DNA from: an uncultured Thermoplasmata archaeon
GTDB taxonomy: Archaea > Thermoplasmatota > Thermoplasmata > RBG-16-68-12
DNA length: 64,000 bases
NCBI GenBank assembly: GCA_963768855.1
Contig: CAVYJM010000012.1
Coordinates: 29,451 to 93,450 of the forward strand
Direction: 5' to 3'
Part shown: piece by piece, positions 1 to 64,000 of the stretch
How the letters are laid out: the number at the start of each line of letters is the position of its first letter
How positions within the stretch are numbered: position 1 is the first letter of the stretch
Notes under the pieces: generated by a model
What the model was told of the DNA's origin: nothing
Databases searched by the model: none
The model's input: only the letters and a program-made list of their open reading frames with translations
Made by a program: the position numbers and the translations under genes

Positions 1-27
1 TCCCCCTAGACGGACTCGGGATGCGAT

Positions 28-540
28 ATGCAGGAGCGCACCGTCCTGATCCTCGTCGTGGTCCTCGTCGTGGCCACCGCGGGTGCGGGTGTGGCGGTGA
101 ACGCGCTCCGCGACAGCGGCTCGGGGACCTGGCACGCGTTCCTCCTGACCCTTGACTGGCACGGCACGCCGGCGGTCGGATCGGACCTCTCGATCACGGT
201 CAAGGTGCAGAAGGGCCAGCTCGACTCGCGTTCCCTCCCTGCGCTCTTCCTCTCGCTGGACGTCGGCGGCCTGGCCGTGGTCTCCGCGACTCCGGGCACG
301 AACCCCTGGGGATCGCCGACGGTCTGGAACCTCACGGGCCTCGACTTCTCCACGCCCCGCATGTACAACGTCACCGGTACGCTGACCGAGGCGGGATCCA
401 CGACGCTCTACGCGATGATCTGGGTCCCGCTCGGAGACTTGCGGTCCGTCGCCGTGGATGCCGTGGGCCACGTGAACCCCGCGGACGTCTCCCTCATGGC
501 GGCGGATTTCTCGACCTTCACGGTGACCGCGGCCGCCTGA
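28..540 (+). CDS. hypothetical membrane-anchored / exported protein
   Basis: 170-aa ORF with hydrophobic N-terminus (VLILVVVLVVATAGAGVAV) followed by a beta-rich Ser/Thr/Gly domain. Third codon positions are G/C-rich. No family motif recognised. Confidence 0.45.
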   Translation: MQERTVLILVVVLVVATAGAGVAVNALRDSGSGTWHAFLLTLDWHGTPAVGSDLSITVKVQKGQLDSRSLPALFLSLDVGGLAVVSATPGTNPWGSPTVWNLTGLDFSTPRMYNVTGTLTEAGSTTLYAMIWVPLGDLRSVAVDAVGHVNPADVSLMAADFSTFTVTAAA

Positions 541-547
541 TCGGTGC

Positions 548-1093
548 TCAGGACTCCAGGAGGTCCGAGTACGACGACGCCATCAGGTCGTCCGGGTCGA
601 TCTGGAAGTAGGCGACGAGGGACTCGAGCTGGGCCCGGCCCGCCGCCCGCTCGGTCTCTCCCGAGACGACCTTTTCGAACTCGATGAACTTCCCGAGGCC
701 GCGCACCGTGTCCAGGTGGACCTGCACCCCTTCCAGGCGGTAGATCTCCCGTGTCTTCCGCACCTCCGCCTTCACCGGGAACGTGCGGCGCAGGATGTCC
801 AGGACGCTGGCGGCGTCCGGGAGGTCCGCGAGAAGCACGAGGCTCTCCTTCACGCCGCCCTCGTCCGGCCGTTCGTAGTAGACCAGCTGTCCTTGCCGCT
901 GGCCGTCGACCGATCGGAGCTTGAGACGTCGCTCTCCCAGGGAGAAGTAGGTGTCCACCTGACGGAATCGTCCGATTCGCTCCGCACCCGACAGGAGGGC
1001 GCGGGCCTTCCCCAGGTCCTCGTAGCGGGCCTTGAGCTCGACGAGGTGCTTGCGTCCCGCCGTCACAGGAGGCGGGATGCGGCGAGGCCGCAA
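548..1093 (-). CDS. CYTH-domain protein (class IV adenylate cyclase / triphosphatase, CyaB-like)
   Basis: 181 aa. Starts with an ExExK-like strand (LVELKAR), then QVDTYF, RLKLR, YYER and GKFIEFE, the typical CYTH beta-barrel signature order. The start codon may be internal. Confidence 0.75.
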   Translation of the reverse strand: MRPRRIPPPVTAGRKHLVELKARYEDLGKARALLSGAERIGRFRQVDTYFSLGERRLKLRSVDGQRQGQLVYYERPDEGGVKESLVLLADLPDAASVLDILRRTFPVKAEVRKTREIYRLEGVQVHLDTVRGLGKFIEFEKVVSGETERAAGRAQLESLVAYFQIDPDDLMASSYSDLLES

Positions 1094-1108
1094 GAAGGTT
1101 CGGGTGGC

Positions 1109-1444
1109 CTAGAGCCGCTGCTCGGGAAGGAAGTCTTCGACCATCGCGTCGAGGCCCGTGGGGGGCGTCCGTGCGCGGACGGACGGGAGGCGCGAGAGCC
1201 CCTTCGCCGCGGCGAGGTGCGCCTTCGGGCTCGCGACCGCATCCTGGAGGAGTTCGCGGTGCACGCGCAGGGCCTGCTTCGCGTCGCGGAGGGCCTGGAG
1301 GTCCGCCTTGCCAGGTTCCTTCGCGGCTTGTTTCAGCCTGCGGGCGATCAGGAGCGTCCGGAGGATGAAGATCCCCAGGGCCGCCAGGAGCGCGAGCCAC
1401 ACGATGTCCACGGTATCACTTCGCTCCGGATTCTCCCGGAGCAA
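1109..1444 (-). CDS. small single-TM coiled-coil protein (paralog of 1960..2391)
   Basis: 111 aa. TM helix IVWLALLAALGIFILRTLLI, then ARRLKQAAKEPGKADLQALRDAKQALRVHRELLQDA, which aligns with AKRLKSASHAPLLADTRALEEAQRALNAHHDSLAQA of the 143-aa ORF. TATA-like box about 22 nt upstream. Confidence 0.6.
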   Translation of the reverse strand: MLRENPERSDTVDIVWLALLAALGIFILRTLLIARRLKQAAKEPGKADLQALRDAKQALRVHRELLQDAVASPKAHLAAAKGLSRLPSVRARTPPTGLDAMVEDFLPEQRL

Positions 1445-1465
1445 GTCGGCCTAAGGAGCGGGTCC

Positions 1466-1473
1466 TATTAAAG
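1466..1473 (-). promoter_or_regulatory. TATA-box-like element (CTTTAATA on the minus strand) for a near-leaderless transcript of 1109..1444
   Basis: An isolated A/T octamer in GC-rich DNA, 22-29 nt upstream of the ATG at 1444. Confidence 0.45.
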
Positions 1474-1564
1474 GTTCCTGTACACACGGCTGGAGGGGCC
1501 ATCCAGACCGGCCTGGAGCCGCATCCACCGGGAGACGCGTACCTACCAGTCGCCGCCCGTCCGC

Positions 1565-1948
1565 CTATCCGAGCCCCATCAGGACGACCGCGCCCGCGCC
1601 GGCTGCGCCGAGCGCGGCGCCCCCGAACAGGAGCGTCCGGGAGAGCTTCTCGAGACGGGCTTCGGTGCGGGGGAGGTCCGCCGATGGGAGCGCAAGTTGG
1701 GACTGGATCCCCTGCAGGGTCAGGAGGACCATCCCGTCCAGACATCCGAACGCGACGAGCATGGCCAGCAGGACGCCGAAGGCGAGGGTGAGCGTGAGGT
1801 GGGTCTCGTACAGCCCGGCGCCCACGAAGATCACGTACAGGGGTGCGGTCCACAGGATGAACGAACGCACTTCGTCGAGGCGATGGCGTATGTCCGTCAC
1901 GGCCTGGTCAACCGACGCGTCGCTCCCCTCGTCCGGACGGACCTGCAA
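1565..1948 (-). CDS. hypothetical multi-TM membrane protein
   Basis: 127 aa with about three hydrophobic helices (ILWTAPLYVIFVGAGLY, LTLAFGVLLAMLVAFGCL, LLFGGAALGAAGAGAVVLMGL). Lies between the two paralogous small TM proteins. Confidence 0.5.
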   Translation of the reverse strand: MQVRPDEGSDASVDQAVTDIRHRLDEVRSFILWTAPLYVIFVGAGLYETHLTLTLAFGVLLAMLVAFGCLDGMVLLTLQGIQSQLALPSADLPRTEARLEKLSRTLLFGGAALGAAGAGAVVLMGLG

Positions 1949-1959
1949 TCCGCCCGTGC

Positions 1960-2391
1960 CTAGATATCTTTTGGGGCGCGGTGGGGCTTGTGGGTCGAGC
2001 CGCCCCGGAGGAGCGTCTTCGCGTCCTTGAAGGCCTTCTGCGAGCGCAGCGCCTCGAACTCCTTACGGCTCCGTTCGCGGGACTTCATGCCGTACTCGAG
2101 CTCCCGCCGGCGGGTCTCAATGGACTGGTCCAAGGGGTGTTTGTAGTGGCGGAGCGTATCCCGGGCGTCGCCCAGGTTCCCGGACAGGGTCTCCGTCGCC
2201 TGGGCCAGCGAATCGTGATGCGCGTTCAGGGCCCTCTGCGCTTCCTCGAGCGCCCGCGTGTCCGCGAGAAGCGGCGCATGCGAAGCGGACTTCAATCGCT
2301 TAGCCAAGTAGACCACCCGACCGACGAACACGGCGACGGCGATGAGGATGACCATCCATGGCTGTGTGAGGAAGACTAGGATCGGGTCCAT
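1960..2391 (-). CDS. small single-TM coiled-coil protein (paralog of 1109..1444)
   Basis: 143 aa. N-terminal TM helix (WMVILIAVAVFVGRVVYL), then a charged helical region that aligns with the 111-aa ORF. Confidence 0.6.
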   Translation of the reverse strand: MDPILVFLTQPWMVILIAVAVFVGRVVYLAKRLKSASHAPLLADTRALEEAQRALNAHHDSLAQATETLSGNLGDARDTLRHYKHPLDQSIETRRRELEYGMKSRERSRKEFEALRSQKAFKDAKTLLRGGSTHKPHRAPKDI

Positions 2392-2643
2392 CGCAGTTAC
2401 GCCTCCTTGTGCACGTCTGTTTCGTGTACCGGCCTATCTTTACCTTGGCCATAGTCAGCATATACCGACCATAATGCCAGGCTGTAACACGGATGGTACG
2501 GATTTCGGGCGCGCCGTAGGGACGTGGCATGTACACGAGGCGGGTCTCGGGCGCCTCCGATTTTCGGTCATCCGAAAGGAGCCCGAGCACCTCCCTGGGT
2601 AGGCTCGCTCGAGGGCATAAGGCATTGCCTCCTGACTTGCTCC

Positions 2644-3321
2644 ATGGGGCGCAAAGACGGAATAGCGCCGCGATTCTCCGGGACACGAGGCGACAGCGTG
2701 ATCACGGTGTACGACGAGGTCTACAGCCCGTACTGCGGCAAAGTGAGGAAGATTCTCGAGTTCAAGGGACTCGCGTACCGCACGATTCCCGTCCCGTACC
2801 ACGACAAGTCTCGCCTCCTGAAGGAGACCCGCCAGGACTACGTGCCCTTCCTCCGGGACGGGCGCCGCGGCGTCCCGTGGACCGAGGCCGTTGATCACCT
2901 CGAGCGGGTCCGACCCGAGCCCACGGTCTATCCGCTCGGGTTGCGCGCGGCGACCAAGCTCCTCGAGGCCTGGGAATACGACTGGTTCGAGGACCGCTTC
3001 TGGGGCCTCGTCGCGCCGTTCCTGGAACGGAAGCTCACGGATCCGGTGGAGAGGTGGAACTTCACGGAAACCTGGGAGCGCGCGTACGGCCCGTTCGATG
3101 CGATCCGGAAGGACCCGCGTCCGGTGTGGGAGAGCCTCGCGCCCTCCCTGCGGACCCTTGAACGAGGTCTCTCGGACCACCCGTTCCTGATCGCGGCGGA
3201 GCCCACCGCGTTCGACTTCGCCATGTACGGCAACTTCGCGGCAGGAGCCTACGCGGACGTGAAGTGGCCGGCGTCGTATCCGAAGTTGCAGGCTTGGTAC
3301 CGCCGGATCGCTCGGCTGTGA
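2644..3321 (+). CDS. glutathione S-transferase / glutaredoxin-2-like thioredoxin-fold protein
   Basis: From the internal ATG at 2644. ITVYDEVYSPYCGKVRKILEFKGLAYRTIPV is a GST N-terminal (thioredoxin-like) domain with VPFL, followed by a helical C-terminal domain. The upstream 40 codons of ORF 2524..3321 look non-coding. Confidence 0.7.
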   Translation: MGRKDGIAPRFSGTRGDSVITVYDEVYSPYCGKVRKILEFKGLAYRTIPVPYHDKSRLLKETRQDYVPFLRDGRRGVPWTEAVDHLERVRPEPTVYPLGLRAATKLLEAWEYDWFEDRFWGLVAPFLERKLTDPVERWNFTETWERAYGPFDAIRKDPRPVWESLAPSLRTLERGLSDHPFLIAAEPTAFDFAMYGNFAAGAYADVKWPASYPKLQAWYRRIARL

Positions 3322-3432
3322 ACCCCGTAGGTCCTCCCGGAGGGGTGCGGGCTCGTATACCTCTACATAGAGGTACGCCGGTCAGCCCGGTGCGAGACCA
3401 CCGGGACGGCGTTTGCGCGGAAAGGGTCACGG

Positions 3433-4695
3433 TCATCCCACTCGGCCATAATCCGTGATGCGTCGCTGGCTGCGCAGGTACGCGCGGAGCACGCTGGCCC
3501 GCCACCAGTTCGCCAGGGGCAGCCTCAGCCGCCGGCCGAGCTCCTCCTCCGCCTCGTTGAGCGTGCGGCAAACGGCCGGAGGCTTGGCAAGCGCGGCCCG
3601 CGCGAGTTCGCGGTAGCGGAAGACGCCGAGCGGGATCCAGTCGTCGTAGACCTCCATGAGGACGATCGCCCCGGCCTGGCGCCGGCGGCGGGCGAGATGT
3701 TCCAGGACCGGGTTCTTCGTCGCGTGGTATGCGCCGCCGATCTCGTCGGGATAGGTCTTCCGGCCCCGCGTGAACTCGTGGTCGTGGATTGGCGTCGGAC
3801 CCGAGGACAGGTTCCACGCCTCGAGGCCCTCGAACATGAACGCCTGCGGGAAGAGCAGGATCGCGACCGTGTTCGCGAGACCCGTGGCGCTGTACACCTC
3901 GTACTCGGAGATCCAGGGATGGTCCCGCACCTCGTCGATCAGGCGCCGTCCCAGGATGTCGTCCACGGCAGTGATCGACCACTCCGTCGGCACGAGCCGG
4001 CGGCGCTCCTTCCCGCCCAGGAGGCCCACGGAGAAGATCCGCGTGATGTGGCTCTGCGTCACCCCGTGGGCATACAGGTCCGCGACGGCCTCGCCCGCCC
4101 CGACGTCCGTGTCGGAGACCAGGTCGTCCACGCGGCGCGGAACGGAAGGGTTCGACGCGAGCTCGACCTTCCGGATGTCCGCGCTCGGGCCGCTCGGCGG
4201 GGCGCGGGCGGAGAACGGGCTCACGAGGGTGGGCGTCTTCTCGAGCCACATCTCCGTGTCGACGGGCTTGGACGCCATCGCGCCCTCCTGGACGACGGAG
4301 AGGATGGTGTCCGGCTCCCGCGCCTCGATCACGCGCCGCGGTGCCTTCCCCCGCACGAGGCTCAGGCGGAACCGGAGGATTTCCGCCAGGTCGTACTGGA
4401 GCCACGTCTCCGAGGCGTCCAGGATGGACGTGTCCTGGTCCCGCAGCGGGGGCACGAGCGGCCCGACCAAGACCCGGGGGTAACCCCAGGAGCCGACGAA
4501 CGCGCTCGGTGGCGAGGCTCCGAAAAGGTCCGTGGACCGCAGGTCAGTCCGCTCCGTGAACCACTTGCGCACCTTGCCCAGGTACGGACAGACCGCGAGG
4601 CGACACCGCTTGATGTCGCCGCCGCACACGCGGCAGCCGATCTCGCGCTTGACCTCGGCGAGCGTCGCGCGGATTCCGTCCTCGGGGGAGGTCAT
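3433..4695 (-). CDS. archaeal Nre-family DNA repair protein (NreA-like, DUF650/DUF651 architecture)
   Basis: 420 aa. N-terminal Cys cluster (CRVCGGDIKRCRLAVCPY), FGASPPSAFVGSWGYPRV, and a conserved C-terminal half (HDHEF, GGAYHATK, WIPLGVFRYRE), as I remember for archaeal Nre proteins. Confidence 0.7.
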   Translation of the reverse strand: MTSPEDGIRATLAEVKREIGCRVCGGDIKRCRLAVCPYLGKVRKWFTERTDLRSTDLFGASPPSAFVGSWGYPRVLVGPLVPPLRDQDTSILDASETWLQYDLAEILRFRLSLVRGKAPRRVIEAREPDTILSVVQEGAMASKPVDTEMWLEKTPTLVSPFSARAPPSGPSADIRKVELASNPSVPRRVDDLVSDTDVGAGEAVADLYAHGVTQSHITRIFSVGLLGGKERRRLVPTEWSITAVDDILGRRLIDEVRDHPWISEYEVYSATGLANTVAILLFPQAFMFEGLEAWNLSSGPTPIHDHEFTRGRKTYPDEIGGAYHATKNPVLEHLARRRRQAGAIVLMEVYDDWIPLGVFRYRELARAALAKPPAVCRTLNEAEEELGRRLRLPLANWWRASVLRAYLRSQRRITDYGRVG

Positions 4696-4722
4696 GGCCC
4701 TCCGGGACGGCCGGGCGCCTCC

Positions 4723-5355
4723 TCAGGTCGCCGGGCTCGCGCGGGCCGCGGGCTGGGCGGGCGCGGGTGCCGCGGCGGGGATCAGCTCGCCCGTATCGGC
4801 GTACCACCTGTGGGCGCGGTATGTCTGGGAGTCGACGAGGACGAGCCGTCCCTGCACGATCTGGAAGTCGCTGGGCTCCGCCACGCCGTCGGACTGGCAG
4901 CTCGGGCAGCGCTTGACCTTCGCCCCCTGGAGGGCGTCCGCAAGGGTCTTCGCCGCGGCTGGCGTCGCAGCTGAGGTCGGTTTGGGAGTCGAGGTCGGGA
5001 TCGGCGGGGTCGCTGCAGACGGAGAAACCGGAGTCGGCGGAGGCCGGGGGGCGGCCGGCGTGGGAGTCGCCCCAACCCCGGTCGGCGCGGAAGGCGGGGA
5101 TGGCGCGGCGGGCTTCGCCGCGGGTGCCGGGCTCGGCGCCGGTGTGGGCGTTGCAGCGGCTGCCGGTTTCGGGGACGCCACCGCGGGCGGGGCCGGTTTC
5201 GGAACGCCCGGTGCGGCGGGCGGGGCGGGAACCGGGACGGGGACGGAGAGATCCTCCTCCCAGATCGCCGCGCACACGCCGCACGTGTGGATCTTGCTCG
5301 TGGAGGCGTTGCAGGTCTGAGGCCCGCAATTCGGGCAGTGGTGTTCCCTCGCCAT
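4723..5355 (-). CDS. zinc-ribbon protein with a long Pro/Ala/Thr-rich low-complexity linker
   Basis: 210 aa. N-terminal HHCPNCGPQTC...CGVC and C-terminal CPSC motifs are separated by about 120 residues of PAPP/PTP low complexity. Confidence 0.6.
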   Translation of the reverse strand: MAREHHCPNCGPQTCNASTSKIHTCGVCAAIWEEDLSVPVPVPAPPAAPGVPKPAPPAVASPKPAAAATPTPAPSPAPAAKPAAPSPPSAPTGVGATPTPAAPRPPPTPVSPSAATPPIPTSTPKPTSAATPAAAKTLADALQGAKVKRCPSCQSDGVAEPSDFQIVQGRLVLVDSQTYRAHRWYADTGELIPAAAPAPAQPAARASPAT

Positions 5356-5549
5356 GGCAGAACTCCGGAACCCCGAGGGCCACTTATCTCTTTCGGGATT
5401 CGGTCCTCCGGCATCCCGAGAGAGGCACGCTCCTCGAGGACCAGGGCGCGGCCATATGGAGTTCCCCCGCGACCTTTAAGGCCGAATCGGGCGTTCCTGC
5501 CGCGAGGAGGGATCGGACGACCGCTGCATTCCCCGACCAAACCCCGCCA

Positions 5550-7163
5550 ATGCGAACCGCCCTGGTGGGCTGCCTCGTCCTCGGACTGTCGCTCGCCCTG
5601 GTGCTCCTGGCCGCCGCTCCGGCGGTCGCGGGAGTGCCGCAGGTCGCGGACTTCTTCACCTTCGACTCGACCACGACCGTCGACCAGGGTCAGGGAGAGT
5701 ACTACGGCTACTCCGAGACCACCACGTCCCACTACCGCTACTCCGTGGAATCCGTCTCCGGCGCGGACGCGACCTTGTCGGGAGTCGGCTCGTGGACCTA
5801 CTCGAACACGAGCGGCGGTTTCGAGTCCGGGAGCAACCCGTACCACCCGACCTTCTCCCTCAACTCGCGAATGTACCTGTCCGGATACGACGGCCCCGCT
5901 CTCCGGGACACGCCCAACGCGACGGTCTGGTTCTGGATCCTCACCCCGGTCGTCGCGGGCCAGGTCATCCAGGTCCTCGACGAGCCTCTCAAGGTCGCTT
6001 CGACGAGCGCCACGTACTGGATCGGTGCCCTGCCACACCGCGCGATCCTCCTGGAGGGCTCCGGAGCATATACCCGGAACGATGTCTATGGCGTCTTCAG
6101 CGCGACCTACACGGACCGATACTACTTCGATGCGGACTCCGGGTTCATCGTCGCCGAGCAGTACACGGAGACCGATCAGAGCTCGACCGCATCCTTCGTG
6201 AACTCAACGATGCTGAGCGTGACCGCGAGCAGCTACGCGATCCCGCTCGACCTGGTGACCTTCTCCCTGCTCTACCTCGGGATCCCCGCCGCGGTCGTCC
6301 TCGTGATCGTCGGCGTGATCCTCGTCCGCCGCGGTCCGAGCCGCCTGCGCATCGGCTCGGGCAACCAGGCCACGTACGTGCGGATCCGCAAGGCGAAGCA
6401 ACCGGCCGACGCGACGGGGCTCATCCCGGACGGGTCGCCTTTCTTCGGCCCCTTCCTCCCGATCTTCGCGGAGCGGTCCATCGCCGAAGGCGATCCCGTC
6501 GTCCTCGCCCTGGACGAACGCAAGATTGTCGGCATGGCCCTCCTGGACCGGGAGTCGGGGATGGGCAGCCTCTTCGCCGCCGAGGAGACCGTGGCCCGGG
6601 CCCTCCTCAAGCGCGTGCGGATGACCGACTTCTTCGCGGACGCGAACATCCCCGGTCGCGTCCTCCGCGCAAACGAGATGGACCGCTTCACGATCCTCCA
6701 GCTCCGCAACCCGCAGCCCGTTGACTACGACTCGACGGTCGTGCGCCCGATGACCGCGGACGACCTGCCTATGGTCGCGGGGATCGCCCAGGAGACGTAC
6801 CGGAGCCGCGCGGCCCGGTTCATCGAATCGAGCTTCAAGGCAGGCGACCTCGGCTTCGTCGCGACCTCGGGCGGGCGCGTCGTGGGCTTCGGCTTCGCGA
6901 TGGTCGTCGGCAGCGTCGCCCGCCTCCACACGCTCACCGTGGCGGCGACCGAGCGCGCACGGGGCCTCGGCACGGAAATCACGAACGCGCGGCTCTCCAC
7001 CCTCGCGGCCCTCGGCGTGGACCGGGTCATCGTCGAGATCTCCCGCCAGAACGCTGCCTCCCTACGAATCGCCACGAAGGCAGGATTCACCCCGGTAGGG
7101 GAGACGATCTACTATTCGCGGAACCCGCCTTCCGCCCCCTCCGTCATCCAGAGGCAGACGTGA
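5550..7163 (+). CDS. membrane protein: signal peptide + extracellular domain + TM helix + cytoplasmic GNAT N-acetyltransferase domain
   Basis: Start taken at ATG 5550 (MRTALVGCLVLGLSLALVLLAAAPAVAG). TM helix LVTFSLLYLGIPAAVVLVIVGVILV. The C-terminus has a GNAT core (GRVVGFGFAMVVG..LHTLTVAATERARGLGTEI...IATKAGF). The upstream 150 codons of ORF 5100..7163 overlap the opposite-strand gene and look non-coding. Confidence 0.7.
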   Translation: MRTALVGCLVLGLSLALVLLAAAPAVAGVPQVADFFTFDSTTTVDQGQGEYYGYSETTTSHYRYSVESVSGADATLSGVGSWTYSNTSGGFESGSNPYHPTFSLNSRMYLSGYDGPALRDTPNATVWFWILTPVVAGQVIQVLDEPLKVASTSATYWIGALPHRAILLEGSGAYTRNDVYGVFSATYTDRYYFDADSGFIVAEQYTETDQSSTASFVNSTMLSVTASSYAIPLDLVTFSLLYLGIPAAVVLVIVGVILVRRGPSRLRIGSGNQATYVRIRKAKQPADATGLIPDGSPFFGPFLPIFAERSIAEGDPVVLALDERKIVGMALLDRESGMGSLFAAEETVARALLKRVRMTDFFADANIPGRVLRANEMDRFTILQLRNPQPVDYDSTVVRPMTADDLPMVAGIAQETYRSRAARFIESSFKAGDLGFVATSGGRVVGFGFAMVVGSVARLHTLTVAATERARGLGTEITNARLSTLAALGVDRVIVEISRQNAASLRIATKAGFTPVGETIYYSRNPPSAPSVIQRQT

Positions 7164-8374
7164 TGGTGCGCGAGGCCGTCTGGGTGCCGAACGATCCGGT
7201 GCACCTCGTTCGCCTCGAAGGGGGGGTGCAGACCGTGGGCGACCCGCGGTACCGGTCGTACTGGGAGAAGGAGCCGCCTGCAGGGTACGTCCCGGACCTC
7301 CTCTGGAAGCTCGCTGGGAAGCCGGAAGGCGTGCCCGTCTCCGGAATCCGCGACGACAACCGCTCCGCGCTCCTCCCTGAACGGCGCTTGGCGATCGGCG
7401 GCCAGGAATTCCTGGCTGCGGTCAAGGGCTGCGGCGCCGGCGTGGACGCCTTCGAGAACGCGCCGCTGACCGCGGAGCGCGTGCGGGCGATCGGCCGCGA
7501 TGGGGCCGCCCTCGAGAGGATCGCCTCGGAGAATGGCGCGAGCGAGGGCTTCATCACGGGCGAGCGGTGGTTCGGCAACACCCCTTACGGCGGCCAAGCA
7601 CCCGACAACGCGGCGATTGGTTTCCTGACGAGTCTGCGGGCGACAGACGCGCAGATCGCGGGGTTCCACGTGTGCCCGATCATCGGCCTGGTCCGGCTCC
7701 CGGACGCGCTGGCGGGGATCGCCTCCCGCTTCTTCTGGTACCGCCGGTACGAGGGAGAATTCTGGCAGGAGATCCGGCTCATGCCCTCGAACGTCCGCCT
7801 GTACTTCCACAGCCCGGTCACCTTCGGGATCGACACGTCGCGGGCCCTCTCCCTCTTCGGGGTCGCGTCGTTCGACGAGGCGGAACGGTTCCTCGAGAAC
7901 CTCGCCCGGTCCGCCCTCGCCGCGCTCACGCTCTACGCCCGCACCCTGCGGCACGACTCCGTGCGCGGGGGGTACCGGGGCCTCGGATACCACGACGTGT
8001 GGCTCGACAAGGACGCGGTGATCGCGCCGGACGGCACGATGCACTTCGCGGATCTCGAGGGGATCGAAGAGATCCCCGCACCAAACGAGGAGGCGGTCCG
8101 GGAGGAGATCGGGAAGCAGTTCCACCGCAACGTGTACGAGGCCACGTACGCCCTCGAGGCTCTCGCATGGGACGTGGATCGCCGGTGGCGTGCGTTCCGC
8201 TCCGCGCCGGAGCGCCGGCGCTGGATCCTCGAGGTCCTCGAACGCGCCTGCGTCGCGGACCCCTTCCTCTCCCTCGACCGTCGCGGCGCGAACCTGGTCC
8301 TCGGAGTGGAGCCCGCGGTCGAGCCGGAGACCTGTCGTGTGGAGATTGACCTCGCATCGGAGGTGGGGCGGTAG
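7160..8374 (+). CDS. hypothetical protein, possibly protein-kinase-like fold
   Basis: 404 aa. The GTG/ATG start overlaps the upstream stop (GTGATG), indicating translational coupling. YHDVWLDKDAVIAPDGTMHFADLEG resembles an HxD-x4-(N/D) catalytic loop followed by a DFG/DLE-type metal-binding strand. No firm family assignment. Confidence 0.55.
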   Translation: MMVREAVWVPNDPVHLVRLEGGVQTVGDPRYRSYWEKEPPAGYVPDLLWKLAGKPEGVPVSGIRDDNRSALLPERRLAIGGQEFLAAVKGCGAGVDAFENAPLTAERVRAIGRDGAALERIASENGASEGFITGERWFGNTPYGGQAPDNAAIGFLTSLRATDAQIAGFHVCPIIGLVRLPDALAGIASRFFWYRRYEGEFWQEIRLMPSNVRLYFHSPVTFGIDTSRALSLFGVASFDEAERFLENLARSALAALTLYARTLRHDSVRGGYRGLGYHDVWLDKDAVIAPDGTMHFADLEGIEEIPAPNEEAVREEIGKQFHRNVYEATYALEALAWDVDRRWRAFRSAPERRRWILEVLERACVADPFLSLDRRGANLVLGVEPAVEPETCRVEIDLASEVGR

Positions 8375-9830
8375 ATGGACAGCGGTCGAGTGCGCGCAAT
8401 CCTCGAAGGGATCGAAGGCCACCAGGAGGCGTCCATGTCCTCGGAGGAACGGGGTGTCCTCGTGACGCAAGGCCTGGTGAAGAGCGTGGACGCTCCCACG
8501 CGGGACCGGTGGACCGCGGGCGTCGCCAACCTCGTCGCCTTGCGGGACCGGGTCCGCGATCTGTCGCGGCAGGCGCTCGCGACTCCGGGACCGGACGCGC
8601 CGCCCGAGCTGCGGCAGATGATCGCCAGCCTCGAGGAACTCACCCGGGAGAAGTCGTCCCTCGGCGCCCTCGTCTGGAACGGGCCCACGCAGGAGTACGT
8701 CCAGGTGACGCTCGCGGGCCGGGGCGTCCTGGAGGACCTCAAGACCTGGGAGAAACGGCTCTCGGGTCGGGACTTCGCCCAGTTTCAGCAGGAGCTGGGG
8801 ACGTACCGCGCCGGGCTCGTCGACCTCGTGAACCGCGCCTCGCTCTTGAACCGCAGCCTGACCCTGGACGAGCAGAGCCGCCTGGACGACGAGTGGGCCG
8901 CCGCGCCCATGACGAACGTGGACGTCCGCTTTGCCTCGATGATCCTCGCGAAGCGTCCCGTGAACCCGGGGATGCTCGTCTCGGAGTTCCAGTGGTTCAA
9001 TCATGACACGAACTGGGGGACCTTCAGTCCCGAGGACCGCCTCGTCGCCTCCGCGATCCTGACCTCCCTTCCGTGGGACCCGGCGATCGTCCGGAGCACG
9101 TTCGAGCGGATCCGCATCGCGCTCCAGTACCACGGGATCTCTCCGGAGGACCGGGTCATCGTCGCCGCGTCCCTCGCGGACCTCCAGGAGGGCTGGTGGG
9201 AGCAGGTCTTCTCCCGGATTGACGAGGTCAAGAAGCAGCGTCCCGCTCTGAACTCCCTCCTCGATCTCCGCGCTCGCCCGCTCGCCCTACCCCGTCGCGG
9301 AAGCGCTCGGCCGCTTCGACGGCGCGTTGTCGGGCATGGCTGCGAAGGGCTTCAAGGATGGAATCCAGTTGGACATCGCGGCCTCCCTCCTTGCGTCATC
9401 CCAAGTCCCTCAGGAAGCCCTGGTCGACCGTTTCGCCTACACGTTGTCGAACGTGCAGGGCGCGTTCGATCCCCCGTTCGCGCCCGCCGCGATGCTCGCC
9501 ACGAACCCGCTCGAGCCGAACGAGGCGATCGACGTCTTCCGGGACTGCATCGGGGCCGTGACCCGGATGAGCTTCTTCGACCTCACCCTCGAGATCGAGG
9601 AGCTCGCCCTGATCATGAGCTACGGCGTCGCTCCCCTCGGGACGGGCTACCTGGGCGGGAACCTGCCCCCCGGGGCCGCGCTGCAACCGCCCGCCGCCGC
9701 AATGGCCGCAGCCGTGACGGGCCTCGGGACGTCGTGGTACGTCTGGCACAACTACTTCGTGTACCGCCCGATCGGCCGATACATCGCGACCCATCCGGTC
9801 CACGTGCACACCGTGGCGGCGTTCGGCTAG
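8375..9830 (+). CDS. hypothetical helical-repeat protein, reading frame interrupted by a +1 shift near 9252..9275
   Basis: The ATG at 8375 directly follows the upstream stop. Frame 2 looks coding up to ...KKQRPALNSLLDL, then turns Arg-rich and runs open to 10960 through two opposite-strand genes. Frame 0 is coding from 9252 (…SALARSPYPVAEALGRFDGALSGMAAKGF…) to the stop at 9830 (track ORF 9327..9830). Confidence 0.55.
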
Positions 9831-10693
9831 GCTTTCGGCTCGAACCCGTACAGGCGGTCGCGGTTCGCCTCGAGCTGGTCGACCGCGCGGCCTGCGTACT
9901 CGGCCGCAGTCTGGAGGCGGACGTCGTGTTCCTCGGCCGTGGCCCGGAGGGGCTCGAGCCGAGTCCGCCACTCACGGTCCCGGAGCAGGTGGTGATCGAG
10001 GAGGAGGGTGCGGACGTCCGTGCTCCGCAGGGTCCTCGCCAGGTTCGCGAGGGAATGCTTCGTGTGCTCCTCGGGATAGTTCTCCGGCATGTGGGTCATC
10101 GGACCGTCCACGTAGAGGATCGTCGGGTTCGCGTCCACGAGGAACCCGAGCTGCTCCTTGAGGGGCGGACCCTCCACGTCGCCCGTGTGGACGAAGACCT
10201 CGTCGCCCTCGGCGATGCGCGCCATGACGACATAGCCCAGGGCGTCGTCGTAGCCGTGGGGCACCGCCGGCGAGAACGTGAGCTCCGTCCCACCGAACTC
10301 GACATCGTTCCCGTCCGCGACCTGGATCTCCTTTGGGTACTTCTTGAGCGCCCGGACGAACGCGCTCGCGCGCTCCCGCTGGCTGCGGTTGATATGGAAC
10401 TTGCCGTCCTTGAGGAAGGCCACCTTGCCCTTGTAGATCGACGGGGCGTCCGGATTGTGGTGGTCGTAGTGGTAATGACTCACCGTCAGGACGTCCGCCC
10501 TCTTGGCTGCTTCCTTCACGCCCCGCCAGAGTTCCTTCTGCCGCTCGTCCTCCGTCGGGTGCGGCGGGAGGTCGTATCGCCAGGGAGCGAGCCGGACGCC
10601 CGGGTCCAGGAGGATCGTCACGTCCCGCGTCTCGACGAGGGTGGCCATGGACCGCGCGCCGAGGCTGTCCGCGGCGAGGGGCGTGACCTTCAT
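9827..10693 (-). CDS. metallo-beta-lactamase-fold protein, archaeal UPF0282-like
   Basis: Start at MKVTPLAADSLGARSMATLVET (an ATGA overlap with the upstream gene). HYHYDHH metal motif and VHTGD. About 290 aa, typical for the archaeal UPF0282 family. Confidence 0.7.
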   Translation of the reverse strand: MKVTPLAADSLGARSMATLVETRDVTILLDPGVRLAPWRYDLPPHPTEDERQKELWRGVKEAAKRADVLTVSHYHYDHHNPDAPSIYKGKVAFLKDGKFHINRSQRERASAFVRALKKYPKEIQVADGNDVEFGGTELTFSPAVPHGYDDALGYVVMARIAEGDEVFVHTGDVEGPPLKEQLGFLVDANPTILYVDGPMTHMPENYPEEHTKHSLANLARTLRSTDVRTLLLDHHLLRDREWRTRLEPLRATAEEHDVRLQTAAEYAGRAVDQLEANRDRLYGFEPKA

Positions 10694-11472
10694 CGGATCA
10701 CCGCTTCGCCCCACACTTGCTTCCGCACGCGGTGGAAGCCGAGCGACGCGGTGAGCTCGAGCGACGGCAGGTTGTCCGTCTTCACATGGAGCGCGGGGAT
10801 CTTGCCGCGGTCAAGAATATCCTTCGTGAGGGCCGAGGACACGGACCTCGCGTACCCCTTGCCCCGGTGGCCCTCGAGCACGTGCAGGAATCCCATCATG
10901 GACACCCGCGGCGTCTCGAGGTGGGTGAACGCCCACGCGACGGGCTTGCCCTCCTCGTAGACCGCATAGGCGTGGCCTGCCTGGATCCGCTCTCGGACGT
11001 ACTCCGCGGCCCGGTCCCAATCGGGGTCCCAGACCTTGCCGACGAGCTCGGCCCACTCCGGTCCCAGGGGCCGGACGTCATGCCGCACTGCGTCACGGAA
11101 GTCCTTCGGATCGAGTTCGAAGAGCCAGAAGACGCCGCCGTCCAATTCGGAGGCGCGGGGCTCCACCAGGGAGAGCATCCACTCCTCGCCCAGATGGAAG
11201 AAGCACGGCCCGGACGGCCAGGCGGGCAGGACCTCCTGGGCCGCCCTCGGGTCGGAGGCGTACAGGGCAATCCCCGCGGCGCCGGTGGCCCACTCCGGCC
11301 GGACCACACCGAGGACGGCCTGCGGCGGCTCTCCGTCGACGTAGACCTCCTTCTCGCCCTCCATCTCGAAGCTGCGATACCGGGCGACCGCCGACGACAC
11401 GGGGTCTTGGTCGAGGAACGCCTCGACCGCGGCGCGGTCCTTCGTCCGGTGTGGCGGCGTAGGGGGTGGCAT
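10690..11472 (-). CDS. GNAT-family N-acetyltransferase
   Basis: The C-terminal half has a GNAT core (AYAVYEEGKPVAWAF...GFLHVLEGHRGKGYARSVSSAL...ASLGF). ATG 11472 is preferred over TTG 11487. Its stop overlaps the start of the MBL gene. Confidence 0.7.
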   Translation of the reverse strand: MPPPTPPHRTKDRAAVEAFLDQDPVSSAVARYRSFEMEGEKEVYVDGEPPQAVLGVVRPEWATGAAGIALYASDPRAAQEVLPAWPSGPCFFHLGEEWMLSLVEPRASELDGGVFWLFELDPKDFRDAVRHDVRPLGPEWAELVGKVWDPDWDRAAEYVRERIQAGHAYAVYEEGKPVAWAFTHLETPRVSMMGFLHVLEGHRGKGYARSVSSALTKDILDRGKIPALHVKTDNLPSLELTASLGFHRVRKQVWGEAVIR

Positions 11473-11520
11473 GCCGACGCCCCTCAAAAACCTTCGACCT
11501 GCATCCCGTCCGGACGTCGC

Positions 11521-12162
11521 TCAGCGATTCCGGATCTCCGCCTCGATCTCGGCGGCCGCCTTCGCGGGATCCGCGGCTTCGTAGAGCGCGCGGCCCACGA
11601 TGACCGCGTCCGCTCCGGCCCGGATCGCATCCGCGGGCTTCCCGCCCTGCGCCCCGACCCCCGGGGACAGGATGACGCGGTTGCCCACGATGCCCCGGAG
11701 GACGCGCACGCGCTCCGGTCGCGTGGCCGGCGCGATGATGCCTGCGGCCCCCGCGCGGACCGCGAGCCGCGCGAACTCCTCGGCATGCTTCGCGGTGAAC
11801 TCCTGGCCGCCGGGGTGGCTCATCTCGGTCAGGACGAACACCTCGGCTTCCTTCGCCGCTTCGACGCAGGCCCGCACGGAATCCTCGCCCGCGAAGGCGT
11901 GGCAGATGACCCCGGACGCGCCGAGGGCGACGGCCTGCTCGACGATGAGCCGGTTCGTGTTGGGGATGTCCGCGATCTTGAAGTCGCACAGAACGTAGGC
12001 GGACGCTGCGAACTCTTTCACGATGCTCGGACCCGCGGCGAGCACGAGGGGCCAGTTCACCTTGAGGGCGTCCACGCGATCCGCCAAGGCCCTCCCGACG
12101 GAACGGGCGCGGGCCACGTCGGTTGCGTCGATCGCGGCGACGATCCGATGCTTCAGCCGCAT
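11521..12162 (-). CDS. pyrF: orotidine 5'-phosphate decarboxylase
   Basis: 213 aa from MRLKHRIVAAIDA. DFKIADIPNT, LTEMSHPG and SPGVGAQGG motifs. The remaining 5' part of ORF 11521..12945 is antisense to the GTPase gene. Confidence 0.85.
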   Translation of the reverse strand: MRLKHRIVAAIDATDVARARSVGRALADRVDALKVNWPLVLAAGPSIVKEFAASAYVLCDFKIADIPNTNRLIVEQAVALGASGVICHAFAGEDSVRACVEAAKEAEVFVLTEMSHPGGQEFTAKHAEEFARLAVRAGAAGIIAPATRPERVRVLRGIVGNRVILSPGVGAQGGKPADAIRAGADAVIVGRALYEAADPAKAAAEIEAEIRNR

Positions 12163-12235
12163 CGTCCCCCGACGGAGGGTCCTTTGACATAAACGTTCCC
12201 TCCTCCTCTGCGAAATCTGAATCGGGCTCCGCACG

Positions 12236-12243
12236 CTTAAGTA
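12236..12243 (+). promoter_or_regulatory. TATA-box-like element CTTAAGTA upstream of the first GTPase gene
   Basis: An isolated A/T-rich octamer 31-38 nt upstream of ATG 12274. Similar TTAAGT cores precede the next two genes. Confidence 0.4.
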
Positions 12244-12273
12244 GCGTCGCGCGCATCTCCGCGGGGCCCTTGC

Positions 12274-12837
12274 ATGACCCAAGTCCAGCGCATTAAGACG
12301 AAGGTCTGCCTCGTCGGGGAGGCCGCGGTCGGCAAGACGTCCCTCATCCGCCGCTATGTGCAGGACGAGTTCGACGACCGCTACATCACGACCCTCGGCG
12401 CGAAGGTCTCGAAGAAGGAGCTGGAGTTCGATCTCCCGGACAAGGACACGAAGGTCCAGATGGACATGACGATCTGGGACATCATGGGCGAGAAGGGCTT
12501 CCGGGACCTCCTGAAGGAGGCGTTCTTCCACGGCGCGAAGGGCACGATCGCGGTCTGCGACCTCACGCGCTACTCCACGCTCAAGGAGCTCGACGACTGG
12601 GTGCAGAGCGTCTTCAACGTGGTCGGGGAGATCCCGGTCGTCTTCGCGATCAACAAGATCGACCTGAAGGACGAGGTCATGATCCTCTACGGGGAGAAGG
12701 AGATCGGGCAGGCCGTGCGCGCGTTCGAGGCGCCGTATTTCTATACCTCGGCCAAGACCGGCGAGAACGTGGAGACGCTGTTCAAGCGACTGGGGTCGAT
12801 GGTCCTCGCGAAGGAGGGCATCGCGACCCCTTCGTGA
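12274..12837 (+). CDS. Ras-superfamily small GTPase (Rab/Ras-like)
   Basis: 187 aa. G1 GEAAVGKTS, switch I YITTLG, G3 WDIMGEKGF, G4 NKID, G5 TSAKTG. Confidence 0.85.
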   Translation: MTQVQRIKTKVCLVGEAAVGKTSLIRRYVQDEFDDRYITTLGAKVSKKELEFDLPDKDTKVQMDMTIWDIMGEKGFRDLLKEAFFHGAKGTIAVCDLTRYSTLKELDDWVQSVFNVVGEIPVVFAINKIDLKDEVMILYGEKEIGQAVRAFEAPYFYTSAKTGENVETLFKRLGSMVLAKEGIATPS

Positions 12838-12867
12838 TTCTCGCGGGCGGCAAACCGGGCCACAAGC

Positions 12868-12875
12868 GTTAAGTG
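12868..12875 (+). promoter_or_regulatory. TATA-box-like element GTTAAGTG upstream of the second GTPase gene
   Basis: An A/T-rich core in the GC-rich spacer, about 43 nt upstream of ATG 12917. A GGAGAGGT Shine-Dalgarno-like element lies just before the ATG. Confidence 0.35.
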
Positions 12876-12916
12876 CCCCACGGCCTCCCGTCGGGCGGTC
12901 GCAGCGGAGAGGTCGG

Positions 12917-13468
12917 ATGACGGAAACGAAGCACCTCAAGTCCAAGATCTGTCTCGTCGGGGAGAAGGCCGTCGGGAAGACGAGCCTGATCCGCCGCTAC
13001 GTCCTCGACATGTTTGACGATCAGTACATCACGACGATCGGGACGCGGGTCTCGAAGAAGGAGGCGCGGGTCTTCCTCCCCGAGCGCGACCTGCTCGTCG
13101 ACGTCGACATGCAGATCTGGGACATCATGGGCGAGAAGGGCTTCCGCGAGCTGCTCAAGGAGGCCTACTTCTACGGCGCCAACGGCATCCTGGCGGTCGC
13201 CGACCTGACACGCCGCAAGACGCTCGACGACCTCGACGACTGGATCGACGGGGTCGAGCAGATCGTGGGCAAGGTCCCGGTCCTGATCGCGGTCAACAAG
13301 AGCGACCTCGTGTCGAGCTCGCAGTACGGGGAGCGGGACATCGAACAGGTGGCCCGCGCGTTTGATTGCCCCTTCCTCCTGACGTCGGCGAAGTCCGGTT
13401 CGAACGTCGAAGAAGTGTTCCGGCGCATCGGCCAGCTGGTCACGGAATCCCAGCTCGCTCCGAAGTGA
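12917..13468 (+). CDS. Ras-superfamily small GTPase (paralog of 12274..12837)
   Basis: 183 aa. G1 GEKAVGKTS, YITTIG, WDIMGEKGF, NKSD, TSAKSG. Colinear with the upstream paralog. Confidence 0.85.
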   Translation: MTETKHLKSKICLVGEKAVGKTSLIRRYVLDMFDDQYITTIGTRVSKKEARVFLPERDLLVDVDMQIWDIMGEKGFRELLKEAYFYGANGILAVADLTRRKTLDDLDDWIDGVEQIVGKVPVLIAVNKSDLVSSSQYGERDIEQVARAFDCPFLLTSAKSGSNVEEVFRRIGQLVTESQLAPK

Positions 13469-13541
13469 GACCCGGGCGGCGCCGAGCAGTCGGTTCGAAC
13501 GACGTTCACTTGCGCCCCTCCTGACCCGGGTCCGCGAAATC

Positions 13542-13549
13542 ATTAAGTA
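13542..13549 (+). promoter_or_regulatory. TATA-box-like element ATTAAGTA upstream of the surface-protein gene
   Basis: Third copy of the TTAAGT core, about 105 nt upstream of ATG 13655. Confidence 0.3.
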
Positions 13550-13654
13550 CGCTCCGCTCGATGGACGCGCCCCCGAAGCCGGTGCCTGTGGGTTGCAGGC
13601 AATGGGGGAGGGGTCTCGGGCCGGGAGCGGGGACCAACCGGATTGGAAACACCC

Positions 13655-15777
13655 ATGCTCGCGCGAAGTCAGACTCGGACCGCAACGAGCCCGATACGGT
13701 GGCTCTTGTTGCTCTTCATCGTGTTCGTCCTGGCGCTCAGCGTAACACCTCCCTCTCGCGGGGAGATCCCAACCATGCAGCCGAATCCGGACGCATCGCG
13801 GACGGTCACATGGGTCATGAACGACTCGGCGGGGCTGAAGACCGCCCAGAACATCTCCTTCGTAGGCGGGAACGCCACGCTGGCCTGGACGCCGGTCCTA
13901 CTGAACTGGTCGCAGGGTTCGGATTTCGAGGCGAACGTGTCCGGGTCGCTCGATCCGAACGTGACCGCGGACGCGAGCGGGTTGGCCCTTGGGGCGAACC
14001 TCAGCAACCGCCTCATGGACGGGGACTTCGGGTCCTCCGGAGTCTGGGCCTACGCGAACGGAACCGCGAACAACACCACGGCTGAGTGGATCCCGTATCT
14101 TGGGATGGCGCGGCTCAACCACTCCTCGCCGACGACGCAGACTCTCTGGGACTCCTTTGCGAACATCGCCGCGAACTGGACACCGACTTCGTCGCTCCAG
14201 TCGACCAGCCACGTCTACCAGGCCGCGGGTGCGATGGGCGACTTCGTGAACGTAACGGCGGGGGTGGATCAGTTTGCCGGCGCCCTGAATGCGGGAATCA
14301 TAAACTGGTCTGGATACGATCAGCTGAGGATCATGATTCATCTCAACGCCTCCGCGCCGGCAGCGTTCAACATGTCGGCCCTGGACAGCGGCTTTCACAC
14401 CCAAACGACCCAGCCGGTTGCGTTGGCGGCCGATTGGAACACCGTCACGGTGGATCTCGACCAGCTCGGACCGAACCGGTCGGCGCTCGCCTTCCTGAGA
14501 TTCCGAATCGTCGGGCTTGGCGGCCAAGCGTTGCCGCCTCTCAACGTGCTCTTCCTAGATGCCGAGATCGGTCGGGCGAAGGTGGCTGACACGACGGCCA
14601 GCGTAAGCCAGATGTTCACCAAGACGTTCACGGCGCCTTCCGCGGGGAGTGCCTACTTGTCCTTCGACTGGACGATCGAGAACCAGACCGGCGTGGCCAG
14701 TTCCATCATGAGCGCGACTCTGGACGGCCCGTCGGGGCAGTTCAGTACGAGCCTCTTGTGGAGGTTCCCATCCGAGTGGCACCACCTCGTCGCGGACGTC
14801 TCGCCCCAGGTGGCCGAGGCCGGGCCCGTACAGCCTGAGCTTCAGCCTGCGGGTCGAGCTCGACAACATCACCCCTTCGAATGTGACGGCCTACGTCGAC
14901 AACGCGGCCTTCGTATACCCCGACCGCCACAACGGCACATACCTTTCCCAGCCCCTCAGCTTCGGCGCCGATTCGCGATATTTGCGTCTCACCTGGTTGG
15001 ATGTGCTGCCCTCGTCCGAGACGACGGCTCGCCTCGCGTTCCAGACAGGCAACACCACGTCCGCTTGGGGGAGCTGGCACGAGTTCGCGACCCCCGGGAC
15101 CTACGGCCTTGCGGAGGGAGCGGTCTGGTTCCGCGTTCGTGCGGATCTCAACACCACGAACGCCAGTGTCTCACCAATCCTGTCCGCGCTCTCCGTTTCA
15201 GCGGAGCACCGGATCGCACACGGGGTCATCGTATCGGAGACGTACTCCGCCGATCCGGACTTCCTCCGGTGGCGGAGCTTCAACGCCTCTTGGGAGGCCG
15301 GCCAGTTGAATTCGGTCAACTTTTGGGTCGGCAACGGGAGCTACTGGACCGCCGTCACGCCGGGCGCCGATCTGGGCTTCGTCACGGGCCCCCGGCTCGC
15401 ATGGAAGGCCGTCCTGACCACGTTCGACACCCTGCAGACTCCCGCGTTGGCGGACTTCGCGGTCACGTACGAATTCCTCGGCGCTCCGGTGTCGATCTCG
15501 ATTGTCGCCGGGTGGCCCGCTCAATGTCACGCAGGGCCAGAGCGTTGCGTTCTCCGCTCGAGTTCTCGATGCGGGGGCCCACGCGGTCCCCACCGCTTCC
15601 ATCGTTTGGTCGACGACAGATCCGATGGGTCACGTCTACAACAACGGTACGTACGTCGCCGGATCGATCGGTGACTTCTACGTGAACGCCACGGTCTCTG
15701 GACTCACGTCGGTGACCCAGTCGGTCGTCGTCCATGTCTCGGCAGGCAACATCCCCGTGGCGGGCTGGTTGGTGGGG
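13655..15777 (+). CDS. large extracellular sequon-rich (putatively N-glycosylated) surface protein with a C-terminal Ig-like domain; coding frame shifts +1 twice inside this span and once at its end
   Basis: Signal/anchor MLARSQTRTATSPIRWLLLLFIVFVLALSV (ATG 13655; TTG 13643 is an alternative start). By motif content and G/C third positions, coding is in frame 2 up to about 14825, frame 0 (track ORF 14883..15674) up to about 15503, and frame 1 (start of ORF 15502..16644) up to about 15777. SISISPGGPLNVTQGQSVAFSARVLDAG...VVVHV looks like a Big_2-type Ig domain. I counted 29 N-x-S/T sequons by hand. Confidence 0.6.
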
Positions 15778-16318
15778 AGTCTGGCCGTATGTCCTCCTGG
15801 TGGCCGCAGCCGCGATGGTCGGGTTCGCCCTGTACCAGCTCGCGATCGTTCGGGTCTACCCCATCGACGATGTCTTCCTGATCGCAAAGGACGGACGGCT
15901 GATCGTGCACAACACGCGACGCATGCGCGCCGACCGGGACGAGGACATCCTGTCCGGCATGCTCACCGCGATCATGTCGTTCCTTCGGGACCAGGATCCC
16001 GAGGAGAACGGGGAGCTGAAACGGTTCGAAGTCGGAGGCAAAACGACCTTGCTCGAGCGGGGTCCCCACGTCTACCTTACCGCCATCTACTCCGGGCGCG
16101 TCCCGCGCTGGGCCGGGAAGGACCTGCATCGCTTCATGGGGGACTTGGAGGATCATTTCGGCGACGCGTTCGCGAACTGGTCGGGCTCCCCGGAAGACCT
16201 CCATGGCCTCAAGGAGTTCATGGGCAGGTTCGTCTCCCACGTGAGGTATCGCGGCGACCCCCCGCTCGAGCCGACGCGCAAGCTGAACGCGGCTCAGCGC
16301 GGGACGAACAACAGGTAG
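15734..16318 (+). CDS. TM helix + cytoplasmic Roadblock/LC7-like domain; either the C-terminal part of the 13655 surface protein (preferred) or an independent 194-aa ORF
   Basis: WPYVLLVAAAAMVGFALYQLAIV is a TM helix. The pattern IDDVFLIAKDGRLIVH..DEDILSGMLTAIMSFLRD..LKRFEVGGKTTLLERGPHVYLTAIYSG matches the beta-beta-alpha-beta-beta pattern of Roadblock/MglB domains. G/C third-position bias becomes strong only from about 15778, which argues for a fusion with the upstream frame. Confidence 0.6.
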   Translation: MSRQATSPWRAGWWGVWPYVLLVAAAAMVGFALYQLAIVRVYPIDDVFLIAKDGRLIVHNTRRMRADRDEDILSGMLTAIMSFLRDQDPEENGELKRFEVGGKTTLLERGPHVYLTAIYSGRVPRWAGKDLHRFMGDLEDHFGDAFANWSGSPEDLHGLKEFMGRFVSHVRYRGDPPLEPTRKLNAAQRGTNNR

Positions 16319-16427
16319 AACATGACCGCGAATCCGAGGAGCATGAACCCCGTCGAGATGATCCACATCCACTTGAGGAGCCGCGACCGCTGCTCGGGGT
16401 TCTCCCACGCCCGCTCCAGGCGCTCCA

Positions 16428-17048
16428 TCACATGGCCTTGAACCGCTTGAGGCGCATGAAGTTGTCCCGCTCCATCTCCTCGAGCCGCTGGCGGATGAAG
16501 GCCTCCGTCGACTTCAGCTCCGGGATGACGCGGTACTCCAGCGCGTTCACGCGACGCTTCACCTTCTCGATCTCCTCGATCAGGCGGCGCATCGTCGTCT
16601 CGATCTCCGCGGCGACGACGATGTCCTCGACGAGGGCCTCGTAGGCCTCCGCGGCCTCGTCGATCCGCGCCGACGTGGTGATCACGCCGTACCCGCGGTC
16701 CTCGAGCTTCTTCCGGACGCTCTTCGCGTCAATCTTGGGGACGATGATTCCCATCACGTTCTTCGTTTTCAGGTCCAAGGTGGGCACCTCGCGGGACGCC
16801 AGTGCGGCCGAGCGCACGCCGAGGGATCCCTCGATGGCCCGGGCGATCACGATCCGCTGCTCCGCGGTCCGGTACTTCTCCGCGAGGTTGGATCGCAGGG
16901 TCTTCGCGCGGTCCAGGACGCGGAAGAACTCGACGATGAGCGCGTCTCGCTTCAGCTTCAGGAGGCGGTGGCCCCGCTCGGCCATCCGACGAGTCCGCCG
17001 CAGCTGGAGCAGCGCCGACCTCGTGGGCTTGTAGTTCTGGAGGACCAT
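16428..17048 (-). CDS. atpD: A-type ATP synthase subunit D
   Basis: 206 aa. KPTRSALLQLRRTRRMAERGHRLLKLKRDAL is typical of V/A-ATPase subunit D. Position after atpB. Confidence 0.9.
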   Translation of the reverse strand: MVLQNYKPTRSALLQLRRTRRMAERGHRLLKLKRDALIVEFFRVLDRAKTLRSNLAEKYRTAEQRIVIARAIEGSLGVRSAALASREVPTLDLKTKNVMGIIVPKIDAKSVRKKLEDRGYGVITTSARIDEAAEAYEALVEDIVVAAEIETTMRRLIEEIEKVKRRVNALEYRVIPELKSTEAFIRQRLEEMERDNFMRLKRFKAM

Positions 17049-17049
17049 C

Positions 17050-18450
17050 TTACGCCTTCACCTGGACTGTCTGGGCACCGCGGTACTTCGGGTGGTATCT
17101 CTCGAGCGTCTTCCGGTCGATCTTCGTGAGCCATGCCTCATCCACCGTCGCGAGGAGCTTCCAACCGATGTCGATCGTCTCCTGAATCGTCCGGTCCTCC
17201 TCCGAGCCCTGCTGGATGAATTCCTGCTCGAAGCGGTCCGCGAACTCGAGCATCTTCCGGTCGCGGTCCGAGAGGGCCTCCTTCCCGACGATGGCCACGA
17301 GCCCGCGGACGTCCTTCCCTTCCGCGTACGCGGCGTAGAGCTGGTCGGAGACCTGCTTGTGGTCCTCGCGCGTGCGGTCCTTCCCGATTCCCGCGTCCAT
17401 GAGCCGCGACAGGGAGGGGAGCGGGTCGATCGGCGGGTAGATGCCCTTTCGGTGGAGGTCGCGGGCGATCGCGATCTGGCCCTCCGTGATGTAGCCGGTC
17501 AGGTCGGCGATCGGGTGCGTCCAGTCGTCGTCGGGGATCGAGGCGATCGGGATCTGCGTGATGCTCCCGGGCCTCCCGTGGATGCGGCCCGCGCGCTCGT
17601 AGATCGTCGCGAGGTCCGTGTACATGTACCCGGGATAGCCGCGCCGGCCGGGCACTTCCTCCCGAGCGGCCCCGATCTGACGCAGGGCCTCCGCATAGTT
17701 CGTCATGTCCGTCAGGATGACGAGGATGTGCATGCCGACCTCGTACGCTAGGTACTCGGCGGCGGTCAGGGCCATGCGTGGCGTGATGAGGCGCTCGACC
17801 GCGGGATCGTCTGCGAGGTTGAGGAACAGGACCGCGCGCTTCAGGGCGCCCGTGCGCTCGAAGTCGTTCATGAAGACGCGGGCCTCCTCGTGGGTGATGC
17901 CCATCGCCGCGAACACGACGCCGAACGGCTCCTTCGAACCGAGGACCTTCGCCTGCCGCGCAATCTGGAGTGCGACTTCGTTGTGCGGCAGGCCGGCGCC
18001 GGAGAAGAGCGGAAGCTTCTGGCCCCGCACAAGCGTGTTCAGCCCGTCGATCGTCGAGATGCCCGTCTGGATGAACTCGGCCGGGTGCTCGCGGGAGTAC
18101 GGGTTGATCGCGGAGCCGCTGATGTCCACTCGCTTCTCGGGGAGGATCGGTGGCCCTCCGTCCGCGGGCTCCCCGGACCCGGTGAGGACGCGGCCGAGCA
18201 TCTCCTTCGACACGGAGAGCTTGATCGTCTCCCCGAGGAACTTGACGCTGGCGGAGCGGTCGATCCCCGCGGTTCCCTCGAAGATCTGCACGACGACGAC
18301 GTCCGTCGAGGAGTCGAGGACTTGCCCCCGCTTCCGCGTGCCGTCCGTGAGCTGGACCTCGACGAGCTCGTTGTAGCCCACGGGCTCCGTCTTCTCGACG
18401 AAGATGAGCGGTCCGGCGATCTCCGTGATCGTGCGGTATTCCTTGGCCAT
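17050..18450 (-). CDS. atpB: A-type ATP synthase subunit B
   Basis: 466 aa with strong subunit B signature ([37 protein letters not shown]). Confidence 0.95.
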
Positions 18451-18451
18451 G

Positions 18452-20216
18452 TCAGCGCGCCTCCAGCTTCTTGAAGTCCTCGTCCATCATCGTCAGCGTT
18501 TTCTCGAGCTCCTGGTCGAACTTCTCCTCGTACTTCACCCGGGTCAGGAGCTCCCGCGACTTGACGGAGGCGATGTCCTTGACCGGCACGTCCAGGGAGG
18601 CGGCTTTGCGGCCGAGGTCCGCGAACTTCTTGATCGAGGAGATCAGCTTGAACTGCCGCTCGGGAGGGCAGAACGTGTCCACGGGGTGGTACGCGTTCTG
18701 CTGCAGGAAGATCTCCCGGACCATCCGCGCCACCTCGAGGGTGAGTTGCTGCTCGGGGGGGAGCGCGTCCGCACCGACCAGCCGCACGATCTCCTCGAGC
18801 TCGGCCTCTTCTTGCAGGGTGCGCTGCGCCCACGAGCGCAGCTTGGGCCACTCCTCGTTGACCTTCGTCCGGAACCACTCCTCGAGCTGCGGACCGTACA
18901 GGCTGTAGGAGGTGAGCCAGTTGATCGCAGGGAAGTGCCTCCGCGCGCGAAGGGCCGTGTCGAGGGCCCAGAACACCTTGACGATGCGGAGCGTCCCCTG
19001 GGTCACCGGCTCGGAGAAGTCGCCTCCGCTCGGGGACACGGCCCCGACGACGCTGACGCTCCCTTCCCGGCCATTCAAGGTGGTCACGCGACCGGCTCGC
19101 TCGTAGAACTCGCTCAACCTGGCAGACAGATACGCCGGGAACCCTTCCTCGCCCGGCATCTCCTCGAGTCGGCTCGAGATCTCACGCATCGCCTCGGCCC
19201 ACCGCGAGGTGGAGTCGGCCATGAGTGCGACGTTGTAGCCCATATCGCGGTAGTATTCCGCCAGGGTCATGCCGGTGTACACGGACGCTTCCCGTGCGGC
19301 GACGGGCATGTTACTCGTGTTCGCGATGAGGGCCATGCGATCCATGAGCGGAGCCCCCGTATACGGGTCCTCGAGCTTGGGGAACGTGGTCAGGACCTCC
19401 GTCATCTCGTTGCCGCGCTCGCCGCAGCCGATGTAGATGACCACCTGGGCGTCGCACCACTTGCTCAGTTGCTGCTCGCTCACCGTCTTCCCCGTCCCGA
19501 AGCCGCCGGGGATTGCGGCCGTGCCGCCCTTCGCGAGCGGGAACAGGAAGTCCATGACCCGCTGTCCCGTGATGAGCGGCACGGTAGGCATGAGCCGCTC
19601 CTTCGAGGGCCGGGGCCGGCGCACGGGCCACTCCTGCATCATCATGATCTTGCGGCCGTCGCTCAGCTCGACGACCGTCTCGTCGACCTTCATCTTCCCG
19701 GAGCGCACCCGGATGACCTTGCCGGACACATCCGGAGGGACCATGATCCGGTGCTCGACGTTCTTGGCCTCCTGCACGGTCCCGAGGACCTGGCCGCCCC
19801 GCACCGCGTCGCCTTCCTTGGCGAGGGGCTTGAAGTCCCAGAGTTTCTCGCGGCTCAGGCCCGGGGCGCGCACGCCGCGCAAGATGAAGTCGCCCATGAC
19901 CTTCTGCAGGACGGGCAGCGGTCTCTGGACGCCGTCGTAGATGTTGCCGAGGAGCCCGGGTCCGAGCTCCACGGTCAGGGGCTTCCCGGAGTCCACCACG
20001 GGCTCGCCCGGGGCGGATGCCCGCGGTTTCCTCGTAGACCTGGATGACCGTCTTCTCGCCGCGGAGCTGGATGACCTCGCCCATCAGCTTCTCGGTGCCG
20101 ACGTACATCACGTCGTACATCCGGGGCCGCAGGCCCGTCGCGGTCACGACCGGACCCGCGACCCGCTGAATCTCCCCCGTCGCTTTCCCATGCTCCACCG
20201 TCGCGCTCAGCGCCAC
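18452..20216 (-). CDS. atpA: A-type ATP synthase catalytic subunit A, frame interrupted by one extra base at 20007..20013
   Basis: The C-terminal 515 codons (ORF 18452..19999) carry the Walker A motif GGFGTGKT. The N-terminal 70 codons ([24 protein letters not shown]...[11 protein letters not shown]) are in the frame of ORF 19311..20216. The junction reads ATC CGC CCC G|GGC GAG CCC GTG. Confidence 0.9.
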
Positions 20217-20225
20217 TTCCTCACC

Positions 20226-20528
20226 TCACTTGAACAGATCAACGCCAATGGCCCGTTTCACCTTCGTGCGGAGGTCCTCGTCCTCCGCCGCGCCGACCCC
20301 GATCACGACGGGCCTCGCGGCGGACTCGAGCCGCCGGCGCATCGTGTTGCTCAGGGTCTTCATGTCGGCCGTGTCGAGCACGAGGATGCCGACGTCCGCG
20401 TCGTCGAGGACCTGCCCGATCTTCTTCTCGAGGTCCTCCCTCGTGGCGGAGATGGCTTTCCGCACGCCGACGAGCTTGAACCCCTGGACGAAGTCGTCCC
20501 GGCCCACGGCGGCGATCTCCATCGTCAC
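20226..20528 (-). CDS. atpF: A-type ATP synthase subunit F
   Basis: 100 aa. IAAVGRDDFVQGFKLVG..VGILVLD is typical of subunit F. Operon position. Confidence 0.85.
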   Translation of the reverse strand: MTMEIAAVGRDDFVQGFKLVGVRKAISATREDLEKKIGQVLDDADVGILVLDTADMKTLSNTMRRRLESAARPVVIGVGAAEDEDLRTKVKRAIGVDLFK

Positions 20529-21646
20529 ACCACCAGGAGTTCGCGGATCGTCTCGGTTGGAAGCCCGCTTTCCTTGCCGCGGGCGATGAGCCGGATGTTC
20601 GTTGCCTCTCGGTCCTTGAGGACGATGTAGTCCAGGATCGGGAGGATGGAGAGGGGATGGAGGTGCGCGTACCGCGCGGCCTCGAGCAGGTGGACCTTCT
20701 CCACCCGCCGCACGAGGACGCCGATCCCGGTCTCCTCGACTTTCTCGAGGGCGCCTGCGATGTCCTCGTAGTACGAGTAATCCTGGAGCCGGCGGACGAG
20801 GTTCACCTTGTCGAGGGTGACGAGCTCATGCAGCTCGTCCACGGTCATCTCGTCGCCTCCGTCCAGGAAGATCTCCCGGCCGAACTGGGCCTTCGCGGCC
20901 CAGGCGCGCAGGAGCGTCTTCAGGTTGATGATGTCGATCTCCCGCTGCACGAACAGCCTCATCAGGCGGTTCGCGTCCGAGGACGGCGGGATCGACGCGA
21001 GGAGCTCGGCGTAATAGAGGCGCGACACGAGGTCCTCCCACTCGGACCAGTTCGCGACCTCGGATGGCTTCTTGCGCAGGATGGAGAGGGCCGCCGCGTA
21101 GATCGTCCCGTCGAGCGCCTTGAAGACGGCGTCGAGGCTCGGGGCCGCGACGAGTTCGTCGAGGAACTCCGAACTGAAGCTCCCGGCGGGGACGAGGTCC
21201 TCCTCGACGTCCTCGGCGGACGCGCCGTACGTCCGTGCGCGCACGATCGTCTTGACGTTCTCCAGGTCGAAGCGGTCCAGGTAGCGGCCCACCATGGCCC
21301 GGAGGCTCCCCTCGGAGAAGTCGAAGATCCGGTTGTAGGTCTCGGCGAGGTTCTGCGAGACGGCCTTCTCAATCAGGTCCACACCGGAGTACTTCGCTCC
21401 GAGTGCGAGCATCTCCGCCTTGTACTCCCGCTCCCCGAGGAACCGTGCGATCTCCGGCACTTCCATGAGCAGCAGCCGGTCGTACGTCTCCTTCGGCAGG
21501 AGATGGGCGCGTTTCGCCTTCACCCGTGCGGTCACGTACGGGTAGTTGCCCGATTCGATCGGAAGCCGGTCCCGGATCCAGCGGTACCGCCGGATCGCGC
21601 GGTCCCGGACGTCCTCCGTCACGCCTTGGAGACCCTCGAAGGCCAT
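20525..21646 (-). CDS. atpC: A-type ATP synthase subunit C
   Basis: 373 aa. NYPYVTARVKAKRAHLL is the start of the subunit C (d-like) family. Operon position. Confidence 0.85.
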   Translation of the reverse strand: MAFEGLQGVTEDVRDRAIRRYRWIRDRLPIESGNYPYVTARVKAKRAHLLPKETYDRLLLMEVPEIARFLGEREYKAEMLALGAKYSGVDLIEKAVSQNLAETYNRIFDFSEGSLRAMVGRYLDRFDLENVKTIVRARTYGASAEDVEEDLVPAGSFSSEFLDELVAAPSLDAVFKALDGTIYAAALSILRKKPSEVANWSEWEDLVSRLYYAELLASIPPSSDANRLMRLFVQREIDIINLKTLLRAWAAKAQFGREIFLDGGDEMTVDELHELVTLDKVNLVRRLQDYSYYEDIAGALEKVEETGIGVLVRRVEKVHLLEAARYAHLHPLSILPILDYIVLKDREATNIRLIARGKESGLPTETIRELLVV

Positions 21647-22191
21647 AGGATCTCGGCCACCTCACGCACGGAGTCGTTCCAAACATCTCGCAGGATCGAT
21701 TCGTACCGCAGGTCGACGCGGCGCGTCCCGTCCGCGTTCTCGATAAGGATGCCGCCTGCACACTCGATCGTCCCGGCGAAGGACCGCCCGGCCAGCTGCT
21801 TGACGAGCGCCTGGTCGTTCGCGTTGCAGTAGACCCGGCCGCCTGCTTTCCAGTCCTCCTCGTTCGCCTTCAGGAGGACGCGGAGGAAGTCCGCGTTCTC
21901 CCTCAGGGAGGAGAGGCGGGCCAGGGCGCGCTGGTACACCTCGTCGAGGGCTTCCTTCTGGGCCGTGAGCACGCTCTTCCGGGCCTCCAGCTCGGCGCGG
22001 GCGAGGTCCTGCACCTTCTTGCGCTGGGCCGCTTCCTCCCCCCTCTGGGAGGCCTCGCGGAGCATCTGGTCGCCTTCGGTGCGAATCTCCGAGAGCATGC
22101 GCTCTGCCTCGGCCCTTGCCTGGGCGAGAATCTCGCCCGCTTCGGTCTTCCCTTTGTCCAGGATGACCTGGACGAAGGTGTCCAGGGACAT
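21619..22191 (-). CDS. atpE: A-type ATP synthase subunit E
   Basis: 190 aa. A long charged N-terminal helix followed by a globular C-terminus. Operon position. Confidence 0.8.
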   Translation of the reverse strand: MSLDTFVQVILDKGKTEAGEILAQARAEAERMLSEIRTEGDQMLREASQRGEEAAQRKKVQDLARAELEARKSVLTAQKEALDEVYQRALARLSSLRENADFLRVLLKANEEDWKAGGRVYCNANDQALVKQLAGRSFAGTIECAGGILIENADGTRRVDLRYESILRDVWNDSVREVAEILWPSRVSKA

Positions 22192-22206
22192 CGCTCACCT
22201 AGCCGC

Positions 22207-22440
22207 TCAGCCCAATTGTCCGAGAAGCAGGAAGGCGATGACGAGGCCGAAGACGACAATGGTCTCAGGGATGACGACGAGCGGGAGAACCCGACCGAAG
22301 AGTTCGGGCTTCTCAGCGATCGCACCCACCGATGCCGCTCCAATCACTTTCTCGGCCCACGCTGTCGCCAATCCCGTCCCAAAGACGGTCAGGGCGGCAG
22401 CCATGGCCACCAGTCCTTGCGCTTCCGCTGCTACTGTCAT
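22207..22440 (-). CDS. atpK: A-type ATP synthase proteolipid subunit K (c)
   Basis: 77 aa, a two-helix hairpin with the carboxylate motif VIPETIVVFGLV. Confidence 0.9.
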   Translation of the reverse strand: MTVAAEAQGLVAMAAALTVFGTGLATAWAEKVIGAASVGAIAEKPELFGRVLPLVVIPETIVVFGLVIAFLLLGQLG

Positions 22441-22446
22441 GTGGTT

Positions 22447-24477
22447 TCACACCTCCGATTTCATTCTCTCGCCAAAGGGTCGGAACAACGTCCCGGTGCC
22501 CTTGTAAAACTTCAGGAAGAACTCCACGTAGTTGAGACGGATGGATTGGATCGTCCCGGAGATCGTGCTGAGGAGGAAGATGAGCAGGTTCGACAGGGCC
22601 ATGAGCACGATTCCGATGATGATGCCCACGATCGATCCCGGGATGATGAAGTAGTCCAGGGCGATCACATTGAGCGCGAAGATGACCGCCTCCTCCGCGA
22701 CCCCGATGCCGGCGAGACGCGCATACGAGATCACGTTGGCCAGGAGGCCGAAGACCTCCATGAGATGCAGGCCGCCCTCCGTAACGAGGACGAGCCCAAT
22801 TCCCGCGACGAGGAGGCCGATCGCCACATTCGGGATCTCGTTCGCGGCGGTGAATCCCATGCCGGACTCCAGGATCCCTCCCCGCGGAAACCACCCAAGG
22901 GGCCCGTTCCAGATCAGGTATCCCCACGTCCCCGGCCAGCGCGCGGCGCGGACGATGAGGACGACGTACAGGCCGAACAGGACGAGGAACCAGCCGAACT
23001 TGCCCACCGCGTGCTTGATGCTGTGGCGGATGTCGTCGAAGACGCCGATGATGAAACCCGTGCCCAGGTGAAGGAAGGCCACGGACACGGACATGATGAT
23101 GAAGTCGGGGACCTGGTGCAGCTTCTCGATGATGGGCGTGATCGGGAGGTTGAGGTGGAGGACGTTGTCGGACCAGTTGAAGAACTCCGCGGACCCGGCG
23201 ACCGATCCGATGGGTGCGTGGAACGGGATGCCGAAGGCCTCCGCGAACACGAAGGTCCCGAAGACCGTTGCCCAGAATCCGCCCCAGATGAACGCGACGA
23301 GAAGGTTCTTCCAGAAGTCCCACGGCCGGTTCTTCCAACGGCGGAGGAGCCAGATTCCGTAGGCCATCCAGATGATTCCATACCCGGCGTCGCCGACCAT
23401 GATCCCGAACATCATCGGGAACGCGAGGGAGAACACGAGAGTCGGATCGATCTCGCGGTAGCTAGGCGTGCCGAACATGTTCACGAGCATCTCGAACGGC
23501 TTCATCGGCTTCGGGTTCTTCAGCAGGACCGGGGGCTCCTGCGCCGCCTCTTCATGCTTGGCGGCCTTGTGGCCTTCTGCCTCGTCGAGTTCGGATACGA
23601 ACGTGTCCGGGATCTTGCCGATCTCTTCCTTCAGCCGGGGGAAGGTCTCCTCGGGGACCCAGCCCTCCACGATGAAGGTGTGTTCCGTGACCGCGAACCG
23701 GAGGGGAGCCTCCGCCTTCTCGACCTCAATCTCGAGGTGTGCCTTCGCCGCAGCCAGGAACGCCGAGTACCGCTCGCGCAACGTGCCGAGGCTCTCGTCG
23801 ATCTCGCTGAGGCGCTTCTCCCACCGCGCCCGCTCCGCGAGGGTTTCCGCGAGCGCGTCCCGGGGATGACCGCGGCCCTCCGGGATCGGCACGCTCGTGA
23901 AGCCCTGCTGGCCGAGGAAGTCGCGCACGGCGGCTGCGCCGGCCTTCGGTACGAACAGGGCGATGAACCCGGGCACGGAGAACAGCTCGAACTCGGGCGT
24001 CACCTTGTCCAGCCCTGCAATCTCGCGCGGGGCCTTCCCAACGAGCACTTCGATGCTGTCATAGCCGGCATAGTCCTCGAAGGCGAGGGGGAGCTGCGCG
24101 AACGGGGTCAGCTCCTCGACCTTGTGACTCAATTCCTGCAGGAGGGCCTGGACCTTCTTCCGCGTCGCGTCCTGCTCGGAGATATTCAGCTCCAGGGAGA
24201 GGATCTTCTCGCGGATGTCGCCCGTGACCGGCTCGAGCGGCGCGGTCGTCTTCGGTTCCTGGACCTGGAGAACGTTCGCGATCGACCGGAGCTTCACGAG
24301 GACTTCGGAGGCCTCCGCGGCACGGGCGAGCGGCTTGCCGATCTCGAGGTCTTCGTGTCCGGCCGTGTGGTCGACGATGTGGAGAAGCTTGAGATCGTAC
24401 AGGATCGTCACGGTCTTGTCAAGCGCGTCGCGCGGGCCCACGATCAGAGTCCGGGCCATCGGGGCGGGTCTAAGCAT
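22447..24477 (-). CDS. atpI: A-type ATP synthase subunit I (a)
   Basis: 676 aa. A soluble N-terminal half plus a polytopic C-terminus with the conserved SYARLAGIG (Arg) motif. Confidence 0.9.
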   Translation of the reverse strand: MLRPAPMARTLIVGPRDALDKTVTILYDLKLLHIVDHTAGHEDLEIGKPLARAAEASEVLVKLRSIANVLQVQEPKTTAPLEPVTGDIREKILSLELNISEQDATRKKVQALLQELSHKVEELTPFAQLPLAFEDYAGYDSIEVLVGKAPREIAGLDKVTPEFELFSVPGFIALFVPKAGAAAVRDFLGQQGFTSVPIPEGRGHPRDALAETLAERARWEKRLSEIDESLGTLRERYSAFLAAAKAHLEIEVEKAEAPLRFAVTEHTFIVEGWVPEETFPRLKEEIGKIPDTFVSELDEAEGHKAAKHEEAAQEPPVLLKNPKPMKPFEMLVNMFGTPSYREIDPTLVFSLAFPMMFGIMVGDAGYGIIWMAYGIWLLRRWKNRPWDFWKNLLVAFIWGGFWATVFGTFVFAEAFGIPFHAPIGSVAGSAEFFNWSDNVLHLNLPITPIIEKLHQVPDFIIMSVSVAFLHLGTGFIIGVFDDIRHSIKHAVGKFGWFLVLFGLYVVLIVRAARWPGTWGYLIWNGPLGWFPRGGILESGMGFTAANEIPNVAIGLLVAGIGLVLVTEGGLHLMEVFGLLANVISYARLAGIGVAEEAVIFALNVIALDYFIIPGSIVGIIIGIVLMALSNLLIFLLSTISGTIQSIRLNYVEFFLKFYKGTGTLFRPFGERMKSEV

Positions 24478-24796
24478 TCACCGCACCCTTGAACTTCTCG
24501 ATCAACCGGTCGACGGCGCGCTCGACGTTGGCCTCGGCCTCCTTCCGGAGCACCTCCGCCTCCTTCCGGCCTCCCGCCAGGACGCGCTCGCGCTCGCTCG
24601 CCGTGGATGCGTCGACCTTGCGGACGATCTCGTCCTGCTTCTGCTCCGCGGTCTTGCGGAGTGATTCCCGGAGTTCGAACCCCTGCCGACGGGCCTCGCG
24701 GAGGATTCGTTCCCTCTTCTCGACGGCTGCCGCTTTCTCGCGGCGGACCTGCTCCTCCGTCTCCTTGATTTTATGGAGAGTTTCCTCTTTCTGCAT
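24470..24796 (-). CDS. atpH: A-type ATP synthase subunit H
   Basis: A charged helical protein of about 108 aa, first gene of the operon. ATG 24796 is preferred; TTG 24805 is the alternative in the track. Confidence 0.75.
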   Translation of the reverse strand: MQKEETLHKIKETEEQVRREKAAAVEKRERILREARRQGFELRESLRKTAEQKQDEIVRKVDASTASERERVLAGGRKEAEVLRKEAEANVERAVDRLIEKFKGAVNA

Positions 24797-24825
24797 GGAG
24801 TCCAAGCCGCCGTAAACCCGGGCAC

Positions 24826-24832
24826 TTTATAA
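24826..24832 (-). promoter_or_regulatory. TATA box (TTATAAA) of the ATP synthase operon, near-leaderless
   Basis: The only A/T heptamer in the region. Its centre is about 33 nt upstream of ATG 24796, so the predicted leader is only a few nt long. Confidence 0.55.
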
Positions 24833-25158
24833 GCGTTTGGTAGGTGTCCCGGAGTGCGTCGTCGCGGGCCCGTTGAGGCGGGCCGAACCGCCTCCCGCGA
24901 GCTATTTTTATCCAGCTTGGATTATGGAAATCCTGCCGCATCGATGCCTCGGTCGCAAGCCGCGCCGGACTCAACTCCGGGACGAATCCATGGCACGGAG
25001 AGGACGGCGGATGACGGCTCCATGAGCGCTCGCCGAATCGTGTTTGAGGAACGCCGAAATCCGGAGACGCGGCGCGGTCGTAGCGCCGCGCCTTCGCGCT
25101 CGCCCAGCACAAGGTTTAAGTCTAATCCTTCTTTGTCGCAAACACCCGGAGACGCTCC

Positions 25159-25812
25159 ATGGCGGCCCGGGCCCAAGAGGGTCGTGGGATGAGGACCTTT
25201 GTACTGCTCGTAGCGGCAGTGATATTGAGCGTTTCCGCTCTTCCGATGACTGCGACCCCGGCCACGGCAGCCTCAACGATCCCCGAACTCAAACTGACTA
25301 TCCTCGGGGAGCAGAACGGGACCACGTACCAGTTCAGCCCGAGTCGGATCCTCCTGCCGCAGGTCCCGATCCTCATGAACATCACCTTCATCAACAACCA
25401 AACCGCCGGGAGCACGGTCCGGCACACCTTCTCGATCGACAGCTCGGGCGGGAAGACCATCCTCGACTACGACCTCGTCGCCCAGCAGAACGTGACGTTC
25501 GACATTCTGGTCAACTCGATGACGAACATCACGTGGAACGGGACTTCCTTCACGCCGGCCGTCGGGCCGACGGGCGGCATCAAGTTCTACTGCGTCTACC
25601 ACCTCCCGGGCATGGTCGGTGAGCTGACCCTGGCGGGCGCCCCGTCCACGACCGGCACGGAACAGAACGGCGTCTTCCTGCGGGCGTACTGGATCGGGAT
25701 GATCGGGATCGCCGCGATGCTCGTGTGGATCGGCATCAGCTACTACATCATCAAGGCCTCGACTCCCCGCTTCAAGGACAACCGCGAACACCTGAGGAAG
25801 GGTCTTCCGTGA
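25159..25812 (+). CDS. membrane-anchored type-1 (blue) copper protein, sulfocyanin/halocyanin-like cupredoxin
   Basis: Signal peptide (MRTFVLLVAAVILSVSALP; ATG 25189 is an alternative start). Candidate Cu ligands are H in VRHTF and C, H, M in FYCVYHLPGM. C-terminal TM helix YWIGMIGIAAMLVWIGISYYII. Confidence 0.75.
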   Translation: MAARAQEGRGMRTFVLLVAAVILSVSALPMTATPATAASTIPELKLTILGEQNGTTYQFSPSRILLPQVPILMNITFINNQTAGSTVRHTFSIDSSGGKTILDYDLVAQQNVTFDILVNSMTNITWNGTSFTPAVGPTGGIKFYCVYHLPGMVGELTLAGAPSTTGTEQNGVFLRAYWIGMIGIAAMLVWIGISYYIIKASTPRFKDNREHLRKGLP

Positions 25813-26102
25813 CCACGCTGATCCGGAGCGACGCGCCGCGACGGAGCGCCATGGCGGCCGTCGCCATCGCGGGCCTCGTGATCGGCAGCCTCTGGTTCAG
25901 CGCCCTCAGCATCTTCCTCGCCCTCCAGGCCGCCAGCGGGGTCTACCCGAACGACGTGAACGTCTACATGTCCCTCTTCCTCGGCATGGTCTTCGTCTGC
26001 GCGACGGTGGCCGTGGACATCTATCGCAGAGAGTTCATGCCCGACGAGCTCATCCATAAGATCCGGCGGCCCAAGCTGGTCCCGCCGAGGATGTTCCGCT
26101 GA
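25809..26102 (+). CDS. small two-TM membrane protein of the Rieske/cyt b cluster
   Basis: The GTG at 25809 overlaps the upstream stop (GTGA). 97 aa with two hydrophobic helices. No family recognised. Confidence 0.5.
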   Translation: MTTLIRSDAPRRSAMAAVAIAGLVIGSLWFSALSIFLALQAASGVYPNDVNVYMSLFLGMVFVCATVAVDIYRREFMPDELIHKIRRPKLVPPRMFR

Positions 26103-26110
26103 GGTGGTCC

Positions 26111-26893
26111 ATGAGCTGGGAGCAGGAGGAGAAGCAGAAGCGGTTCACCCGGCGCGAGTGGGTGAAGCTCAGCATGACCCTGGGCACGGTCGGTGCCCTG
26201 GGCGGCCTCGGCGGGCTCCTGAACGGGCAGCTCCTGCCGCCCCCGATCCAGCTCAGCGGCGAGGTCCGCGAGGGCCTGTACTACACGAAGTTCCCGACCC
26301 CGCAGTGGTGGAACGACAAGGACGGCACCCCGGTCAAGGCCGCGGACTTCAAGATCTGGGATGGGTCCACGGCGGTCTGGCGCGGGCTCTACCAGAACAA
26401 CCAGCTCCTGCCGGGGACGGGCTTTCCATGCATCGTGATCCGGATTCCCATCGACGCCCCGGAGTTCACCTTCCCGGATGCAGCGACCCTCACCGCCAAC
26501 AGCATCGCGCCGCCGCCCGCGGGATTCGAGTACTATTACGAGGACAAGACGACGGACACCCGCATCGTCGTGTGCTACGACCGTTGCGTCCACCTGTGCT
26601 GCTACCCGGGATGGCACGTCGTGACGAACCCGCCTCCTGGCCGGGACTATGCGGTGCCCCCGCCGACCTACGATGTCTATCACGAGGACCCGATCTACTG
26701 CATCTGCCACGGATCGCAGTACGACCCGCTCCTCCTCACCGTGAACTTCAATCCGCACAGCAACGTGAACTACATCGGGGCCGAGCGGGTCCACGGACCC
26801 GCCCCGCGGGCCCTCGTGGTGATCCCGGTGAAGAACGTGGGCGGCGCCCTGGTCGGGGGCATGCCGAACCCGAACTGGTACGTCTACTGTTGA
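26111..26893 (+). CDS. Rieske [2Fe-2S] protein with twin-arginine signal
   Basis: RFTRREWVKL twin-Arg signal followed by an h-region. Cluster boxes CVHLCC and CICHGSQYD. Confidence 0.85.
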   Translation: MSWEQEEKQKRFTRREWVKLSMTLGTVGALGGLGGLLNGQLLPPPIQLSGEVREGLYYTKFPTPQWWNDKDGTPVKAADFKIWDGSTAVWRGLYQNNQLLPGTGFPCIVIRIPIDAPEFTFPDAATLTANSIAPPPAGFEYYYEDKTTDTRIVVCYDRCVHLCCYPGWHVVTNPPPGRDYAVPPPTYDVYHEDPIYCICHGSQYDPLLLTVNFNPHSNVNYIGAERVHGPAPRALVVIPVKNVGGALVGGMPNPNWYVYC

Positions 26894-26902
26894 GGTGGTG
26901 CG

Positions 26903-27679
26903 ATGGCGTCAGGAGCGTCCGGATCGTTGCGGGAGGACGGCCAGCGCACGGTCTTCGGCTGGTTCAAGACCCGCTTCCCGACCGTGCCGTGGGCCGACCT
27001 GACCCGGAAGGCGCTCGAGACGGACCAGCGGCAGATGCCGCGCAGCCACGCGGAGAAGTACGAGCTCAAGACGATCTGGTACTGGTACCCCCTCTACTGC
27101 CTCGGGGGCATCTCGTTCGTCGCGTTCATCATCCTCACCCTGACGGGGATTATCCTGGGCTTCTTCTACGTCCCGAACGGCGCTTACGTGTACTCGGCGA
27201 CGGGCGGGCTCACGAACGCCGCCTACGACTCGATGACGCGGATCATGACCCAGGTGCCCTTCGGCTACATCGTCCGGGGAATGCACCACTGGGCCGCGCA
27301 CGTGATGATCGCGGCCGTCTTCCTGCACATGTGCCGCGTCTACTTCACGGGCGCGTACAAGAAGCCGAGGGAGCTGAACTGGCTCATCGGCGTCGTCCTT
27401 CTCCTGCTCACAATCCTGTTCGGGTACTCCGGCTACCTGCTCCCGGCCAATGACCTGAGCGAGGGCGCCGCGAACATCGGGATCGAGATGACGCGGGCCT
27501 CCCCGCTCATCGGGGACCAGCTCGCGACGCTCCTCTGGGGCAGCACGAGCACGCTCTCCGGCTACTACATCCTGCGGTGGTACTGGATCCACGTGTTCAT
27601 CTTGCCGTTCGTCGGCGTGGGCCTGATGGTCGTCCACATGGCCCTCGTCTGGATCCAGGGCGTCGCGGAGCCGCACTGA
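26903..27679 (+). CDS. cytochrome b, N-terminal (b6-like) four-helix subunit
   Basis: 258 aa. His pairs HHWAAHVMIAAVFLH and HVFILPFVGVGLMVVH are spaced for two b hemes. YKKPRELNWLIGV motif. Confidence 0.85.
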   Translation: MASGASGSLREDGQRTVFGWFKTRFPTVPWADLTRKALETDQRQMPRSHAEKYELKTIWYWYPLYCLGGISFVAFIILTLTGIILGFFYVPNGAYVYSATGGLTNAAYDSMTRIMTQVPFGYIVRGMHHWAAHVMIAAVFLHMCRVYFTGAYKKPRELNWLIGVVLLLLTILFGYSGYLLPANDLSEGAANIGIEMTRASPLIGDQLATLLWGSTSTLSGYYILRWYWIHVFILPFVGVGLMVVHMALVWIQGVAEPH

Positions 27680-27687
27680 GGTGGGTC

Positions 27688-28998
27688 ATGGAAATCGAGA
27701 AGGTCAAGGAGAAGGTGATGGAGGGCCGGCCGGGCTTCACCCGGCAGTACGGGCCGTCCCGCTCGGACCACCAGCCGGGAATCCCCTTCTTCCCCCAGGA
27801 GATCACCCGCGACGTGGTCGTCTCCTTCCTGCTCATCGCGATCCTCTTCTTCCTGACGGCCGCCGTCGTGCCCGCCCTGGGGCCGCCGCGGGCGGAGAAC
27901 CTCTCCGAGCTCATCGTGCCGGACTGGTACCTCCTGTTCTCCTGGGGCCTCCTGAAGATCGGCGACATCTTCCCGAGCTTCATCCTCGGAGCGGGGACGC
28001 CCCTCGAGACCCAGTTCAACGCGGCGTTCTGGGGGGACATCCTCAGCGGCATCCCGGTCATCTTCCTCCTGGTCCTGCCGTTCCTGGATCGCGGCCGCGA
28101 GGCGCGTCCCGCGAAGGCACCGTTCCGGTCCGCCCTCGGGATCTCCTTCCTGCTCGTCTGGACGTTCTCCGCCTCCCTGTACGCAATCCGCGAGGTCATC
28201 GAGCAGCGGTGGCAGAGCCCGAACGGGGCGACCCTGTTCCCGGACGACGCCCTGAAATGGCTCTTCGTCCTGCCCGCCGTCCTGGCCTTCTTCGCGACCT
28301 ACATCGCGCTGCGGCGCCTCGGGTTCCAGCCGATGCGCAAGTGGCTTGTGCCTGCGACGGTCCTGCCTTTCCTGGTCGTGGCGGCGCAGTCCCTCCTCAT
28401 CCTGTTCGTGCCCGGCTGGCTCGGCCCGGAGGTCATGCCGTACTGGCTTCAGCTCGCGATCGGCCTGCTCATCCTGTGCGCCGCGACCGGGGCGACCGCC
28501 CTTGCGGTCCTCGTCCTCCCCGAATCGACCGCGCGGCGCGTCGTGCATTGGGTCGGCGGGCTGACCCTGCTGGCCTTCGTCGGCTATCTGGTCGGCCTCT
28601 ACTACACGAGCTACCTCGGATACATGTGGGTCGCCACGGTCCTCGACCCGAACTTCAACACGCTCATCCTGCTCCCCGGGTTCGCGGTCGTCACGGCGTG
28701 GTTCGGCCTGCGGCGGCCGTACAGCTCCTACGAGTACCTGCTCAATGAGTGCTACCAGTGCGGCAAGTGCCACACGGTCTGCCCCGTCACGAAGGTGGAG
28801 GACGACGCACTCGGCGGCCTGAACCTCGTCTACAACAGCTTCAAGAAGCAGCACGACGGCGTCCCACTCTGGACGTGCCTCGCGTGCGACGCGTGTAGCG
28901 CGGTGTGCCCGCTCGACATCAAGTACAGCGACTACATCCTCGAGGAACGTTCGAAGGTCCACGCCCGGGCGGCGGCGGACGGAGGTGAACCGAAATGA
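27688..28998 (+). CDS. fusion protein: cytochrome b C-terminal (subunit IV-like) region + additional TM helices + C-terminal 2x[4Fe-4S] ferredoxin domain
   Basis: From ATG 27688. PDWYLLFSWGLLK is the PDWY-type motif of cyt b C-terminal domains. More hydrophobic helices follow, then CYQCGKCHTVCPV ... CLACDACSAVCPLDIK. Confidence 0.7.
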   Translation: MEIEKVKEKVMEGRPGFTRQYGPSRSDHQPGIPFFPQEITRDVVVSFLLIAILFFLTAAVVPALGPPRAENLSELIVPDWYLLFSWGLLKIGDIFPSFILGAGTPLETQFNAAFWGDILSGIPVIFLLVLPFLDRGREARPAKAPFRSALGISFLLVWTFSASLYAIREVIEQRWQSPNGATLFPDDALKWLFVLPAVLAFFATYIALRRLGFQPMRKWLVPATVLPFLVVAAQSLLILFVPGWLGPEVMPYWLQLAIGLLILCAATGATALAVLVLPESTARRVVHWVGGLTLLAFVGYLVGLYYTSYLGYMWVATVLDPNFNTLILLPGFAVVTAWFGLRRPYSSYEYLLNECYQCGKCHTVCPVTKVEDDALGGLNLVYNSFKKQHDGVPLWTCLACDACSAVCPLDIKYSDYILEERSKVHARAAADGGEPK

Positions 28999-29969
28999 TG
29001 ACCACCGACGAGACGGAGTACGGGCCGGGGCGGACGATCCCCCACCCGATGCTCTTCCGCGTGCTGGACAGCGAGGCGGAGGACACGACGGTCCCGGAGA
29101 TCAAGGTCGAGCACAAGTCCGAGTTCGCGTACTACCCGGGCTGCGTCGACTACTACGACATGGAGATGCAGTTCTCCCACGCAAACTACGGGGACACGAA
29201 CCACGGGATCATCTTCGACTCCTCGATCAAGCTCCTGCGCGCGGTCGGGATCGAGCCGATGATCCTGGACCGGTCCTTCATGAAGTGCTGCGGCCACGAC
29301 CAGCTGTGGCAGGGCAAGGTCGACGTCTTCGAGCGGATGCGGGACTACAACACGAAGATCATCCAGATGCTCGGCGTGAAGACCTTCATCACCTCCTGCG
29401 CGGAGGGCTACCGGACGTTCAAGCTCGACTACAAGCTGCCCGGCGTCCGGGTGGTGCACATCACCCAGATCCTCTACGAGCGCGGCCTGCGCGTGCCGCC
29501 CCAGGGGGACAACGCCAAGAAGATCCGTGTGGCCTACCAGGACCCGTGCCGATCCTGCCGCCAGATGCCCGTGGACCCCGTCTACGAGGAGCCGCGGGAA
29601 CTCATCAAACGCGTCGACAACGCGGAGCTCGTCGAGCTCAAGACGTTCCGCGCGGACGCCCAGTGCTGCGGCGTCGCGCAGATGATGTACTGCAACGACA
29701 AGACGAAGGGCCTGACCCGCAAGCGGATGGACGAGGCCGACGAGGTCGGGGCGGACTACCTGCTGACGGCCTGTCCGAAATGCCTCACGCACTTCGGCTG
29801 CCTCCACCACGAGAACAAGTGGAAGCCCGGCGAGGAGCGCCAGAACTACCGGGTGATGGACATCACCCAGTTCCTCGCGGAGCGCCTCCCCGGCGACTAC
29901 CCGTCCGGCAGCAACGTCGACGCGAAGCGCAAGGAGCCGCCGCTTCCGGGCCGGAAGGGAGGCTGGTGA
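28995..29969 (+). CDS. CCG-domain (cysteine-rich) Fe-S protein, HdrB / HdrD C-terminal / GlcF C-terminal-like
   Basis: 324 aa. Two Cys-rich repeats with YPGC...CCGH and DPC..C...CCGV...CPKC. Its start overlaps the upstream stop (ATGA). Confidence 0.75.
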   Translation: MMTTDETEYGPGRTIPHPMLFRVLDSEAEDTTVPEIKVEHKSEFAYYPGCVDYYDMEMQFSHANYGDTNHGIIFDSSIKLLRAVGIEPMILDRSFMKCCGHDQLWQGKVDVFERMRDYNTKIIQMLGVKTFITSCAEGYRTFKLDYKLPGVRVVHITQILYERGLRVPPQGDNAKKIRVAYQDPCRSCRQMPVDPVYEEPRELIKRVDNAELVELKTFRADAQCCGVAQMMYCNDKTKGLTRKRMDEADEVGADYLLTACPKCLTHFGCLHHENKWKPGEERQNYRVMDITQFLAERLPGDYPSGSNVDAKRKEPPLPGRKGGW

Positions 29970-30580
29970 TGGCCGCTCCGGCCGCAACCGCCAACCCACC
30001 CCCCGCGACGCCTCCGCAGCCGGCGCCTCCGTCCAAGCCGGCGACACCCGCCCCCGCGGCGCCCCCGGCTCCTTCCGATCCGCTCGTGGCCTACTACCGT
30101 TCCGTGCGGCAGATGAACTGGGATCTCGCCAAGCAGCGTTTCAAGGACCTCGGCGTCAAGGCGCGGACCCAGGAGTACATCCGCGGCCGCGGCACGACCG
30201 CGATCGTGGACGACGAGGTCTGCATGGGCTGCATGCACTGCTTCGACAACTGCGCCTTCGAGGCGATCAGCGCGCTCGACCGGAAGTTCTCCCTGCCCGA
30301 CTACACGTACACGTCGCGCAAGGCGACGATCATCGTGGAGAACTGCGTCGGGTGCGAGAAATGCGCGATCGTCTGCCCCGTCGACGCGATCAACATGATC
30401 ACGAAGTTCGGCTTCGAGAGCCGCGAGGGCAAGGTCGTCGAGATCGAGAAGCCCGCTCCGCCGAAGCCCCTCGCGCCCCCCGCGCCGCCCGCCGCGCCCC
30501 CGGCGAAGCCCGCGGGCCCCCCGCAGGCCCCGCCCAAGCCCGCCCCGCCGCCGACCCCCGCCCCGAAGGGAGGCGCCTAG
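29969..30580 (+). CDS. 2x[4Fe-4S] ferredoxin-domain protein with Pro/Ala-rich N- and C-terminal tails
   Basis: The ATG at 29969 overlaps the upstream TGA by one base. CMGCMHCFDNC and CVGCEKCAIVCPVDAI. Tails consist of PPPATPPQPAPP and PAPPKPLAPPAPPAAPP. Confidence 0.7.
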   Translation: MAAPAATANPPPATPPQPAPPSKPATPAPAAPPAPSDPLVAYYRSVRQMNWDLAKQRFKDLGVKARTQEYIRGRGTTAIVDDEVCMGCMHCFDNCAFEAISALDRKFSLPDYTYTSRKATIIVENCVGCEKCAIVCPVDAINMITKFGFESREGKVVEIEKPAPPKPLAPPAPPAAPPAKPAGPPQAPPKPAPPPTPAPKGGA

Positions 30581-30916
30581 GTGGCCTCCGCGGCCGAGGG
30601 ATCCGGGACGAGCCCGGTCGTCAAGGCCCGGAAGGCGCCCCGCCTCACGTACAAGCAGGAGATCCAGACGATCCAGAACATGCCGCGGGTCCAGCGCTTC
30701 ATCGTCGTCATGAAGATCGCGGGCGTCTTCCTCGTCGCGATCGGCATTGAGGGGATCGTGACGGCCACGTGGTGGATGGCGGTCCTCTTCATCCCGCTCG
30801 GGGTGGTCGTGTCCATGATGCCCATCAAGATCCGCACGGACCGCTGCATCGCCTGCCGGACGCCTCTGGCGCCGGGGGCGTCGATTTGTCCCGCTTGCGG
30901 AGCTCCTCAGATGTAG
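30581..30916 (+). CDS. small membrane protein with C-terminal zinc-ribbon
   Basis: GTG start directly after the upstream stop. Two TM helices, then CIACRTPLAPGASICPACG. Confidence 0.5.
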   Translation: MASAAEGSGTSPVVKARKAPRLTYKQEIQTIQNMPRVQRFIVVMKIAGVFLVAIGIEGIVTATWWMAVLFIPLGVVVSMMPIKIRTDRCIACRTPLAPGASICPACGAPQM

Positions 30917-31028
30917 GCGGGGTTCCGCAAACCTTGAAGTACCCGACGGCGATGACCGTCCGCTTCCCGGCGGATATCGCCATCGCCACGACTCGGCCCT
31001 ACGCCCGTCGGGAGGAGGGCCGGCCCCC

Positions 31029-31541
31029 TTGACCACTGATACGTCGGACGCCATTCATCTCGCCGAACGGTGGAAGGGACTCGACCTCCGGTTGCTGCCG
31101 ATCGACGAGGTGGACGTCCGGATCCTCAGCCGCCTCCGCGAGAACGCACGCCTCTCGAATGTGGAAATCGCCCGCGAGCTGGCGATTTCCGAAGCCACGA
31201 TTCGCCGGCGGATCAAGGCCCTCGAGGAGAAGGGGATCATCCAGGGCTACTCCTGCTACCTGAACTACCAGCTCATCGAGAATCCGGTCAAGGCGTACGT
31301 GAACCTGGCCCTGGAGCCTGGGCAGCGCGAGAGCGTCGTCGCGAAGGTGACCGCCCACCCGCGTGCGGTCGCGGTCTACCGCGTCACGGGGGAGCACGAC
31401 GTGCTGTGCGTCATGTTCTTCATCGACATGTCCGAGCTCCACGAGTTCCTGGACCGGTACCTGCAGATGCCGGGCATCCGCCACGTGGAGACCCAGATCG
31501 TCCTGAGCCCGTACAAGGGCGTCCCCTGGACCGGCGTTTGA
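31029..31541 (+). CDS. Lrp/AsnC-family transcriptional regulator
   Basis: The HTH region DVRILSRLRENARLSNVEIARELAISEATIRRRIKALEEKGII plus a C-terminal RAM/ACT-like domain. The start is uncertain (TTG 31029 or TTG 31092). Confidence 0.8.
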   Translation: MTTDTSDAIHLAERWKGLDLRLLPIDEVDVRILSRLRENARLSNVEIARELAISEATIRRRIKALEEKGIIQGYSCYLNYQLIENPVKAYVNLALEPGQRESVVAKVTAHPRAVAVYRVTGEHDVLCVMFFIDMSELHEFLDRYLQMPGIRHVETQIVLSPYKGVPWTGV

Positions 31542-31544
31542 ACC

Positions 31545-32975
31545 TCACGGCCGGACGAGCGGTTCGAGGACGTGCGCGGAGTCGAACCGCAGCTTGATCT
31601 CCCGCAGGAACCGCATCCGTTCGAGGTAGGCGGGATCCTCATTCCAGAGGTGCGCCAGGCGAGAGACGAGGACCGCTCCGGGGATCTTCTCGACGACCCG
31701 CACCACGCCCTTCGAGAGGTCGTACATGTGCGACCGGTCCTTGGGATGGTCGAAGAAGGGGAACGCGGAGAAGGTGCCGGACGCACGGAGGGTGCCGTAG
31801 AATCCGACCTTCGAGGCGACCTGCTGGCCGAGCGCCTTCAGGCGCGTCGCGAGGTCTCCCGCCGAGGCGGTCGGGAGTCGGACCTCCCCGACGAACAGGC
31901 TCCGCTCCGCGCGCTTCGCTGCCTTGTCGTACTCCGTCGCGGGGACGTCGAACGGGTTCGGGACCTCCGCGGACTTGACCTTGAAGCCGGCCAGCGCCGC
32001 GTCGAGCGCCTTCTCCCGGCCGGGGAGGCCCGAGGCGGTGCCCGCCAGGGCCACTTGGACCGTGAACGGGTCCGGGACGATTCCGGGCCGCAGAACGCCC
32101 GCCGCCACGGCGTCCGTGACGTGGACCCACGGGACGCGCTGTCCCGTCCGGGAGAGCTTGTCGAGTGCCGCGGAGAGCTTCGCCGGGTCATCGAAGGTGT
32201 AGGTGAGCGTCTTGCGGGCGGGAGGCTTCGGCGCCAGCCGCAGGGCCACCTCCACGGGCACGTAGAACTCCGCGGCGAGCGGGAGGGTCGCGTGGAGGAC
32301 GTCGTATCCGGTCCCGTTGTTCGAGGCTGCCTCGAACCCGACCCGCGTCCGGTGGCCGTAGGCGGAGATCGTCCGCAGGGCGTTCACGTAGGCGCCGAAC
32401 TCCCCGTCGAAGGCGGCGAGGGGCGCGTCCCCCCAGACCGCGTCGCCGATTGCGAAGCCGAGCGGGACGGTCGGCACCACCGGAAGGAGGTGCCCCTTCG
32501 CGAGGGCTTCGTCGTACAGGCGCTTCCAAGGGAGGCCGACCTGCGCGATCGCCGCGTGTCCCTTCTCGGTGAGCTCGAGCCCGGTGTACGCAGAGAAGTC
32601 GACCTGCACGCCGCGTTGCTCGGGGACGAGCCAGTCGAACGTCAGGAGGGTGTGCGGCTTCACCGTGAGTCCGATCTCGCGGTCCTTCCCGACGCCGAGC
32701 TGCGTGCGGAAGTAGTTGTAGTCCGCGGCGTCGAGCCCGAGGTTCAGCGTGCTCTCGGAGCCGTTCAGGACCTGGATCAGCTTCCGCAGGTCCGCGTCGT
32801 CCTTGACCTTGACCGTAACCGCGGGCGTGCGCGTCAGGTCGGCGATGATCTCCCGCGGCAGGACCCGGTCGTTCCGAACGAACAGGGCGTGGATGAGCGC
32901 CTCGCGGATCATCTCCGAAAGGGCGGGGATCTCCGTGGCGGCCTCGATGTAGTTCCAGTCGCGCAGGAGTCCCAT
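31545..32975 (-). CDS. FAD-linked-oxidase-like protein (GlcE-like partner subunit, degenerate FAD motif)
   Basis: 476 aa, immediately downstream of and co-oriented with the FAD oxidase gene. The overall PCMH-type layout appears to lack the GGGT-type motif. The assignment is weak. Confidence 0.5.
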   Translation of the reverse strand: MGLLRDWNYIEAATEIPALSEMIREALIHALFVRNDRVLPREIIADLTRTPAVTVKVKDDADLRKLIQVLNGSESTLNLGLDAADYNYFRTQLGVGKDREIGLTVKPHTLLTFDWLVPEQRGVQVDFSAYTGLELTEKGHAAIAQVGLPWKRLYDEALAKGHLLPVVPTVPLGFAIGDAVWGDAPLAAFDGEFGAYVNALRTISAYGHRTRVGFEAASNNGTGYDVLHATLPLAAEFYVPVEVALRLAPKPPARKTLTYTFDDPAKLSAALDKLSRTGQRVPWVHVTDAVAAGVLRPGIVPDPFTVQVALAGTASGLPGREKALDAALAGFKVKSAEVPNPFDVPATEYDKAAKRAERSLFVGEVRLPTASAGDLATRLKALGQQVASKVGFYGTLRASGTFSAFPFFDHPKDRSHMYDLSKGVVRVVEKIPGAVLVSRLAHLWNEDPAYLERMRFLREIKLRFDSAHVLEPLVRP

Positions 32976-32976
32976 C

Positions 32977-34467
32977 CTAATCCGCCTCCTTGCCCCGCTC
33001 GTACGATCGCACGAACTTGTCCTGGGTCGGCTTGATCCTCCGCAAGAACGCGGCGAGGTCGAGACCGATTCGCATCGCCGGCGGCGGGATGGCCCGGATC
33101 CCCGGGAACTGGTACTTCGTCCACACCTCGATCGTCTTCCCCGGGTTCACCTTCCGCTTCGGGTCGAAGACATCCTTGACGTACGCGGTGTAAAGGGCCG
33201 CGCGGCCGTGCATCGTCCGGAGGTTGAAGACCATGAAGAGGCCGAGCCCCATCGGGTGGCCGCCGAGCTCGAAGGCGGCGTCCCCCATCTTCTTCACGTA
33301 TCCGAGGGCCGTGCCGCCGCTGGGCACCGTGTCGTCCATCAGGACGTAGGGCGCGAGGATCACGGAGGTCGCGTCGATGGGGTGCGCCTGGACCGCGCCG
33401 TTGAGCTTCATCTTGCGGATCAGCTCCCGCGCTGTGTCGCAGGCCTCCGGGAGCTTCGCGAGCGGGACCACGTTGTTCGCGACGATCAGGCCGCGGCTCA
33501 TCCGCCGCGCGCTGTACATCCGGAACCGGTGCTCCCAGAGCGCGTCGGGCTCCGCCTGGGGGCGCTTCGTCCCCTGGTTCTTCGGCGCGAGAGCGTCGAG
33601 GGTCTTCTCCTGGTCCGCGACGTCGTCCTTCGGCCCGGCGAGGCACACGAGGACCAGGTCGGCCGGCTCGGGCGTGTCCGTGCGCAGCGCCCTCTCGAAC
33701 ACGAAGTGATCCTTGTCGAGCAGGGAGATGTGGTACGCCTGGATCCCTGAGTCGACGACCGCCTGGAGGAAGGTCGCGGCCGCCTTCAGGGTCGGGAAGG
33801 CGTACGCGACGGGTTTCATCAGATCGGGTTTCGGGTCCAGCCGGAGGGTCGCGGCGGTCAGGACGCCGAGCGTCCCCTCCGCCCCGAAGAAGAGCGGCGT
33901 CAGGTCCGCGAACTGGCCCCCCGCGTCGCGCGCGAGCGCGGTGCGGAGGACCCGGTTGTCCGGCAGGACGACCTCGAGGTCGCGGACGACCTGGCGGAGC
34001 GCTCCGTTGCGGAAGGCGCCGAAGCCGACCACGTCGCTGTTGATCGCGCCTCCCACCGTGCTCGCCATCGCGTTCGTCGGCATGGAGGGGAGGGTGAGTC
34101 CGCGCGCCTCGACGTACTCGGCGACGTCCTGCCAGGTCGCACCCGCCTCGACGGTCACCGTGCGCGCCTGCGGGTCGAAGGCGCGGATCTTGTTCATCTT
34201 GCGGAGGTCGATCAGGACGCCGCCCCGGTTCGGGACCGATCCGCCGTACCAGCCCGTCCCGCCGCCCCGCGGGACGATCGGGAGGCCCGACTCGTCGCTG
34301 AGCTTCACGATCGCCGCGACCTCTTCCGTGGTCTGCGGCAGGACGACGAAGTCCGGGTAGAGGCGCCACTGCAGGAGCGCAATCTTGGGGAGGGAGGCGA
34401 AGTCGTGGCTGTAGACCATCCGGTCAAACTCGGTCCGGGAGACGCGCTCGGGACCGAGGGTGTTCAC
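32977..34467 (-). CDS. FAD-binding oxidoreductase (GlcD / D-lactate dehydrogenase / FAD-linked oxidase family)
   Basis: 496 aa. LPIVPRGGGTGWYGGSVP is the FAD-binding PCMH motif. The C-terminal FAD-oxidase domain is present. Confidence 0.8.
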   Translation of the reverse strand: MNTLGPERVSRTEFDRMVYSHDFASLPKIALLQWRLYPDFVVLPQTTEEVAAIVKLSDESGLPIVPRGGGTGWYGGSVPNRGGVLIDLRKMNKIRAFDPQARTVTVEAGATWQDVAEYVEARGLTLPSMPTNAMASTVGGAINSDVVGFGAFRNGALRQVVRDLEVVLPDNRVLRTALARDAGGQFADLTPLFFGAEGTLGVLTAATLRLDPKPDLMKPVAYAFPTLKAAATFLQAVVDSGIQAYHISLLDKDHFVFERALRTDTPEPADLVLVCLAGPKDDVADQEKTLDALAPKNQGTKRPQAEPDALWEHRFRMYSARRMSRGLIVANNVVPLAKLPEACDTARELIRKMKLNGAVQAHPIDATSVILAPYVLMDDTVPSGGTALGYVKKMGDAAFELGGHPMGLGLFMVFNLRTMHGRAALYTAYVKDVFDPKRKVNPGKTIEVWTKYQFPGIRAIPPPAMRIGLDLAAFLRRIKPTQDKFVRSYERGKEAD

Positions 34468-34590
34468 GAGGCGGCGGTATGCGTAATCGGTGTTCGCCAG
34501 ACTCCCATCTCCAAGCCGCGGGCGTCCGTAACCCCATGGCCCTGATAAAGGTAACGCGGAAGGACCGCGCGGTACTGGAGAGCCGGGCGT

Positions 34591-35031
34591 TCAGACGTTG
34601 AGCGCCTTGATCACGAGCTCGCGGAGCCGCTTCGCATCCACCGAGGCATCGTACACGCCGAGGCTCTGCGCGGCGGAGATGACCTGGTTGTCCGGTGCCC
34701 CATCAACCGCACGCGCGATGTCGAGCTTGACCTGGAGGTCCGACTTCCCCACCGTCGAGATCCCGAGGGAGCTCGCGGCGCGGTCCACCTTGACCCGCGG
34801 TTCCTCCTGCGTGAACTGCTGGTTGATCTCCCGTTCGATTTCCATCCGACCGCGGCGGAACTCCCCCATCGCCCGGCCGAACCCGCGGGCGAGCTCGGGC
34901 AGTTTCGACGGACCGAACAGGAAGAGCGCCGCGACGATGACGAGAAGGATGATCCACTCGATGCCCTCGATCTGCGCGGTGAGGTCGATGAAGGAGAACG
35001 CGGACACGCCCTGTACCTCGACGCTGACCAA
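34591..35031 (-). CDS. tatA: twin-arginine translocase subunit TatA/E
   Basis: IILLVIVAALFLFGPSKLPELARGFGRAMGEFRRG is the TatA TM and amphipathic helix signature. The start is uncertain (TTG 35031 or GTG 35007). Confidence 0.8.
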   Translation of the reverse strand: MVSVEVQGVSAFSFIDLTAQIEGIEWIILLVIVAALFLFGPSKLPELARGFGRAMGEFRRGRMEIEREINQQFTQEEPRVKVDRAASSLGISTVGKSDLQVKLDIARAVDGAPDNQVISAAQSLGVYDASVDAKRLRELVIKALNV

Positions 35032-35043
35032 CCGGTTCGAGGA

Positions 35044-35862
35044 TTAAGAGCTTTTCGGACGTGTCGACCGCCGTTTCTGCGCCCGCCACGAGAACGCGTA
35101 GCCCACCACGTACAGGAAAAGCATCGGCAGGGCGACGAAGAGCATCGTGACGCCGCTGCCGTCCGGGGTGATCAGGGCGCCGAAGACGAAGATGCCCGCG
35201 GTGGCGATGCGCCAGTGGCGCTTCCAGAAGTCCGCGGACACGATCCCCAGCGCGGACAGCCCGTACATCAGGACGGGGAGCTGGAACGCCAGGCCGAAGG
35301 CCAGGCTGAAGAGGAGGACGAAGTCGATGAAGTTGTCCCCGTACAGGACGAGGAAATTGGCCCCCATGATGTTCTGCACGGAGAAGAGGAGGTTGAACGT
35401 GAAGGGCAGCACGATGACGAAGCACATCATCACCCCCGCCAGGAACAGGACCACGACGGGCAGGGTGGCCCGCACGAGGAGCCGCTTCTCCGAGGGCCTC
35501 AGCGCGGGGGCGACGAACTGCCCCAGCTCGTACACGATGACCGGCGATCCGATGACGACGGCCAGGAAGAAGGCGACCTTGAACATGACGACGTAAGCGT
35601 CCCAGGGTTGCTGGAAACTGAAGTTCAGCGGGAGCCCGCCGACCCGGTCCGGGACGAGGTAGGTCTTCATCGCCAGGAAGAACCACGTGGCGACGTTCGG
35701 GCTCGTCGGGCCGAGGGCCGGCACGAGCATCGGGATCTGGGTTCCGCCGAGCGACACACTCCCGATGCCCGTCGTGAGGAAGAGGGCAAACAGGATGAGC
35801 ACGGCGATGATGATGACCTTGAGTCGTCGGCGGAGCTCTTCGATGTGGTCCCAGAAGCTCAT
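35044..35862 (-). CDS. tatC: twin-arginine translocase subunit TatC
   Basis: From ATG 35862. MSFWDHIEELRRRL is the canonical TatC N-terminus, followed by six TM helices. Confidence 0.85.
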   Translation of the reverse strand: MSFWDHIEELRRRLKVIIIAVLILFALFLTTGIGSVSLGGTQIPMLVPALGPTSPNVATWFFLAMKTYLVPDRVGGLPLNFSFQQPWDAYVVMFKVAFFLAVVIGSPVIVYELGQFVAPALRPSEKRLLVRATLPVVVLFLAGVMMCFVIVLPFTFNLLFSVQNIMGANFLVLYGDNFIDFVLLFSLAFGLAFQLPVLMYGLSALGIVSADFWKRHWRIATAGIFVFGALITPDGSGVTMLFVALPMLFLYVVGYAFSWRAQKRRSTRPKSS

Positions 35863-35965
35863 CTGCCCCTGGTCCTCGAGGTCCTTCTTCGCCGGGCTCG
35901 CGCTCACGTCCTTCGGCGCGCTCAAGGGGTCGGAGCTTATAGCCGTTTGCGGTGGACGGAGCCCA

Positions 35966-36532
35966 TCAGAAGGAGTACCGGTCCTCGGTCCAGGGGTCCG
36001 CCGTGTTGCTGTAGCCGCGGACCTCCCAGTAGCCCAGCTGGTCCTCTTTGGTGAATGTGATTTGCCGCACCCACTTCGCACTCTTCCAGGCATATCGCTT
36101 AGGCACGAGGAGCCGCACCGGGCCGCCGTGCTCGATGGGGAGCGGGTTCCCGTCCCAGCGGTACGTCATGAGGACGTCGGAATCGTAGAGCACACTCAGC
36201 GGATGTGACGTCGTATAGCCGTCCCCGCAGGTGAAGATCGCGTACTTCGCGGCGGGACGGACGCGGGCCCGCGATGCAAGCTCCCGGACTGTGACGCCAT
36301 CCCACGTGTTGTCGAAGGTCGTCCAGCCTGTGACACAGTGGAAGTCCGAGGTCACAGCCGCACTCGGCAGGGCGAGGAACTCCTCGTAGGTCAGGCGCAG
36401 CGGTGCATCGACCTCACCGTCCACTCGGAAGTCCCAGGTCTTCGGGTCGAACCGCGGGACGACGCCGAGGTCGAGGCGCGGCCACTTCCGGACCGTGTGC
36501 TGCCCCGGCGGGAGCCGCCTCGGATCGGCCAT
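35966..36532 (-). CDS. molybdopterin-binding oxidoreductase domain protein (sulfite-oxidase/YedY-like, short archaeal form)
   Basis: From [20 protein letters not shown] (Moco Cys motif), [16 protein letters not shown]. Confidence 0.75.
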
Positions 36533-36648
36533 CTGGGAAATCCAATGGAACCCCCGAATATAAATGGTTGCAGACTCCCGTCCGGGGTGGTGCACAAGGC
36601 CTGTTTCTAGGGAGAAACGGGGCCGCTCCTTACCGTGCGCGCCAAAGG

Positions 36649-36655
36649 TTTAATA
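36649..36655 (+). promoter_or_regulatory. TATA box (TTTAATA) of the nuo operon, leaderless geometry
   Basis: An A/T heptamer 25-31 nt upstream of the nuoA ATG at 36680. Confidence 0.5.
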
Positions 36656-36679
36656 GGCTAACCTTTTTTCCTGCGCCGG

Positions 36680-37057
36680 ATGGCACTCCTCGACACCTAC
36701 GGACCAATCGTCATTTTCGCCATCGTGGCTATCCTCTTCCCGCTGGGCACCTTCTTCGCGACCCGCCTGTTCCGCCCGACGAACCCGACCCCGCTCAAGG
36801 ACCTCGTGTACGAGTGCGGCGAGGTGCCGGAGGGCGAGGCCCAGATCGAGTTCCACTTCCAGTACTACATGTTCGCCTTGATCTTCCTGGTCTTCGACGT
36901 CGCAGCGATCTTCCTTCTTCTGTGGGCGTTCGCGTGGGGTGGGCTCCTCGATCCGGCCACCCCTCCCATCGCGCGGTATTCCCCGATCATGTTCCTGATC
37001 ATCATGTTCGTCGCCACGCAGTACGCGCTGAAGAAGGAAGAGGTCATCCACATATGA
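36680..37057 (+). CDS. nuoA: NADH-quinone oxidoreductase-like complex subunit A
   Basis: 125 aa. YECGE and [12 protein letters not shown] motifs. Confidence 0.9.
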
Positions 37058-37590
37058 GCACGGCCCCCGCGCGCGCTCCGGAGATGAACGACCGGCCCGT
37101 GGCGGGCATCGAGGTCGAGGTCCTCGCGGACCTGAAGCGGCAGTTCGGCGCCAAGCTGCTCGAGGCCCGCGTCGTGCGGCCGCTCGTCGTCGAGGTGGCG
37201 ATCGACCGGGCGGACCTCGTCGCCGTGTGCCAGCATCTCAAGGAGGCCGCGCACTTCGAGCACCTCGGATGCATCAGCGCGGTGGACTGGAAGGACCACT
37301 ACGAGAGCGTCTACCACCTGGAGAACTACTACAACGGGTGCGTCGTCCAGATCAACGCGCGGATCCCGCACGACGACCCGAAGATCGCCACGGTGTGTCC
37401 CCTCTGGAACGCCGCGAACTACCACGAGCGGGAGGCCTGGGACCTCATGGGCATCGTGTATGTGGGCCACCCGGACCTGAGGCGCATCTTGCTCCCGGAC
37501 GACTTCAAGTTCCACCCGCTGCGAAAGGACTTCCCTCAGGAGGTCGACCGGCAGTACATCAGCCGCCGCAAGCTCAAGGGAGGGAAGTGA
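37054..37590 (+). CDS. nuoC: Nuo-like complex subunit C
   Basis: From ATG 37054 (ATGA overlap with nuoA). [14 protein letters not shown] and HPLRKDFP motifs. No nuoB lies between A and C. Confidence 0.85.
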
Positions 37591-38685
37591 GTGCCCGAGT
37601 TCTGGATTAACATGGGGCCGCAGCACCCCATGACCCACGGGCTCTGGAATATGAAGGTCAAGGTCGACGGGGAGACGATCACGGACGCGAAACCGGAGAT
37701 CGGATACCTGCACCGCGGCGTCGAGAAGATCGCGGAGGTGCGGGAGTTCCAGAAGGTCATCGTGCTCACGGACCGCCTGTGCTACGTGTCCTCGATCACC
37801 TGGTCCCACGCGTACTGCCTGGCCGTAGAGAAGATGATGGGCGTGGAGGTGCCTGAACGGGGCCAGTACCTCCGGGTGATCTCCCTGGAGTTGCAGCGGA
37901 TCGCCTCGCACCTGATGTGGCTCGCGGCGTACGGCCCGGACCTCGGCCTGCTGACCGTCCTCCTCTGGTCCCTCCGCGAGCGGGAGCTGTTCCTCGACCT
38001 GATCCAGCTCATGTCCGGGATGCGCATGAACCAGAACTACCCGCGGATCGGCGGCGTGCGCAACGACATCCCGGACAACTTCGAGGCGATGTGCAAGCGC
38101 AGCATCACCCACTTCCTCGGGAAGCTGGACAAGGAGTACTCGGCGATGCTCCATGAGTCCAAGATCTTCCACATGCGCACGCAGGGCGTGGGGATGATCT
38201 CCGCCGCGGAGGCGATCAACTGGGGGGTCACGGGTCCGAACCTCCGTGCGTGCGGCGTGAATGTGGACGTGAGGCGCCTGGACCCCTACGAGGTCTACGA
38301 GGAGATGGACTTCGAGCCCCAGGTCTGGAAGGGACCCGACGCCGGCGACTCGTACTCCCGGTTCATCTGCCGGTTCAACGAGATGCGGGAATCGTGCAAG
38401 ATCGTCCTCCAGGCCCTCGCGAAGATGCCGAAGGAGGGTGCCTATCGGACCAAACCGCCGCGCCGCGCGGAGGGCGAGGGCTACGTCCGCACGGAGGATT
38501 CCCGCGGCGAGGCCCTATTTTACGTCCTGGGCGATGGCGACGACCGGCCGTACCGCGTCAAGATCCGCAGCCCGATCTTCTGCACGATGGCCGCGACGCC
38601 AATCATGCTCCGCGGTAACAAGCTCGCGGACAGCGTGGCGATCCTCGGGTCCATCGACGTCTGTGTGGGGGAGATCGACAAGTGA
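37591..38685 (+). CDS. nuoD: Nuo-like complex subunit D
   Basis: 364 aa. MGPQHPMTHG, GYLHRGVEK, RIASHLMWL and a C-terminal GEIDK. Confidence 0.9.
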   Translation: MPEFWINMGPQHPMTHGLWNMKVKVDGETITDAKPEIGYLHRGVEKIAEVREFQKVIVLTDRLCYVSSITWSHAYCLAVEKMMGVEVPERGQYLRVISLELQRIASHLMWLAAYGPDLGLLTVLLWSLRERELFLDLIQLMSGMRMNQNYPRIGGVRNDIPDNFEAMCKRSITHFLGKLDKEYSAMLHESKIFHMRTQGVGMISAAEAINWGVTGPNLRACGVNVDVRRLDPYEVYEEMDFEPQVWKGPDAGDSYSRFICRFNEMRESCKIVLQALAKMPKEGAYRTKPPRRAEGEGYVRTEDSRGEALFYVLGDGDDRPYRVKIRSPIFCTMAATPIMLRGNKLADSVAILGSIDVCVGEIDK

Positions 38686-39935
38686 GCGCCGCCCTGGTCC
38701 CGAGCCTCTTCGGGTCGTGCTACATCCTCACCGGGGCGATCATCTGGATCGTAGACCAGATTCTGTACGCGATCGGCGCCATCATTCCCCCGATCAACGA
38801 CCCGCTCCATGCGCTCGGTGGATGGCTCGCCTCGCCCGGGGTCCTGACGTTCCTGACGTGGTTCGTCATGGTCCTCGTGATGACGATCTGGGCCGTGCTC
38901 CTCAACCTGCTCACGATGATGTGGGTCGAACGCAAGGTGTACAGCCGGCTCCAGGACCGCTATGGGATCATGATCTCGATCTGGTCCCTTCCCCTGTGGC
39001 CCTTCAGCCGCCGCAAGGACCGGCCGACCCACAAGGGCTGGGGCTACCTGCAGAATGTCGCGGATGGGATGAAGCTCCTCCAGAAGGAGAACCTCGTGCC
39101 CGCCACCGCCGACTCGATGATGTTCAACGCGGCGCCTGCGTGGATCGCGGGGACCACACTCATGGTCTTCGCAGCCCTCCCCTGGTCGAGCGGGCTGTAC
39201 GTCGCGAACCTCGATCTGGGCATCCTCTTCATCCTCGCCGCGTTCTCCCTCGCCCCGCTCGGGATTCTGATCGCGGGATGGTCCGCGAACAATAAGTACA
39301 CCCTCGTCGGCGGTCTCCGGTCCGCCGCGATGCTCATGGCGTACGAGATCCCCCTTATCCTCGTCGTCATCGCGCTCGTCTTCACGACGGGCTCCCTCGA
39401 CCCGCAGGTGCTCGTCGCGCAGCAGGAGCGCGCCCTGGTGATCAACGGGGTGACGACGCCGCTGCCGGCGTGGAACCTGTTCGGGCCGCAGATTCTCGGG
39501 TTCCTCGTCTTCATGGTCGCCATCGTCGCCGAGATGGAACGGATCCCGTTCGACCTCCCTGAAGCGGATGCCGAGCTCGTCGAGGGCTGGACGACGGAGC
39601 TCAGCGGGATGCGCTTTGGTCTCGTCTTCGGCTTCAAGTGGCTGCGCATGATTGCCGGGGCGGGACTGATCTCGATCCTGTACCTCGGCGGCTGGAGCGG
39701 GCCCGTGTTCTACACCTTCTACATCGGGAACGTACCGATCCCGATCATCCCGGAGGAGGTCTGGTTCATGCTCCGCATCTACCTCCTTGGGATCTTCTTC
39801 GTCCTCCTCTCATGGTCGGTCCCGCGAGTCCGGATCGACCAGATCCTCGACATCGGATGGAAGCGGCTGATTCCCTTCGCCCTCCTCGCAATCATCGTCG
39901 CCGCCGCGGCGCGCGTCTTCGGCTACATGGGGTGA
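38682..39935 (+). CDS. nuoH: Nuo-like complex subunit H (with an insertion in the first loop)
   Basis: 417 aa. WVERKVYSRLQDRYG ... LQNVADGMKLLQKE, GWSANNKY, RSAAMLMAYE and PFDLPEADAELV motifs. Confidence 0.9.
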   Translation: MSAALVPSLFGSCYILTGAIIWIVDQILYAIGAIIPPINDPLHALGGWLASPGVLTFLTWFVMVLVMTIWAVLLNLLTMMWVERKVYSRLQDRYGIMISIWSLPLWPFSRRKDRPTHKGWGYLQNVADGMKLLQKENLVPATADSMMFNAAPAWIAGTTLMVFAALPWSSGLYVANLDLGILFILAAFSLAPLGILIAGWSANNKYTLVGGLRSAAMLMAYEIPLILVVIALVFTTGSLDPQVLVAQQERALVINGVTTPLPAWNLFGPQILGFLVFMVAIVAEMERIPFDLPEADAELVEGWTTELSGMRFGLVFGFKWLRMIAGAGLISILYLGGWSGPVFYTFYIGNVPIPIIPEEVWFMLRIYLLGIFFVLLSWSVPRVRIDQILDIGWKRLIPFALLAIIVAAAARVFGYMG

Positions 39936-39977
39936 TCCTCGTGAGAAAGTCTGCGAGCGCGGTGCTGGAGGGGTACG

Positions 39978-40259
39978 ATGGCGGTTGACTGGGAGGCCGT
40001 CGCCTTCGTCGTCCTGAGTGGGTTCGAGATCCTCTTCTCGATCCTCCTCGTTACGAGCAAGCGGCTGGTCCGTGCGGCTTTCTGGCTCGCGGCGACCCTG
40101 ATCACGATCGGCGGGATCTACCTCCTGTTCCGCGCCGAATTCGTCTTCCTGATCCAAATCCTCGTCTACGCCGGGGCCGTCCCTCTCCTGTTCGCTTTCG
40201 GTATCATGCTCACGCGCCGCAAGATCATGGAGGAGCCGGGTATGGAGGGGAATCAGTGA
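39978..40259 (+). CDS. nuoJ: Nuo-like complex subunit J, N-terminal part (split nuoJ)
   Basis: 93 aa. AEFVFLIQILVYAGAVPLLFAFGIML is the NuoJ core. Confidence 0.8.
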   Translation: MAVDWEAVAFVVLSGFEILFSILLVTSKRLVRAAFWLAATLITIGGIYLLFRAEFVFLIQILVYAGAVPLLFAFGIMLTRRKIMEEPGMEGNQ

Positions 40260-40522
40260 TTACACAGCGACAGGCGCTCGCCGTCGCCGCGGTCGCGGCC
40301 CTCTTCCTCGTCATGGCAGTCTCCTTCGTCGGCGTGCCCTGGCCGACGACACAGCATGAGATTCCGATCGTCAACACGACATCGCCCTCGGGGAACGCCC
40401 TTGCGAACAATCTCTTCCAATCCTACGCCGTCGCGCTGATCCTGATCGGCATCATCCTCGCCGCCGCGATGGTCGGAGGCGTGTACCTCGCGAAGATGGA
40501 AGGAGGGAAGCTGGGTCCATGA
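40256..40522 (+). CDS. Nuo-like complex subunit J, C-terminal part (split nuoJ)
   Basis: 88 aa. Its start overlaps the upstream stop. The C-terminal helix ILIGIILAAAMVGGVYLAK is typical of the NuoJ end. Confidence 0.65.
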   Translation: MITQRQALAVAAVAALFLVMAVSFVGVPWPTTQHEIPIVNTTSPSGNALANNLFQSYAVALILIGIILAAAMVGGVYLAKMEGGKLGP

Positions 40523-40821
40523 TCCCGCTCGAGTGGGAGCTCGTCCTGTCCGCGCTCCTGTTCAGCATCGGCCTCTACGGGGTCCTCGCCCGGAAGAACG
40601 CGATCATGGTCCTCATGTCCCTGGAAATCGTGATCAACGCGGCGCTCCTGAACTTCGTCGCGTTCAGCTCCTACTCGAACGACGCGAGCGGCCAGGTCTT
40701 CGCCCTCCTGGGCATCGCGGTCGCCGCGGCGGACGCCGCGATCGGCCTCGCGATTTTCCTCTCCATCTACCAGACGCACGGGACCGTCGACATGGACCGC
40801 GTGAGGTTCTTGAGGTGGTAG
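40519..40821 (+). CDS. nuoK: Nuo-like complex subunit K
   Basis: 100 aa. LFSIGLYGVLARKNAIMVLMSLEI and the conserved Glu residues. Confidence 0.9.
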   Translation: MIPLEWELVLSALLFSIGLYGVLARKNAIMVLMSLEIVINAALLNFVAFSSYSNDASGQVFALLGIAVAAADAAIGLAIFLSIYQTHGTVDMDRVRFLRW

Positions 40822-40981
40822 GACGGCGGACTTCTCCTATGTCTGGATCATCCTACTGGCACCGTTCGTCTCGTTCTTCCTCTCGGGTCTGATCGGCCGC
40901 CGGACCCCGCAGGGCGGCGGGTACATCGCGGTCGGCGGCATCCTCGTCTCCTTCGTCGTCTCCCTCATCCTGTTCGTCCAG

Positions 40982-42943
40982 GTGCTCCTGGCGGGCGCCC
41001 TCGGCGGCAACTTCACCCCCGTGACGGTCGACGGCTACGTGTGGCTCCCCGGTTTCAACGCCGCCACCGGGTTCGCGTCCACGAACATCCACATCTCGCT
41101 CCTTATCGACGATCTGAGCGCGCTGATGCTCGTCCTGGTCTCCTTCCTGTGCCTTCTGATCTTCATCTACTCCCTCGGCTACATGCACGCCGAGGAGGGC
41201 AAGCCGCGCTACTACGCGGAGGTCAGCCTGTTCTCCATGGGCATGCTGGGGACGGTCAGCGCGGACAACTTCCTCCAGCTCCTGGTCTTCTGGGAGATCA
41301 TGGGCCTGTGTTCGTACCTCCTCATCGGCTTCTGGTACCACAAGCCCGAGGCGGCGAAGGCCGCGAAGAAGGCCTTCCTCGTCACCCGCGTGGGCGACGT
41401 CCTGTTCCTGATTGGAGTCCTCGTCATCTGGAACGTCTTCGGCACCCTGAGCTTCCTGGACATCCAGCAGAAGATCCCGAGCCTTTGGCAGAGCGGCGTG
41501 CTGTCGCCCCAGCTGCTTACGCTCATCCCCCTCCTCCTTTTCGGCGGCGCGGTCGGGAAGTCCGCCCAGTTCCCGCTGCATGCCTGGCTGCCCGATGCGA
41601 TGGAGGGCCCCACCACGGTGAGCGCCCTCATCCACGCCGCGACGATGGTCAAGGCGGGCGTCTACCTGACCGCCCGGGCGTTCATCTTCCTGGTCCCTCT
41701 CTCGACCGCCACGATCCACGTCACGCCACCGTGGACGGCGATCTACGTGATCGCCGGGATCGGCGGCTTCACCGCCATCTTCGCCGCGACGATGGCCGTG
41801 GTCAACTATGACATCAAGCGCGTCCTCGCGTTCTCGACGATCTCCCAGCTCGCCTACATGTTCCTGGGGCTTGGGGCGGGCGCGTACATCCTGAACGTGA
41901 GCCTCGCGCAGGGCGAGGCGGATTCGGTCGGGTACAGTGCGGCGCTATACCATCTCTTCAACCATGCGTTCTTCAAGGCGCTCCTCTTCCTCTGCGCGGG
42001 CAGCGTGATCCATGCGGTCGGGACGAACGATCTGCGGAAGATGGGTGGCCTCCGGAAGCACATGCCCATCACCTCCTGGACCATGCTCTTCGGCTGCCTC
42101 GCGCTCGCGGGGATCGTCCCGTTCAGCGGGTTCTTCTCGAAGGGGGAGATCCTCTCCGCGACCTTCGAGGCGGGCTCAACCAACTTCCTGTTCCTGGTCC
42201 TCTGGATCTTCGGGACGATCACCGCCTTCCTGACTGCCTTCTACGCGTTCCGTCTGTGGTTCATGACCTTCCGCGGGGAGTACCGCGGCGAAGGCCACCC
42301 GCACGAGTCCCCGCGGACGATGACGGTCCCGCTGATCATCCTCGGCGGCTTCACGCTCATCTCCGGGCTCTCCGCGTACGCGATGGGCGGGTTCGGCAAC
42401 CTCATCTTCTTCGACACGCCGCACTCCCAGCTCCCGCTCGTTGGCGTGCCCCTGCTCGACTACGCCCTCGAGGGGATTTCCCTCGGCGCCGCGCTCGCGG
42501 GGGTCGCGCTCGCGTGGGCCGTGTACGACACGAAGCGGATTCCCGCGGAGCGGTTCACCGCCTCCCGCGGCGGCGCGTTCATCCACAAGATGCTTTCGAA
42601 CCGCTATTGGATCGACAACGTCTACGATGCCTTCGGCGCCAAGGCGTACTGGGGCTTCGCGAAGGCGTTCGACTGGTTCGACCGGCGCGTGATCGACGGC
42701 ATCGTGAACGCGGTCGGGAGGGGAGGCCTAGCGGCCGCCGCGGGATCGGACTACTTCGACCGCAAGGTCGTCGACGGGGCCGTCAACCTGGTGAGCAAGG
42801 AGACCATCCGCTCCGGGATGCGGCTCCGCCAGAGGCAGACGGGCCAGGTGCAGAGCTACGCGTGGGTCGTCGTGTTCGGGATCGCTCTCGTGATCGCGCT
42901 CATCTTCGGGGTCGGCTGGTACCTCCGGCTGAGGGGGGGATGA
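40982..42943 (+). CDS. nuoL: Nuo-like complex subunit L (5' end probably extends to about 40826; lateral helix carries a 26-residue duplication)
   Basis: QFPLHAWLPDAMEGPTTVSALIHAATMVKAGVYL. The same frame upstream of GTG 40982 encodes a typical NuoL first helix (ADFSYVWIILLAPFVSFFLSGLIGRR) but has no ATG/GTG/TTG. Confidence 0.85.
   Translation: MLLAGALGGNFTPVTVDGYVWLPGFNAATGFASTNIHISLLIDDLSALMLVLVSFLCLLIFIYSLGYMHAEEGKPRYYAEVSLFSMGMLGTVSADNFLQLLVFWEIMGLCSYLLIGFWYHKPEAAKAAKKAFLVTRVGDVLFLIGVLVIWNVFGTLSFLDIQQKIPSLWQSGVLSPQLLTLIPLLLFGGAVGKSAQFPLHAWLPDAMEGPTTVSALIHAATMVKAGVYLTARAFIFLVPLSTATIHVTPPWTAIYVIAGIGGFTAIFAATMAVVNYDIKRVLAFSTISQLAYMFLGLGAGAYILNVSLAQGEADSVGYSAALYHLFNHAFFKALLFLCAGSVIHAVGTNDLRKMGGLRKHMPITSWTMLFGCLALAGIVPFSGFFSKGEILSATFEAGSTNFLFLVLWIFGTITAFLTAFYAFRLWFMTFRGEYRGEGHPHESPRTMTVPLIILGGFTLISGLSAYAMGGFGNLIFFDTPHSQLPLVGVPLLDYALEGISLGAALAGVALAWAVYDTKRIPAERFTASRGGAFIHKMLSNRYWIDNVYDAFGAKAYWGFAKAFDWFDRRVIDGIVNAVGRGGLAAAAGSDYFDRKVVDGAVNLVSKETIRSGMRLRQRQTGQVQSYAWVVVFGIALVIALIFGVGWYLRLRGG
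42671..42826 (+). repeat. in-frame tandem duplication within the NuoL lateral helix (period 78 nt / 26 aa)
   Basis: DWFDRRVIDGIVNAV(GRGGLAAAAGS) is followed by DYFDRKVVDGAVNLV(SKETIRSG...). Other NuoL sequences I recall carry a single D..IDG.VN unit. Confidence 0.6.
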
Positions 42944-42944
42944 G

Positions 42945-44561
42945 ATGAGCTACTGGCTCACGATCCTCCTGCTCATCCCGTTCATCGGGTTCATCGTCAC
43001 CTGGGCCGTCGGCAGGACCCAGCGGATCTCCAAGTGGGTCGCGCTCGCGTTCAGCTTGGCGCAGCTCACTCTGCTCACGCTCATCCTCGTGTCCTTCTGG
43101 ACGCCGGCCAGCTCGTGGATCGAGATGCTCCTAGGCCCGAGGATTGCCGACCCCACGAATGGGATCCCGGGAGGCACCCAGTCGGCGTTCTCCTACTTCG
43201 AGAAGGCGAACTGGGTGCCGCAGATCGGGATGAACTACATCCTGGGGTTCGACGGGCTGAGCGTGCCGCTCGCCTGGCTCACGCCGTTGCTGACCACCCT
43301 GGCGATCGTCTTCCACTGGGACGAGGAGCACCGCCCGCGGGAGTTCTTCGCGCTCCTCCTCTTCCTGGAGATGTCCCTCACGGGGGTCTTCATGGCCCTC
43401 GACTTCTTCCTGTTCTTCATCTTCTGGGAGCTCGTCCTGATCCCGATGTTCTTCCTGATCGGGATCTGGGGCGGGCCGAATCGCCGGTACGCCGCCCTGA
43501 AGTTCCTCGTGTACACCCACGTGGCTAGCGTGATCATGCTCCTCTCCATCTTCGCTCTGTACTGGACGTACAGCGGCACGGCGAACGCGGCCGTCTACGG
43601 GACGAGCACGAACACGTTCGACATGACGGTCTTCCTCGAGGCCGCACGGCGCCACGCCGTGAATGGCGCGCTCGCCTACATCCCCCTTGCCACGCAGATC
43701 CCCGTCATGCTCGGGTTCCTCTTCGGGTTCATCGTCAAGCTTCCCTCCTTCCCGTTTCACACCTGGCTGCCGGACGCCCACGTCGAGGCGCCCACGGGCG
43801 GGTCCGTCCTCCTGGCGGGCGTCCTCCTGAAGATGGGCGGCTACGGGATCTTCCGGATCGACCTGGGGATGTTCCCGGATGCGATGCGGGAACTGTGGTG
43901 GGTCCTCGCGGCGCTCGGCATCATCTCGATGGTCTACGCGGCGTTCGTCTGCCTGCACCAGACCGACCTGAAACGACTCATCGCATACTCGTCCGTGGGC
44001 CACATGGGCTTCGTGACCTTGGGCGCCGCCACGCTGACGACGATCGGCGTGGAGGGTGGCATCTTCCAGATGTTCAACCACGGACTGATCACCGCAGTCC
44101 TGTTCATGCTCGCGGGGTCCGTGAAGCACGCGACGGGCACGCGGGAGATTCCGAAGCTGCAAGGCCTCTCGAAGGTGATGCCCCAGTTCTCGCTCATCCT
44201 GATGATTGGGTTCTTCGCCTCTCTGGGCCTGCCGGGACTGAACTCCTTCTGGTCCGAGTTCATGGTCTTCCTCGGGACGTACAGCTCGCAGTCGATGGGG
44301 GCGACGAGGGCCCTCGTCCTCGTGCCCATGGTCTCGATCGTGGTGACCGCGGCTTATTACGTCTACGCGATGCAGCGGATCCTGTTCGGGGACGCGCCGA
44401 AGGAGTTCGAGCACGTCCACGACCTGATGCCGTGGGAGCGCTTTTCCTACGTCATCCTGGTGCTGCTCATCTTCGCGGTCGGCCTCCTGCCGTTTGCGTT
44501 CCTCTCCCTCATTCAGGACTATGCGATCCATGGCCTCCCGTGGCTGATGGGGGCGGTGTGA
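42945..44561 (+). CDS. nuoM: Nuo-like complex subunit M (copy 1)
   Basis: 538 aa. FPFHTWLPDAHVEAPTGGSVLLAGVLLKMGGYG. Confidence 0.9.
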   Translation: MSYWLTILLLIPFIGFIVTWAVGRTQRISKWVALAFSLAQLTLLTLILVSFWTPASSWIEMLLGPRIADPTNGIPGGTQSAFSYFEKANWVPQIGMNYILGFDGLSVPLAWLTPLLTTLAIVFHWDEEHRPREFFALLLFLEMSLTGVFMALDFFLFFIFWELVLIPMFFLIGIWGGPNRRYAALKFLVYTHVASVIMLLSIFALYWTYSGTANAAVYGTSTNTFDMTVFLEAARRHAVNGALAYIPLATQIPVMLGFLFGFIVKLPSFPFHTWLPDAHVEAPTGGSVLLAGVLLKMGGYGIFRIDLGMFPDAMRELWWVLAALGIISMVYAAFVCLHQTDLKRLIAYSSVGHMGFVTLGAATLTTIGVEGGIFQMFNHGLITAVLFMLAGSVKHATGTREIPKLQGLSKVMPQFSLILMIGFFASLGLPGLNSFWSEFMVFLGTYSSQSMGATRALVLVPMVSIVVTAAYYVYAMQRILFGDAPKEFEHVHDLMPWERFSYVILVLLIFAVGLLPFAFLSLIQDYAIHGLPWLMGAV

Positions 44562-44562
44562 G

Positions 44563-46101
44563 ATGGAGATCACATTCCCCCTCCTGACATACATCATCTT
44601 CATCCCCCTGGTGGGCGCCGTCCTGACCTACGCCCTGGGGCTCTCTGTGCGGGTGGCGAAATGGATTGCCCTCGCCTCGAGCCTGGTCACGCTCGCCTTC
44701 GGATCGTTGCTCCTGGCCGGATTCGTGCTCCCGTCCGACGTGGTGCTCAGCCAGCAGACGATCGGCGGGCAGTCGTACTTCGCGGGGGAGCAGCTCGTAT
44801 GGGTCCCCCAGCTCAACGTGCACTACATCGTGGGCGCCGACGAGCTGTCCGCGGTCCTCATCTTCCTGAACACGCTCCTGACGCCCCTCGCGCTCGCCTT
44901 CAGCTGGGACGAGCGCCACCGCGTCCCGGAGTTCTACGCGATGTTCCTCCTCCTGGAGTGCACGGTGAACGGGATCTTCCTCTCCCTCGACCTGTTCCAG
45001 TTCATTGTCTTCTGGGAGGTCCAGCTCGTCCCGATGTACTTCATCATCGCGGTCTGGGGCGGCCCGCGCCGCAAGTACGCGGCGATGAAGTTCTTCATGT
45101 ACACGTTCCTCGCCAGTCTCCCGCTCCTCGTGTCCATCTTCGCATTTTACTTCTACAGCGGCACGTTCGACATGCGGCAGATCATCGCGACGAGCCCCAT
45201 CCCGCCCGGGACGATTGGCGACCTGATGTTCGTCGCGATGCTCGTGGCCTTCGGCACGAAGCTGCCGACGTTCCCGCTGCACACCTGGCTCCCGGACGCC
45301 CACGTCGAGGCGCCGACCGGCGGCTCCGTGATCCTGGCGGGGATCCTGCTGAAACTCGGAGGCTACGGGCTCATCCGCTTTAACGTCGAGATGATCCCGA
45401 AGGCCGCCGCGGACATGTGGTGGCTCCTCGCCGCGGTCGGGGTGATCTCGATCCTCTACGGGGCCATCGTGTGCCTCGTCCAGAACGACCTCAAACGGAT
45501 GGTCGCGTTCTCGAGCGTGAGCCACATGGGCTTCGTGACGCTCGGGATCGCCGCGGGCGTCTACGGTTTCGCCTACGGCCCCGCGAACCTCCAGGCGGGG
45601 GCCGCCCTGGGTTTCAGCGGCGCGGTCTTCCAGCTCTTCGCCCACGGCCTCGTGTCGGCGGCCCTCTTCATGGTCGCCGGGTCCATCGGCCACAAGATCG
45701 GGACCCGGAACATCTCGGAGCTCGGCGGCATCGCGAAGGTCGCGCCGCGAACGGCGACGTTCATGATGGTGGCCTTCATGGCCTCCCTGGGACTGCCAGG
45801 GCTCGTCGGATTCGCCGCGGAGTACGGCGTGTTCGTCGGCGTCTACGCGGCGTTCGGCCTCTGGGTGTTCGTCCCGATCCTGACCGTCGTGTTCACGGCC
45901 GCGTACTACATCTTCGCGATGCAGCGCAGCCTCTTCGGCCCCCTGAACCCGAAGTGGGAGAAGTATCCTGACATGGAGAAGCACGAGACCCTCCCGCTCT
46001 CCGTCCTCGCCGTGACGTTCGCGATCTTCGGCATCGTCCCGATCGTCATCTACCAGCTCATCACGCCGTGGGCCACGCATCTGCTGGCAGGGCTGTTCTA
46101 G
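44563..46101 (+). CDS. nuoM: Nuo-like complex subunit M (copy 2)
   Basis: 512 aa. FPLHTWLPDAHVEAPTGGSVILAGILLKLGGYG, an M-type rather than N-type signature. Confidence 0.85.
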   Translation: MEITFPLLTYIIFIPLVGAVLTYALGLSVRVAKWIALASSLVTLAFGSLLLAGFVLPSDVVLSQQTIGGQSYFAGEQLVWVPQLNVHYIVGADELSAVLIFLNTLLTPLALAFSWDERHRVPEFYAMFLLLECTVNGIFLSLDLFQFIVFWEVQLVPMYFIIAVWGGPRRKYAAMKFFMYTFLASLPLLVSIFAFYFYSGTFDMRQIIATSPIPPGTIGDLMFVAMLVAFGTKLPTFPLHTWLPDAHVEAPTGGSVILAGILLKLGGYGLIRFNVEMIPKAAADMWWLLAAVGVISILYGAIVCLVQNDLKRMVAFSSVSHMGFVTLGIAAGVYGFAYGPANLQAGAALGFSGAVFQLFAHGLVSAALFMVAGSIGHKIGTRNISELGGIAKVAPRTATFMMVAFMASLGLPGLVGFAAEYGVFVGVYAAFGLWVFVPILTVVFTAAYYIFAMQRSLFGPLNPKWEKYPDMEKHETLPLSVLAVTFAIFGIVPIVIYQLITPWATHLLAGLF

Positions 46102-46112
46102 GGGGCGAGAAG

Positions 46113-47702
46113 ATGGGGAACTATCTGGTCTTCCTGCCCGAGACGATCCTTGTGGTCGTCGGCTTCGCATCGATCGTCCTCGGTTTCGCATGGGGGAAGC
46201 GCCCCGTGTACCTCTGGGCGATGGCCCTCGCCGGGACCCTCGTCTCCCTCGTGATTACGCTCGACATGATGGGCGTCGGGCTCTCCGGTCTGCTCGGCCT
46301 TCAGCTCTGGCCGGCGCCGATCGGGCTGCAAGGGGACTTCACGGGGGAGCTCAAGCTCCGGGTCGACGCGTTCGCTCTCCTGTTCCACCTGGTCTTCCTG
46401 CTGATTGGGTTCCTGGCCATCCTGGCCTCCCGGGGCTTCATCCACGCAGACGAGCCGCACCAGGGCGAGTACTACGGGCTCATGCTCCTCGCGATCGTCG
46501 GCATGATGTTCACGGCCGCGGCGACCGACCTGTTCGTCCTCTTCCTCGCGTTCGAGACCTCGAGCATGAGCACCTTCGCGCTCGTGGCCTTCCGCAAGAA
46601 GGACAAGGAGTCCACGGAGGCCGCGGTGAAGTTCTTCATCATCGGGGCGATCAGTTCGTCGATCATCCTCTTCGGGATCTCCCTGATCTACGGCGTCTCG
46701 GGCTCGACCGCGATCGGACCTACTCTCGACCTCACGAAGCTCCAGATGGGACTCACGATCTCCGCGAATCCCGGGATGGAGCCGCCCCTCATCGTTGCGC
46801 TCGTCCTGCTCGTCGCGGGCTTCGGCTTCAAGGCCGCGGTGGTCCCCTTCCACATGTGGGCGCCCGACGTGTACCAGGGCTCGCCCACCACGATCAGCAC
46901 CTTCCTGGCCGCGGGCTCGAAGATGGTCGGCGTCGTCGCCCTCTTCCGGGTCTTCCTCATCGGGCTCCTGTCGATCCAGATCGACTGGGTGATCGCGATC
47001 GCGGTCCTGGCCATCGCCACGCAGACCGTCGGCAACGTGCTCGCGATCCCGCAGCGGAGCGTGAAGCGCATGCTCGCGTACTCGAGCATCGCCCAGGTGG
47101 GGTACATCCTCATCGCGATCCCGGTCGGGGCCGTCGCGCTGAGCGCGGGCAGCTCGGACCCGGCCGTCTCGGCGGCAGCCATCACCGTGGCGACCGCCGC
47201 CCTCATCGGCGCGGGCTTCCACGTGCTGACGTACGCCGCGATGAAGGGGGGCGCCTTCCTCGTCGTCGCGGGGACCCAGTCGCGCGGCATCGCGGACGAC
47301 ATGGACGCCTACCGCGGTCTGAGCCGCCGCATGCCCTTCATGGCCGCTGCGATGACCATCTTCCTGCTGAGCCTAGCGGGCATCCCGCCGCTCGCGGGAT
47401 TCTTCAGCAAGTTCTTCCTCTTCTCGAGTGCGATCAGCGCGATGCAGTTCAGCCCGTGGTACGTCGTGCTGGCGATCTCCGGGGTCCTGAACAGCGCGCT
47501 CTCCATGTACTACTACGCGCGGGTCATCTGGTACATGTACATCCTGGAGCCTGAGGGGGAGGTCGTCAAGATGGAGGCACCGCGGTCGATCTCGGCGGGC
47601 GTCTTCATCTCTTTGGGGATCGTGTTCCTGACCGCTCCGCTCGCGTTCTGGATCCTGAACTTCCTGAACATCGCCGCGCGGTCGTTCTTCGGCTTCCCGT
47701 GA
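46113..47702 (+). CDS. nuoN: Nuo-like complex subunit N
   Basis: From ATG 46113. PFHMWAPDVYQGSPTTISTFLAAGSKMVG is the N-type signature. Confidence 0.9.
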   Translation: MGNYLVFLPETILVVVGFASIVLGFAWGKRPVYLWAMALAGTLVSLVITLDMMGVGLSGLLGLQLWPAPIGLQGDFTGELKLRVDAFALLFHLVFLLIGFLAILASRGFIHADEPHQGEYYGLMLLAIVGMMFTAAATDLFVLFLAFETSSMSTFALVAFRKKDKESTEAAVKFFIIGAISSSIILFGISLIYGVSGSTAIGPTLDLTKLQMGLTISANPGMEPPLIVALVLLVAGFGFKAAVVPFHMWAPDVYQGSPTTISTFLAAGSKMVGVVALFRVFLIGLLSIQIDWVIAIAVLAIATQTVGNVLAIPQRSVKRMLAYSSIAQVGYILIAIPVGAVALSAGSSDPAVSAAAITVATAALIGAGFHVLTYAAMKGGAFLVVAGTQSRGIADDMDAYRGLSRRMPFMAAAMTIFLLSLAGIPPLAGFFSKFFLFSSAISAMQFSPWYVVLAISGVLNSALSMYYYARVIWYMYILEPEGEVVKMEAPRSISAGVFISLGIVFLTAPLAFWILNFLNIAARSFFGFP

Positions 47703-47760
47703 GCCGTGCGGGGACCCCCCGAGAAGGCTTTTACGTCCCGTCGACCCATGCCTGCATCGG

Positions 47761-48888
47761 ATGCCGCCCGAGCCCGAGGCGAGCCGCCACGTGGTCCTCC
47801 ATGTGGACATGGACGCCTTCTACGCCGCAGTGGAGATCCGGGAACACCCGGATCTCGCGGGGAAGCCCGTGGTCGTCGGCGCGGACCCGCGGGACGGCCA
47901 CACCCGCGGCGTCGTCCTCACGGCGAGCTACGAGGCGCGCCGGTTCGGCGTGCACTCCGCGATGCCCTGCACCCAGGCGCTCCGCCTCTGCCCCGAGGCC
48001 GTGTTCGTCATGCCCCACCACGGCCTGTACGGGCGGGTTTCCCAGGAGATCATGGCCACATTGCACCGGTACGCGGACCGCCTCGAGCCCTCGGGGATCG
48101 AGGAGGGCTACCTCGACCTCACCGCGCGGTCCGGCGGGGATTTCCTCCGCGCAACGGAGGTCGCGAAAGAGGTGAAGGCCGCCATCCGGACGGAGCACCG
48201 GCTGAGTTGCTCGATCGGCATCGCGCCGAGCAAGGCCGTCGCGAAGATCGCCTCGGACTTCCAGAAGCCAGACGGCCTGACGGTCGTCCTGCCGGACCAC
48301 GTCGTCGAGTTCCTCGCGCCGATCTCGATTCGCAAGGTGTACGGCGTCGGCCCGAAGACGGCGGAGCGGCTCCGGGAGATGGGGCTCGAGTCGATCGGGG
48401 ACGTCCAGGCGATGCCCCGCGAAGACCTCGTGGAAACGCTGGGCGGGTTCGGCGAGTACCTGCACGACGTGGCGTTCGGCCGGGATGCTGGAGAGGTCGT
48501 CGAGCCCACCGGTCCCCCCGAGTCGATCAGCACGGAGACCACGTTCTCGCGGGACCTCGCGAGCTACGAAGAGGTCTGGCCCGAACTGGAGGACCTCGCC
48601 CGCTCGCTGCACGCCCAGCTCCTCGAGGAGCACTACTCCTACCGGACCGTGTCGCTCAAGGTGAAGTACTCCAATTTCGAGGTCCACACGCGCTCTCGCA
48701 GCCTCAAGGTGTACACCGCCGATCTGGAGCCGATTCTGGTCCTGTGCCAGGTCCTGCTCAAGGAGGTCCTCCTTTCCGAACGCAAGGTGCGGCTCATCGG
48801 CGTGCGGCTGTCGAACCTCACGGAGCACCCGGCGCCTCAGGCCACCCTCGCCCGCTGGTCGCCCGTCGCCGCGGCTAGAGGACCTTGA
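47761..48888 (+). CDS. dinB: Y-family DNA polymerase IV (Dpo4/DinB)
   Basis: VVLHVDMDAFYAAVE, SIGIAPSK and KVYGVGPKT motifs. Confidence 0.9.
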   Translation: MPPEPEASRHVVLHVDMDAFYAAVEIREHPDLAGKPVVVGADPRDGHTRGVVLTASYEARRFGVHSAMPCTQALRLCPEAVFVMPHHGLYGRVSQEIMATLHRYADRLEPSGIEEGYLDLTARSGGDFLRATEVAKEVKAAIRTEHRLSCSIGIAPSKAVAKIASDFQKPDGLTVVLPDHVVEFLAPISIRKVYGVGPKTAERLREMGLESIGDVQAMPREDLVETLGGFGEYLHDVAFGRDAGEVVEPTGPPESISTETTFSRDLASYEEVWPELEDLARSLHAQLLEEHYSYRTVSLKVKYSNFEVHTRSRSLKVYTADLEPILVLCQVLLKEVLLSERKVRLIGVRLSNLTEHPAPQATLARWSPVAAARGP

Positions 48889-49804
48889 CGCTCAGCGCGC
48901 TCTGCACGTTGTCGATCTTGTTCGCCACGGTGAAGAAAGGCGAACCGGCGAAGAGCAGGCCGACCGCGTTCCCCTGGAAGTCCATGATCAGCGCGCCGGA
49001 ATCCCCGCCGGCGCTGAAGGAGCCTTTGTCTCCCCGCACGATCATCTGGTCGCTGAAGAGGTACGAGCCCGTCGCGTAGCCGACCCGGAGGGTCGCGCTG
49101 ACGTCCTGGACCACGCCGTTCGTGACCCGCGTGGTCCGGCCGCTCTTCATCACCTTCTCCTCCAGGTCGACCGCCCGCGTGCCGCGCACTCGGCCGATGT
49201 TGAGGATGTCCGGCGAAACGTCGCGCGCGTCGAACGGCAGCGCGAGCGCGGCGTCGACCGTGTTCGTCTCCTGCGTCTCGACCTTGACGAAGGCGTCGAG
49301 CCTCGCGATGACGTCCTTGTCCTCCTTGCCCCCGTCGAACCGACCGGGCTGGAGGATCGGGTCGCCCTCCACCCCGCGGTTCTCGTTCGCCAAGACGTGG
49401 TTGTTGCTGAGGATGCAGACGTCCTGCCCACGCTTCACGAGGCAGCCGAGGGTCCCGGCCGTGATCGCGTAATGCCCGATCGACAGCCCGCCCATCGCGG
49501 GGCGCACCTTGCGGTGGTAGATTGGGGGGATGGGCCGCCAGATTGAGAACTCCCCCGCCTGCTCGATGTCCGTGGGCACGCCCTCGATCTCGTCGGGGAT
49601 GACCTCCCCGTCCTTCACGAGGAGCGGGTGCAGTTTCTCCTTGACATACACCTTGACCGCGACGTCTTCTGTGAGCAGGCCGTGGGTGCGCTTCTTGCCC
49701 AGGCCCACGCCGACGACGTTCGGGTTGAGGTTTGACGTCACGCCCTCCATCTCGACCCCGAGGTACTGGGCCTCGCAGACCTGCCTCGCCTCTTCCGGTT
49801 TCAT
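48875..49804 (-). CDS. chymotrypsin-fold (S1-like) serine protease with N-terminal pro-domain-like region
   Basis: 309 aa. Catalytic triad candidates are H in SNNHVLA, D in VDAALA and S in GGDSGALI. Confidence 0.7.
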   Translation of the reverse strand: MKPEEARQVCEAQYLGVEMEGVTSNLNPNVVGVGLGKKRTHGLLTEDVAVKVYVKEKLHPLLVKDGEVIPDEIEGVPTDIEQAGEFSIWRPIPPIYHRKVRPAMGGLSIGHYAITAGTLGCLVKRGQDVCILSNNHVLANENRGVEGDPILQPGRFDGGKEDKDVIARLDAFVKVETQETNTVDAALALPFDARDVSPDILNIGRVRGTRAVDLEEKVMKSGRTTRVTNGVVQDVSATLRVGYATGSYLFSDQMIVRGDKGSFSAGGDSGALIMDFQGNAVGLLFAGSPFFTVANKIDNVQSALSVKVL

Positions 49805-49814
49805 CGCATCCCTC

Positions 49815-50027
49815 CTAGAGCGCCTTGAACGGTCCCGAGACGACGATCTCCACGGGCACGTCCTCGAGGGCGTCGGGCACGGCCTTGCGGACCTTCGGGG
49901 TGTCCTTGTCGACGTACACGCGGATGACCGGCTTCCCTCCGGACCGCCCGATGCCGACGCCGACGACGCCCGGCGTCCTCATCAGTCGGGCTTCGTGGCG
50001 ATTCTTGACCTCCTCCACTGAGGCCAT
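49815..50027 (-). CDS. small protein homologous to the N-terminal domain of the adjacent protease
   Basis: 70 aa from ATG 50027. TPGVVGVGIGRSGGKPVIRVYVDKD...VPDALEDVPVEIVVSGPF aligns with NPNVVGVGLGKK...VKVYVKEK...IPDEIEGVPTDIEQAGEF of the protease. The stop lies 10 nt before the protease ATG. Confidence 0.55.
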   Translation of the reverse strand: MASVEEVKNRHEARLMRTPGVVGVGIGRSGGKPVIRVYVDKDTPKVRKAVPDALEDVPVEIVVSGPFKAL

Positions 50028-50289
50028 GCAGACGGCATGGAGCGCGTGCGGCATAAACCCACTGAGGGGATGCCGGTATGGGGGAACCGCAGCTCTCCTT
50101 CCGCACCTCCGGTCTGGGGACGAGGTGGGTGCACCCCCGCCACTGCGGGACGGCAAAGGGGCGTCGTTCGCGGCCGCGCTTGGCCGGGTCGTATATACAC
50201 ATCGGAGCCGTGGTTAGGAACGCTTAAATCGTCGGGACAGGCCATCCCTGCAAAACCTCATCGAGGTCCTTTCCAGGGAGGCGGGGACG

Positions 50290-51516
50290 ATGGCTTTTGA
50301 TACAGGCGACATCGCCTGGGTGTTGGCGGCGACCGGTCTCGTCATGCTCATGACACCGGCCTTGGGGTTCTTCTACGGCGGTCTGGTCCGAAGGAAGAAT
50401 CTCGTGTCCACGATCGTGCAGTGTATGATTGTCTTCGCGGTCGTGAGCCTCGTTTGGGCCCTGTGGGGCTACAGCCTGGCCTTCGGCCCGAACGTCGGAG
50501 GGGTCATCGGAAACCTCAACAACGCCGTGCTCATCGGAGTCGATGCGAAGACGCCCTCCTTCTACGCCGCGACCATCCCAGCCCTCCTTTACTTTGCGTT
50601 CCAACTCAAGTTCGCGGCGATCACTCCCGCCCTCATCATCGGGGCCTTCGCGGAGCGGATCCGGTTCAAGGCCCTCCTCATCTTCATCGTGCTCTGGGCC
50701 ACGCTCATCTACGCCCCGATCGCGCATTGGGTCTGGGGCGACGGCGGATGGCTGCGGGCCCTGGGCGTGCTCGACTTCGCGGGCGGTCTCGTCGTCCACG
50801 TCTCCGCGGGCCTCTCGGCGGTGGCTGCGGCGTTGGTCATCGGCCGGCGCAAGGACCTGGATGGGAACCACAACCCCCGGCCCAACAACATCCCCTTCGT
50901 GATTCTTGGTGCAGCGATCCTGTGGTTCGGTTGGTTCGGGTTCAACGGCGGGAGCGCGCTCCGGGCGGACGATGTGGCGGTCAACGCGCTCGTGGTGACG
51001 AACCTGTCGGCCTCCGCATCCGCGGTCAGCTGGATGCTCGTCGACTGGATCTGGAAGGGGAAGCCCTCGGCCGTCGGCATCTCAATCGGAGCGGTCGCCG
51101 GGATGGTGGCCATCACGCCCGCGGCCGGATTCGTCGGACCCGCCGCCAGCTTGGTGATCGGAGTCGGGGCTGGGATCGCTTCGAACCTCGTCTCGAACTG
51201 GCGCGCTCGAACCCACCTGGACGACTCCCTGGATGTCTTCGCCTGTCACGGGATGGGCGCCATCTGGGGGATGATTGCCACGGGGATCTTCGCCGATGTC
51301 GCGATCAATTCGGCCGGGGGGAACGGGATCCTCAATGGGAACTTCGGACTCATTGGAGTCCAGGCGCTTGGAGTGGCCGTCGTCGCGGCGTTCTCGTTCT
51401 TCGGGTCGTTCGGCCTCCTGAAGCTGATCAACCTCTTCACCCCGGTGCGCGTCAGCCCTGCGGAAGAGGAGGCAGGCCTCGACCTGAGCCAGCACGGCGA
51501 GGAAGCCTACACTTGA
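50290..51516 (+). CDS. amt: ammonium transporter
   Basis: 408 aa. FFYGGLVRRKN, DFAGGLVVH and FGFNGGS motifs. Confidence 0.9.
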   Translation: MAFDTGDIAWVLAATGLVMLMTPALGFFYGGLVRRKNLVSTIVQCMIVFAVVSLVWALWGYSLAFGPNVGGVIGNLNNAVLIGVDAKTPSFYAATIPALLYFAFQLKFAAITPALIIGAFAERIRFKALLIFIVLWATLIYAPIAHWVWGDGGWLRALGVLDFAGGLVVHVSAGLSAVAAALVIGRRKDLDGNHNPRPNNIPFVILGAAILWFGWFGFNGGSALRADDVAVNALVVTNLSASASAVSWMLVDWIWKGKPSAVGISIGAVAGMVAITPAAGFVGPAASLVIGVGAGIASNLVSNWRARTHLDDSLDVFACHGMGAIWGMIATGIFADVAINSAGGNGILNGNFGLIGVQALGVAVVAAFSFFGSFGLLKLINLFTPVRVSPAEEEAGLDLSQHGEEAYT

Positions 51517-51739
51517 AGGGCGTGCAGAAGGACACAAGGATGAGGGCCCGCGAGATCAGCGCGGCCCAGCCGTGAAACCGAATACGGCCTCCGGCCAAGC
51601 CGTGGAGGCGGCGGCACCAGATCGTCGGGACCGGCACCTACGGCACTGCCGCGGGTGCCCCATCGCCCCCGGGTGAGGGGCGGGGAGGACGCATGGGTGC
51701 CCCTGGACCCAGCGCCTCGTCAGATTGTGCGAGGGCACT

Positions 51740-53134
51740 TCACGGCGGCGGGGGTCGGATGTAGCCGTCCTGCATCAGGGTGCGGGTCAGGTCATGGGCC
51801 CGCTTGATCTGAGCGTACGCGGTGTCGTGCAGGTCTTGGCGGGTGCGCTTCACGCGGGCGATACCCTGCTCCTGGGCCTTCATCGCGACCGCGACGGCCT
51901 CGCTCACGAAGACCTCGAGGTCGTCCATCGTCGGCACGATGTGCTCCTCGTCGAGCCCACGCTCCTCCTGGAAGCGCGCGAGCTCCGTTGCCGCGGCGAT
52001 GCACATCTCGTCCGTGATCGTCTTCGCGCGCACGTCCAGGGTGCCGCGGAAGATCCCGGGGAAGCCGAGGCTGTTGTTGACTTGGTTCGGGAAGTCGCTG
52101 CGGCCCGTCGCGATGACGCGCGCTCCGGCCTCCTGGGCCTCCCAGGGCCAGATTTCCGGCACCGGGTTCGCGATGGCGAAGATGATCGAGTCGTCCGCCA
52201 TGCCCGCGACCCATTCCTTCTTGATTGTGCCGGGCCCGGGCTTGGACGCCGCGATGACGACGTCGGCACCCTTCATGCCCTCCGGGATGCCTCCGTGCCG
52301 GTCCTCGATGTTCGTGGTCTGGGCGAGCTCCCACTTCTCGACGTACTCCTTGGCCTGCGCCTCGAGGTCCTTGCGGTGCTTGCAGATGATGCCTTTCGAG
52401 TCGACGAGGATGAGGTTCTTCGCGCTCGCGCCGGCGTCGAGGAGGACCTTCGCGGTCCGGATGTTCGACGCCCCGGAGCCCACGAGGGTGATCGTGGCCT
52501 CGGACATCTTCTTCCCGACGACCTTGAGGGCGTTGATCACGCCCGCGGTGTTGATCGTCGCGGTCCCTTGCTGGTCGTCGTGCCAGACCGCGATCTCGCA
52601 CTCCTTGCGGAGGCGCTGCAGGATGTAGAAGCACTTGGGCTGGGAGATGTCCTCGAGGTTGATCCCGCCGAAGTTGGGCGTGATCAGCTTGACCGTCTCG
52701 ATGATCTTCTCCGGGTCCTTCGTCGCGAGCGGGATGGGGACTGCGTCGATGCCACCCAGGTACTTGAACAGGAGTCCCTTGCCCTCCATGACCGGGAGAC
52801 CCGCCTCCGGGCCGATGTCGCCGAGGCCGAGGACCCGCGTCCCGTCCGTCACGACGGCCACGTTGTTCCACTTGTTCGTCAAGGACCAGACCTTGAGCGG
52901 ATCCGCCTTGATCTCCAGACACGGCTGCGCCACGCCGGGGGTGTACCAGATTCCGAAGTCGCTCAGGCTCCGGACGGGCACGCGCGGCACGACCTCGATC
53001 TTGCCTTGGTAGAAGGGATGATACTTCGCGCTGAGTTCCTTGGGCAGGTTCGCCTTCTTGAGGTTTTCCTCGACTTCCTGCGGGGTCGGGGCCTTGATAG
53101 CCTTTCCGGCCGGTCGCTTCTTCTGTGCGAGCAT
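51740..53134 (-). CDS. NAD(P)-dependent malic enzyme
   Basis: 464 aa. VVTDGTRVLGLGDIG, GINLEDI, WHDDQQGTA and GSGASN motifs. Confidence 0.9.
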   Translation of the reverse strand: MLAQKKRPAGKAIKAPTPQEVEENLKKANLPKELSAKYHPFYQGKIEVVPRVPVRSLSDFGIWYTPGVAQPCLEIKADPLKVWSLTNKWNNVAVVTDGTRVLGLGDIGPEAGLPVMEGKGLLFKYLGGIDAVPIPLATKDPEKIIETVKLITPNFGGINLEDISQPKCFYILQRLRKECEIAVWHDDQQGTATINTAGVINALKVVGKKMSEATITLVGSGASNIRTAKVLLDAGASAKNLILVDSKGIICKHRKDLEAQAKEYVEKWELAQTTNIEDRHGGIPEGMKGADVVIAASKPGPGTIKKEWVAGMADDSIIFAIANPVPEIWPWEAQEAGARVIATGRSDFPNQVNNSLGFPGIFRGTLDVRAKTITDEMCIAAATELARFQEERGLDEEHIVPTMDDLEVFVSEAVAVAMKAQEQGIARVKRTRQDLHDTAYAQIKRAHDLTRTLMQDGYIRPPPP

Positions 53135-53308
53135 GATCTCACCCGAGAACGATATTGCGCGACACCCCTGGGACGCCGTTTAAACCTTTCTCCCGGAACG
53201 TATGTTCCATGGGTACGGAATCGTCACGTAACGAAGACGCGGGAGGCCCCTTCACGATCCGCGCCGTCGGGGCCCAGGTTTATCCGAGGCGGCGTTCGTG
53301 GAAGGCGT

Positions 53309-54043
53309 GTGCTCACCACGGTAGTCGATCGAACGCATCGCGCGGACGTCGCGGCTGTTCGTTCCACGTTTCAGGATGTCGAGCGCAGGCTCGCGGAGCA
53401 CGACTTGCGGGTCGCGTGGCCCGTCGCGGTCGAGGTCGTCTCGATGCCGATTATGGGCGCCACGAAGTCCGTCAAGGGCCACCACACCCTCTTCGCCTCG
53501 CTCGACGCCGTACGCTCCAATGCGCTCGACGGGCTCCTCGCGCACGAGATGGGCCACATGATCCGGACCGAGGCCCGCCACCCCTCTCACGATCCCGTGA
53601 TCTACGAGGCGATGGGCAAGGCGGTGCACGTTCCCCGCGCGGGGCTGCACGCCCTCGGGGAGGCCTTCAACCACGTCCAGGACATCTACGCTGACGATCT
53701 TGCGTTCCTATCCGGCTTCGAGGACCGCGCGCACGAGTTCTTCCGAGTGTGGATCGAGGGCAACTCCCGAAGGCGGAGCAAGGACCGCTGGCAGAACGTG
53801 AGTCACAGCGTGACGAACGGCTTTGCCCTCGGGAACCTCCGGCGTCACGGGTTACTGGAGCCGGACGATCCGCTCTGGCTCCCGGCCCACAGTTACGACC
53901 AGCGGTCCGGTTTCAAGGCCGTCGACGGATTCGCGGAGTACTTCGCGACCCTCCCCCCGGATCCGACACCCCCGGCCTTCGTGGAGCGCGTGAAGTTCCT
54001 GGCGGATTCCATGTCGCGGACCGCCGACTCGCGCAGCCTTTAA
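53309..54043 (+). CDS. putative zinc metallopeptidase (HExxH motif)
   Basis: The last 244 codons of ORF 51725..54043, from GTG 53309. LLAHEMGHMIR. The upstream part of that ORF is antisense to the malic enzyme gene. Confidence 0.5.
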   Translation: MLTTVVDRTHRADVAAVRSTFQDVERRLAEHDLRVAWPVAVEVVSMPIMGATKSVKGHHTLFASLDAVRSNALDGLLAHEMGHMIRTEARHPSHDPVIYEAMGKAVHVPRAGLHALGEAFNHVQDIYADDLAFLSGFEDRAHEFFRVWIEGNSRRRSKDRWQNVSHSVTNGFALGNLRRHGLLEPDDPLWLPAHSYDQRSGFKAVDGFAEYFATLPPDPTPPAFVERVKFLADSMSRTADSRSL

Positions 54044-54084
54044 TAGGAAGGGGAAGGTGAACCCGCGTCACGCGAGGTGACCGT

Positions 54085-54972
54085 GTGCCCGAGGAGCTAG
54101 ACACGACCCAGGTCCCGCCCCACATCATGGCGGCCATGCGCGAGCGCATGAAGATGGCGCAGCGCATGGGGAAGATCAAGCACAAGATCGTGGTCATGTC
54201 CGGGAAGGGCGGCGTTGGAAAATCGACCTGTGCAGCGAACTTGGCGTGTGTTCTCGCGACAGAAGGCAGAGTCGGCCTCGTCGACGCCGACGTCACGGGC
54301 CCGGACATCGCCATGATCATGGGCGTCGAGGACGCCGAGGTCGTCTCGAAGCAGGTCGGCAGTGAGACCCTCATGGAGCCCGTCGTCGGACCCAAAGGCG
54401 TCAAGGTCATCTCGATGGCCCACCTGATCGACCGCGACACGGCGGTCGTATGGCGCGGGCCGCTCAAGATCAAGGCGCTCAAACAAATGCTCTCGGACGT
54501 GAACTGGGGAGAGCTCGACTACCTGGTCATCGACCTGCCGCCGGGGACGAGCGACGAGCCGCTGAGCATCGCGCAGGAGATTCCCGACGCGGACGGAGCC
54601 GTCGTCGTCACGACGCCGCAGGAGGTCTCCCTCCTAGACGTCCGCAAGAGCATCAGCTTCGCGAAGGCCGTCAACCTCCCGATCCTCGGGGTCGTCGAGA
54701 ACATGAGCGGCCTCGTGTGCCCGCACTGCGGCAAGGAGATCGATGTGTTCAAGATCGGCGGCGGCGAGGCGGCCGCGAAGGAGCTCGGCCTCCCCTTCCT
54801 GGGGCGGATCCCGCTCGATCCTCGGATCGTCGTGGGCGGGGATGCCGGGAAGCCGTTCGTCCTCGAGCATCCTGATTCGCCGGCGGCGAAGGCTTTCCAG
54901 TCCGTGGTCGCAAGCCTGACGGCGCAGCTCAAGGAGCCCAAGCCGCGTCCGAGCGGCCCGCTCGCGAAGTGA
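54085..54972 (+). CDS. Mrp/NBP35-family Fe-S cluster carrier ATPase (ApbC-like)
   Basis: Deviant Walker A SGKGGVGKST, DLPPGTSD and a CPHCG motif. Confidence 0.9.
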   Translation: MPEELDTTQVPPHIMAAMRERMKMAQRMGKIKHKIVVMSGKGGVGKSTCAANLACVLATEGRVGLVDADVTGPDIAMIMGVEDAEVVSKQVGSETLMEPVVGPKGVKVISMAHLIDRDTAVVWRGPLKIKALKQMLSDVNWGELDYLVIDLPPGTSDEPLSIAQEIPDADGAVVVTTPQEVSLLDVRKSISFAKAVNLPILGVVENMSGLVCPHCGKEIDVFKIGGGEAAAKELGLPFLGRIPLDPRIVVGGDAGKPFVLEHPDSPAAKAFQSVVASLTAQLKEPKPRPSGPLAK

Positions 54973-55395
54973 TCAGGTCCAGCGCTTGAGGACGGCCTCA
55001 ATCTGGGGACGCGGGAGCGCGCCCACGATCCCGTCCACGAGCTTCCCGTCCTTGAACACGAGCATCGTGGGGATCGACATGACCCCGTACCGCTCCGAGG
55101 TCCGGGCGTTCTCGTCCACGTTCAGCTTCCCGAGTCGCATCTTGCCCGCCTGGTCCTTCGCGATCGCCTCGAGGGTCGGGGAGACGCGCAGGCACGGGCC
55201 GCACCACGCGGCCCAGAAGTCGACGAGGATCACTCCGGCCTTCCGGACTTCTGCATCGAACGTCGCGTCCGTCAGGAGGACGGGCTTGCCCCCCGCGGGG
55301 GTGGGCGCGGCGACCCCGGGGGTCTTCGCGCCGCCCATGAGCTCCTGCAGCCGCCGTGCGCGAATCGCCTCGAGTTCCGCGTCAGGTTCGGCCAT
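54973..55395 (-). CDS. trxA: thioredoxin
   Basis: WAAWCGPC active site. 140 aa with an N-terminal extension. Confidence 0.85.
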   Translation of the reverse strand: MAEPDAELEAIRARRLQELMGGAKTPGVAAPTPAGGKPVLLTDATFDAEVRKAGVILVDFWAAWCGPCLRVSPTLEAIAKDQAGKMRLGKLNVDENARTSERYGVMSIPTMLVFKDGKLVDGIVGALPRPQIEAVLKRWT

Positions 55396-55442
55396 GATGA
55401 ATCGAGCCGGGCCGCGGAATAAAAGGGTTTGGTTCGCACGGC

Positions 55443-56603
55443 CTAAGCGGTGACCCGCGCGAAGTCCGGGAGCTCGGGCGCCATGGGTCCGAGGAGGGCA
55501 ACCTCTCGCCGGATCATGGAGAACTCTCGCTGCTGGAACGCGGAGGGATCCATCGGGATCAGGAGGATCGCGTCATGCAGGGCGACGATCTCGTTGAGGT
55601 CGTGGAGCAGCGCGAGGACGGAGCTGAAGTCGTTGTGCGCGATGAGGTACTCGAACCCGTCAAGGAGGACGACCGCGCTCTCTCCGACGGAGATGAAGTG
55701 CTCAATGGCCAGGGCGACCTTCTCGGGCGGTGAGGGCCGCACGGAGTTCTTCTCCGTGGCCACGCGGCTGAGCCACAGGATCGGCGTCTTCTCAAGGCCG
55801 TAGTCCTGCATGATCGTCTTGGGAGACCGGCGGCTGATGCACAGCCCCTGCGCCCCGTGCGTCACGAGGTCCCGGAAGATCTCGAAGCTCTGGGCCCCGT
55901 CTCGCTCGAGGATCGCATACGTCCGCGCGCGCTCGAGCTGGTAGGTCGGCGTGGTCTGGGACTGGGTCTCCGCCGCGGGGACGATGAGCTCCTGGAGGAA
56001 CGACTTCTCGCGGATGGCGAACGCGATGAGCCCGATCAGGGCCATCTCGACCACGAAGCCGGGCGCCCGCAGGTCGATCCCGTAGTTGGGCAGGACGATC
56101 TCGAACAGCAGCTCCCCGATTGCGAAGCCGCTGATCCCGAGGATGATCAGGTACGTGTCCCGCCGCACCTCAGGTCCCGCGTTCGTGCGCCGCATGTGCG
56201 TGATGAAGCGATAGGGGGCGTAGAGCGTCAGCGTCGCGACCGCCACGCCGTTGACGAAGAGGAAGTAGGGTTCGAAGCGGATCGTGATCAGCGGGTAGCT
56301 GGTCAGGTCGACCGTCTCCGGAGAAATGTAGATGGCCACAACGGCGAGGACCATGATGAAGACATAGAAGACGTAGGAGTTCGGGAACTCATCCGTCATG
56401 TACCTCATGAAGTCCCGGCGGGTCGTGATCTCCGGCGTCGTCGCGACGACGATGAACGCCCCGATCGTGATGCTGAACGCGTAGTCGAAGGTCGCCTGGA
56501 CCTTCTTGGAGAGCAGGATGCTGTTCGTCAGAGCGTTTGGATCGGCGATGCTCGGCTGGGTCAGATAGATCGAGATGAGTGTGTTCGAGATCACCGCGCA
56601 CAT
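55443..56603 (-). CDS. polytopic membrane protein with C-terminal DUF835-like cytoplasmic domain (5' end probably extends to about 56747)
   Basis: Several TM helices, then GLCISRRSP...ILWLSRV...AVVLLDGFEYLIAHNDF, as I remember for archaeal DUF835. In-frame TM-like sequence (NIVGYLSAISALFLSLLVVIAIL) lies upstream of ATG 56603 and is preceded by AGGAGG, but no canonical start is present. Confidence 0.55.
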   Translation of the reverse strand: MCAVISNTLISIYLTQPSIADPNALTNSILLSKKVQATFDYAFSITIGAFIVVATTPEITTRRDFMRYMTDEFPNSYVFYVFIMVLAVVAIYISPETVDLTSYPLITIRFEPYFLFVNGVAVATLTLYAPYRFITHMRRTNAGPEVRRDTYLIILGISGFAIGELLFEIVLPNYGIDLRAPGFVVEMALIGLIAFAIREKSFLQELIVPAAETQSQTTPTYQLERARTYAILERDGAQSFEIFRDLVTHGAQGLCISRRSPKTIMQDYGLEKTPILWLSRVATEKNSVRPSPPEKVALAIEHFISVGESAVVLLDGFEYLIAHNDFSSVLALLHDLNEIVALHDAILLIPMDPSAFQQREFSMIRREVALLGPMAPELPDFARVTA

Positions 56604-56929
56604 CAGGAGGAACGTCGCGAAGAGCAGGACGTGCTTCTGGAAGTCCTTGTGCGTCTTCTGCCGCAGGATTGCGATTACGACGAGCAGGGAGAGGAAGAGA
56701 GCGCTGATCGCGCTCAGGTACCCGACGATGTTGGGCTCACCGGCCAGAGGGTTACCTCCTCGATGTCTTCGACGCGTTCCCGGTGGGGTCCCTTGCTATT
56801 TAAGCGGTCTTCGCTTGTTATCAGTCGAGATTCCAGCCCCGCCATCCTAGCGTTCTCATGATTGAGAATCGGAATGGATAACCTCACGGTGGTCCTTCAT
56901 ACCCTTGAACTCCAAGGCCGGTAGAGGTT

Positions 56930-58231
56930 GTGGCCTTGACGGTCCAAGCCTATCAGGTTCTTGGGATCAACCGCGAGGATGTGGAGCTTCTCTCGCACAC
57001 GGTCCTTCGGCTCGGCGGCTACGCCGAAGGTCTCTTCGACTTCCATGACTTCGGGTTCGAGAAGTCGATCCTGCGGCAGCACGTGTCGAACGTCTATGAG
57101 ATGCTCCTTCACATGAAGGAGCGCTCCACGAGCTTCGGCCTCCCGCTGCGGCCGCCGAATCTCCCGCCGAGCGCTTTCTGGGAGGACCAGGGAGAAACCT
57201 GGAACTACCTGCAGACCCTCCGCTTCGCAGCCGGCTCGATCATGATGTCGGAGGACTACCGGCGCTATATGACCGCGGACAACCTGTACAACGCAATGAC
57301 CGCGAAAGTCCTCCACAAGTGTATGATCGGCATCCTCGACGACCTGATCGACAAGGGCACCTACTCGTACCTCGAGGCCAAGGACCTACATCACGTGGTC
57401 CTCAGCTCCATGGTGGACCCGGACTTCGACGAGACGGTCTACGTGAAGCGACTCATCTCGATGCTGAAGCAGGAGCACGTCCCGCTGTTCGACCTGATGA
57501 ACAGCATCACGAAAGGATTCAACGCTCTCTGGAATCACTCCCCTCACGGGGCCGACTACTTCTACCAGATGGAGGTCCTCGACGAGCGCGTGGCGCTCGG
57601 TCAGGCCCTCACGATGTTCCAGAAGGAGCCGAACTTCAGTATCAACAAGATGCACAAGGTCGCCAGCGCGTTCTACGAGCCCCAGGGTGACATGACCTGG
57701 TGGGAGAAGCTCGGAGCTCACGTCTCCGCGACGGTCCGGTACAACTTCATCGACATGGCCTTTGCGGACCGTGTGTACGACCTCAAGCGGCTCGAGAACT
57801 TCCTCGCCGGATGGTACTACTACGATACCGCGATCATCCTCATGGACCACGTCACGAGCATCCACCAGGACCTCCGCAACGGGATCGGGAACCTCTCCCT
57901 GATCGCGATGCGGACGAAGGAGCTCGAGAGCACCTCGAGCCTCCGCGCCTACAACCCCGCGCTCACCGTCGAGGACTACGACGGGCACCTGCGCCGGATT
58001 GCCGCCCTGACTTCGAAGGCCCTCGAGCTCGTGGATCACGACTTCCACGACGAGAATCTGTTCTACCCCTTCCTCACGATCATGATGCCCGTCGTCATGA
58101 TGGCGGACTGGATCGGGAAGCGGGACGACATGATCCACACGTTCCTGGACGCCATCGCGCCCGCGATCCGGCGGGTGTCCGCGGTCGCCGCCGAGGTCCC
58201 CGAGATCGCGTCGACCCGCCAGCCTGCGTAG
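56930..58231 (+). CDS. all-helical protein with DDxxD and NSE/DTE-like motifs (class I terpenoid synthase-like)
   Basis: 433 aa with a GTG start after GTAGAGGT. ILDDLIDKG (DDxxD), and about 150 residues later LMDHVTSIHQDL (approximating (N/D)Dxx(S/T)xxxE). No TM helices. Immediately upstream of GGPP synthase. Confidence 0.5.
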   Translation: MALTVQAYQVLGINREDVELLSHTVLRLGGYAEGLFDFHDFGFEKSILRQHVSNVYEMLLHMKERSTSFGLPLRPPNLPPSAFWEDQGETWNYLQTLRFAAGSIMMSEDYRRYMTADNLYNAMTAKVLHKCMIGILDDLIDKGTYSYLEAKDLHHVVLSSMVDPDFDETVYVKRLISMLKQEHVPLFDLMNSITKGFNALWNHSPHGADYFYQMEVLDERVALGQALTMFQKEPNFSINKMHKVASAFYEPQGDMTWWEKLGAHVSATVRYNFIDMAFADRVYDLKRLENFLAGWYYYDTAIILMDHVTSIHQDLRNGIGNLSLIAMRTKELESTSSLRAYNPALTVEDYDGHLRRIAALTSKALELVDHDFHDENLFYPFLTIMMPVVMMADWIGKRDDMIHTFLDAIAPAIRRVSAVAAEVPEIASTRQPA

Positions 58232-58366
58232 TCCCACGACTTGGAGGTACCGCCCCTCCCGGTAGGGACACGTAGGTCCCGGACGACTAGGTACCGTCGC
58301 GTTAATAAACCGTTATATATGCCCCAATCCTAGTCGAAATTGCACGCGCGTGGGGAGTGGGGCCCG

Positions 58367-59338
58367 ATGACGATCTCGTGGGATTTCGGCGTTCTCAAGG
58401 AATTGGCCTTGGTGGAACAGAAGATCCGCGAGAGCGTCGTCTCCGAGGAGCCGCTCCTCACGGACATCGCGACCTATGTGATCGCGGCGGGAGGCAAGCG
58501 GATCCGGCCCACGGTCACGATCCTCTCCTTCAAATCCCTCGGCGGAAAGGACATCCAGCAAGCCGTCGACTTGGCCGCAGCCCTCGAGCTGATTCATTCG
58601 GCCACCCTCATCCACGACGACATCAACGACGGCGGGGAGATGCGCCGCGGCCGCCCCGCGGCGTACAAGAAGTACGGCCTCCAGAACGCGCTCGTGACGG
58701 GGGACTTCCTGTTCGTCAAGGCGTTCGGCATCGGAGGCAAGTTCGACTCGGACATCGTCGAGCTGACCGCGAACGCCTGCGCTGCGCTCGCCGAGGGCGA
58801 GATCCGCCAGAAGCGCCACGCCTTCGACACCGCGGTCACGCGGGACGAGTACGTCGACATCATCCGCCGCAAGACCGCGCTCCCGATCATGGCCGGCGCG
58901 AAGATCGCCGGCCTCCTCGCGGGAGCCCGGCTCGAGGACGTTGAGGCGGTGGGCGACTACGGGCTCTATCTCGGCATCGCCTTCCAGATCGTCGACGACA
59001 TCCTCGACGTGATCGGGGACGACGCACGCCTCGGCAAGCCCGCCGGGACGGACATCAAGGAGGGCAACGTCACCCTCCCGGCGATCCACGCACTGAACGA
59101 CGGCCTCCGGGTCGACAAGGTCGAGCTCGGCCGCATCCTCCGCAAGACGCACAAGGAAAACGGGGAGCTCGAGAGCGCGCTGACCATGCTGCGCACCTCG
59201 GGAGCGGTGGACCGGGCGTGGTCCGACGCGCGCCACTACGGCGACTTGGCGAAGCAGGCGACCGCGCTGCTCCCTCCGAGCGAGGCGAAGGTCAACATGC
59301 TCCGCCTCGTGGACTTCGTCCTGACGCGGGACACGTGA
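58367..59338 (+). CDS. idsA: (E)-polyprenyl diphosphate synthase, GGPP synthase-like
   Basis: FARM LIHDDINDGGEMRRGRP and SARM FQIVDDILDV. ATG 58367 is preferred; TTG 58340 is possible if the transcript is leaderless (TATA-like TTATATAT at 58313..58320). Confidence 0.9.
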   Translation: MTISWDFGVLKELALVEQKIRESVVSEEPLLTDIATYVIAAGGKRIRPTVTILSFKSLGGKDIQQAVDLAAALELIHSATLIHDDINDGGEMRRGRPAAYKKYGLQNALVTGDFLFVKAFGIGGKFDSDIVELTANACAALAEGEIRQKRHAFDTAVTRDEYVDIIRRKTALPIMAGAKIAGLLAGARLEDVEAVGDYGLYLGIAFQIVDDILDVIGDDARLGKPAGTDIKEGNVTLPAIHALNDGLRVDKVELGRILRKTHKENGELESALTMLRTSGAVDRAWSDARHYGDLAKQATALLPPSEAKVNMLRLVDFVLTRDT

Positions 59339-59339
59339 G

Positions 59340-60440
59340 GTGGCCGTCGTGGCCTACGACGCGATCGTGGTGGGCTCGGGCCCTGCCGGCGGCTCCGCCG
59401 CGCGATATGCCGCGCGCCGCGGGCTCAAGGTCCTCCTGCTCGACAAGCGCAAGGAGATCGGCGTGCCGGTCCAGTGCGGCGAGTACGTCGCCTCGGACGA
59501 GGAGGTCCGCGTGATCTTCCCCACGGTCACGGACCTGGAGGACCTCATGGAGGTCCCCCACCGCGTGAAGCAGCTCGACACCCCGATCATCCGAATCTGG
59601 TCTCCGCACGGGCGTGCGTACGACCTCCCGTTCAAGGGCTACACGGTCCGGCGGGACAAGATGGACCAGGGGATCGCCGACCAGGCGGTCGAGGAAGGCG
59701 CTGAGCTGCTCAAGGAGACCCTGGTCACCCGCGTCCAGGGGACGCAGGTCCACACGAACCGCGGCGTCTTCGAGGGAAAGGTGATCATCGGATGCGACGG
59801 ACCGAGGTCCACGGTGGCGCAGAGCGCCGGCCTTCCCTGGCCCGTTTCCGCACCGGCGATGAGCGCGACCGCGGAGGGTGACTTCAGCGACGCGACGGAG
59901 ATGTTCTTCGGAAACCTCGCACCGGGCGGCTACGCGTGGATCATCCCGAAGGCACACTGCGCGAACGTCGGCCTCGGCACCTGGGAGCAGTTCCATGGGA
60001 ACCTCCGCGTGCTCTATGACAAGTTCCTCGACGGCCGCGGGATCCGCGGGGGGAAGGCGACGGGAGGCTACGTCCCCGTCCTAGGCCCGATCGACCGGAC
60101 GGTCGCGGGGAATGTCCTCCTCGCGGGCGATGCGGCGGGCATGGTCATGGCCACGAACGGTGGCGGCATCAACGTCTCCATGCTGGCGGGGCGCATCGCC
60201 GGCATGACGGCGGCAGACCACGTCCTCGGCGGCGTCCCGCTGGAGGAGTACGAGCGCCGCTGGCGCGCCGCGCTGTACCCGCCCCTCGCGGAAGGCGTCC
60301 GAATTAAGCACCTTGCGGACCGGTTCTTCGGGAGCGACCGCCTCCTCGAGGCGTCGATGATCCTGCTGGGCCGCAGGCGGATGGGCCGCGCGATTCGGTG
60401 CCAGCATCTCTTCCGCCCTGGCGTCGCCAAAGCCTTATAG
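59340..60440 (+). CDS. geranylgeranyl reductase family flavoprotein (digeranylgeranylglycerophospholipid reductase-like)
   Basis: YDAIVVGSGPAGGSAARYAARRGLKVLLLDKR is a Rossmann FAD motif. CGE and GDAAG motifs. Confidence 0.85.
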   Translation: MAVVAYDAIVVGSGPAGGSAARYAARRGLKVLLLDKRKEIGVPVQCGEYVASDEEVRVIFPTVTDLEDLMEVPHRVKQLDTPIIRIWSPHGRAYDLPFKGYTVRRDKMDQGIADQAVEEGAELLKETLVTRVQGTQVHTNRGVFEGKVIIGCDGPRSTVAQSAGLPWPVSAPAMSATAEGDFSDATEMFFGNLAPGGYAWIIPKAHCANVGLGTWEQFHGNLRVLYDKFLDGRGIRGGKATGGYVPVLGPIDRTVAGNVLLAGDAAGMVMATNGGGINVSMLAGRIAGMTAADHVLGGVPLEEYERRWRAALYPPLAEGVRIKHLADRFFGSDRLLEASMILLGRRRMGRAIRCQHLFRPGVAKAL

Positions 60441-60465
60441 ACCCGCTACCTTCGGCAACGGAATC

Positions 60466-61690
60466 ATGGAGTTCCAGTTTCTCGGCGGAGCCTCCGAGGT
60501 CGGCCGCCTGGGCATGGTCCTGAAGACCGGGCCGACGTCGACCCTGTTCGACTACGGGTTGCTGCCCGAAGGATCCGCCCCAGTATCCAATCCCCGCCCC
60601 TCCCGTCGACGGGATGTTCGTGAGCCACGCCCACCTGGACCACACGGGTATGATCCCGTGGATCACCCGCCGTCAGGATGTCGACGTCGTCCTGACCCCG
60701 CCCACTGCGGACGTCGCGGACCTGCTCCTCCAGGACAGCCTCAAGATCGCGGACGCGGAGGGCTTCGACGCCCCCTTCAACGACCAGGACCTGCGCACGG
60801 CGCGCCGTCGGTTCCGCACGATCGACTTCGGCGACAATGTGGACATGGGCGAGCTGGAGGTCACCGCCCACCCGGCCGGCCACATCCCCGGCGCCACGAT
60901 GTACGAGGTCAACGGGAACCAGACGATGCTCTTCACGGGCGACCTTCACACCCTGACGACGGACCTCGTATGGGGGGCGAAGCCGGTGAAGTGCGACACC
61001 CTGTTCGTCGAATCCACGTACGCCGGACGCCAGCACCCCGAGCGGCTCAAGTCGGAGCACGCGTTCCTCAAGAAGGTCGAGCAGGTCGTGAACCGGGGCG
61101 GGATCGCGCTCGTCCCCTCGTTTGCGGTCGGCCGCACGCAGGACATCATCCTCGCCCTGGCCAAGGCCCGCCACGAGGTCTGGCTGGACGGGATGGGGAA
61201 GAAGGTGAACTCGATCTACCTCGATCATCCGGAGTACGTCCGGTCCGCGAAGCAGCTCCGCCAGGCGATGCACAAGGTCAACGTCGTCGATGGTCCGAGG
61301 ACGCGGCAGCTCGCCGTCCGGGGGGAGGTCATTGTCTGCACGAGCGGGATGCTCGACGGCGGACCGGTGCTCCACTACCTCGACGCGATCCGCGACGACC
61401 CGAAGAGCGCGATCCTGCTCACCGGATACCAGGTCGAAGGGACGAACGGGCGGCAGCTCGTGGACAACGGCTCGATCGAGATGTACGGGGTGAACGTCGA
61501 CATCAAGATCGAGTGGCAGAAGTTCGACTTCTCCGCGCATGCGGGCCACGACGAGCTCGTCCGGTTCATCGAGGCCTGCGACCCGAGCCGGGTCGTCCTG
61601 ATGCACGGCGACCAGCGCGAGCTGCTCGCGGAGGCGCTCGAAGGACGCGAGGTCCTCCTTCCCATGGAAGGCAACTGGTACTCCCTGTAG
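60466..61690 (+). CDS. beta-CASP / metallo-beta-lactamase-fold ribonuclease-like protein, frame interrupted by one extra base near 60570..60585
   Basis: The N-terminus MEFQFLGGASEVGRLGMVLKTGPTSTLFDYGLLPEG is in frame 1. Frame 2 continues ...PPQYPIPAPPVDGMFVSHAHLDHTG (track ORF 60614..61690), with later motifs HPAGHIPGA, ESTY and SAHAGHDEL. Confidence 0.8.
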
Positions 61691-61715
61691 GCAGGGCCCG
61701 GCTTGCGACGCCTCT

Positions 61716-62897
61716 CTAGAAGGTGAGGATCCCGAGGAGTCCGCCGCCGACGACAACCCCGCATGCGGCCCAGAAGGCGATCTGCTCGGCGCGGCGGAAC
61801 GGCTGGCCCCGCATCGTCGCCCGGTCGGACACGAGCTTCCCGAGGAAGTAGAGGGACGGGATGATGATGATCGTGAAGGACACCATCAGCTCGAGGATCA
61901 GGGGCACGTAGCTCGTCGTCAGGGCTACGAGGAGCAAGGCCGGAGAGCTCTCGCCGACGTAGATGGCGAGGAAGGACCGCCGGGAAGACGTTCCGACCGC
62001 TTCCATGACTCCCCACGCCGACCCCATCGAGACCACGACGAGCGCAAGGAACCCGGCCGCGATGAACCCGATGCCCACCAGGGTTGCGGCGTATGGGCTC
62101 ACGAGTGCGAGCACGTCGGAGATGGACTGGACTCCCACCGCGCCGCCGAGCGCCGGGAGTTGCATCCCGACGACGACGATCGCCGCCATCACGATCTCCG
62201 ACACAATCGCGCTCCCGAGCGTGGTCCACCGCTCCCGGCGCACGGTTCCCGTCTTGGGTCCCCTGCGTGAATCCGCCCCGGAATGGAAGTAGAGCATCCA
62301 GGGCATGACGACCGCCCCGATGCTCGCCGCCGCCAGATAGCGGAACGACGGGTCCCCGTACGGCTGCAGGGGTGAGAGGCCCTCCCGGGCCACCTGGGCC
62401 AGGTCGATATGGAACAGGAGGACGGAGGCGGTGAGGCTGAGGACGAGCGCGAAGCTGATGGGGAGGAGGAAGACCTCCGCCTGGCGGTAGGTGCGACCGA
62501 CGACGATTGCCAGGTGAACGACGTAGGCCACGAGCAGACCCGCGAGGATCGGGAGTCCCAGGAGGGCTAGGCCGATCGCGATCCCGGCGTACTCCGCCAC
62601 GTACTCCAGGAAGTCGGTCACCGCCATGGGGAGCGCGGCCACCAGCGCAGTCCGACGGCCATAGCGGCGGCCGATGGCTTCCCCGAGGCCGACCTGTCCT
62701 ACGGTCCCCAGGCGGCCCGCCGCGTCCTGGATGATGAAGAGGGGGATCGTCAGGGCGAGCATGACAAAGATGAGGTGGTATCCCCAGGACGCTCCCGCCT
62801 GGAGGCCGGTGATGATGCTCGCGACGTCGACGTCGGCGATCATCACGAGCCAAGCCGGGCCGAGCCCGGCAATCGTCTCCCGCACGTGGAGGTTCAT
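61716..62897 (-). CDS. mntH: NRAMP-family divalent metal transporter
   Basis: 393 aa. GPAWLVMIADVDVASIITGLQAGA and about 11 TM helices. Confidence 0.75.
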   Translation of the reverse strand: MNLHVRETIAGLGPAWLVMIADVDVASIITGLQAGASWGYHLIFVMLALTIPLFIIQDAAGRLGTVGQVGLGEAIGRRYGRRTALVAALPMAVTDFLEYVAEYAGIAIGLALLGLPILAGLLVAYVVHLAIVVGRTYRQAEVFLLPISFALVLSLTASVLLFHIDLAQVAREGLSPLQPYGDPSFRYLAAASIGAVVMPWMLYFHSGADSRRGPKTGTVRRERWTTLGSAIVSEIVMAAIVVVGMQLPALGGAVGVQSISDVLALVSPYAATLVGIGFIAAGFLALVVVSMGSAWGVMEAVGTSSRRSFLAIYVGESSPALLLVALTTSYVPLILELMVSFTIIIIPSLYFLGKLVSDRATMRGQPFRRAEQIAFWAACGVVVGGGLLGILTF

Positions 62898-62998
62898 CGT
62901 TTCGGTCGGCCGAAATCGTTCCGGGGGCTCCTGAAGGCTCGGTACATAGAGTAAGGGTTCCCCGGTGCGGGGAAGCTATCTCCGGAGGTTCGGGGCCC

Positions 62999-64000
62999 CT
63001 AAATCCCGACGTTTTTCGCAATCATCGGCCGGAGCGCCTTCCCCACGTACTTCAGGATGCGCGGGTCCTTCCGGATCAGCGCCCACCCGATCTTGGAGGG
63101 GAAGTCGATGTCCGCGGTGGTCTCGATCAACCGCAGGATCTCTGGATCGTCGAAGATCTCGAAGAGCTCCTCGAACTGGGCGTCCGTGAGCCTCTCGAAG
63201 CTCTCGTGGATGGCCAGGTCCTTCCGTAGCTCCTTGCCGATGGATTTCGTCCAGGCCTTGTGGTAGCGGTGCATCATCCGAGACGAGTAGTCACCCTTCT
63301 CCAGCGCCTGGATCGCCGTCTCCGCCGCGAGACTCGCGCAGTGTAGGCTCGTGAAGATCCCCCCACCGCTCGTGGCCTTGGCCTGGCACGCGGCATCGCC
63401 CACGACCAACACGTTGTCTGCATACGTGCGGCGCGGGAACCCGATCGGGATGCCCCCGACGATGTAGAGGATCGGCTGCGCGCCCTTCGTGTACTGCTGG
63501 ACCTCGGGTCGCTTCAGCATCTTCTCGAGGTAGGCGTAGGCGTTCCCCTCGCCGACGCAAAGCCCCACGCGGGCCGTGTCCCCGCTCGGGATGATCCAGC
63601 CGAAGAACCCCGGCGCGATCTCGTTGCCCACGAAGAGCTTCACGAACCCCGGGTCGCCCCGGACGCCCGCCAGCTCGACCTCGAAGCCCGGGAGGATCCG
63701 CTTCGGGCGGAGGATATGGAACCACTTCGCGACGTTGGAGCGGACGCCGTCGCAGCCGATGAGGATCTTGGCCCGAATCCGGGCCGAATGCCCGTCCCGG
63801 TCCACGAGGACCTCGACCCCGCCGTCCTTGCGGGTCGCAGCCTGGGCCTGGGTCCCGAGGAAGGTGTGGGCCCCCGCCCGGACCGCCTCCGTCACGATGG
63901 CCCGGTCGAACATGGCGCGGTCCACGACGACCGCCTCGGTCTCATGCCCGTCGATCCGGAGGCAGCGGCCCTTCGGCGAGAAGATCTCGGCTCCGTGGAT
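62999..64000 (-). CDS. second geranylgeranyl reductase family flavoprotein (5' end beyond the window)
   Basis: GCDGVRS and VVGDAACQAKATSGGGI motifs. The frame stays open upstream of Met 63925 to the window edge (…IHGAEIFSPKGRCLRIDGHE…), so the N-terminal FAD motif lies outside the window. Confidence 0.8.
   Translation of the reverse strand: MHGAEIFSPKGRCLRIDGHETEAVVVDRAMFDRAIVTEAVRAGAHTFLGTQAQAATRKDGGVEVLVDRDGHSARIRAKILIGCDGVRSNVAKWFHILRPKRILPGFEVELAGVRGDPGFVKLFVGNEIAPGFFGWIIPSGDTARVGLCVGEGNAYAYLEKMLKRPEVQQYTKGAQPILYIVGGIPIGFPRRTYADNVLVVGDAACQAKATSGGGIFTSLHCASLAAETAIQALEKGDYSSRMMHRYHKAWTKSIGKELRKDLAIHESFERLTDAQFEELFEIFDDPEILRLIETTADIDFPSKIGWALIRKDPRILKYVGKALRPMIAKNVGI

Follow-up and report, generated by a model that had tools for sequence, protein, structure and literature searches.

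Two tandem Rab-like GTPases and a membrane glycoprotein with a longin/roadblock-like tail suggest a receptor-to-GTPase module in soil Thermoplasmata

Based on sequence searches, structure models and comparison of gene neighbourhoods, we found that a 64-kb window (the whole stretch of DNA analysed) of a Thermoplasmata MAG encodes two lipid-anchor-free Rab-like small GTPases, here called G1 and G2, and directly downstream of them the gene of a receptor-like glycoprotein whose cytoplasmic tail domain (TL) is predicted to have a longin/roadblock fold. The conserved adjacency of these genes suggests, but does not prove, a module leading from a membrane receptor to GTPases. Tentatively, and with a confidence slightly short of even, we read the trio as a three-gene module of soil Thermoplasmata that forms a receptor-to-GTPase unit at the membrane. 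The features are collected in Table 1.

Table 1. Features of the G1-G2-receptor locus, in positions of the window.
Feature	Position	Strand	Basis or remark
TTAAGTA box, 37 nt 5' of G1 start codon	12237-12243	+	Probable TATA-type promoter element
G1, Rab-like small GTPase, 187 aa	12274-12837	+	Pfam Ras 3e-30, Roc 5e-27
TTAAGTG box, 48 nt 5' of G2 start codon	12869-12875	+	Ortholog-conserved flank
G2, paralogous Rab-like small GTPase, 183 aa	12917-13468	+	Pfam Ras 3e-32, Roc match
TTAAGTA box, 112 nt 5' of receptor ATG (13655)	13543-13549	+	Promoter-like element of receptor
Receptor piece A, frame 2: signal peptide/anchor and first jelly-roll (CBM-like) modules, sequon-rich	13655-14824	+	Orthologs 32-47% identical
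Receptor piece B, frame 0: more jelly-roll ectodomain	14826-15503	+	After +1 change at ~14824; ortholog alignment
Receptor piece C, frame 1: Ig-like beta-sandwich	15505-15753	+	Big_1 E = 0.034 (weak); ortholog model
Transmembrane helix, frame 2	15776-15856	+	Hydrophobicity scan; AF2 helix, residues 9-40 of 194-aa ORF
Cytoplasmic tail domain TL, signature HNTRRMRADRDEDILSGMLTAI	15854-16249	+	AF2 model, Foldseek
Receptor C-terminal extension (low-confidence in model) and stop codon	16250-16318	+	ORF list, AF2 model

In pairwise comparison G1 and G2 are 58% identical, and both match the Ras as well as the Roc model of Pfam; G1 is also matched by small_GTP of NCBIfam and shares 74-96% identity with its orthologs, some of which are labelled 'Rab family GTPase' by NCBI. 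The closest relatives of G2 in the PDB are Ypt6, Rab6, Rab1, Sec4, Rab8 and a Thorarchaeota Rab (1e-24 to 1e-22). The initial annotation had described two tandem, paralogous GTPases of 183-187 aa with complete G1-G5 boxes on the plus strand, and the reading frames, Pfam matches and motif alignment bear this out: both proteins carry GExAVGKT (G1 box), YITT[LI]G (G2), WDIMG (G3), NK[IS]D (G4) and TSAK (G5). All five boxes are thus present, but the catalytic glutamine after DxxG is replaced by glutamate in G1, G2 and every ortholog, the G3 motif of G1 reading WDIMGEKGF. Sequence inspection of G1, G2 and their orthologs found no lipidation site, and G1 has no C-terminal cysteine.

The receptor tail had been taken for a Roadblock/LC7-type domain of about 170 residues. 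Some 150 residues follow the transmembrane helix, and the beta-beta-alpha-beta-beta segments that were pointed out coincide with the predicted secondary structure, which in the AF2 model (pLDDT 80) runs beta-beta-alpha-beta-beta-beta-alpha-alpha. When the TL model was compared with the PDB by Foldseek, the top 50 matches were nearly all longin or Roadblock proteins (E 1e-5 to 2e-3), with AP sigma (1e-5) followed by the zeta-COP, Sec22b, TRAPP and VAMP7 longins, and then by Roadblock, MglB, Ego3 and the Rag C-terminal domain. The model of a full-length ortholog gave the same longin/roadblock match for TL. At the sequence level TL had no match in Pfam at E <= 1, to Roadblock, longin-type or any other models, nor in NCBIfam or the PDB, and the hhalign probability for TL with a true Roadblock domain was 0.4%; Pfam, hhalign and other sequence searches detected no kinship to the Roadblock or longin families. 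Membership of TL in Roadblock/LC7 by sequence was rejected on these Pfam and hhalign results. The models suggest that TL adopts the longin/roadblock superfold, and its topology and best structural matches point to longin rather than Roadblock, so that the fold class first proposed holds in the model while the family assignment does not.

The stitched receptor, 890 aa long, begins with a hydrophobic signal or anchor and contains a single transmembrane helix (residues ~711-737), in line with the signal peptide and one helix originally noted. A computed count of N-x-S/T sequons in the ectodomain returned the figure of 29 that had been obtained by hand, compared with 7.3 +/- 2.4 expected and a maximum of 15 in 2000 shuffles; the ectodomain is predicted to be heavily N-glycosylated. 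In Foldseek the ortholog ectodomain model resembled reelin repeats, CBM22, CBM11, CBM29 and MAM. The ortholog model shows the proposed Ig-like domain as a beta-sandwich, but its Pfam match (Big_1) is weak. Identity to receptor orthologs is 32-49% for the ectodomain versus 63-85% for TL, and in comparison to the close relative L162 it is 90% for G1, 85% for G2, 85% for TL and 37% for the ectodomain. The models thus show the receptor as a predicted type-I surface glycoprotein with a fast-evolving ectodomain of CBM-like jelly rolls and an Ig-like domain, which one transmembrane helix links to the strongly conserved cytoplasmic TL domain.

The expected GTPase-GTPase-receptor linkage was found, on one strand, in 13/13 species-level genome loci covering the region (from 12 MAGs), with no counter-example, and the same order is kept in close metagenome relatives (L162-L167). 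The whole region from pyrF through G1, G2 and the receptor to the atp operon is syntenic within the clade and the flanking housekeeping genes equal the trio in synteny, so that conserved gene order is by itself weak evidence for a functional link. TTAAGTR sites occur only three times in the window, counting both strands, namely at the G1, G2 and receptor boxes. Upstream regions of G1 orthologs keep the box as GACCCTTTAAGTAAYCC, those of G2 orthologs have GAAKCGTTAAGTAGNC, and the flank of the receptor box, AAATCATTAAGTACGC, is conserved among orthologs. Some relatives (L012, L022, L162) have additional genes between G2 and the receptor, and there the box remains beside the receptor. Since a conserved TATA-like box precedes every one of the three genes and such insertions occur, the trio is probably no strict operon but a set of neighbours with separate, similar promoters.

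The strongest link between TL and GTPases lies in other loci, where a Roadblock and TL fusion is encoded upstream of three paralogous GTPases. In L098 and L125/L128 this soluble Robl_LC7-TL protein (Robl_LC7 at Pfam 4e-9 and 6e-6, above the gathering score; TL at 1e-23) is directly upstream of the GTPase genes; a Roadblock-TL gene is present in only 3 of ~70 triple-GTPase contigs. On L037, a 41%-GC Thermoplasmata chromosome, a related GTPase is followed by two TL proteins, the first of them 3,920 aa long. Fusion of TL to a GTPase itself was seen in 0/146 TL-family representatives.

The receptor gene of the window is split, its reading frame passing from 2 to 0 to 1 to 2 by three +1 changes near ~14824, ~15504 and ~15750 (the third within ~15745-15765). 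Receptor orthologs elsewhere are uninterrupted single ORFs of 817-986 codons that align collinearly with all four window pieces, and every intact ortholog encodes the exported part, the transmembrane helix and the tail in one gene. The single gene of ~890 codons initially annotated is therefore sound for the stitched product and the orthologs, but the window copy is broken. It might be a recent pseudogene with three true frameshifts, which would leave G1 and G2 without a partner and the module non-functional here; we hold this to be a possibility of some weight, on the doubtful side. Three breaks fall inside the 2.7 kb of the receptor, where a Poisson estimate from the background rate predicts ~0.2-0.4, as the remaining 61 kb have only ~4-5 further frameshift-like junctions. 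Against this, assembly indels also affect genes in which no break is expected: one at ~20009 divides the ATP synthase A subunit, which is nevertheless 92-94% identical to an intact ortholog, and the gene at 8375-9827 is split as well. Each frame piece is stop-free and the invariant TL residues are all retained. Contigs of other assemblies often end within the receptor (L001, L002, L003, L006, L015, L021, L163, L165, L166), which fits strain heterogeneity that also causes assembly errors. On balance, a true pseudogene is somewhat less probable than assembly indels.

The receptor could instead be a surface-coat, S-layer-like or adhesin glycoprotein. TL would then be a general juxtamembrane cytoplasmic module that serves the anchoring, sorting, oligomerisation or quality control of many Thermoplasmata surface proteins and has no dedicated GTPase, and G1 and G2 would lie beside it only through inherited synteny and act elsewhere. 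We consider this combined reading rather unlikely. The 29-36 sequons, the extremely divergent repeated beta-sandwiches, the single C-terminal helix and the conserved, strong-looking receptor promoter box are in its favour, as is the equal synteny of the flanking genes. So is the unannotated TL family itself, with 4,854 clusters at 50% identity, in which TL is mostly C-terminal or within giant proteins with CARDB, He_PIG, Big_9 or cadherin-like domains, or TPR and zinc ribbons. Most TL-family proteins have no adjoining GTPase, and a Ras-like GTPase is near TL in just one (L037) of 59 more distant loci and in none of the other 58. The conserved neighbours of a ~1,460-aa TL family look housekeeping, judged by reading the sequences and not by Pfam; they are presumably an AAA ATPase like proteasome-activating nucleotidase and an acyl-CoA-synthetase-like protein. 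However, three separate kinds of juxtaposition of TL and Rab-like GTPases occur in different lineages, one with a bona fide Roadblock fusion, known GTPase regulators use the fold class of TL, and G1 and G2 have no membrane anchor of their own. It is very improbable that G1 and G2 are instead ArvA-type vesiculating GTPases or an MglA/MglB-type polarity system with the receptor incidental. Conserved partner genes do accompany some euryarchaeal small GTPases (ArvABC, PMC10927574; MglA groups, PMC4316618), but no ArvB or ArvC gene (DUF2073, DUF2072; PMC10927574) follows G1 and G2, the next gene being the Pfam-negative receptor. Moreover, among solved structures Rab6, Ypt6 and Rab1 match best, rather than MglA or Arf/Sar, and Pfam found no separate Roadblock gene in the coding pieces of the trio or in the genes around the trio of L162.

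As in the MglA/MglB systems of Myxococcus and Thermus and other Roadblock/LC7 regulators, a Ras-superfamily GTPase is here encoded beside a protein of the roadblock/longin superfold, and MglB (3t1s, 6h5b) is linked to TL by Foldseek at ~2e-3; related contigs even fuse true Robl_LC7 to TL beside paralogous GTPases. In contrast to MglB, TL is the membrane-tethered, longin-like tail of a large glycoprotein and not Robl_LC7 by sequence, and G1 and G2, with glutamate for the catalytic glutamine, are Rab-like and not MglA-like. The best structural matches, AP sigma/mu, zeta-COP, Sec22b/VAMP7, TRAPP Bet5/Trs23 and Asgard longin/roadblock proteins (E 1e-5 to 1e-3, target TM 0.53-0.63), share the order of secondary structure elements with TL, and many longin platforms act with Arf or Rab GTPases; TL has no detectable sequence homology to these proteins, and its host is a MAG of the euryarchaeal Thermoplasmata instead of an Asgard archaeon. 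As a rule, the GTPase genes of the Asgard archaeon MK-D1 do not share operons with roadblock/longin genes (PMC10933270), whereas in the soil Thermoplasmata locus adjacency to a gene of this fold is conserved. The Streptomyces conservon also unites a membrane sensor (the kinase CvnA), a roadblock-fold protein (CvnB), CvnC and a small GTPase (CvnD) in a presumed signalling unit (PMC4316618); the present locus has neither histidine kinase nor CvnC, and two Rab-like GTPases in place of one MglA-like GTPase. Archaeal Rab-like GTPases (Surkont & Pereira-Leal 2016, PMC4915359; Thorarchaeota Rab, PDB 7ezb) resemble G1 and G2 in Ras-family fold, Rab-like best matches and absence of C-terminal prenylation cysteines, and single genes of this kind in Thermoplasmatales and Aciduliprofundum were already listed (PMC4915359). 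G1 and G2 differ in being conserved tandem paralogs, in having Glu invariably in place of Gln, and in lying next to a conserved membrane-protein gene. The vesiculating operon ArvA/ArvB/ArvC of Haloferax likewise joins a euryarchaeal small GTPase that acts at the membrane to conserved neighbouring partners, ArvA having been compared with Arf-type GTPases and described with an N-terminal alpha-helix with hydrophobic residues (PMC10927574); the G1/G2 locus lacks these partners and its GTPases are Rab-like.

Platforms for small GTPases are built from longin and roadblock domains in MglB, Ragulator, TRAPP and DENN (PMC4316618, PMC10933270), and for archaeal Rab-like proteins, which have no lipid anchors, recruitment to the membrane by protein partners has been proposed (PMC4915359). 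In the receptor-to-GTPase module, TL, probably dimeric like other longin/roadblock domains, would form a membrane-attached platform that docks G1 and/or G2 and may also set their nucleotide state in a GAP-like or GEF-like manner, so that events at the ectodomain, either binding or clustering, would be transmitted to an intracellular GTPase switch. The transmembrane input to Ras-like GTPases first suggested is supported in part: the fold, the linkage and the Roadblock-TL fusion beside GTPases speak in its favour, but an operon, Roadblock membership by sequence and an intact copy in the window are not borne out. The pairing of GTPases with roadblock or longin proteins is a known theme, and here the sensor and the longin/roadblock-like domain would be united in one polypeptide.

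The two tandem Rab-like small GTPase genes G1 and G2 and the gene of a large surface glycoprotein (the receptor) lie on one strand between the genes of OMP decarboxylase and the A-type ATP synthase operon. The receptor consists of an ectodomain, one transmembrane (TM) helix and a cytoplasmic tail; we use TL for the conserved domain of this tail and for the family of domains like it. A survey of relatives showed that the neighbourhood described in the initial annotation is conserved, as G1, G2 and the receptor occur on one strand and in that order in all 13 species-level genome loci covering the region, with no counter-example. Three further genome loci are cut off upstream, yet show G2 followed by the receptor, and six contigs of a close relative have the same G1-G2-receptor order. 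The window has a GC content of 64-71%, and the relatives of its genes are labelled Thermoplasmata, Methanomassiliicoccales or "Methanobacteriota".

Coordinates of the features discussed, in the window and in loci or contigs of relatives (L numbers)
Feature	Location	Coordinates	Strand	Remarks
Gene without Pfam match	Window	8375-9827	+	Split near 9262
OMP decarboxylase (pyrF)	Window	11521-12162	-	Upstream of the trio, divergent; Pfam 1e-41
GNAT acetyltransferase and MBL-fold protein	Window			Upstream, divergent flank of the trio, with OMP decarboxylase
TTAAGTR box of G1	Window	12237	+	37 nt upstream of start codon
G1	Window	12274-12837	+	Between OMP decarboxylase and atp operon
TTAAGTR box of G2	Window	12869	+	48 nt upstream of start codon
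G2	Window	12917-13468	+	Between OMP decarboxylase and atp operon
TTAAGTR box of receptor	Window	13543	+	112 nt upstream of start codon
Receptor-like gene	Window	13655-16318	+	Between OMP decarboxylase and atp operon
44-aa ORF	Window	16294-16428	-	Convergent with receptor gene
A-type ATP synthase operon, start (atpD)	Window	16428-17048		Downstream of the trio, convergent
ATP synthase A subunit	Window	18452-20216	-	Split at about 20007-20011
Roadblock-TL fusion	L098	487-1422
Roadblock-TL fusion	L125	183-1058
Roadblock-TL fusion	L128	593-1468
Second TL paralog	L012	10757-13255
Second TL paralog	L016	10759-13266
Second TL paralog	L017	6662-9277
Second TL paralog	L021	648-3146
Second TL paralog	L022	10702-13311

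Judged by profile matches, G1 and G2 are small GTPases of the Ras superfamily: Pfam Ras was matched at 3e-30 and 3e-32 (105 and 112 bits, cut-off 21.6), NCBIfam small_GTP TIGR00231 at 62 and 53 bits (threshold 42.5), and Pfam Roc also by both. The motifs of all five G boxes (GExAVGKT, YITT[LI]G, WDIMG, NK[IS]D and TSAK), previously read as complete in the two proteins, were indeed so in both and in all orthologs aligned. The label Rab-like follows best-match similarity (Rab6, Ypt6, Rab1, Thorarchaeota Rab), the closest solved structures for G2 being Ypt6, Rab6, Rab1, Sec4, Rab8 and a Thorarchaeota Rab (1e-24 to 1e-22). G1 and G2 are 58% identical, and G1 is strongly conserved (74-96% identity among at least 120 homologs listed, some of them named "Rab family GTPase" by NCBI). 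Their C-termini (...KEGIATPS and ...ESQLAPK) have neither Cys nor an extension, so that the prenylation motif of eukaryotic Rabs is absent; archaeal Rab-like proteins have likewise been reported without a C-terminal Cys (PMC4915359). The residue after DxxG, equivalent to Ras Q61, was Glu (WDIMGEKGF) instead of the catalytic Gln in every G1 and G2 ortholog examined, and Ser in the related GTPase of L037, a 41%-GC Thermoplasmata chromosome. The replacement of Gln by Glu points to an unusual mechanism of hydrolysis or to a need for a partner. Ras Q61E keeps or even gains intrinsic activity, so Glu at this switch position need not inactivate G1 or G2.

Related high-GC metagenome contigs (L086-L161) have another group of tandem Rab-like GTPase paralogs, usually three and otherwise two. 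In L104 this group spans 9977-11810 and is flanked by a ribosomal-protein operon and by lonB, which were both recognised by reading the sequences. Of the three paralogs, the first has retained the catalytic Gln (WDIMGQKGF), and Glu stands at this position in the other two.

The "~890-codon gene" of the initial annotation is correct as a stitched ancestral gene, but is not an ORF in the window. Six-frame translation placed the coding frame in frame 2 to ~14824, frame 0 to ~15503, frame 1 to ~15750 and again frame 2 to the stop at 16318, and intact orthologs are collinear with all four pieces. Every full-length relative is a single protein (817-986 codons stop-to-stop in genome loci L004-L022, 851-932 aa in the protein database and 887 aa in the close relative L162). 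Counted from the first start codon, TTG at 13643, the stitched receptor has 890 aa; from the likely ATG (13655) it has 886 aa. Three breaks in 2.7 kb exceed the background, for which we estimated about 0.2-0.4, as would be expected if the gene in the window were a true pseudogene. However, the essential ATP synthase A subunit gene is split as well, with residues 1-70 in frame -3 and 69-587 in frame -1 (92-94% identical to the intact 587-aa ortholog of L001). This split is probably an assembly indel, which indicates that the contig carries indel errors and favours assembly indels as the cause. A gene without Pfam match is also divided, between frames 2 and 0, where the L005 ortholog spans both pieces with 69-73% identity, and a GC-frame plot, a method successful only in part, gave one or two further frameshift-like candidates near 60590 and 4950-5190. 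Moreover, contigs of other assemblies very often end inside the receptor gene, and since the ectodomain is hypervariable, strain heterogeneity could explain both these ends and the excess of breaks. The frameshift sites were not pinned by nucleotide comparison with L162, the closest relative, as the ectodomain DNA was too divergent to align. Altogether, we regard a true pseudogene as less likely than not.

In some relatives the receptor gene is directly followed by another TL-bearing paralog, ~830-870 codons long and lacking a TTAAGTA box; none is present in the window. The window also has a 44-aa ORF (MERLERAWENPEQRSRLLKWMWIISTGFMLLGFAVMFYLLFVPR) directly after atpD, with one hydrophobic helix and an overlap of ~25 nt with the receptor 3' end, and a 44-45-aa gene is called at the equivalent place in L001, L002 and L162. 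The relatives L002 (3075-5321), L008, L010, L015, L017, L018 and L020 have a much longer gene for the ATP synthase A subunit, of about 750-1,140 codons. One of these genes gave a faint intein Pfam match, and alignments to the window break near 19466-19481, which suggests that the long genes carry inteins without counterpart in the window gene.

The stitched receptor has a hydrophobic segment at its N-terminus, and basic residues come after its single TM helix (~711-737). The 29 N-x-S/T sequons reported earlier for its ectodomain were counted again, against 7.3 ± 2.4 in shuffles, and the L162 ortholog has 36. A structure model of the 875-aa ortholog P0178 (61% identity) was made from an alignment of 30 sequences. 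The mean pLDDT was 86.7, with values above 90 across most of the ectodomain, and residues 41 to 695 were all-beta, followed by the TM helix and the tail. With Foldseek the ectodomain appeared as stacked jelly-roll modules, matching reelin repeats (7e-10), tandem CBM22, CBM11, CBM29 and the MAM-containing RPTPmu ectodomain; the sole Pfam match of the receptor was a weak one to Big_1, at the Ig-like module. Identity between the window and L162 was 90% for G1, 85% for G2, TL and pyrF and 97% for atpD, whereas it was 37% for the ectodomain (L162 receptor gene at 7984-10647). Inside the cell the receptor is as constrained as its cytoplasmic neighbours, whereas its outer part diversifies. The CBM-like, heavily glycosylated and hypervariable character of the ectodomain suggests that it binds external glycans or surfaces, or that it is exposed to viruses.

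The tail had no match in Pfam (E <= 1), NCBIfam or PDB sequences, and none at E <= 1 among the longin-type Pfam families Longin, Clat_adaptor_s, Sybindin, Sedlin_N and SRX. Comparison by hhalign of the TL alignment with the Robl_LC7 half of natural Roadblock-TL fusion proteins was not significant (probability 0.4%, E = 0.15). In the AF2 model of the tail (pLDDT 80) the TM helix is followed by the order beta-beta-alpha-beta-beta-beta-alpha-alpha, and the beta and alpha segments picked earlier from the sequence coincide with this model; the Roadblock fold is alpha-beta-beta-alpha-beta-beta-beta. In Foldseek searches against PDB the first matches were almost all longin domains (1e-5 to 1e-3, probability 1.0), including AP-1/2/3 sigma, the mu N-terminal domain, zeta-COP, Sec22b, VAMP7 and TRAPP Bet5/Trs23. 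Roadblock-fold matches ranked below them at ~1e-3 (dynein LC7, Ego3, Rag C-terminal domains, MglB and Asgard Roadblock), and 4p6z_S was matched again from the P0178 model. As modelled, TL has the topology of a longin domain and is structurally similar to this class. Because these fold matches come without significant profile similarity to Roadblock, TL is a new sequence family within the longin/roadblock superfold, with a topology nearer longin. The proposal of a Roadblock-type tail agrees with the superfold of the model, whose best structural matches are longin domains, but membership of Roadblock/LC7 is not supported by sequence.

At 50% identity the TL family has 4,854 representatives, of which 3,396 match below 1e-10. 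The module has ~125 residues, usually follows a hydrophobic segment, is present in one, two or three copies per protein and carries the signature H-x-T/A-R-R-x-x-x-x-x-D-x-D-I-L-S/T-G/A/S-M-L-T-A-I-x-x-F-x-x-D. Partner domains include CARDB, He_PIG, Big_9 and cadherin-like ectodomains, DUF5915, and TPR repeats with zinc ribbons, and the largest proteins reach 2,396 aa among database representatives and 3,920 codons in an ORF of L037. Among giant TL proteins (in the set of P0070 and P0079, both family representatives), some have Pfam DUF5915 at their end; in others TL is found together with TPR repeats and zinc ribbons, or in two or three copies spaced by about 500 residues. The neighbours kept beside a ~1,460-aa TL family look like housekeeping genes.

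In three metagenome contigs (L098, L125 and L128) a soluble 263-287-aa protein is encoded directly upstream of three tandem paralogous GTPases. Its N-terminal half matched Pfam Robl_LC7 (4e-9 and 6e-6, above threshold), with a Roadblock/LC7 protein as top PDB match (5.5e-10), and its C-terminal half is TL (1e-23). This natural fusion links TL with the class of GTPase regulators that is known best in prokaryotes, and it is encoded next to GTPases from the same clade. In L037, additionally, two TL genes come after the related GTPase (41% identity): the first encodes a 3,920-aa protein with TL in its interior and the second a TL protein of 500 aa. Together with the fold, the L037 neighbourhood, the conserved gene order and the constraint on TL against the diverging ectodomain, the fusion partly supports the proposed input module coupling the ectodomain to the GTPases, for which we see slightly less than an even chance. 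TL, probably dimeric like other longin/roadblock domains, would then provide G1 and/or G2, which have no anchor of their own, with a platform fixed in the membrane, and may serve as their GAP or GEF or simply recruit them.

In this clade, however, synteny covers everything from pyrF to the atp operon, which counts against a specific link between receptor and GTPases, and most TL loci lack a GTPase: none was found near 58 of 59 distant TL loci, L037 alone having a Ras-like one. Of ~70 triple-GTPase contigs only 3 had the Roadblock-TL gene, no TL neighbour was seen beside the G37-type GTPases of other contigs, and no GTPase-TL fusion was found among 146 TL-family representatives. The receptor might instead be a surface-coat or adhesin-like glycoprotein whose TL has no dedicated GTPase partner, with G1 and G2 as neighbours by synteny, an explanation that we consider unlikely. 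The coupled module also has a far-reaching form, in which the membrane-tethered TL domains of Thermoplasmatota form a new and very large family of GTPase platforms and the locus is a true transmembrane receptor-to-small-GTPase pathway of a non-Asgard archaeon, its glycan-binding-like hypervariable ectodomain controlling two Rab-like switches via the longin-like tail. This form is improbable as it stands; if true, it would be a prokaryotic counterpart of receptor-coupled Ras/Rab signalling, and longin-GTPase membrane partnerships would not be confined to Asgard archaea and eukaryotes.

Against 0.84 expected, TTAAGTR was found at only three sites of the 64-kb window, on the plus strand in each case. 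In the orthologous loci (L005-L022) the same box precedes each of the three genes, with gene-specific conserved flanks, and is found almost nowhere else, so each gene apparently has its own promoter. Genes are inserted between G2 and the receptor in some relatives, namely one for a 425-aa helical protein (L012, L013, L022) and an opposite-strand 150-aa ORF (L162), and the receptor box then stays attached to the receptor. Because of the separate boxes and these insertions strict co-transcription is unlikely, and the trio are co-located genes with similar promoters. TTAAGTA was rejected as a mark specific for a GTPase/receptor regulon, as it precedes lonB and not the GTPases in triple-GTPase contigs (in L104 it lies at 11888, ~56 nt before lonB, and similarly in others); probably it is a variant of the TATA box that serves some of the promoters in this lineage.

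In logic, the closest known systems are MglA/MglB and the Streptomyces conservon, which consists of a membrane sensor kinase, a Roadblock protein, CvnC and a GTPase (PMC4316618). Membership of the conservon (CvnABCD) was rejected, as the locus consists of G1, G2 and the receptor only, and Pfam showed neither a kinase nor a separate Roadblock or CvnC-type domain in it. In ArvABC, ArvB (DUF2073) is encoded directly downstream and ArvC (DUF2072) nearby (PMC10927574); here G1 is followed by G2 and the receptor, which both lack DUF2073 and DUF2072 Pfam domains, and this assignment was rejected because ArvB and ArvC are absent. In fold, TL is closest to eukaryotic and Asgard longin domains (PMC10933270). 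A limited literature search, including Asgard-focused work, found no description of a single-pass glycoprotein with a longin/roadblock-fold tail beside Rab-like GTPases.

The pairing of a small GTPase with a longin/roadblock platform is a hallmark of eukaryotic membrane traffic, and prokaryotic GTPase/roadblock pairing is understood mainly through MglA/MglB. The locus offers a conserved and testable GTPase/platform pairing in a euryarchaeal lineage, with the platform-like domain joined to a surface glycoprotein, and the Roadblock-TL fusion gives an experimental handle. The TL family (about 4,850 clusters at 50% identity), which has no Pfam or NCBIfam model, is defined by this work, and if the coupling is not real, TL is still a cytoplasmic module, so far uncharacterised, that many giant surface proteins of archaea share. 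A TL-GTPase pairing would solve how anchor-less archaeal Rab-like proteins reach the membrane, and a real coupling would give receptor-to-GTPase signalling a wider evolutionary base.

Follow-up and report, generated by a model that had tools for sequence, protein, structure and literature searches.

A Rieske/cytochrome b gene cluster of Thermoplasmata archaea with an attached Fe-S module: a possible cytoplasmic electron-entry arm on complex III

Organization of the Gene Cluster

The locus raises the question of whether a ferredoxin/CCG module encoded among the genes of a Rieske/cytochrome b complex belongs to that complex, and in which direction it would carry electrons. The window, that is, the whole stretch of 64,000 nt that was analysed, derives from an uncultured Thermoplasmata archaeon (RBG-16-68-12; assembly GCA_963768855.1, contig CAVYJM010000012.1, positions 29,451-93,450 of the forward strand). 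The original prediction of eight co-oriented, tightly packed and partly overlapping genes was verified at 25159-30916 on the + strand, and the identities that it proposed are borne out by Pfam or profile matches, motifs, ligands or predicted TM segments:

24824-25128, no strand: divergent intergenic region between an A-type ATPase operon and g1 (sequence inspection)
25159-25812, +: g1, plastocyanin-like type-1 copper protein (ortholog profile, invariant ligands)
25809-26102, +: g2, small 2-TM subunit, DUF7318 (Pfam PF24002, 1.6e-10)
26111-26893, +: g3, divergent Tat-exported Rieske [2Fe-2S] protein (TIGR01416 and motifs)
26903-27679, +: g4, cytochrome b6-type subunit, helices A-D (Pfam Cytochrome_B, 1e-34)
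27688-28998, +: g5, subunit IV with a cytoplasmic HdrC-like 2x[4Fe-4S] domain (Pfam Cytochrom_B_C, Fer4_8/9/10)
28995-29969, +: g6, cytoplasmic protein with two CCG (non-cubane cluster binding) domains, EtfD/HdrB-like (Pfam CCG, 1.3e-22)
29969-30580, +: g7, 2x[4Fe-4S] ferredoxin with Pro/Ala-rich N- and C-terminal tails, "RnfB-like" (Pfam Fer4_21, 3e-11)
30581-30916, +: g8, 2-TM protein (TM 41-59 and 66-84) with a C-terminal CxxC...CxxC zinc ribbon

The spacing between consecutive genes ranges from -4 to +9 nt. In detail, g1/g2 and g5/g6 overlap by 4 nt (the latter as ATGA), g6 and g7 have 1 nt in common (TGATG), g7 and g8 abut directly, and a GAGG/GGAGG-type ribosome-binding motif is located 5' of each gene from g2 to g8. 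Inspection of the sequence of 25159-30916 revealed neither T5 runs inside the cluster nor TATA-like boxes between its genes, and the sole AT-rich octamer lies within the coding sequence of g3. The only TATA-like boxes near the cluster are those of the divergent intergenic region, that is, the AT-rich CTTTATAA at 24825, CTATTTTTAT at 24902 and GGTTTAAGTC at 25113; their role as promoter elements is an inference made without an archaeal promoter model. The start of g1 may be the ATG at 25189 instead of 25159, since the conserved "EGRGMR" region resembles a ribosome-binding site plus start.

The Rieske/Cytochrome b Core

The copper protein g1 has a signal peptide at its N-terminus and is anchored by a C-terminal TM helix (TM segments at residues 14-32 and 179-197). 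Its single-sequence Pfam search gave only a weak match to Copper-bind (0.09), whereas its ortholog profile matched plastocyanins (9e-6) through the copper loop FYCxPHRxAGMVG, with the His/Cys/His/Met ligands H89/C145/H148/M152 invariant among orthologs. Similarly, the Rieske protein g3 found no match in Pfam and PDB sequence searches but matched TIGR01416 (3e-4) over the cluster-binding region, and its twin-arginine motif TRREWVK and boxes CVHLCC and CICHGSQYD (CxHxxC...CxCHxS) are conserved in all lineages. The cupredoxin and Rieske assignments are thus weak by single-sequence search, yet hold up. The copper protein replaces cytochrome c1/f. Its anchor is kept across lineages, whereas the head domain differs in marine groups II and III (MGII and MGIII) and consists of a pentahaem cytochrome c in the counterpart of the fused-type locus L043. 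The position of g2 is identical in Ca. Angelarchaeales, the sister lineage (L042), MGII, MGIII and L043.

The best PDB matches of g4 are cytochromes b6 (1.5e-36), with YCLGG aligned to FYCLGG. The protein contains all four haem-binding His as well as the haem cn/ci Cys of CxGG, and these residues are kept in all orthologs except those of MGII, which read YSLGG and therefore have no haem cn Cys. CxGG was linked to haem cn by Dibrova et al. 2017 (PMC5600118), who also recall a proposal in which ferredoxin is the electron source of this haem. Neither the b6-type haem cn Cys nor the conserved convergent GlcD/GlcE-like pair described below was part of the original prediction.

In g5, the C-terminal part of cytochrome b (helices E-G, with the PDWY Qo motif) is joined to a ferredoxin domain, and the family profile aligns with residues 226-354 of Paracoccus cytochrome b and with HdrC. 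The PDWY motif and the two CxxCxxCxxxCP motifs are invariant. There are 8 TM helices in total, 4-5 of them additional to the subunit IV part; 4 are present in the fused and marine forms, likewise an even number. Lys and Arg are concentrated on the side of the N- and C-termini in the topology prediction, by which the Fe-S domain lies on the cytoplasmic side. The first cluster motif follows the final helix after only about 14 residues.

Conservation and Natural Fusions

All of g1-g8 are syntenic in every sufficiently long locus among 38 loci of Ca. Angelarchaeales, and the full order is kept in the 23 complete related loci, with no internal gene missing in any. The same order is found in the sister lineage, MGII and MGIII, an arrangement far above chance expectation. 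The ferredoxin g7, which matched the RnfB and NuoI models only under their cut-offs, is syntenic everywhere, its place being taken by a flavodoxin+Fer4 fusion in MGII and by a polyferredoxin in MGIII. In the case of g8, the zinc-ribbon Pfam matches were under cut-off; the TM core is kept in the MGII/III homologs and the zinc ribbon is absent there. Within the cluster, conservation is highest for g6 (76-96% identity in related loci).

In other archaea, Cytochrom_B_C, Fer4 and two CCG domains are joined in one protein of 543-932 aa, the gene for which immediately follows a cytochrome b gene in each case, and g5+g6 of the window align colinearly with the fusion of L043. This is an indication that the Fe-S module belongs to the complex. 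It could still be argued that an ordinary complex III operon merely lies beside unrelated Fe-S genes: Rieske protein, cytochrome b6, subunit IV and copper protein alone would make a working complex, and biochemical data are absent. The Fer4 domain, however, is covalently joined to subunit IV in all lineages examined, and the CCG domains are too in several; the order is conserved across orders and classes of Thermoplasmata's phylum, Thermoplasmatota; and the start and stop codons overlap, with g6 being the best conserved gene. We regard the absence of any functional link as highly improbable, and in effect refuted by the fusions. The hybrid of Rieske/cytochrome b and ferredoxin/CCG modules that had been proposed is therefore supported by synteny, fusions and cytoplasmic topology.

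Function of the Fe-S Module

For the role of the module, our best explanation, to which we give an even chance, is a single membrane complex whose Fe-S arm is a cytoplasmic electron-entry port to quinone. The products of g1-g8 would assemble around a b6-type Rieske/cytochrome b quinol oxidase, with the membrane-anchored plastocyanin-like copper protein as high-potential acceptor subunit. Permanently attached on the n-side (cytoplasmic) would be an arm made of the two cubane [4Fe-4S] clusters at the end of the extended subunit IV, the two-CCG protein with its non-cubane clusters and the dicluster ferredoxin. The CCG clusters would receive electrons from reduced flavoproteins or ferredoxin of the cytoplasm and hand them on via the two [4Fe-4S] clusters to haem bH/cn and to quinone at Qi; quinol would be oxidised at Qo, with electrons leaving through the Rieske and copper proteins to a terminal oxidase. 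Candidate donors would be ETF and, in this lineage, also the GlcD/GlcE-like 2-hydroxyacid dehydrogenase encoded next to the cluster. What is observed comprises the gene content, cofactor motifs, topology, synteny, the fused forms and the fact that g6 is more closely related to EtfD than to HdrB. Subunit assembly and an Fe-S chain within electron-transfer distance of haem bH/cn are inferred, with no experiment or multimer model behind them; donor identity is likewise inferred, and the direction of electron flow is deduced from homology and physiology only.

The entry port is suggested by analogy with EtfD/EMO, GlcF, GlpC and LutA. In EMO, the docking site of the ETF flavin is the non-cubane clusters. 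In EtfD, electrons travel from ETF to menaquinone along a wire of two CCG clusters, a pair of [4Fe-4S] clusters and haem b (PMC13083937). The carrier organisms have been described as aerobic heterotrophs degrading amino acids or fatty acids (PMC9038741, PMC6336850).

The AF2 model of g6 (pLDDT 81) has M. smegmatis EtfD as its best fold match (9OJN, 2.4e-13), followed by LutA and HdrB, and the family profile scored 4.5e-28 against 9ojn_A and 3e-11 against HdrB. The protein is thus nearer to the mycobacterial EtfD (ETF:menaquinone oxidoreductase) than to the catalytic HdrB. Of the two CCG motifs, the proximal one with its five Cys shows no variation and the distal one differs among lineages, in agreement with the pattern reported for EMO-type proteins. 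A difference from EtfD is that an invariant Glu of the g6 family stands where a His completes the non-catalytic cluster D2, which speaks against the entry port, as do the absence of the haem cn Cys in MGII and of ETF genes from the 64,000-nt window.

The same module is used in the opposite direction by HdrDE and DsrMK, whose architecture of dihaem b, 2x[4Fe-4S] and 2xCCG is shared here. On this model, the complex would be a quinol-driven cytoplasmic reductase, in which electrons from quinol on the outer side run through the b haems and [4Fe-4S] clusters to a catalytic CCG protein that reduces a disulfide or trisulfide carrier. Both fold and sequence matches of g6 to HdrB are significant, and in NCBIfam g6 is best matched by the C-terminal portion of thiol:fumarate reductase TfrB (1e-27), in which the CCG domain has a catalytic role. 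The fused protein of L043 has a complete distal CCG motif and is followed by HdrC-, HdrB-, HdrA- and MvhD-like genes, a full set that fits thiol/disulfide chemistry. Both the TfrB match and the L043 neighborhood also count against the entry port. Nevertheless, we consider the reductase unlikely. The g6 family is far nearer to the non-catalytic EtfD than to HdrB, Angelarchaeales, MGII and MGIII have a degenerate distal motif, and the descriptions of the carriers are of aerobic heterotrophs, in which no heterodisulfide is known. Furthermore, the cluster apparently encodes the carriers' only complex III, so that the Q cycle would be lost if one electron in every two went to a disulfide. Of the two roles originally offered for the CCG module, electron transfer is therefore favoured, and thiol/disulfide chemistry becomes the less likely one because the module is nearer to EtfD/EMO than to heterodisulfide reductase.

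Flanking Genes and Candidate Donors

In line with an entry port, the flavoproteins that adjoin the module differ among lineages: MGII has the flavodoxin-Fer4 protein, L043 and L048 have HdrA-like FAD proteins with MvhD/FlpD, and GlcD/GlcE-like proteins occur in the lineage of the window, where the following genes were found 3' of g8:

31029-31541, +: Lrp/AsnC-family regulator (Pfam AsnC_trans_reg and HTH_24), 112 nt past g8
31545-32975, -: GlcE-like FAD-binding protein (weak FAD_binding_4), convergent with the cluster
32977-34467, -: GlcD-like FAD-linked oxidase (FAD_binding_4, 1e-39, and FAD-oxidase_C)
34591-35031, -: TatA (Pfam TatA_B_E, 3e-12), 5' of GlcD on the same strand
35044-36093, -: TatC (Pfam TatC, 3e-48), 5' of GlcD on the same strand

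The Lrp gene follows g8 in 7 related loci and in one distant fused-type locus; it possibly encodes a regulator of the cluster, its membership being uncertain. TatA and TatC are the export machinery required by the Rieske protein, and the Tat neighborhood is repeated in the sister lineage. The GlcD-like protein matched TIGR00387 glcD under its cut-off (6e-52), and the homologs found for the GlcE-like protein are all from the same lineage.

The GlcE-like and GlcD-like proteins are candidates, by inference, for cytoplasmic donor subunits. A narrower version of the electron-entry explanation makes the arm their dedicated "split GlcF", so that a D-lactate/glycolate-type 2-hydroxyacid dehydrogenase would dock on complex III in Angelarchaeales. 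The pair lies 3' of g8 and convergent in 28 of the 28 related loci that reach far enough (mostly directly after g8 or the Lrp gene, farther in L029 and L038) and occurs also in the sister lineage, with no GlcF gene nearby. GlcD-family enzymes are usually paired with such a subunit, for instance in the fusion YdiJ, which matches the GlcD-like protein; the C-terminus of g5 together with g6 reproduces the architecture of GlcF/GlpC, and the GlpC and GlcF models match the Fer4 domain. However, MGII, MGIII and the fused-type loci retain the arm without adjacent GlcD/GlcE. Being encoded on opposite strands, the two sets of genes are not co-transcribed. The adjacency may also reflect shared descent only, because it is confined to Angelarchaeales and the sister lineage, where general synteny is conserved, the ATPase and Tat neighbors being as conserved in Angelarchaeales as GlcD/GlcE. 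A dedicated split GlcF remains possible but doubtful.

Significance of the Cluster

As had been anticipated, this composition matches none of the characterised complexes. The cluster has never been studied biochemically and is mentioned in the literature only in passing: Diamond et al. 2022 (PMC9038741) remarked on the hdrD-like and rnfB-like neighbors in one sentence, and Tully 2019 (PMC6336850) on the orphan "RnfB" of MGII. Its conservation extends from Thermoplasmata of soil to marine group II/III archaea, which are abundant. The Fe-S module attached to it is of the kind that elsewhere carries flavoprotein electrons to quinone; with entry at Qi and quinol oxidation at Qo, the electron-entry complex would therefore act both as a dehydrogenase:quinone reductase and as a quinol:cupredoxin reductase.

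Organization of the Gene Cluster

The G+C content of the window is 64–71%, and eight ORFs sharing one orientation, most of them with the strong GC3 bias typical of real genes, were located at 25159–30916. They encode a copper protein (g1), a DUF7318 protein with 2 TM segments (g2), a Rieske protein (g3), a cytochrome b6 (g4), a subunit IV with a Fer4 domain (g5), a protein with two CCG domains according to Pfam (g6), a 2x[4Fe-4S] ferredoxin with Pro/Ala-rich tails (g7), and a zinc-ribbon protein with two TM helices (g8). The original prediction of a cupredoxin, Rieske, and cytochrome b cluster extended by an Fe-S module was confirmed in full concerning ORFs, domains, and motifs, the only small caveat being that g1 may start at 25189. 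No literature on DUF7318 was found.

The intergenic spacing within the cluster ranges from -4 to +9 nt. In detail, g1/g2 and g5/g6 overlap by 4 nt, g6 and g7 share one base (TGATG), and g7 and g8 abut. Each gene from g2 to g8 is preceded by a ribosome-binding motif of the GAGG/GGAGG type. Runs of T5 are absent between 25200 and 31000, where the sole AT-rich octamer is located within the coding sequence of g3, and the only TATA-like boxes near the cluster are found in the divergent intergenic region 5' of g1. As a prediction from the sequence, g1–g8 fit a single transcription unit.

Identity of the Encoded Subunits

The product of g4 matches the N-terminal part of cytochrome b in Pfam (1e-34), and its best solved relatives are the cytochromes b6 of cyanobacteria and chloroplasts (1.5e-36). 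Its four haem His residues align with H86/H100/H187/H202 of b6 and are invariant in 11 orthologs. The YCLGG motif aligns with FYCLGG of b6, in which the Cys binds haem cn/ci covalently; the Cys of this CxGG motif is kept in the orthologs except that of a marine group II locus (L044), and haem attachment in the window is inferred.

The family profile of g5 aligns with residues 226–354 of Paracoccus cytochrome b, with PDWY, the invariant Qo motif of the ef loop, at the place of PEWY. Eight TM segments are found in g5, with positive charge clustered on the side of both termini, and its C-terminal domain is almost invariant, carries two CxxCxxCxxxCP motifs, and matches HdrC. Positions 1–42 of g5 also include many invariant residues. 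The N-terminal cytoplasmic segments of g4 (QRQMPRSHAEKYELKTIWYWYP; 26903–27100) and g5 (27688–27810) are far more conserved than the TM parts. These n-side termini may form a docking surface for the putative Fe-S arm, that is, the 2x[4Fe-4S] domain of g5 together with g6 and g7.

For g3, neither a Pfam match nor a PDB sequence match (phmmer) was obtained, and the only family match is a weak one to TIGR01416 (3e-4). However, the twin-arginine signal and the CxHxxC/CxCHxS boxes (CVHLCC and CICHGS) are kept in every lineage examined. Since single-sequence searches gave nothing, the Rieske assignment rests on these motifs and the one weak NCBIfam match. Pfam scores g1 as a cupredoxin at only 0.09; the profile of its orthologs matches plastocyanins (9e-6) via the copper loop FYCxPHRxAGMVG, and His89, Cys145, His148, and Met152 are invariant.

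Distribution and Synteny

More than 200 homologs of the g5 fusion were found in Thermoplasmata metagenome-assembled genomes. With each species represented by a single genome, the locus scan yielded 38 loci. Their carriers, RBG and EA genomes among them, are all Thermoplasmata of soil, aquifers, or sediment and fall within GTDB order RBG-16-68-12 (Ca. Angelarchaeales). All eight genes are present in unchanged order in every sufficiently long locus (23 complete sets with no internal loss). The CCG protein g6 is the most conserved of the cluster (76–96% identity), and the copper protein g1 shows 34–53% over comparable spans.

Further groups were reached through more distant g6 homologs. A sister lineage (L042) carries the same eight genes, and the same route gave loci of marine group III (MGIII; L039–L041 and L046) and marine group II (MGII; L044 and L045). 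In both marine groups the order is an anchored head-domain protein, DUF7318, a Rieske-like protein, cytochrome b, subunit IV with Fer4, the CCG protein, an Fe-S protein, and a small membrane protein. Their subunit IV has four helices, and the Fe-S protein at the g7 position in MGII is a fusion of flavodoxin and 2x[4Fe-4S]. The cluster of MGII g6 homologs holds 991 member sequences, one of which is present on 233 contigs. Regarding g1, the C-terminal anchor helix is conserved but the head domain varies, being a cupredoxin in the window, a pentahaem cytochrome c in a distant metagenomic locus (L043), and a domain without assignment in MGII and MGIII. A constant anchor with a variable head is the behaviour of cytochrome c1/f-type subunits.

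The MGII version has peculiarities of its own. In the cytochrome b gene (6922–7875; L044/L045), YSLGG replaces YCLGG, so that the haem cn Cys, present in every other lineage, is absent. The first CCG motif is EtfD-like (C..C[S]..CxxC), and a flavodoxin domain is part of the ferredoxin subunit. On account of these three features, different wiring on the n side is possible in the MGII complex.

Evidence for the Fe-S Module as Part of the Complex

A profile search for fused forms over 1.8 billion representatives revealed five single polypeptides (P0297, P0303, P0306, P0307, and P0310) that combine Cytochrom_B_C, Fer4, and two CCG domains. Three more (P0288, P0304, and P0308) gave the same profile match and Fer4 with CCG, although Pfam Cytochrom_B_C was not called at the threshold used. 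A cytochrome b gene directly precedes each fused protein whose context is readable. By alignment, g5 and g6 of the window are colinear with the fusion of L043. No cultured haloarchaeon with a fused subunit IV emerged from the clusters consulted, whose entries were MAG-derived or carried no name.

The number of helices before Fer4 is always even, i.e., eight in g5 and four in the marine and fused forms, with ~14 residues between the last helix and the first cluster motif. From this count and spacing it is inferred that the g5 clusters must lie on the cytoplasmic face of the membrane, adjoining the n side of cytochrome b.

In two unrelated metagenomic lineages (L043, 4729–13487, and L048, 2541–12074), the fused subunit IV-Fer4-CCG gene is followed by genes for HdrA-like FAD/Fe-S proteins and an MvhD/FlpD-like protein. 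In the former locus, HdrC- and HdrB-like proteins are encoded by separate genes as well, and the copper protein is replaced by multihaem cytochromes c. On gene content, these loci resemble a Rieske/cytochrome b complex to which an Hdr-type module for flavin-based bifurcation is coupled.

The Type of the CCG Protein

A single-sequence search with g6 gave a match to HdrB (5e-6); among the NCBIfam models, g6 scores best against that of TfrB, in its CCG part. The AlphaFold model of g6 (pLDDT 81) has its best fold match in EtfD of Mycobacterium smegmatis (9OJN, 2025 cryo-EM; 2.4e-13), followed by LutA and then HdrB. Similarly, the family profile scores 4.5e-28 against EtfD versus 3e-11 against HdrB.

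The proximal five-Cys motif (C185, C224, C225, C260, and C263) is invariant and aligns with C637/C672/C673/C709/C712 of EtfD. The distal (first) motif differs by lineage, being C..CC..C-A-E-G in Angelarchaeales and MGIII and C..CS..CxxC in MGII; the last Cys is missing in the former two (C135-A-E-G) and the second Cys of CC in the latter. Both CX31-39CCX35-36CXXC motifs are complete only in L043, and g6 does not have the two complete CCG motifs that would mark a catalytic HdrD/HdrB. The distal site of EtfD reads C..CT..CxxC as against C..CC..C in g6, and the cluster-completing His583 of EtfD corresponds to an invariant Glu in the g6 family.

In EtfD, electrons pass from two CCG clusters to two cubane clusters, haem b, and menaquinone; the enzyme feeds the quinone pool of an aerobe from ETF, and its CCG clusters are non-catalytic (PMC13083937). 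In EMO, the non-cubane clusters are the docking site of the ETF flavin, and the distal cluster varies across the family. Judged by its motifs, the g6 family repeats this pattern of the EMO family, with a constant proximal and a variable distal site.

Genomic Neighborhood and Flavoprotein Partners

The A-type ATPase operon lies upstream of the cluster in divergent orientation. Downstream, an Lrp/AsnC regulator is followed by tatC, tatA, GlcD-like, and GlcE-like genes on the opposite strand, and beyond them by a molybdoenzyme-like ORF and the nuo operon. The features are the following:

12274–12837, + strand, Ras/Roc-family small GTPase (Pfam Ras, 3e-30)
25159–30916, + strand, the eight-gene cluster g1–g8
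31029–31541, + strand, Lrp/AsnC regulator, between g8 and the GlcE-like gene
31545–34467, - strand, GlcD/GlcE-like pair
34591–36595 region, - strand, tatC and tatA, directly upstream of the GlcD/GlcE-like genes
36680–47702, + strand, nuo (complex I) operon with nuoA, C, D, H, J (two ORFs), K, L, M, M, and N
47761–48888, + strand, DinB/ImpB-type DNA polymerase, 3' of the nuo operon
50290–51516, + strand, ammonium transporter (Amt), 3' of the nuo operon
51740–53134, - strand, malic enzyme, 3' of the nuo operon

In each of the 28 related loci with enough sequence 3' of the cluster, the convergent GlcD/GlcE-like pair is located there (5.5 kb off in one). The sister lineage L042 has it too, and it is absent beside the MGII and MGIII clusters. 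The GlcD-like protein reaches 177 bits where the family cut-off is 568, NCBIfam gives no match for the GlcE-like protein, and no GlcF is encoded in their operon. Three co-encoded, above-threshold GlcDEF subunits are therefore not present; the GlcF-like parts are split, lie on the opposite strand, and are joined to subunit IV. When GlcE-like homologs were searched for relatives adjacent to GlcF, only Angelarchaeales-type sequences were among the matches listed. A link between this pair and the Fe-S arm is an inference of moderate probability, since synteny within Angelarchaeales is maintained in general as well.

Elsewhere, the flavoproteins beside the module are HdrA-like proteins with MvhD/FlpD (L043 and L048) or flavodoxin-Fer4 (MGII). 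We read the module as a putative conserved port with exchangeable flavoprotein partners. There are no ETF genes in the window; FixABCX has been reported elsewhere in Angelarchaeales-1.

The Lrp/AsnC gene occupies the position between g8 and GlcE in some Angelarchaeales loci only (L001, L002, L003, L020, L024, L033, and L034), and one also follows the cluster in a very distant locus of the fused type (the context of P0288). A 209-aa ORF (35966–36595, - strand) overlapping the tatC start resembles sulfite oxidase/MsrP by eye, without a domain scan. In L042, an Oxidored_molyb gene is located beside TatC and TatA, and hence the tat/molybdoenzyme neighborhood appears to be conserved with the cluster. 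Next to the small GTPase, an ORF of similar size and composition (12917–13468, + strand; no domain scan) is possibly a second one.

The nuo operon lacks nuoEFG, and neither nuoB (expected between A and C) nor nuoI (expected between H and J) is at its usual place. The presence of two nuoM genes agrees with Diamond et al. (2022; PMC9038741). Amt is also among the Angelarchaeales functions in that study; amo/pmo genes were not seen in the scanned parts of the window. Given the missing nuoI and the presence of NuoI/NdhI among the top matches of g7, it was considered whether g7 is a displaced NuoI. This was rejected, as g7 scores 34–38 bits against cut-offs of 113–124 and its position remains with the cytochrome b cluster in all lineages, where it is replaced by flavodoxin-Fer4 proteins or polyferredoxins.

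Relation to Known Complexes

The cluster shares with b6f and the b6-type complexes of Firmicutes/Heliobacteria the split cytochrome b (four-helix b6 and subunit IV), the four His ligands, the Cys of CxGG, a PEWY-type Qo motif (PDWY in g5), a Tat-exported Rieske protein, and plastocyanin-type acceptor chemistry. On the contrary, its subunit IV has eight (or four) helices and a cytoplasmic 2x[4Fe-4S] C-terminus, and g5 does not meet the b6-type form of three helices with the C-terminus on the p side. The cluster further encodes the CCG protein, the ferredoxin, and two additional small membrane proteins, and a C-terminal helix anchors the copper protein in the position of cytochrome f/c1, which is itself absent from the cluster. 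PetG/L/M/N genes were not seen in the cluster either. Ferredoxin or FNR has long been proposed to feed electrons into the n-side haem cn of b6f (PMC5600118).

The C-terminus of g5 together with g6 has the composition of EtfD/EMO, i.e., two cubane [4Fe-4S] clusters and two CCG domains, attached in both cases to a haem b membrane domain near a quinone site and found in aerobes. The membrane part of EtfD/EMO is a NarI-like mono- to tri-haem domain of the same polypeptide, whereas here a cytochrome b of the bc/b6f type, with Rieske protein and Qo site, takes its place; no NarI-like domain is present in the same polypeptide, and the haems are on the separate g4. The architecture of GlcF/GlpC (a Fer4 dicluster and two CCG domains) also equals the g5 C-terminus plus g6. 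In GlcDEF, GlpABC, and LutABC the Fe-S/CCG subunit is peripheral and encoded with its dehydrogenase, but in the cluster this part is split, fused to a complex III subunit IV, and on the strand opposite to GlcD/GlcE.

Rieske/cytochrome b cores with co-encoded electron-transfer subunits are a concept shared with the R/b complexes of Methanoperedens with pentahaem cytochromes. In anammox R/b-2 and R/b-3 such a core is extended by an NAD(P) oxidoreductase subunit. Neither the anammox nor the Methanoperedens complexes are known to include a module with CCG/non-cubane clusters or a subunit IV fused to a ferredoxin domain. The "unusual Rieske/cytochrome b complex" of Methanoperedens was rejected as the same system, since there is no HdrD-like gene in that cluster as described. 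An Rnf assignment is not met, with g7 at 34.6 bits against the TIGR01944 cut-off of 68.7 and no rnfACDEG among the scanned ORFs of the window; the same absence has been reported for MGII (Tully 2019; PMC6336850).

Direction of Electron Flow

The best-supported model, which we hold with no more than moderate confidence, is that the Fe-S arm is an n-side entry port for electrons, with donors and electron transfer being inferred. A cytoplasmic flavoprotein or ferredoxin would reduce the CCG clusters, from which electrons would pass to the two [4Fe-4S] clusters and haem bH/cn and reduce quinone at Qi. Ordinary oxidation of quinol at Qo would then supply the Rieske protein and the anchored copper protein. 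The entry port is favored because g6 is closer to EtfD/EMO, GlcF, and LutA than to catalytic Hdr, because its distal site is degenerate, and because the carriers are reported as aerobic heterotrophs, both Angelarchaeales (Diamond et al. 2022; PMC9038741) and MGII (Tully 2019; PMC6336850).

Flow in the opposite direction, in which quinol would drive the reduction of a cytoplasmic disulfide as in HdrDE/DsrMK, is not excluded; disulfide reduction here is inferred. A dihaem cytochrome b with cytoplasmic 2x[4Fe-4S] and two CCG motifs is common to those enzymes and the cluster, but sequence similarity favors the non-catalytic type, and the carriers are aerobes. The cytochrome b of HdrDE/DsrMK belongs to the NarI/HdrE family, and its CCG site is catalytic for disulfide reduction. 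Those enzymes are not known to have a Rieske partner or a bifurcating Qo site, and the carriers of the cluster are not known methanogens.

The Hdr-type neighbors in L043 and L048 keep alive both disulfide reduction and a second opposite-direction reading, bifurcation at Qo. The arm would then be the exit of an electron-bifurcating Rieske/cytochrome b enzyme that makes a low-potential reductant from quinol without consuming proton-motive force. One electron of the Qo quinol would run downhill via the Rieske and copper proteins to oxygen, and the other through haems bL/bH/cn and the Fe-S chain to a low-potential cytoplasmic acceptor, i.e., ferredoxin via g7, a flavoprotein, or a disulfide. In the lineages with HdrA-like partners (L043 and L048), coupling to a second, flavin-based bifurcation would be possible. 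We consider this exit improbable.

Previous Reports and Significance

A complex III-like locus beside ATPase and complex I was described in 30 Angelarchaeales genomes (Diamond et al. 2022; PMC9038741). In MGII, cytochrome b and Rieske were noted in the absence of a canonical bc1, together with an orphan RnfB; their complex III was described only as "MGII specific" and RnfB was left unexplained (Tully 2019; PMC6336850). Beyond these two studies, no literature on this locus was found. In a recent survey of CCG modules, all membrane partners listed are NarI-like haem b domains, and Rieske/cytochrome b complexes do not appear; a survey of archaeal fusions and fissions does not mention cytochrome b, its passage on heterodisulfide reductase covering fusions of Hdr subunits. 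As far as found, previous work has not described the subunit IV fusion or the fully fused forms, the occurrence of the haem cn Cys in such a complex, the EtfD kinship, the spread across Poseidoniia, or the GlcD/GlcE association. The cluster belongs with Rieske/cytochrome b complexes and CCG-module quinone reductases, and was flagged earlier but is still uncharacterised.

In chloroplast b6f, electron exchange at the n side, as a step of ferredoxin-dependent cyclic flow, has been a matter of debate for two decades. If the arm exchanges electrons with haem bH/cn, it would be a natural, genetically hard-wired case of cytoplasmic Fe-S/flavin traffic to the n side of a b6-type complex, and a bc-type cytochrome b would join the membrane partners of non-cubane-cluster (CCG) modules. 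The module is not confined to one soil lineage and appears to be the complex III of marine groups II and III. Once known, the donor of the port, whether ETF, 2-hydroxyacids, or ferredoxin, would alter the models of the respiratory chain and the assumed energy yields of the abundant marine heterotrophs of MGII/III and of the CuMMO-bearing Angelarchaeales.

Follow-up and report, generated by a model that had tools for sequence, protein, structure and literature searches.

A cytochrome b subunit IV–ferredoxin fusion and a separate double-CCG protein in the Rieske/cytochrome b operon of a Thermoplasmata archaeon

The window (the whole stretch of 64,000 nucleotides analyzed) was found to possess a plus-strand operon with the gene order cupredoxin, DUF7318 protein, Rieske protein, cytochrome b6-like subunit, a fusion protein paired with a CCG protein, RnfB-like ferredoxin and small 2-TM protein. 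The source is most likely an aerobic soil archaeon of Ca. Angelarchaeales (GTDB order RBG-16-68-12). Members of this order have been described as aerobic heterotrophs or putative ammonia oxidizers, and as non-methanogenic obligate aerobes (Diamond et al., 2022, PMC9038741). All relatives share the succession of a cytochrome b N-terminal gene and the fusion gene and have the Rieske gene within this operon.

The cupredoxin (25,159–25,812) is a membrane-anchored type-1 protein with a signal peptide, a C-x2-H-x3-M copper site and a C-terminal TM helix; it gave no Pfam match, and its position is kept in relatives. It probably takes up electrons from the Rieske protein. Diamond et al. (2022, PMC9038741) reported a plastocyanin-like BCP upstream of the Rieske gene for 23 of the 30 loci they studied. 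The Rieske [2Fe-2S] protein itself (26,111–26,893) carries a twin-arginine signal (TRREWVK) and the motifs CVHLCC and CICHGS, the Cys and His residues of which are kept in 34 of 34 homologues. It matched TIGR01416 weakly and gave no Pfam match at E ≤ 0.01. The following gene (26,903–27,679) encodes a four-helix cytochrome b6-type subunit (PF00033, 1e-34) with four heme-ligand histidines (H-x13-H and H-x14-H), and its best PDB match is cytochrome b6 (1.5e-36), in which FYCLGG aligns with its YCLGG. In the b6f complex, the CxGG motif in helix A of cytochrome b6 binds heme cn (ci) through a thioether to Cys35. The corresponding Cys66 and the histidines are kept in 33 of 33 sequences and YC[L/F]GG is present in five of six distant relatives, and a covalently bound heme cn is thus putatively assigned to this subunit. 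However, Arg207 of b6 is not conserved, being aligned with Trp in the cytochrome b of the window, which counts against this assignment.

The fusion gene (27,688–28,998) encodes a protein of 436 aa in which a subunit IV/cytochrome b C-terminal part is followed by four extra TM helices and an HdrC-type 2x[4Fe-4S] domain. It starts at the ATG at 27,688, downstream of the TGA stop of the cytochrome b N-terminal gene (27,677–27,679) and of the SD-like GAGGTGGG; the start Met is shared by homologues and is invariant in the alignment (A2). The subunit IV-like region (approximately residues 30–210; 27,775–28,317) comprises an n-side segment (IPFFPQE), helix E, VPDWY, an ef surface helix and helices F, G, and H, as judged from PF00032, the alignment with QcrB, hydropathy and the helices of the AF2 model. 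The Cytochrom_B_C (PF00032) match is marginal at 22.7 bits against a cut-off of 20.7 (residues 74–154), but it is supported by a match of residues 21–205 to NCBIfam QcrB (3.4e-7). The family profile also matched QcrB in the PDB (4.6e-5), with PDWY aligned to PDVY, and Foldseek returned a weak QcrB match (E 0.017). The PDWY-type motif described in an earlier note on this DNA is present as VPDWY, but the reading frame does not start with it, as it lies at residues 77–81 (27,916–27,930). Residues P78–Y81 are invariant and V77 nearly so in the same alignment, and an amphipathic ef helix follows at residues 80–94 in the AF2 model.

The additional helices TM5–8 (residues 217–341; 28,336–28,710) were recognized by hydropathy and modeled by AF2 with pLDDT above 90, which gives eight helices in total and agrees with the further hydrophobic helices noted earlier. 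They are lineage-specific, poorly conserved in sequence and missing from the 4-TM fused relatives, and no structural relative of them was found in the PDB. As they lack conserved His, no heme ligands are expected there. The K/R-rich loops fall on the N-terminal side (hydropathy, positive-inside rule), and this predicts an inside N-terminus and a cytoplasmic Fe-S domain held within ~13 residues of the membrane, the distance at which it begins past TM8. The topology with an Fe-S domain outside the cell, which the earlier note had considered, was thus not borne out.

The Fe-S domain (28,741–28,920) is of the HdrC/GlpC dicluster type, matching Fer4_8 (Pfam, 8e-9, residues 352–411), the NCBIfam families GlpC (3.7e-8), QmoC (7e-6) and HdrC (8e-6), and HdrC in the PDB (1.5e-4). 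Its two CxxCxxCxxxCP motifs, CYQCGKCHTVCP (residues 355–366; 28,750–28,785) and CLACDACSAVCP (residues 397–408; 28,876–28,911), lie near the C-terminus as had been noticed before, and are separated by a helical insert of ~30 residues, as in the HdrC-type and HdrD N-terminal dicluster domains. All eight cysteines are kept in 34–35 of 35 homologues and the region is nearly invariant. AF2 performed poorly on this domain of the window protein (pLDDT below 40).

At the boundary CCGAAATGATGACC the TGA stop of the fusion gene (28,996–28,998) overlaps the ATG of the next gene at 28,995, confirming the reported 4-nt overlap (ATGA, 28,995–28,998). The second gene (28,995–29,969) encodes a cytoplasmic, HdrB-like double-CCG subunit of 324 aa without signal peptide. 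It matched PF02754 in two stretches (1.3e-22), the C-terminal part of TfrB (1e-27) and HdrB in the PDB (5e-6), and no Fer4 domain was found in it with Pfam. The fusion of a cytochrome b C-terminal part to a ferredoxin domain beside a separate CCG gene is hence as the earlier note described it. A signal or Tat motif was found in neither the CCG protein nor the RnfB-like ferredoxin, whereas the Rieske protein has one. With NCBIfam, the CCG protein stays below the equivalog cut-offs of HdrD, GlcF and HdrB, and its TfrB score is 97 bits against a cut-off of 385; the CCG part of a fused relative gave a fold match to HdrB (E 1.5e-7, TM 0.63) and to LutA.

The reference pattern of the CCG domain is two copies of CX31-39CCX35-36CXXC with ten cysteines. 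The second motif of the window protein, C185-x38-C224C225-x34-C260-x2-C263 (29,547–29,783), is complete, with its five cysteines kept in 33 of 33 sequences. The first, C50-x47-C98C99-x35-C135-x2-G138 (29,142–29,408), also keeps C50, C98, C99, and C135 in 33 of 33, but every one of the 33 members of the split lineage has Gly in place of its fifth Cys (SCAEGY), whereas CAEC is invariant at this point in the fused relatives. No other protein of the operon is as well conserved as the CCG protein (77–96% identity, compared with 50–93% for the fusion and 31–91% for the Rieske protein).

Homologues of the fusion number 207, of which more than 100 are full-length protein clusters (~436 aa, 53–91% identity). 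The gene was found in ~40 species-level genomes (MAGs of Ca. Angelarchaeales) that share the split and the whole operon, and a separate, alignable CCG gene lies directly downstream in 33 loci. On these grounds a missing stop or frameshift, which the earlier note had raised as a concern, is excluded. Both genes also show a strong coding signal, with GC3 values of 0.89 (fusion) and 0.97 (CCG).

The RnfB-like 2x[4Fe-4S] ferredoxin subunit (29,969–30,580; 203 aa) has Pro/Ala-rich tails around a core at approximately residues 64–150, with NCBIfam matches of RnfB/NuoI type. It shares 37% identity (E 4e-13) with the ferredoxin in the same position of the Marine Group II (MGII) operon and is a conserved operon member, MGII included; the label "rnfB-like" for the ferredoxin gene of these loci is that of Diamond et al. 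(2022, PMC9038741). Beyond the operon, a convergent pair of FAD-linked oxidase genes (FAD_binding_4/FAD-oxidase_C; 31,545–34,467) occupies the minus strand, one GlcE-like (31,545–32,975) and one GlcD-like (32,977–34,467; NCBIfam GlcD 6e-52, below cut-off). No GlcF-like gene accompanies the pair at the locus. Its adjacency to the operon is kept across the order, and it is a possible electron donor to the CCG/Fer4 proteins.

In other Thermoplasmatota (including MGII) and a Geothermarchaeales MAG, subunit IV, Fer4 and two CCG stretches form one polypeptide. These single-polypeptide relatives are collinear with the pair of the window (42–51% identity in the CCG part), and the gene boundary of the window maps to an insertion inside the Fer4–CCG linker. 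Because of this collinearity the pair is most simply interpreted as the product of gene fission. The most parsimonious scenario would be a fission inside the Fer4–CCG linker of a subunit IV–HdrD-like fusion widespread in Thermoplasmatota, with four TM helices gained as well. The "domain swap" of HdrD/GlcF proposed in the earlier note is therefore not upheld, while its suggestion that the CCG protein is tethered to the membrane subunit is strongly supported by the same relatives. A division between Fer4 and CCG is in itself normal, as seen in HdrC/HdrB and LutB/LutA. TM counts in the relatives are mostly even, at 4 or 6 compared with 8 in the window. The minimal form, L054, has subunit IV and Fer4 only; its lack of CCG shows the Fe-S domain itself to be the conserved adaptor, for which a soluble redox protein docking there is the best explanation. 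HdrA/MvhD/HdrBC/FrhB genes occur with some relatives (HdrA/MvhD in the operons of L052 and L053), Fer4+FlpD genes occur in L049 and L055, and the operon region of L052 ends in a GlcD-like gene with its own Fer4+CCG gene. For MGII, an orphan RnfB and the absence of a canonical bc1 have been reported (Tully, 2019, PMC6336850).

The complex resembles b6f and menaquinol:cytochrome c reductase (b6c), which are Rieske/cytochrome b complexes with heme cn, in its split four-helix cytochrome b with b6-type His spacing and YCLGG (CxGG), in a separate subunit IV with a P[D/E]WY Qo motif, in its Tat-exported Rieske protein and in a soluble or anchored cupredoxin acceptor similar to plastocyanin. It differs in a subunit IV of eight rather than three TM helices that ends in a cytoplasmic 2x[4Fe-4S] domain, in the added cytoplasmic CCG and RnfB-like subunits and in having no cytochrome f/c1. 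Known C-terminal fusions of subunit IV/cytochrome b are to p-side cytochrome c domains in Bacilli and other lineages (Kao and Hunte, 2014, PMC4122944), unlike the n-side Fe-S domain found here. The same authors described a "PDWF-FeS clade" of cytochrome b in Magnetospirillum and Turneriella, unsplit and with 4Fe-4S and MvhD fusions but no Rieske gene in the cluster. The clade is similar in that a Fe-S module on the cytoplasmic side is attached to a whole cytochrome b bearing a motif of Qo type, and partners of MvhD type are again seen, as the Fer4+FlpD genes of L049 and L055 show; however, it is bacterial and has PDWF, whereas the window combines a split cytochrome b, PDWY, Rieske protein, cupredoxin and a CCG module. 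Although "hdrD-like" and "rnfB-like" genes beside complex III have been mentioned briefly (Diamond et al., 2022, PMC9038741), no published description of a subunit IV–Fe-S fusion was found in the literature. The design, though conserved and common among related archaea, has hardly been described.

Similarity to HdrDE and DsrMK/HmeCD lies in the pairing of a quinone- or phenazine-reactive membrane b-type cytochrome with a cytoplasmic Fer4+CCG module, and in Fer4 being membrane-proximal to CCG in sequence. Here, however, the membrane partner is a Rieske/cytochrome b complex with a Qo site and not a di-heme anchor of the NarI/HdrE type, and no HdrE-like or HdrA-like gene was found in the operon region examined (20–38 kb). 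Identity with HdrD was rejected, as Fer4 is covalently attached to subunit IV, CCG is a separate gene and family scores are far below the HdrD/HdrB cut-offs; the organism, moreover, is a reported aerobe (PMC9038741) with no known heterodisulfide substrate. QmoC of QmoABC likewise joins an HdrC-like di-cluster and a membrane cytochrome b-type domain in one polypeptide and works with HdrA-like flavoproteins. Its Fe-S domain is nevertheless N-terminal to an HdrE-like heme-binding membrane domain, whereas that of the window is C-terminal to a heme-free subunit IV, the hemes being on the separate b6 subunit, and QmoABC has no Rieske protein. With the domain order reversed, a membrane part lacking conserved His and a score of 25.7 bits against a cut-off of 300, QmoC was also rejected. 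Among CCG-domain proteins (HdrC/HdrB, LutB/LutA, TfrB, GlpC, GlcF, SdhE), the HdrB fold is shared and the Fer4/CCG split of HdrC/HdrB offers a natural parallel, with the CCG half of TfrB giving the best family score (1e-27). The window departs from them in a first CCG motif with four of five cysteines and an x47 spacer, and in a Fer4 partner that is a complex III membrane subunit. GlcF was rejected as an identity because it matches Fer4 only (4.9e-4, 19 bits against a cut-off of 333) and the GlcD/E-like genes are on the opposite strand.

The two genes are best regarded as subunits of a b6-type Rieske/cytochrome b complex (complex III) that would provide it with an n-side Fe-S port for inward electron flow, a reading to which we would give an even chance. 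The CCG protein almost certainly docks on the Fe-S domain of the fusion, because in related archaea the two make up a single polypeptide, with the CCG protein as its C-terminal part. Together with the RnfB-like di-cluster protein and the 2-TM subunit, these would make an Fe-S arm on the n-side face of cytochrome b, adjoining heme bH, the putative heme cn and the Qi quinone site. Through this side-door, electrons would pass between the low-potential chain of complex III and the cytoplasm. Sequence alone sets no direction, but an inward one is preferred: reduced ferredoxin, via the RnfB-like subunit, would reduce heme bH/cn and quinone at Qi, and a thiol couple may be oxidized at the CCG cluster and feed the same sites. 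The resulting quinol would be oxidized at Qo, with electrons passing through the Rieske protein and cupredoxin to the terminal oxidase. Electrons would then both enter and leave the chain at complex III, in an archaeal counterpart to the proposed b6f ferredoxin–heme cn–plastoquinone route. Ferredoxin entry at complex III has been suggested independently (Diamond et al., 2022, PMC9038741).

The wiring of CCG and Fer4 to the b hemes and quinone, which the earlier note also proposed, and its direction are what we infer from these features. The nearly invariant Fe-S domain, the exceptional conservation of the CCG protein and a ferredoxin conserved even in MGII count in favor of the arm. Inward flow is opposed by the closest membrane analogues, HdrDE and DsrMK, which run outward from the membrane to CCG-catalyzed disulfide or trisulfide reduction. 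A simple ferredoxin port, furthermore, needs no highly conserved double-CCG protein; the missing fifth Cys of the first CCG motif places the cluster content in this lineage in doubt; and the HdrA/MvhD/HdrBC/FrhB genes of relatives point to more complex chemistry, e.g., flavin-based bifurcation. That complex III functions as a ferredoxin (or thiol):quinone oxidoreductase in addition to a quinol oxidase is a rather doubtful possibility.

Flow in the outward direction is a somewhat unlikely alternative, in which the complex is a quinol-driven disulfide (or ferredoxin) reductase powered by bifurcation at Qo: one electron would pass to the Rieske protein and cupredoxin and the other through bL, bH and the fused [4Fe-4S] clusters to CCG, which would reduce a cytoplasmic disulfide as in HdrDE/DsrMK, the arm replacing or bypassing quinone reduction at Qi. 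In HdrD, electrons travel from heme b to [4Fe-4S] and on to CCG, and the membrane–Fer4–CCG order is the same here. The HdrB-like fold, the complete and invariant second CCG motif, a degree of conservation suggestive of catalysis and the HdrB/HdrC/HdrA/MvhD genes in relatives' operons would all fit, as would other cytochrome b proteins fused to Fe-S/MvhD modules (Kao and Hunte, 2014, PMC4122944). However, there is no known candidate disulfide in these non-methanogenic obligate aerobes (PMC9038741), and an aerobic heterotroph already has plenty of NAD(P)H and reduced ferredoxin with which to reduce thiols. L054 does without any CCG, the first CCG motif is incomplete and the best family score is to TfrB. 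The CCG part of TfrB works in the thiol-oxidizing direction.

It is improbable that the Fer4 domain and CCG protein instead serve as the GlcF/GlpC-like Fe-S subunit of the neighboring GlcD/GlcE-like FAD dehydrogenase, by which a 2-hydroxy-acid (D-lactate or glycolate type) dehydrogenase would dock on complex III and deliver electrons to quinone or heme b. GlcF and GlpC do share the Fer4+CCGx2 composition, weak GlcF/GlpC matches were seen, and the convergent GlcD-/GlcE-like genes lie beside the operon, with no GlcF-like gene there, in every sufficiently long locus of the order. The GlcE-like family also seems as lineage-restricted as the split architecture (177 matches; all those listed, at ≥59% identity, and all those named are Thermoplasmata/Methanobacteriota MAGs). 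Adjacency carries little weight, since 20 kb of synteny (ATPase, Tat, Nuo) is frozen across the order, and the GlcD/E genes are on the opposite strand with an Lrp regulator in between in some genomes. While L052 has a GlcD-like gene at the end of its operon region, that gene has its own Fer4+CCG gene; MGII and other Thermoplasmata have the subunit IV–Fer4–CCG module with no GlcD/E neighbors, and the CCG protein gave no GlcF match at E ≤ 0.01. It is very improbable that the Fe-S domain and CCG protein take no part in electron flux and serve solely in redox sensing or as a scaffold for assembly, or that faulty annotation or assembly produced the fusion and split. The low AF2 confidence, the degenerate first CCG motif and the barely sufficient Cytochrom_B_C score would agree with this, but an artefact is excluded by the conservation of both frames and their boundary in 33–35 independent genomes and by the strong coding GC3 of the two genes. 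All 8 + 9 cluster-ligand cysteines are invariant, and the conserved accessory ferredoxin (MGII included) and the Fe-S/MvhD/Hdr genes in relatives' operons fit an electron-transfer chain better.

Rieske/cytochrome b complexes are commonly viewed as closed Q-cycle machines whose sole cytoplasm-side reaction is quinone reduction at Qi. A conserved family whose subunit IV bears an HdrC/HdrB-type module on the cytoplasmic side would demonstrate that electrons can be drawn from the low-potential chain, or supplied to it, on that side of the membrane, a view based on covalent fusions, mostly even TM counts and invariant cluster ligands. An n-side port of this kind would bear on the re-oxidation of ferredoxin in archaea whose complex I reportedly has no NADH module (Diamond et al., 2022, PMC9038741), on the ferredoxin-to-heme-cn route of b6f cyclic electron flow, on how the aerobic respiration of Thermoplasmatota is linked in evolution to the Hdr-type enzymes of their methanogen relatives, and on the true nature of the "MGII-specific complex III" and the "orphan RnfB" described for abundant marine archaea. 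If complex III does work as a ferredoxin (or thiol):quinone oxidoreductase, it would embody the long-debated ferredoxin–plastoquinone reductase route through b6f in a natural, hard-wired form, and in the relatives with HdrA/MvhD genes it would also be a direct junction of flavin-based and quinone-based electron bifurcation.

Two small membrane proteins are also encoded in the operon. The 2-TM protein (30,581–30,916) has a conserved Glu within the membrane (motif G-x-E), and in this lineage it ends in a zinc ribbon, with matches below the Pfam cut-offs. It is kept in relatives, with similar 2-TM proteins bearing G-x-E at the operon end in L049, L050, L054, and L055, although BLAST of the window protein against that of L050 was not significant. 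The DUF7318 protein (25,725–26,102; PF24002, 4e-11) occupies the same position in L049, L052, L054, and L055 and is a conserved companion of these archaeal Rieske/cytochrome b operons.

The gene for the fusion protein (27688..28998, plus strand, 436 aa) is flanked, in a window whose G+C content is 66%, by A-type ATPase genes on the minus strand (20–24.8 kb) and by a Nuo operon (from 36.7 kb). Its ATG at 27688 was found 8 nt past the stop codon of the cytochrome b gene before it, behind an SD-like GAGGTGGG; a GTG start at 27577, which gives a longer, mechanically listed ORF, is not supported, because homologues begin at the Met of 27688. The fusion gene ends with a TGA at 28996–28998, within AAATGATG, and the ATG of the next gene, which encodes the separate HdrB-like double-CCG product (CCG protein; 28995..29969, 324 aa), is at 28995, so that the 4-nt overlap claimed in an earlier note is real. 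The same note had placed the ferredoxin half on the membrane subunit and the CCG half in a gene of its own lacking a ferredoxin domain. Pfam domains agree with this division: the fusion protein carries Cytochrom_B_C (residues 74–154), whose 22.7 bits only just exceed the cut-off of 20.7, and a dicluster domain of type Fer4_8 (residues 352–411), and the CCG protein has two CCG stretches, with Fer4 absent. The marginal Cytochrom_B_C hit is backed by an NCBIfam QcrB match (3.4e-7, residues 21–205), by alignment of the family profile to PDB QcrB (4.6e-5, PDWY aligned to PDVY) and by a weak QcrB match (E 0.017) in a Foldseek search with the AF2 model. Third-position G+C is strongly coding in both the fusion gene (0.89) and the CCG gene (0.97).

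A total of 207 homologues of the fusion protein were identified in a set of 5.8 billion proteins, with more than 100 full-length clusters of ~436 aa at 53–91% identity. A species scan (one genome per species) found fusion homologues in ~40 uncultured Thermoplasmata MAGs, including 'EA_' Angelo soil MAGs, SMAG soil MAGs, RBG_16_67_27 and RBG_19FT_COMBO_69_17; Ca. Angelarchaeales, GTDB order RBG-16-68-12, has been described from matching sources (Diamond et al., 2022, PMC9038741). Judged by these relatives, the window most likely belongs to that order too. Gene order is identical in every sufficiently long locus of this order, running from AtpI and AtpH (minus) through cupredoxin, DUF7318, Rieske, cyt b-N, fusion, CCG, ferredoxin and small Zn-ribbon protein genes (plus) and, in some genomes, an Lrp regulator, to GlcE-like, GlcD-like, TatA, TatC and sulfite-oxidase-like genes (minus) and then NuoA (plus). 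As the separate CCG gene stands directly 3' of the fusion gene in all of these loci, the split is genuine. A missing stop or frameshift between two genes was rejected, the boundary being conserved in 33 genomes, and the proposed fusion survives this check for an artefact.

Hydropathy analysis gave eight TM segments (residues 43–61, 112–130, 149–167, 188–206, 223–241, 258–276, 285–303, and 323–341), to which the amphipathic ef helix after PDWY is additional. The loops on the N-terminal side carry 5, 4 and 2 K/R residues, followed by RR after TM8, against 0–2 on the opposite loops, and the AF2 helices agree with the hydropathy segments. By these three lines of evidence the fusion protein is N-in and C-in, and its Fe-S domain, which begins only ~13 residues past TM8, is on the cytoplasmic side, as the earlier note had presumed. 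An extracellular Fe-S domain was rejected on hydropathy, charge bias and the lack of a Tat signal. Neither a signal nor a twin-arginine motif was found in the CCG protein or the downstream ferredoxin; the Rieske protein has the twin-arginine motif TRREWVK, with tatA and tatC nearby. VPDWY, the n-side (cytoplasmic-side) segment IPFFPQE and all eight Cys of both CxxCxxCxxxCP motifs are invariant or nearly so. TM5–8 are poorly conserved and have no conserved His, and a Foldseek search with the AF2 model returned no recognisable structural relative of them. The Fer4 domain resembles GlpC, HdrC, and QmoC. The membrane part of the AF2 model is confident and the Fe-S domain has a pLDDT <40, so no cluster geometry can be read from it.

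When 1.84 billion representative proteins were searched exhaustively with HMMER, only 187 matched at E ≤ 1e-3, among them single polypeptides of 543–626 aa with Cytochrom_B_C, Fer4, and two CCG domains. A profile of these fused proteins gave no fewer than 1,485 protein matches at E ≤ 1e-10. Other Thermoplasmata and one Geothermarchaeales MAG have fused forms with four TM helices. Marine Group II (MGII) has an abundant form of 920–970 aa, with PDWY at residue 82, six TM helices and an external insertion of ~240 aa followed by Fer4 and two CCG domains, while a 'Halobacteria archaeon' MAG (L054) has subunit IV and Fer4 only, CCG being absent. Since most relatives examined have four or six TM helices (one, P0146, shows seven peaks), the Fe-S part is consistently cytoplasmic among them. 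In an MGII Poseidoniaceae locus (L050, 8001–10763) a single protein of 920 aa has its predicted extracellular insertion of ~240 aa between TM5 and TM6, and a GshA (glutamate-cysteine ligase) gene is close by; variants of 1,334–1,349 aa are also known.

When concatenated, the two products of the window can be aligned with the fused proteins over their whole length, at 42–51% identity in the CCG part and 40–55% in the Fer4 part, the gene boundary falling inside a ~19-residue insertion of the Fer4–CCG linker. This alignment is taken as Rosetta-stone evidence for a single functional unit made up of the two products. Fission in the ancestor of Angelarchaeales is the parsimonious history, as fused forms are found in several orders and split forms in one. 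In this lineage three further traits go with the split: four extra TM helices, Gly in place of a Cys in CCG motif 1, and an ATGA junction that couples the translation of the two genes.

The second CCG motif of the CCG protein is canonical (C185-x38-CC-x34-C260-x2-C263). The first reads C50-x47-CC-x35-C135-x2-G, its fifth Cys being Gly in 33 of 33 split-lineage sequences. At the end of this motif (29397–29408, residues 135–138) all 33 members have CAEG, compared with an invariant CAEC in the fused relatives; the loss of a cluster ligand thus coincides with gene fission and the gain of four TM helices. Among families, thiol:fumarate reductase TfrB scored best, through its CCG half (1e-27), followed by LdhH, GlpC, HdrB, and SdhE, every one of them far under its curated cut-off, and the PDB match was HdrB (5e-6). 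For P0327, a naturally fused relative, the AF2 model overlays HdrB (E 1.5e-7, TM 0.63) as well as a modelled LutA (TM 0.75), and its membrane part overlays QcrB; this confirms the HdrB/LutA fold and the likeness of the membrane part to QcrB, though not how the domains are arranged.

The cytochrome b subunit (26903–27679) is b6-type, with H-x13-H and H-x14-H spacings, and its best PDB match is cytochrome b6 (1.5e-36). Its YCLGG, the counterpart in alignment of the Cys35 motif for heme cn in b6, is conserved in 33 of 33 relatives, with YC[L/F]GG in five of six distant operons. In b6f, as in Bacillus and heliobacterial complexes, the CxGG motif is the attachment site of covalent heme cn/ci, and a heme-cn complex in an archaeon, if present, would be notable on its own. 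The cupredoxin (25159–25812) and the Rieske protein (26111–26893) have intact metal-binding motifs; automated annotation will miss them, as Pfam finds neither at E ≤ 0.01.

A core operon of DUF7318, Tat-Rieske, cyt b6-like and subIV::Fer4(::CCG) genes recurs in six distant loci (L049, L050, and L052–L055). L049 and L055 add a ~510-aa poly-Fer4 and FlpD/MvhD protein; L053 adds HdrC-like, HdrB-like, HdrA-like and MvhD genes, flanked by multiheme cytochromes c; and L052 adds FrhB-like, HdrA-like and MvhD genes, a second HdrD-like gene, GcvH and a GlcD-like gene. Because these cytoplasmic add-ons differ between loci while the core recurs, the subIV::Fer4(::CCG) module is an adaptor of general use, joining the n side of a Rieske/cyt b complex to cytoplasmic Fe-S and flavin redox enzymes. 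In L052 (3707–10710, Geothermarchaeales MAG) and L053 (8629–13487, another archaeal MAG) the Rieske/cyt b-subIV::HdrD operon runs into Hdr-type genes, the HdrA-like protein being ~1,010 aa; such an operon may be where flavin-based bifurcation meets a Q-cycle complex.

The RnfB-like ferredoxins of MGII and the window share 37% identity (E 4e-13). The window's di-cluster protein (29969–30580) has long Pro/Ala-rich low-complexity tails at both ends, which align poorly in relatives, only a core of about residues 36–160 being conserved; the tails may be flexible tethers. In the window (30581–30916) and in four of the six distant loci, namely L049 (11317–11535), L050 (11154–11456), L054 (8021–8329), and L055 (10413–10664), the last gene of the operon encodes a small 2-TM protein whose first helix bears a conserved G-x-E motif. 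A C-terminal CxxC...CxxC zinc ribbon is present only in the window's lineage. BLAST of the window protein against its MGII counterpart was not significant, the likeness being a short motif only; this protein may be an unrecognised subunit of the complex.

Composition, topology, conservation and covalent linkage in relatives are demonstrated. The Fe-S arm would exchange electrons with heme bH, the putative heme cn and Qi, the quinone-reducing site. Electrons could flow inward, with reduced ferredoxin and/or a thiol couple as the donor to quinone, or outward, bifurcation at the quinol-oxidising Qo site driving disulfide reduction. The outward direction is a serious rival and would be thermodynamically feasible by analogy with HdrDE. 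HdrDE, DsrMK, and QmoC likewise join a membrane cytochrome to a cytoplasmic HdrC/HdrB-type module; however, the window system stands outside these families, since membrane partner, domain order and scores all differ. Inward flow is favoured because the minimal form has the dicluster domain only, because the RnfB-like subunit is conserved and because TfrB-type CCG chemistry runs in the thiol-oxidising direction. It is also favoured by the metabolism of Angelarchaeales, which are reported to have many ferredoxin-dependent enzymes and a complex I without NuoEFG (Diamond et al., 2022, PMC9038741).

The Fer4 and CCG parts might otherwise serve as the GlcF of the neighbouring GlcD-like/GlcE-like FAD oxidase pair (31545–34467, minus), which has no GlcF-type Fe-S subunit gene beside it. 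This role is possible but weakly supported, given that the whole region is syntenic across the order, that the GlcD/E-like genes are on the opposite strand and that the association is absent from other lineages. The FAD_binding_4 domain of the GlcE-like protein is degenerate, and its family is lineage-restricted, with only 177 matches, all named ones being from Thermoplasmata/Methanobacteriota MAGs.

A Rieske and CCG/HdrD context has been mentioned in a single sentence (Diamond et al., 2022, PMC9038741), and MGII have been reported to possess cyt b and Rieske genes and an orphan RnfB, with canonical bc1 absent (Tully, 2019, PMC6336850). These remarks were all that the searchable literature yielded on Rieske and CCG/HdrD fusions, and no description was found there of the subunit IV::Fer4 fusion, its fused-CCG relatives, their breadth or the link to the heme-cn motif. 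The bacterial 'PDWF-FeS' clade is different and lacks a Rieske protein (Kao and Hunte, 2014, PMC4122944). The subunit IV::Fer4 family, with its putative function, is of real interest for bioenergetics.

No terminal oxidase gene was found in the Pfam-scanned parts of the window. A short (209 aa) protein with a sulfite-oxidase/MsrP-like molybdopterin domain is encoded at 35966–36595 (minus), adjoining tatA and tatC. The TatC ORF, as called mechanically, shares ~130 nt with the ORF of this protein, so tatC probably starts further downstream than listed. A tandem pair of genes at 12274–12837 and 12917–13468 specifies small GTPases of the Ras/Roc family (Pfam Ras, 3e-30 and 3e-32), which are unusual for an archaeal genome. 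The window also encodes an archaeal Nre protein (3433–4695) and an ammonium transporter, Amt (50290–51516, 3e-123).
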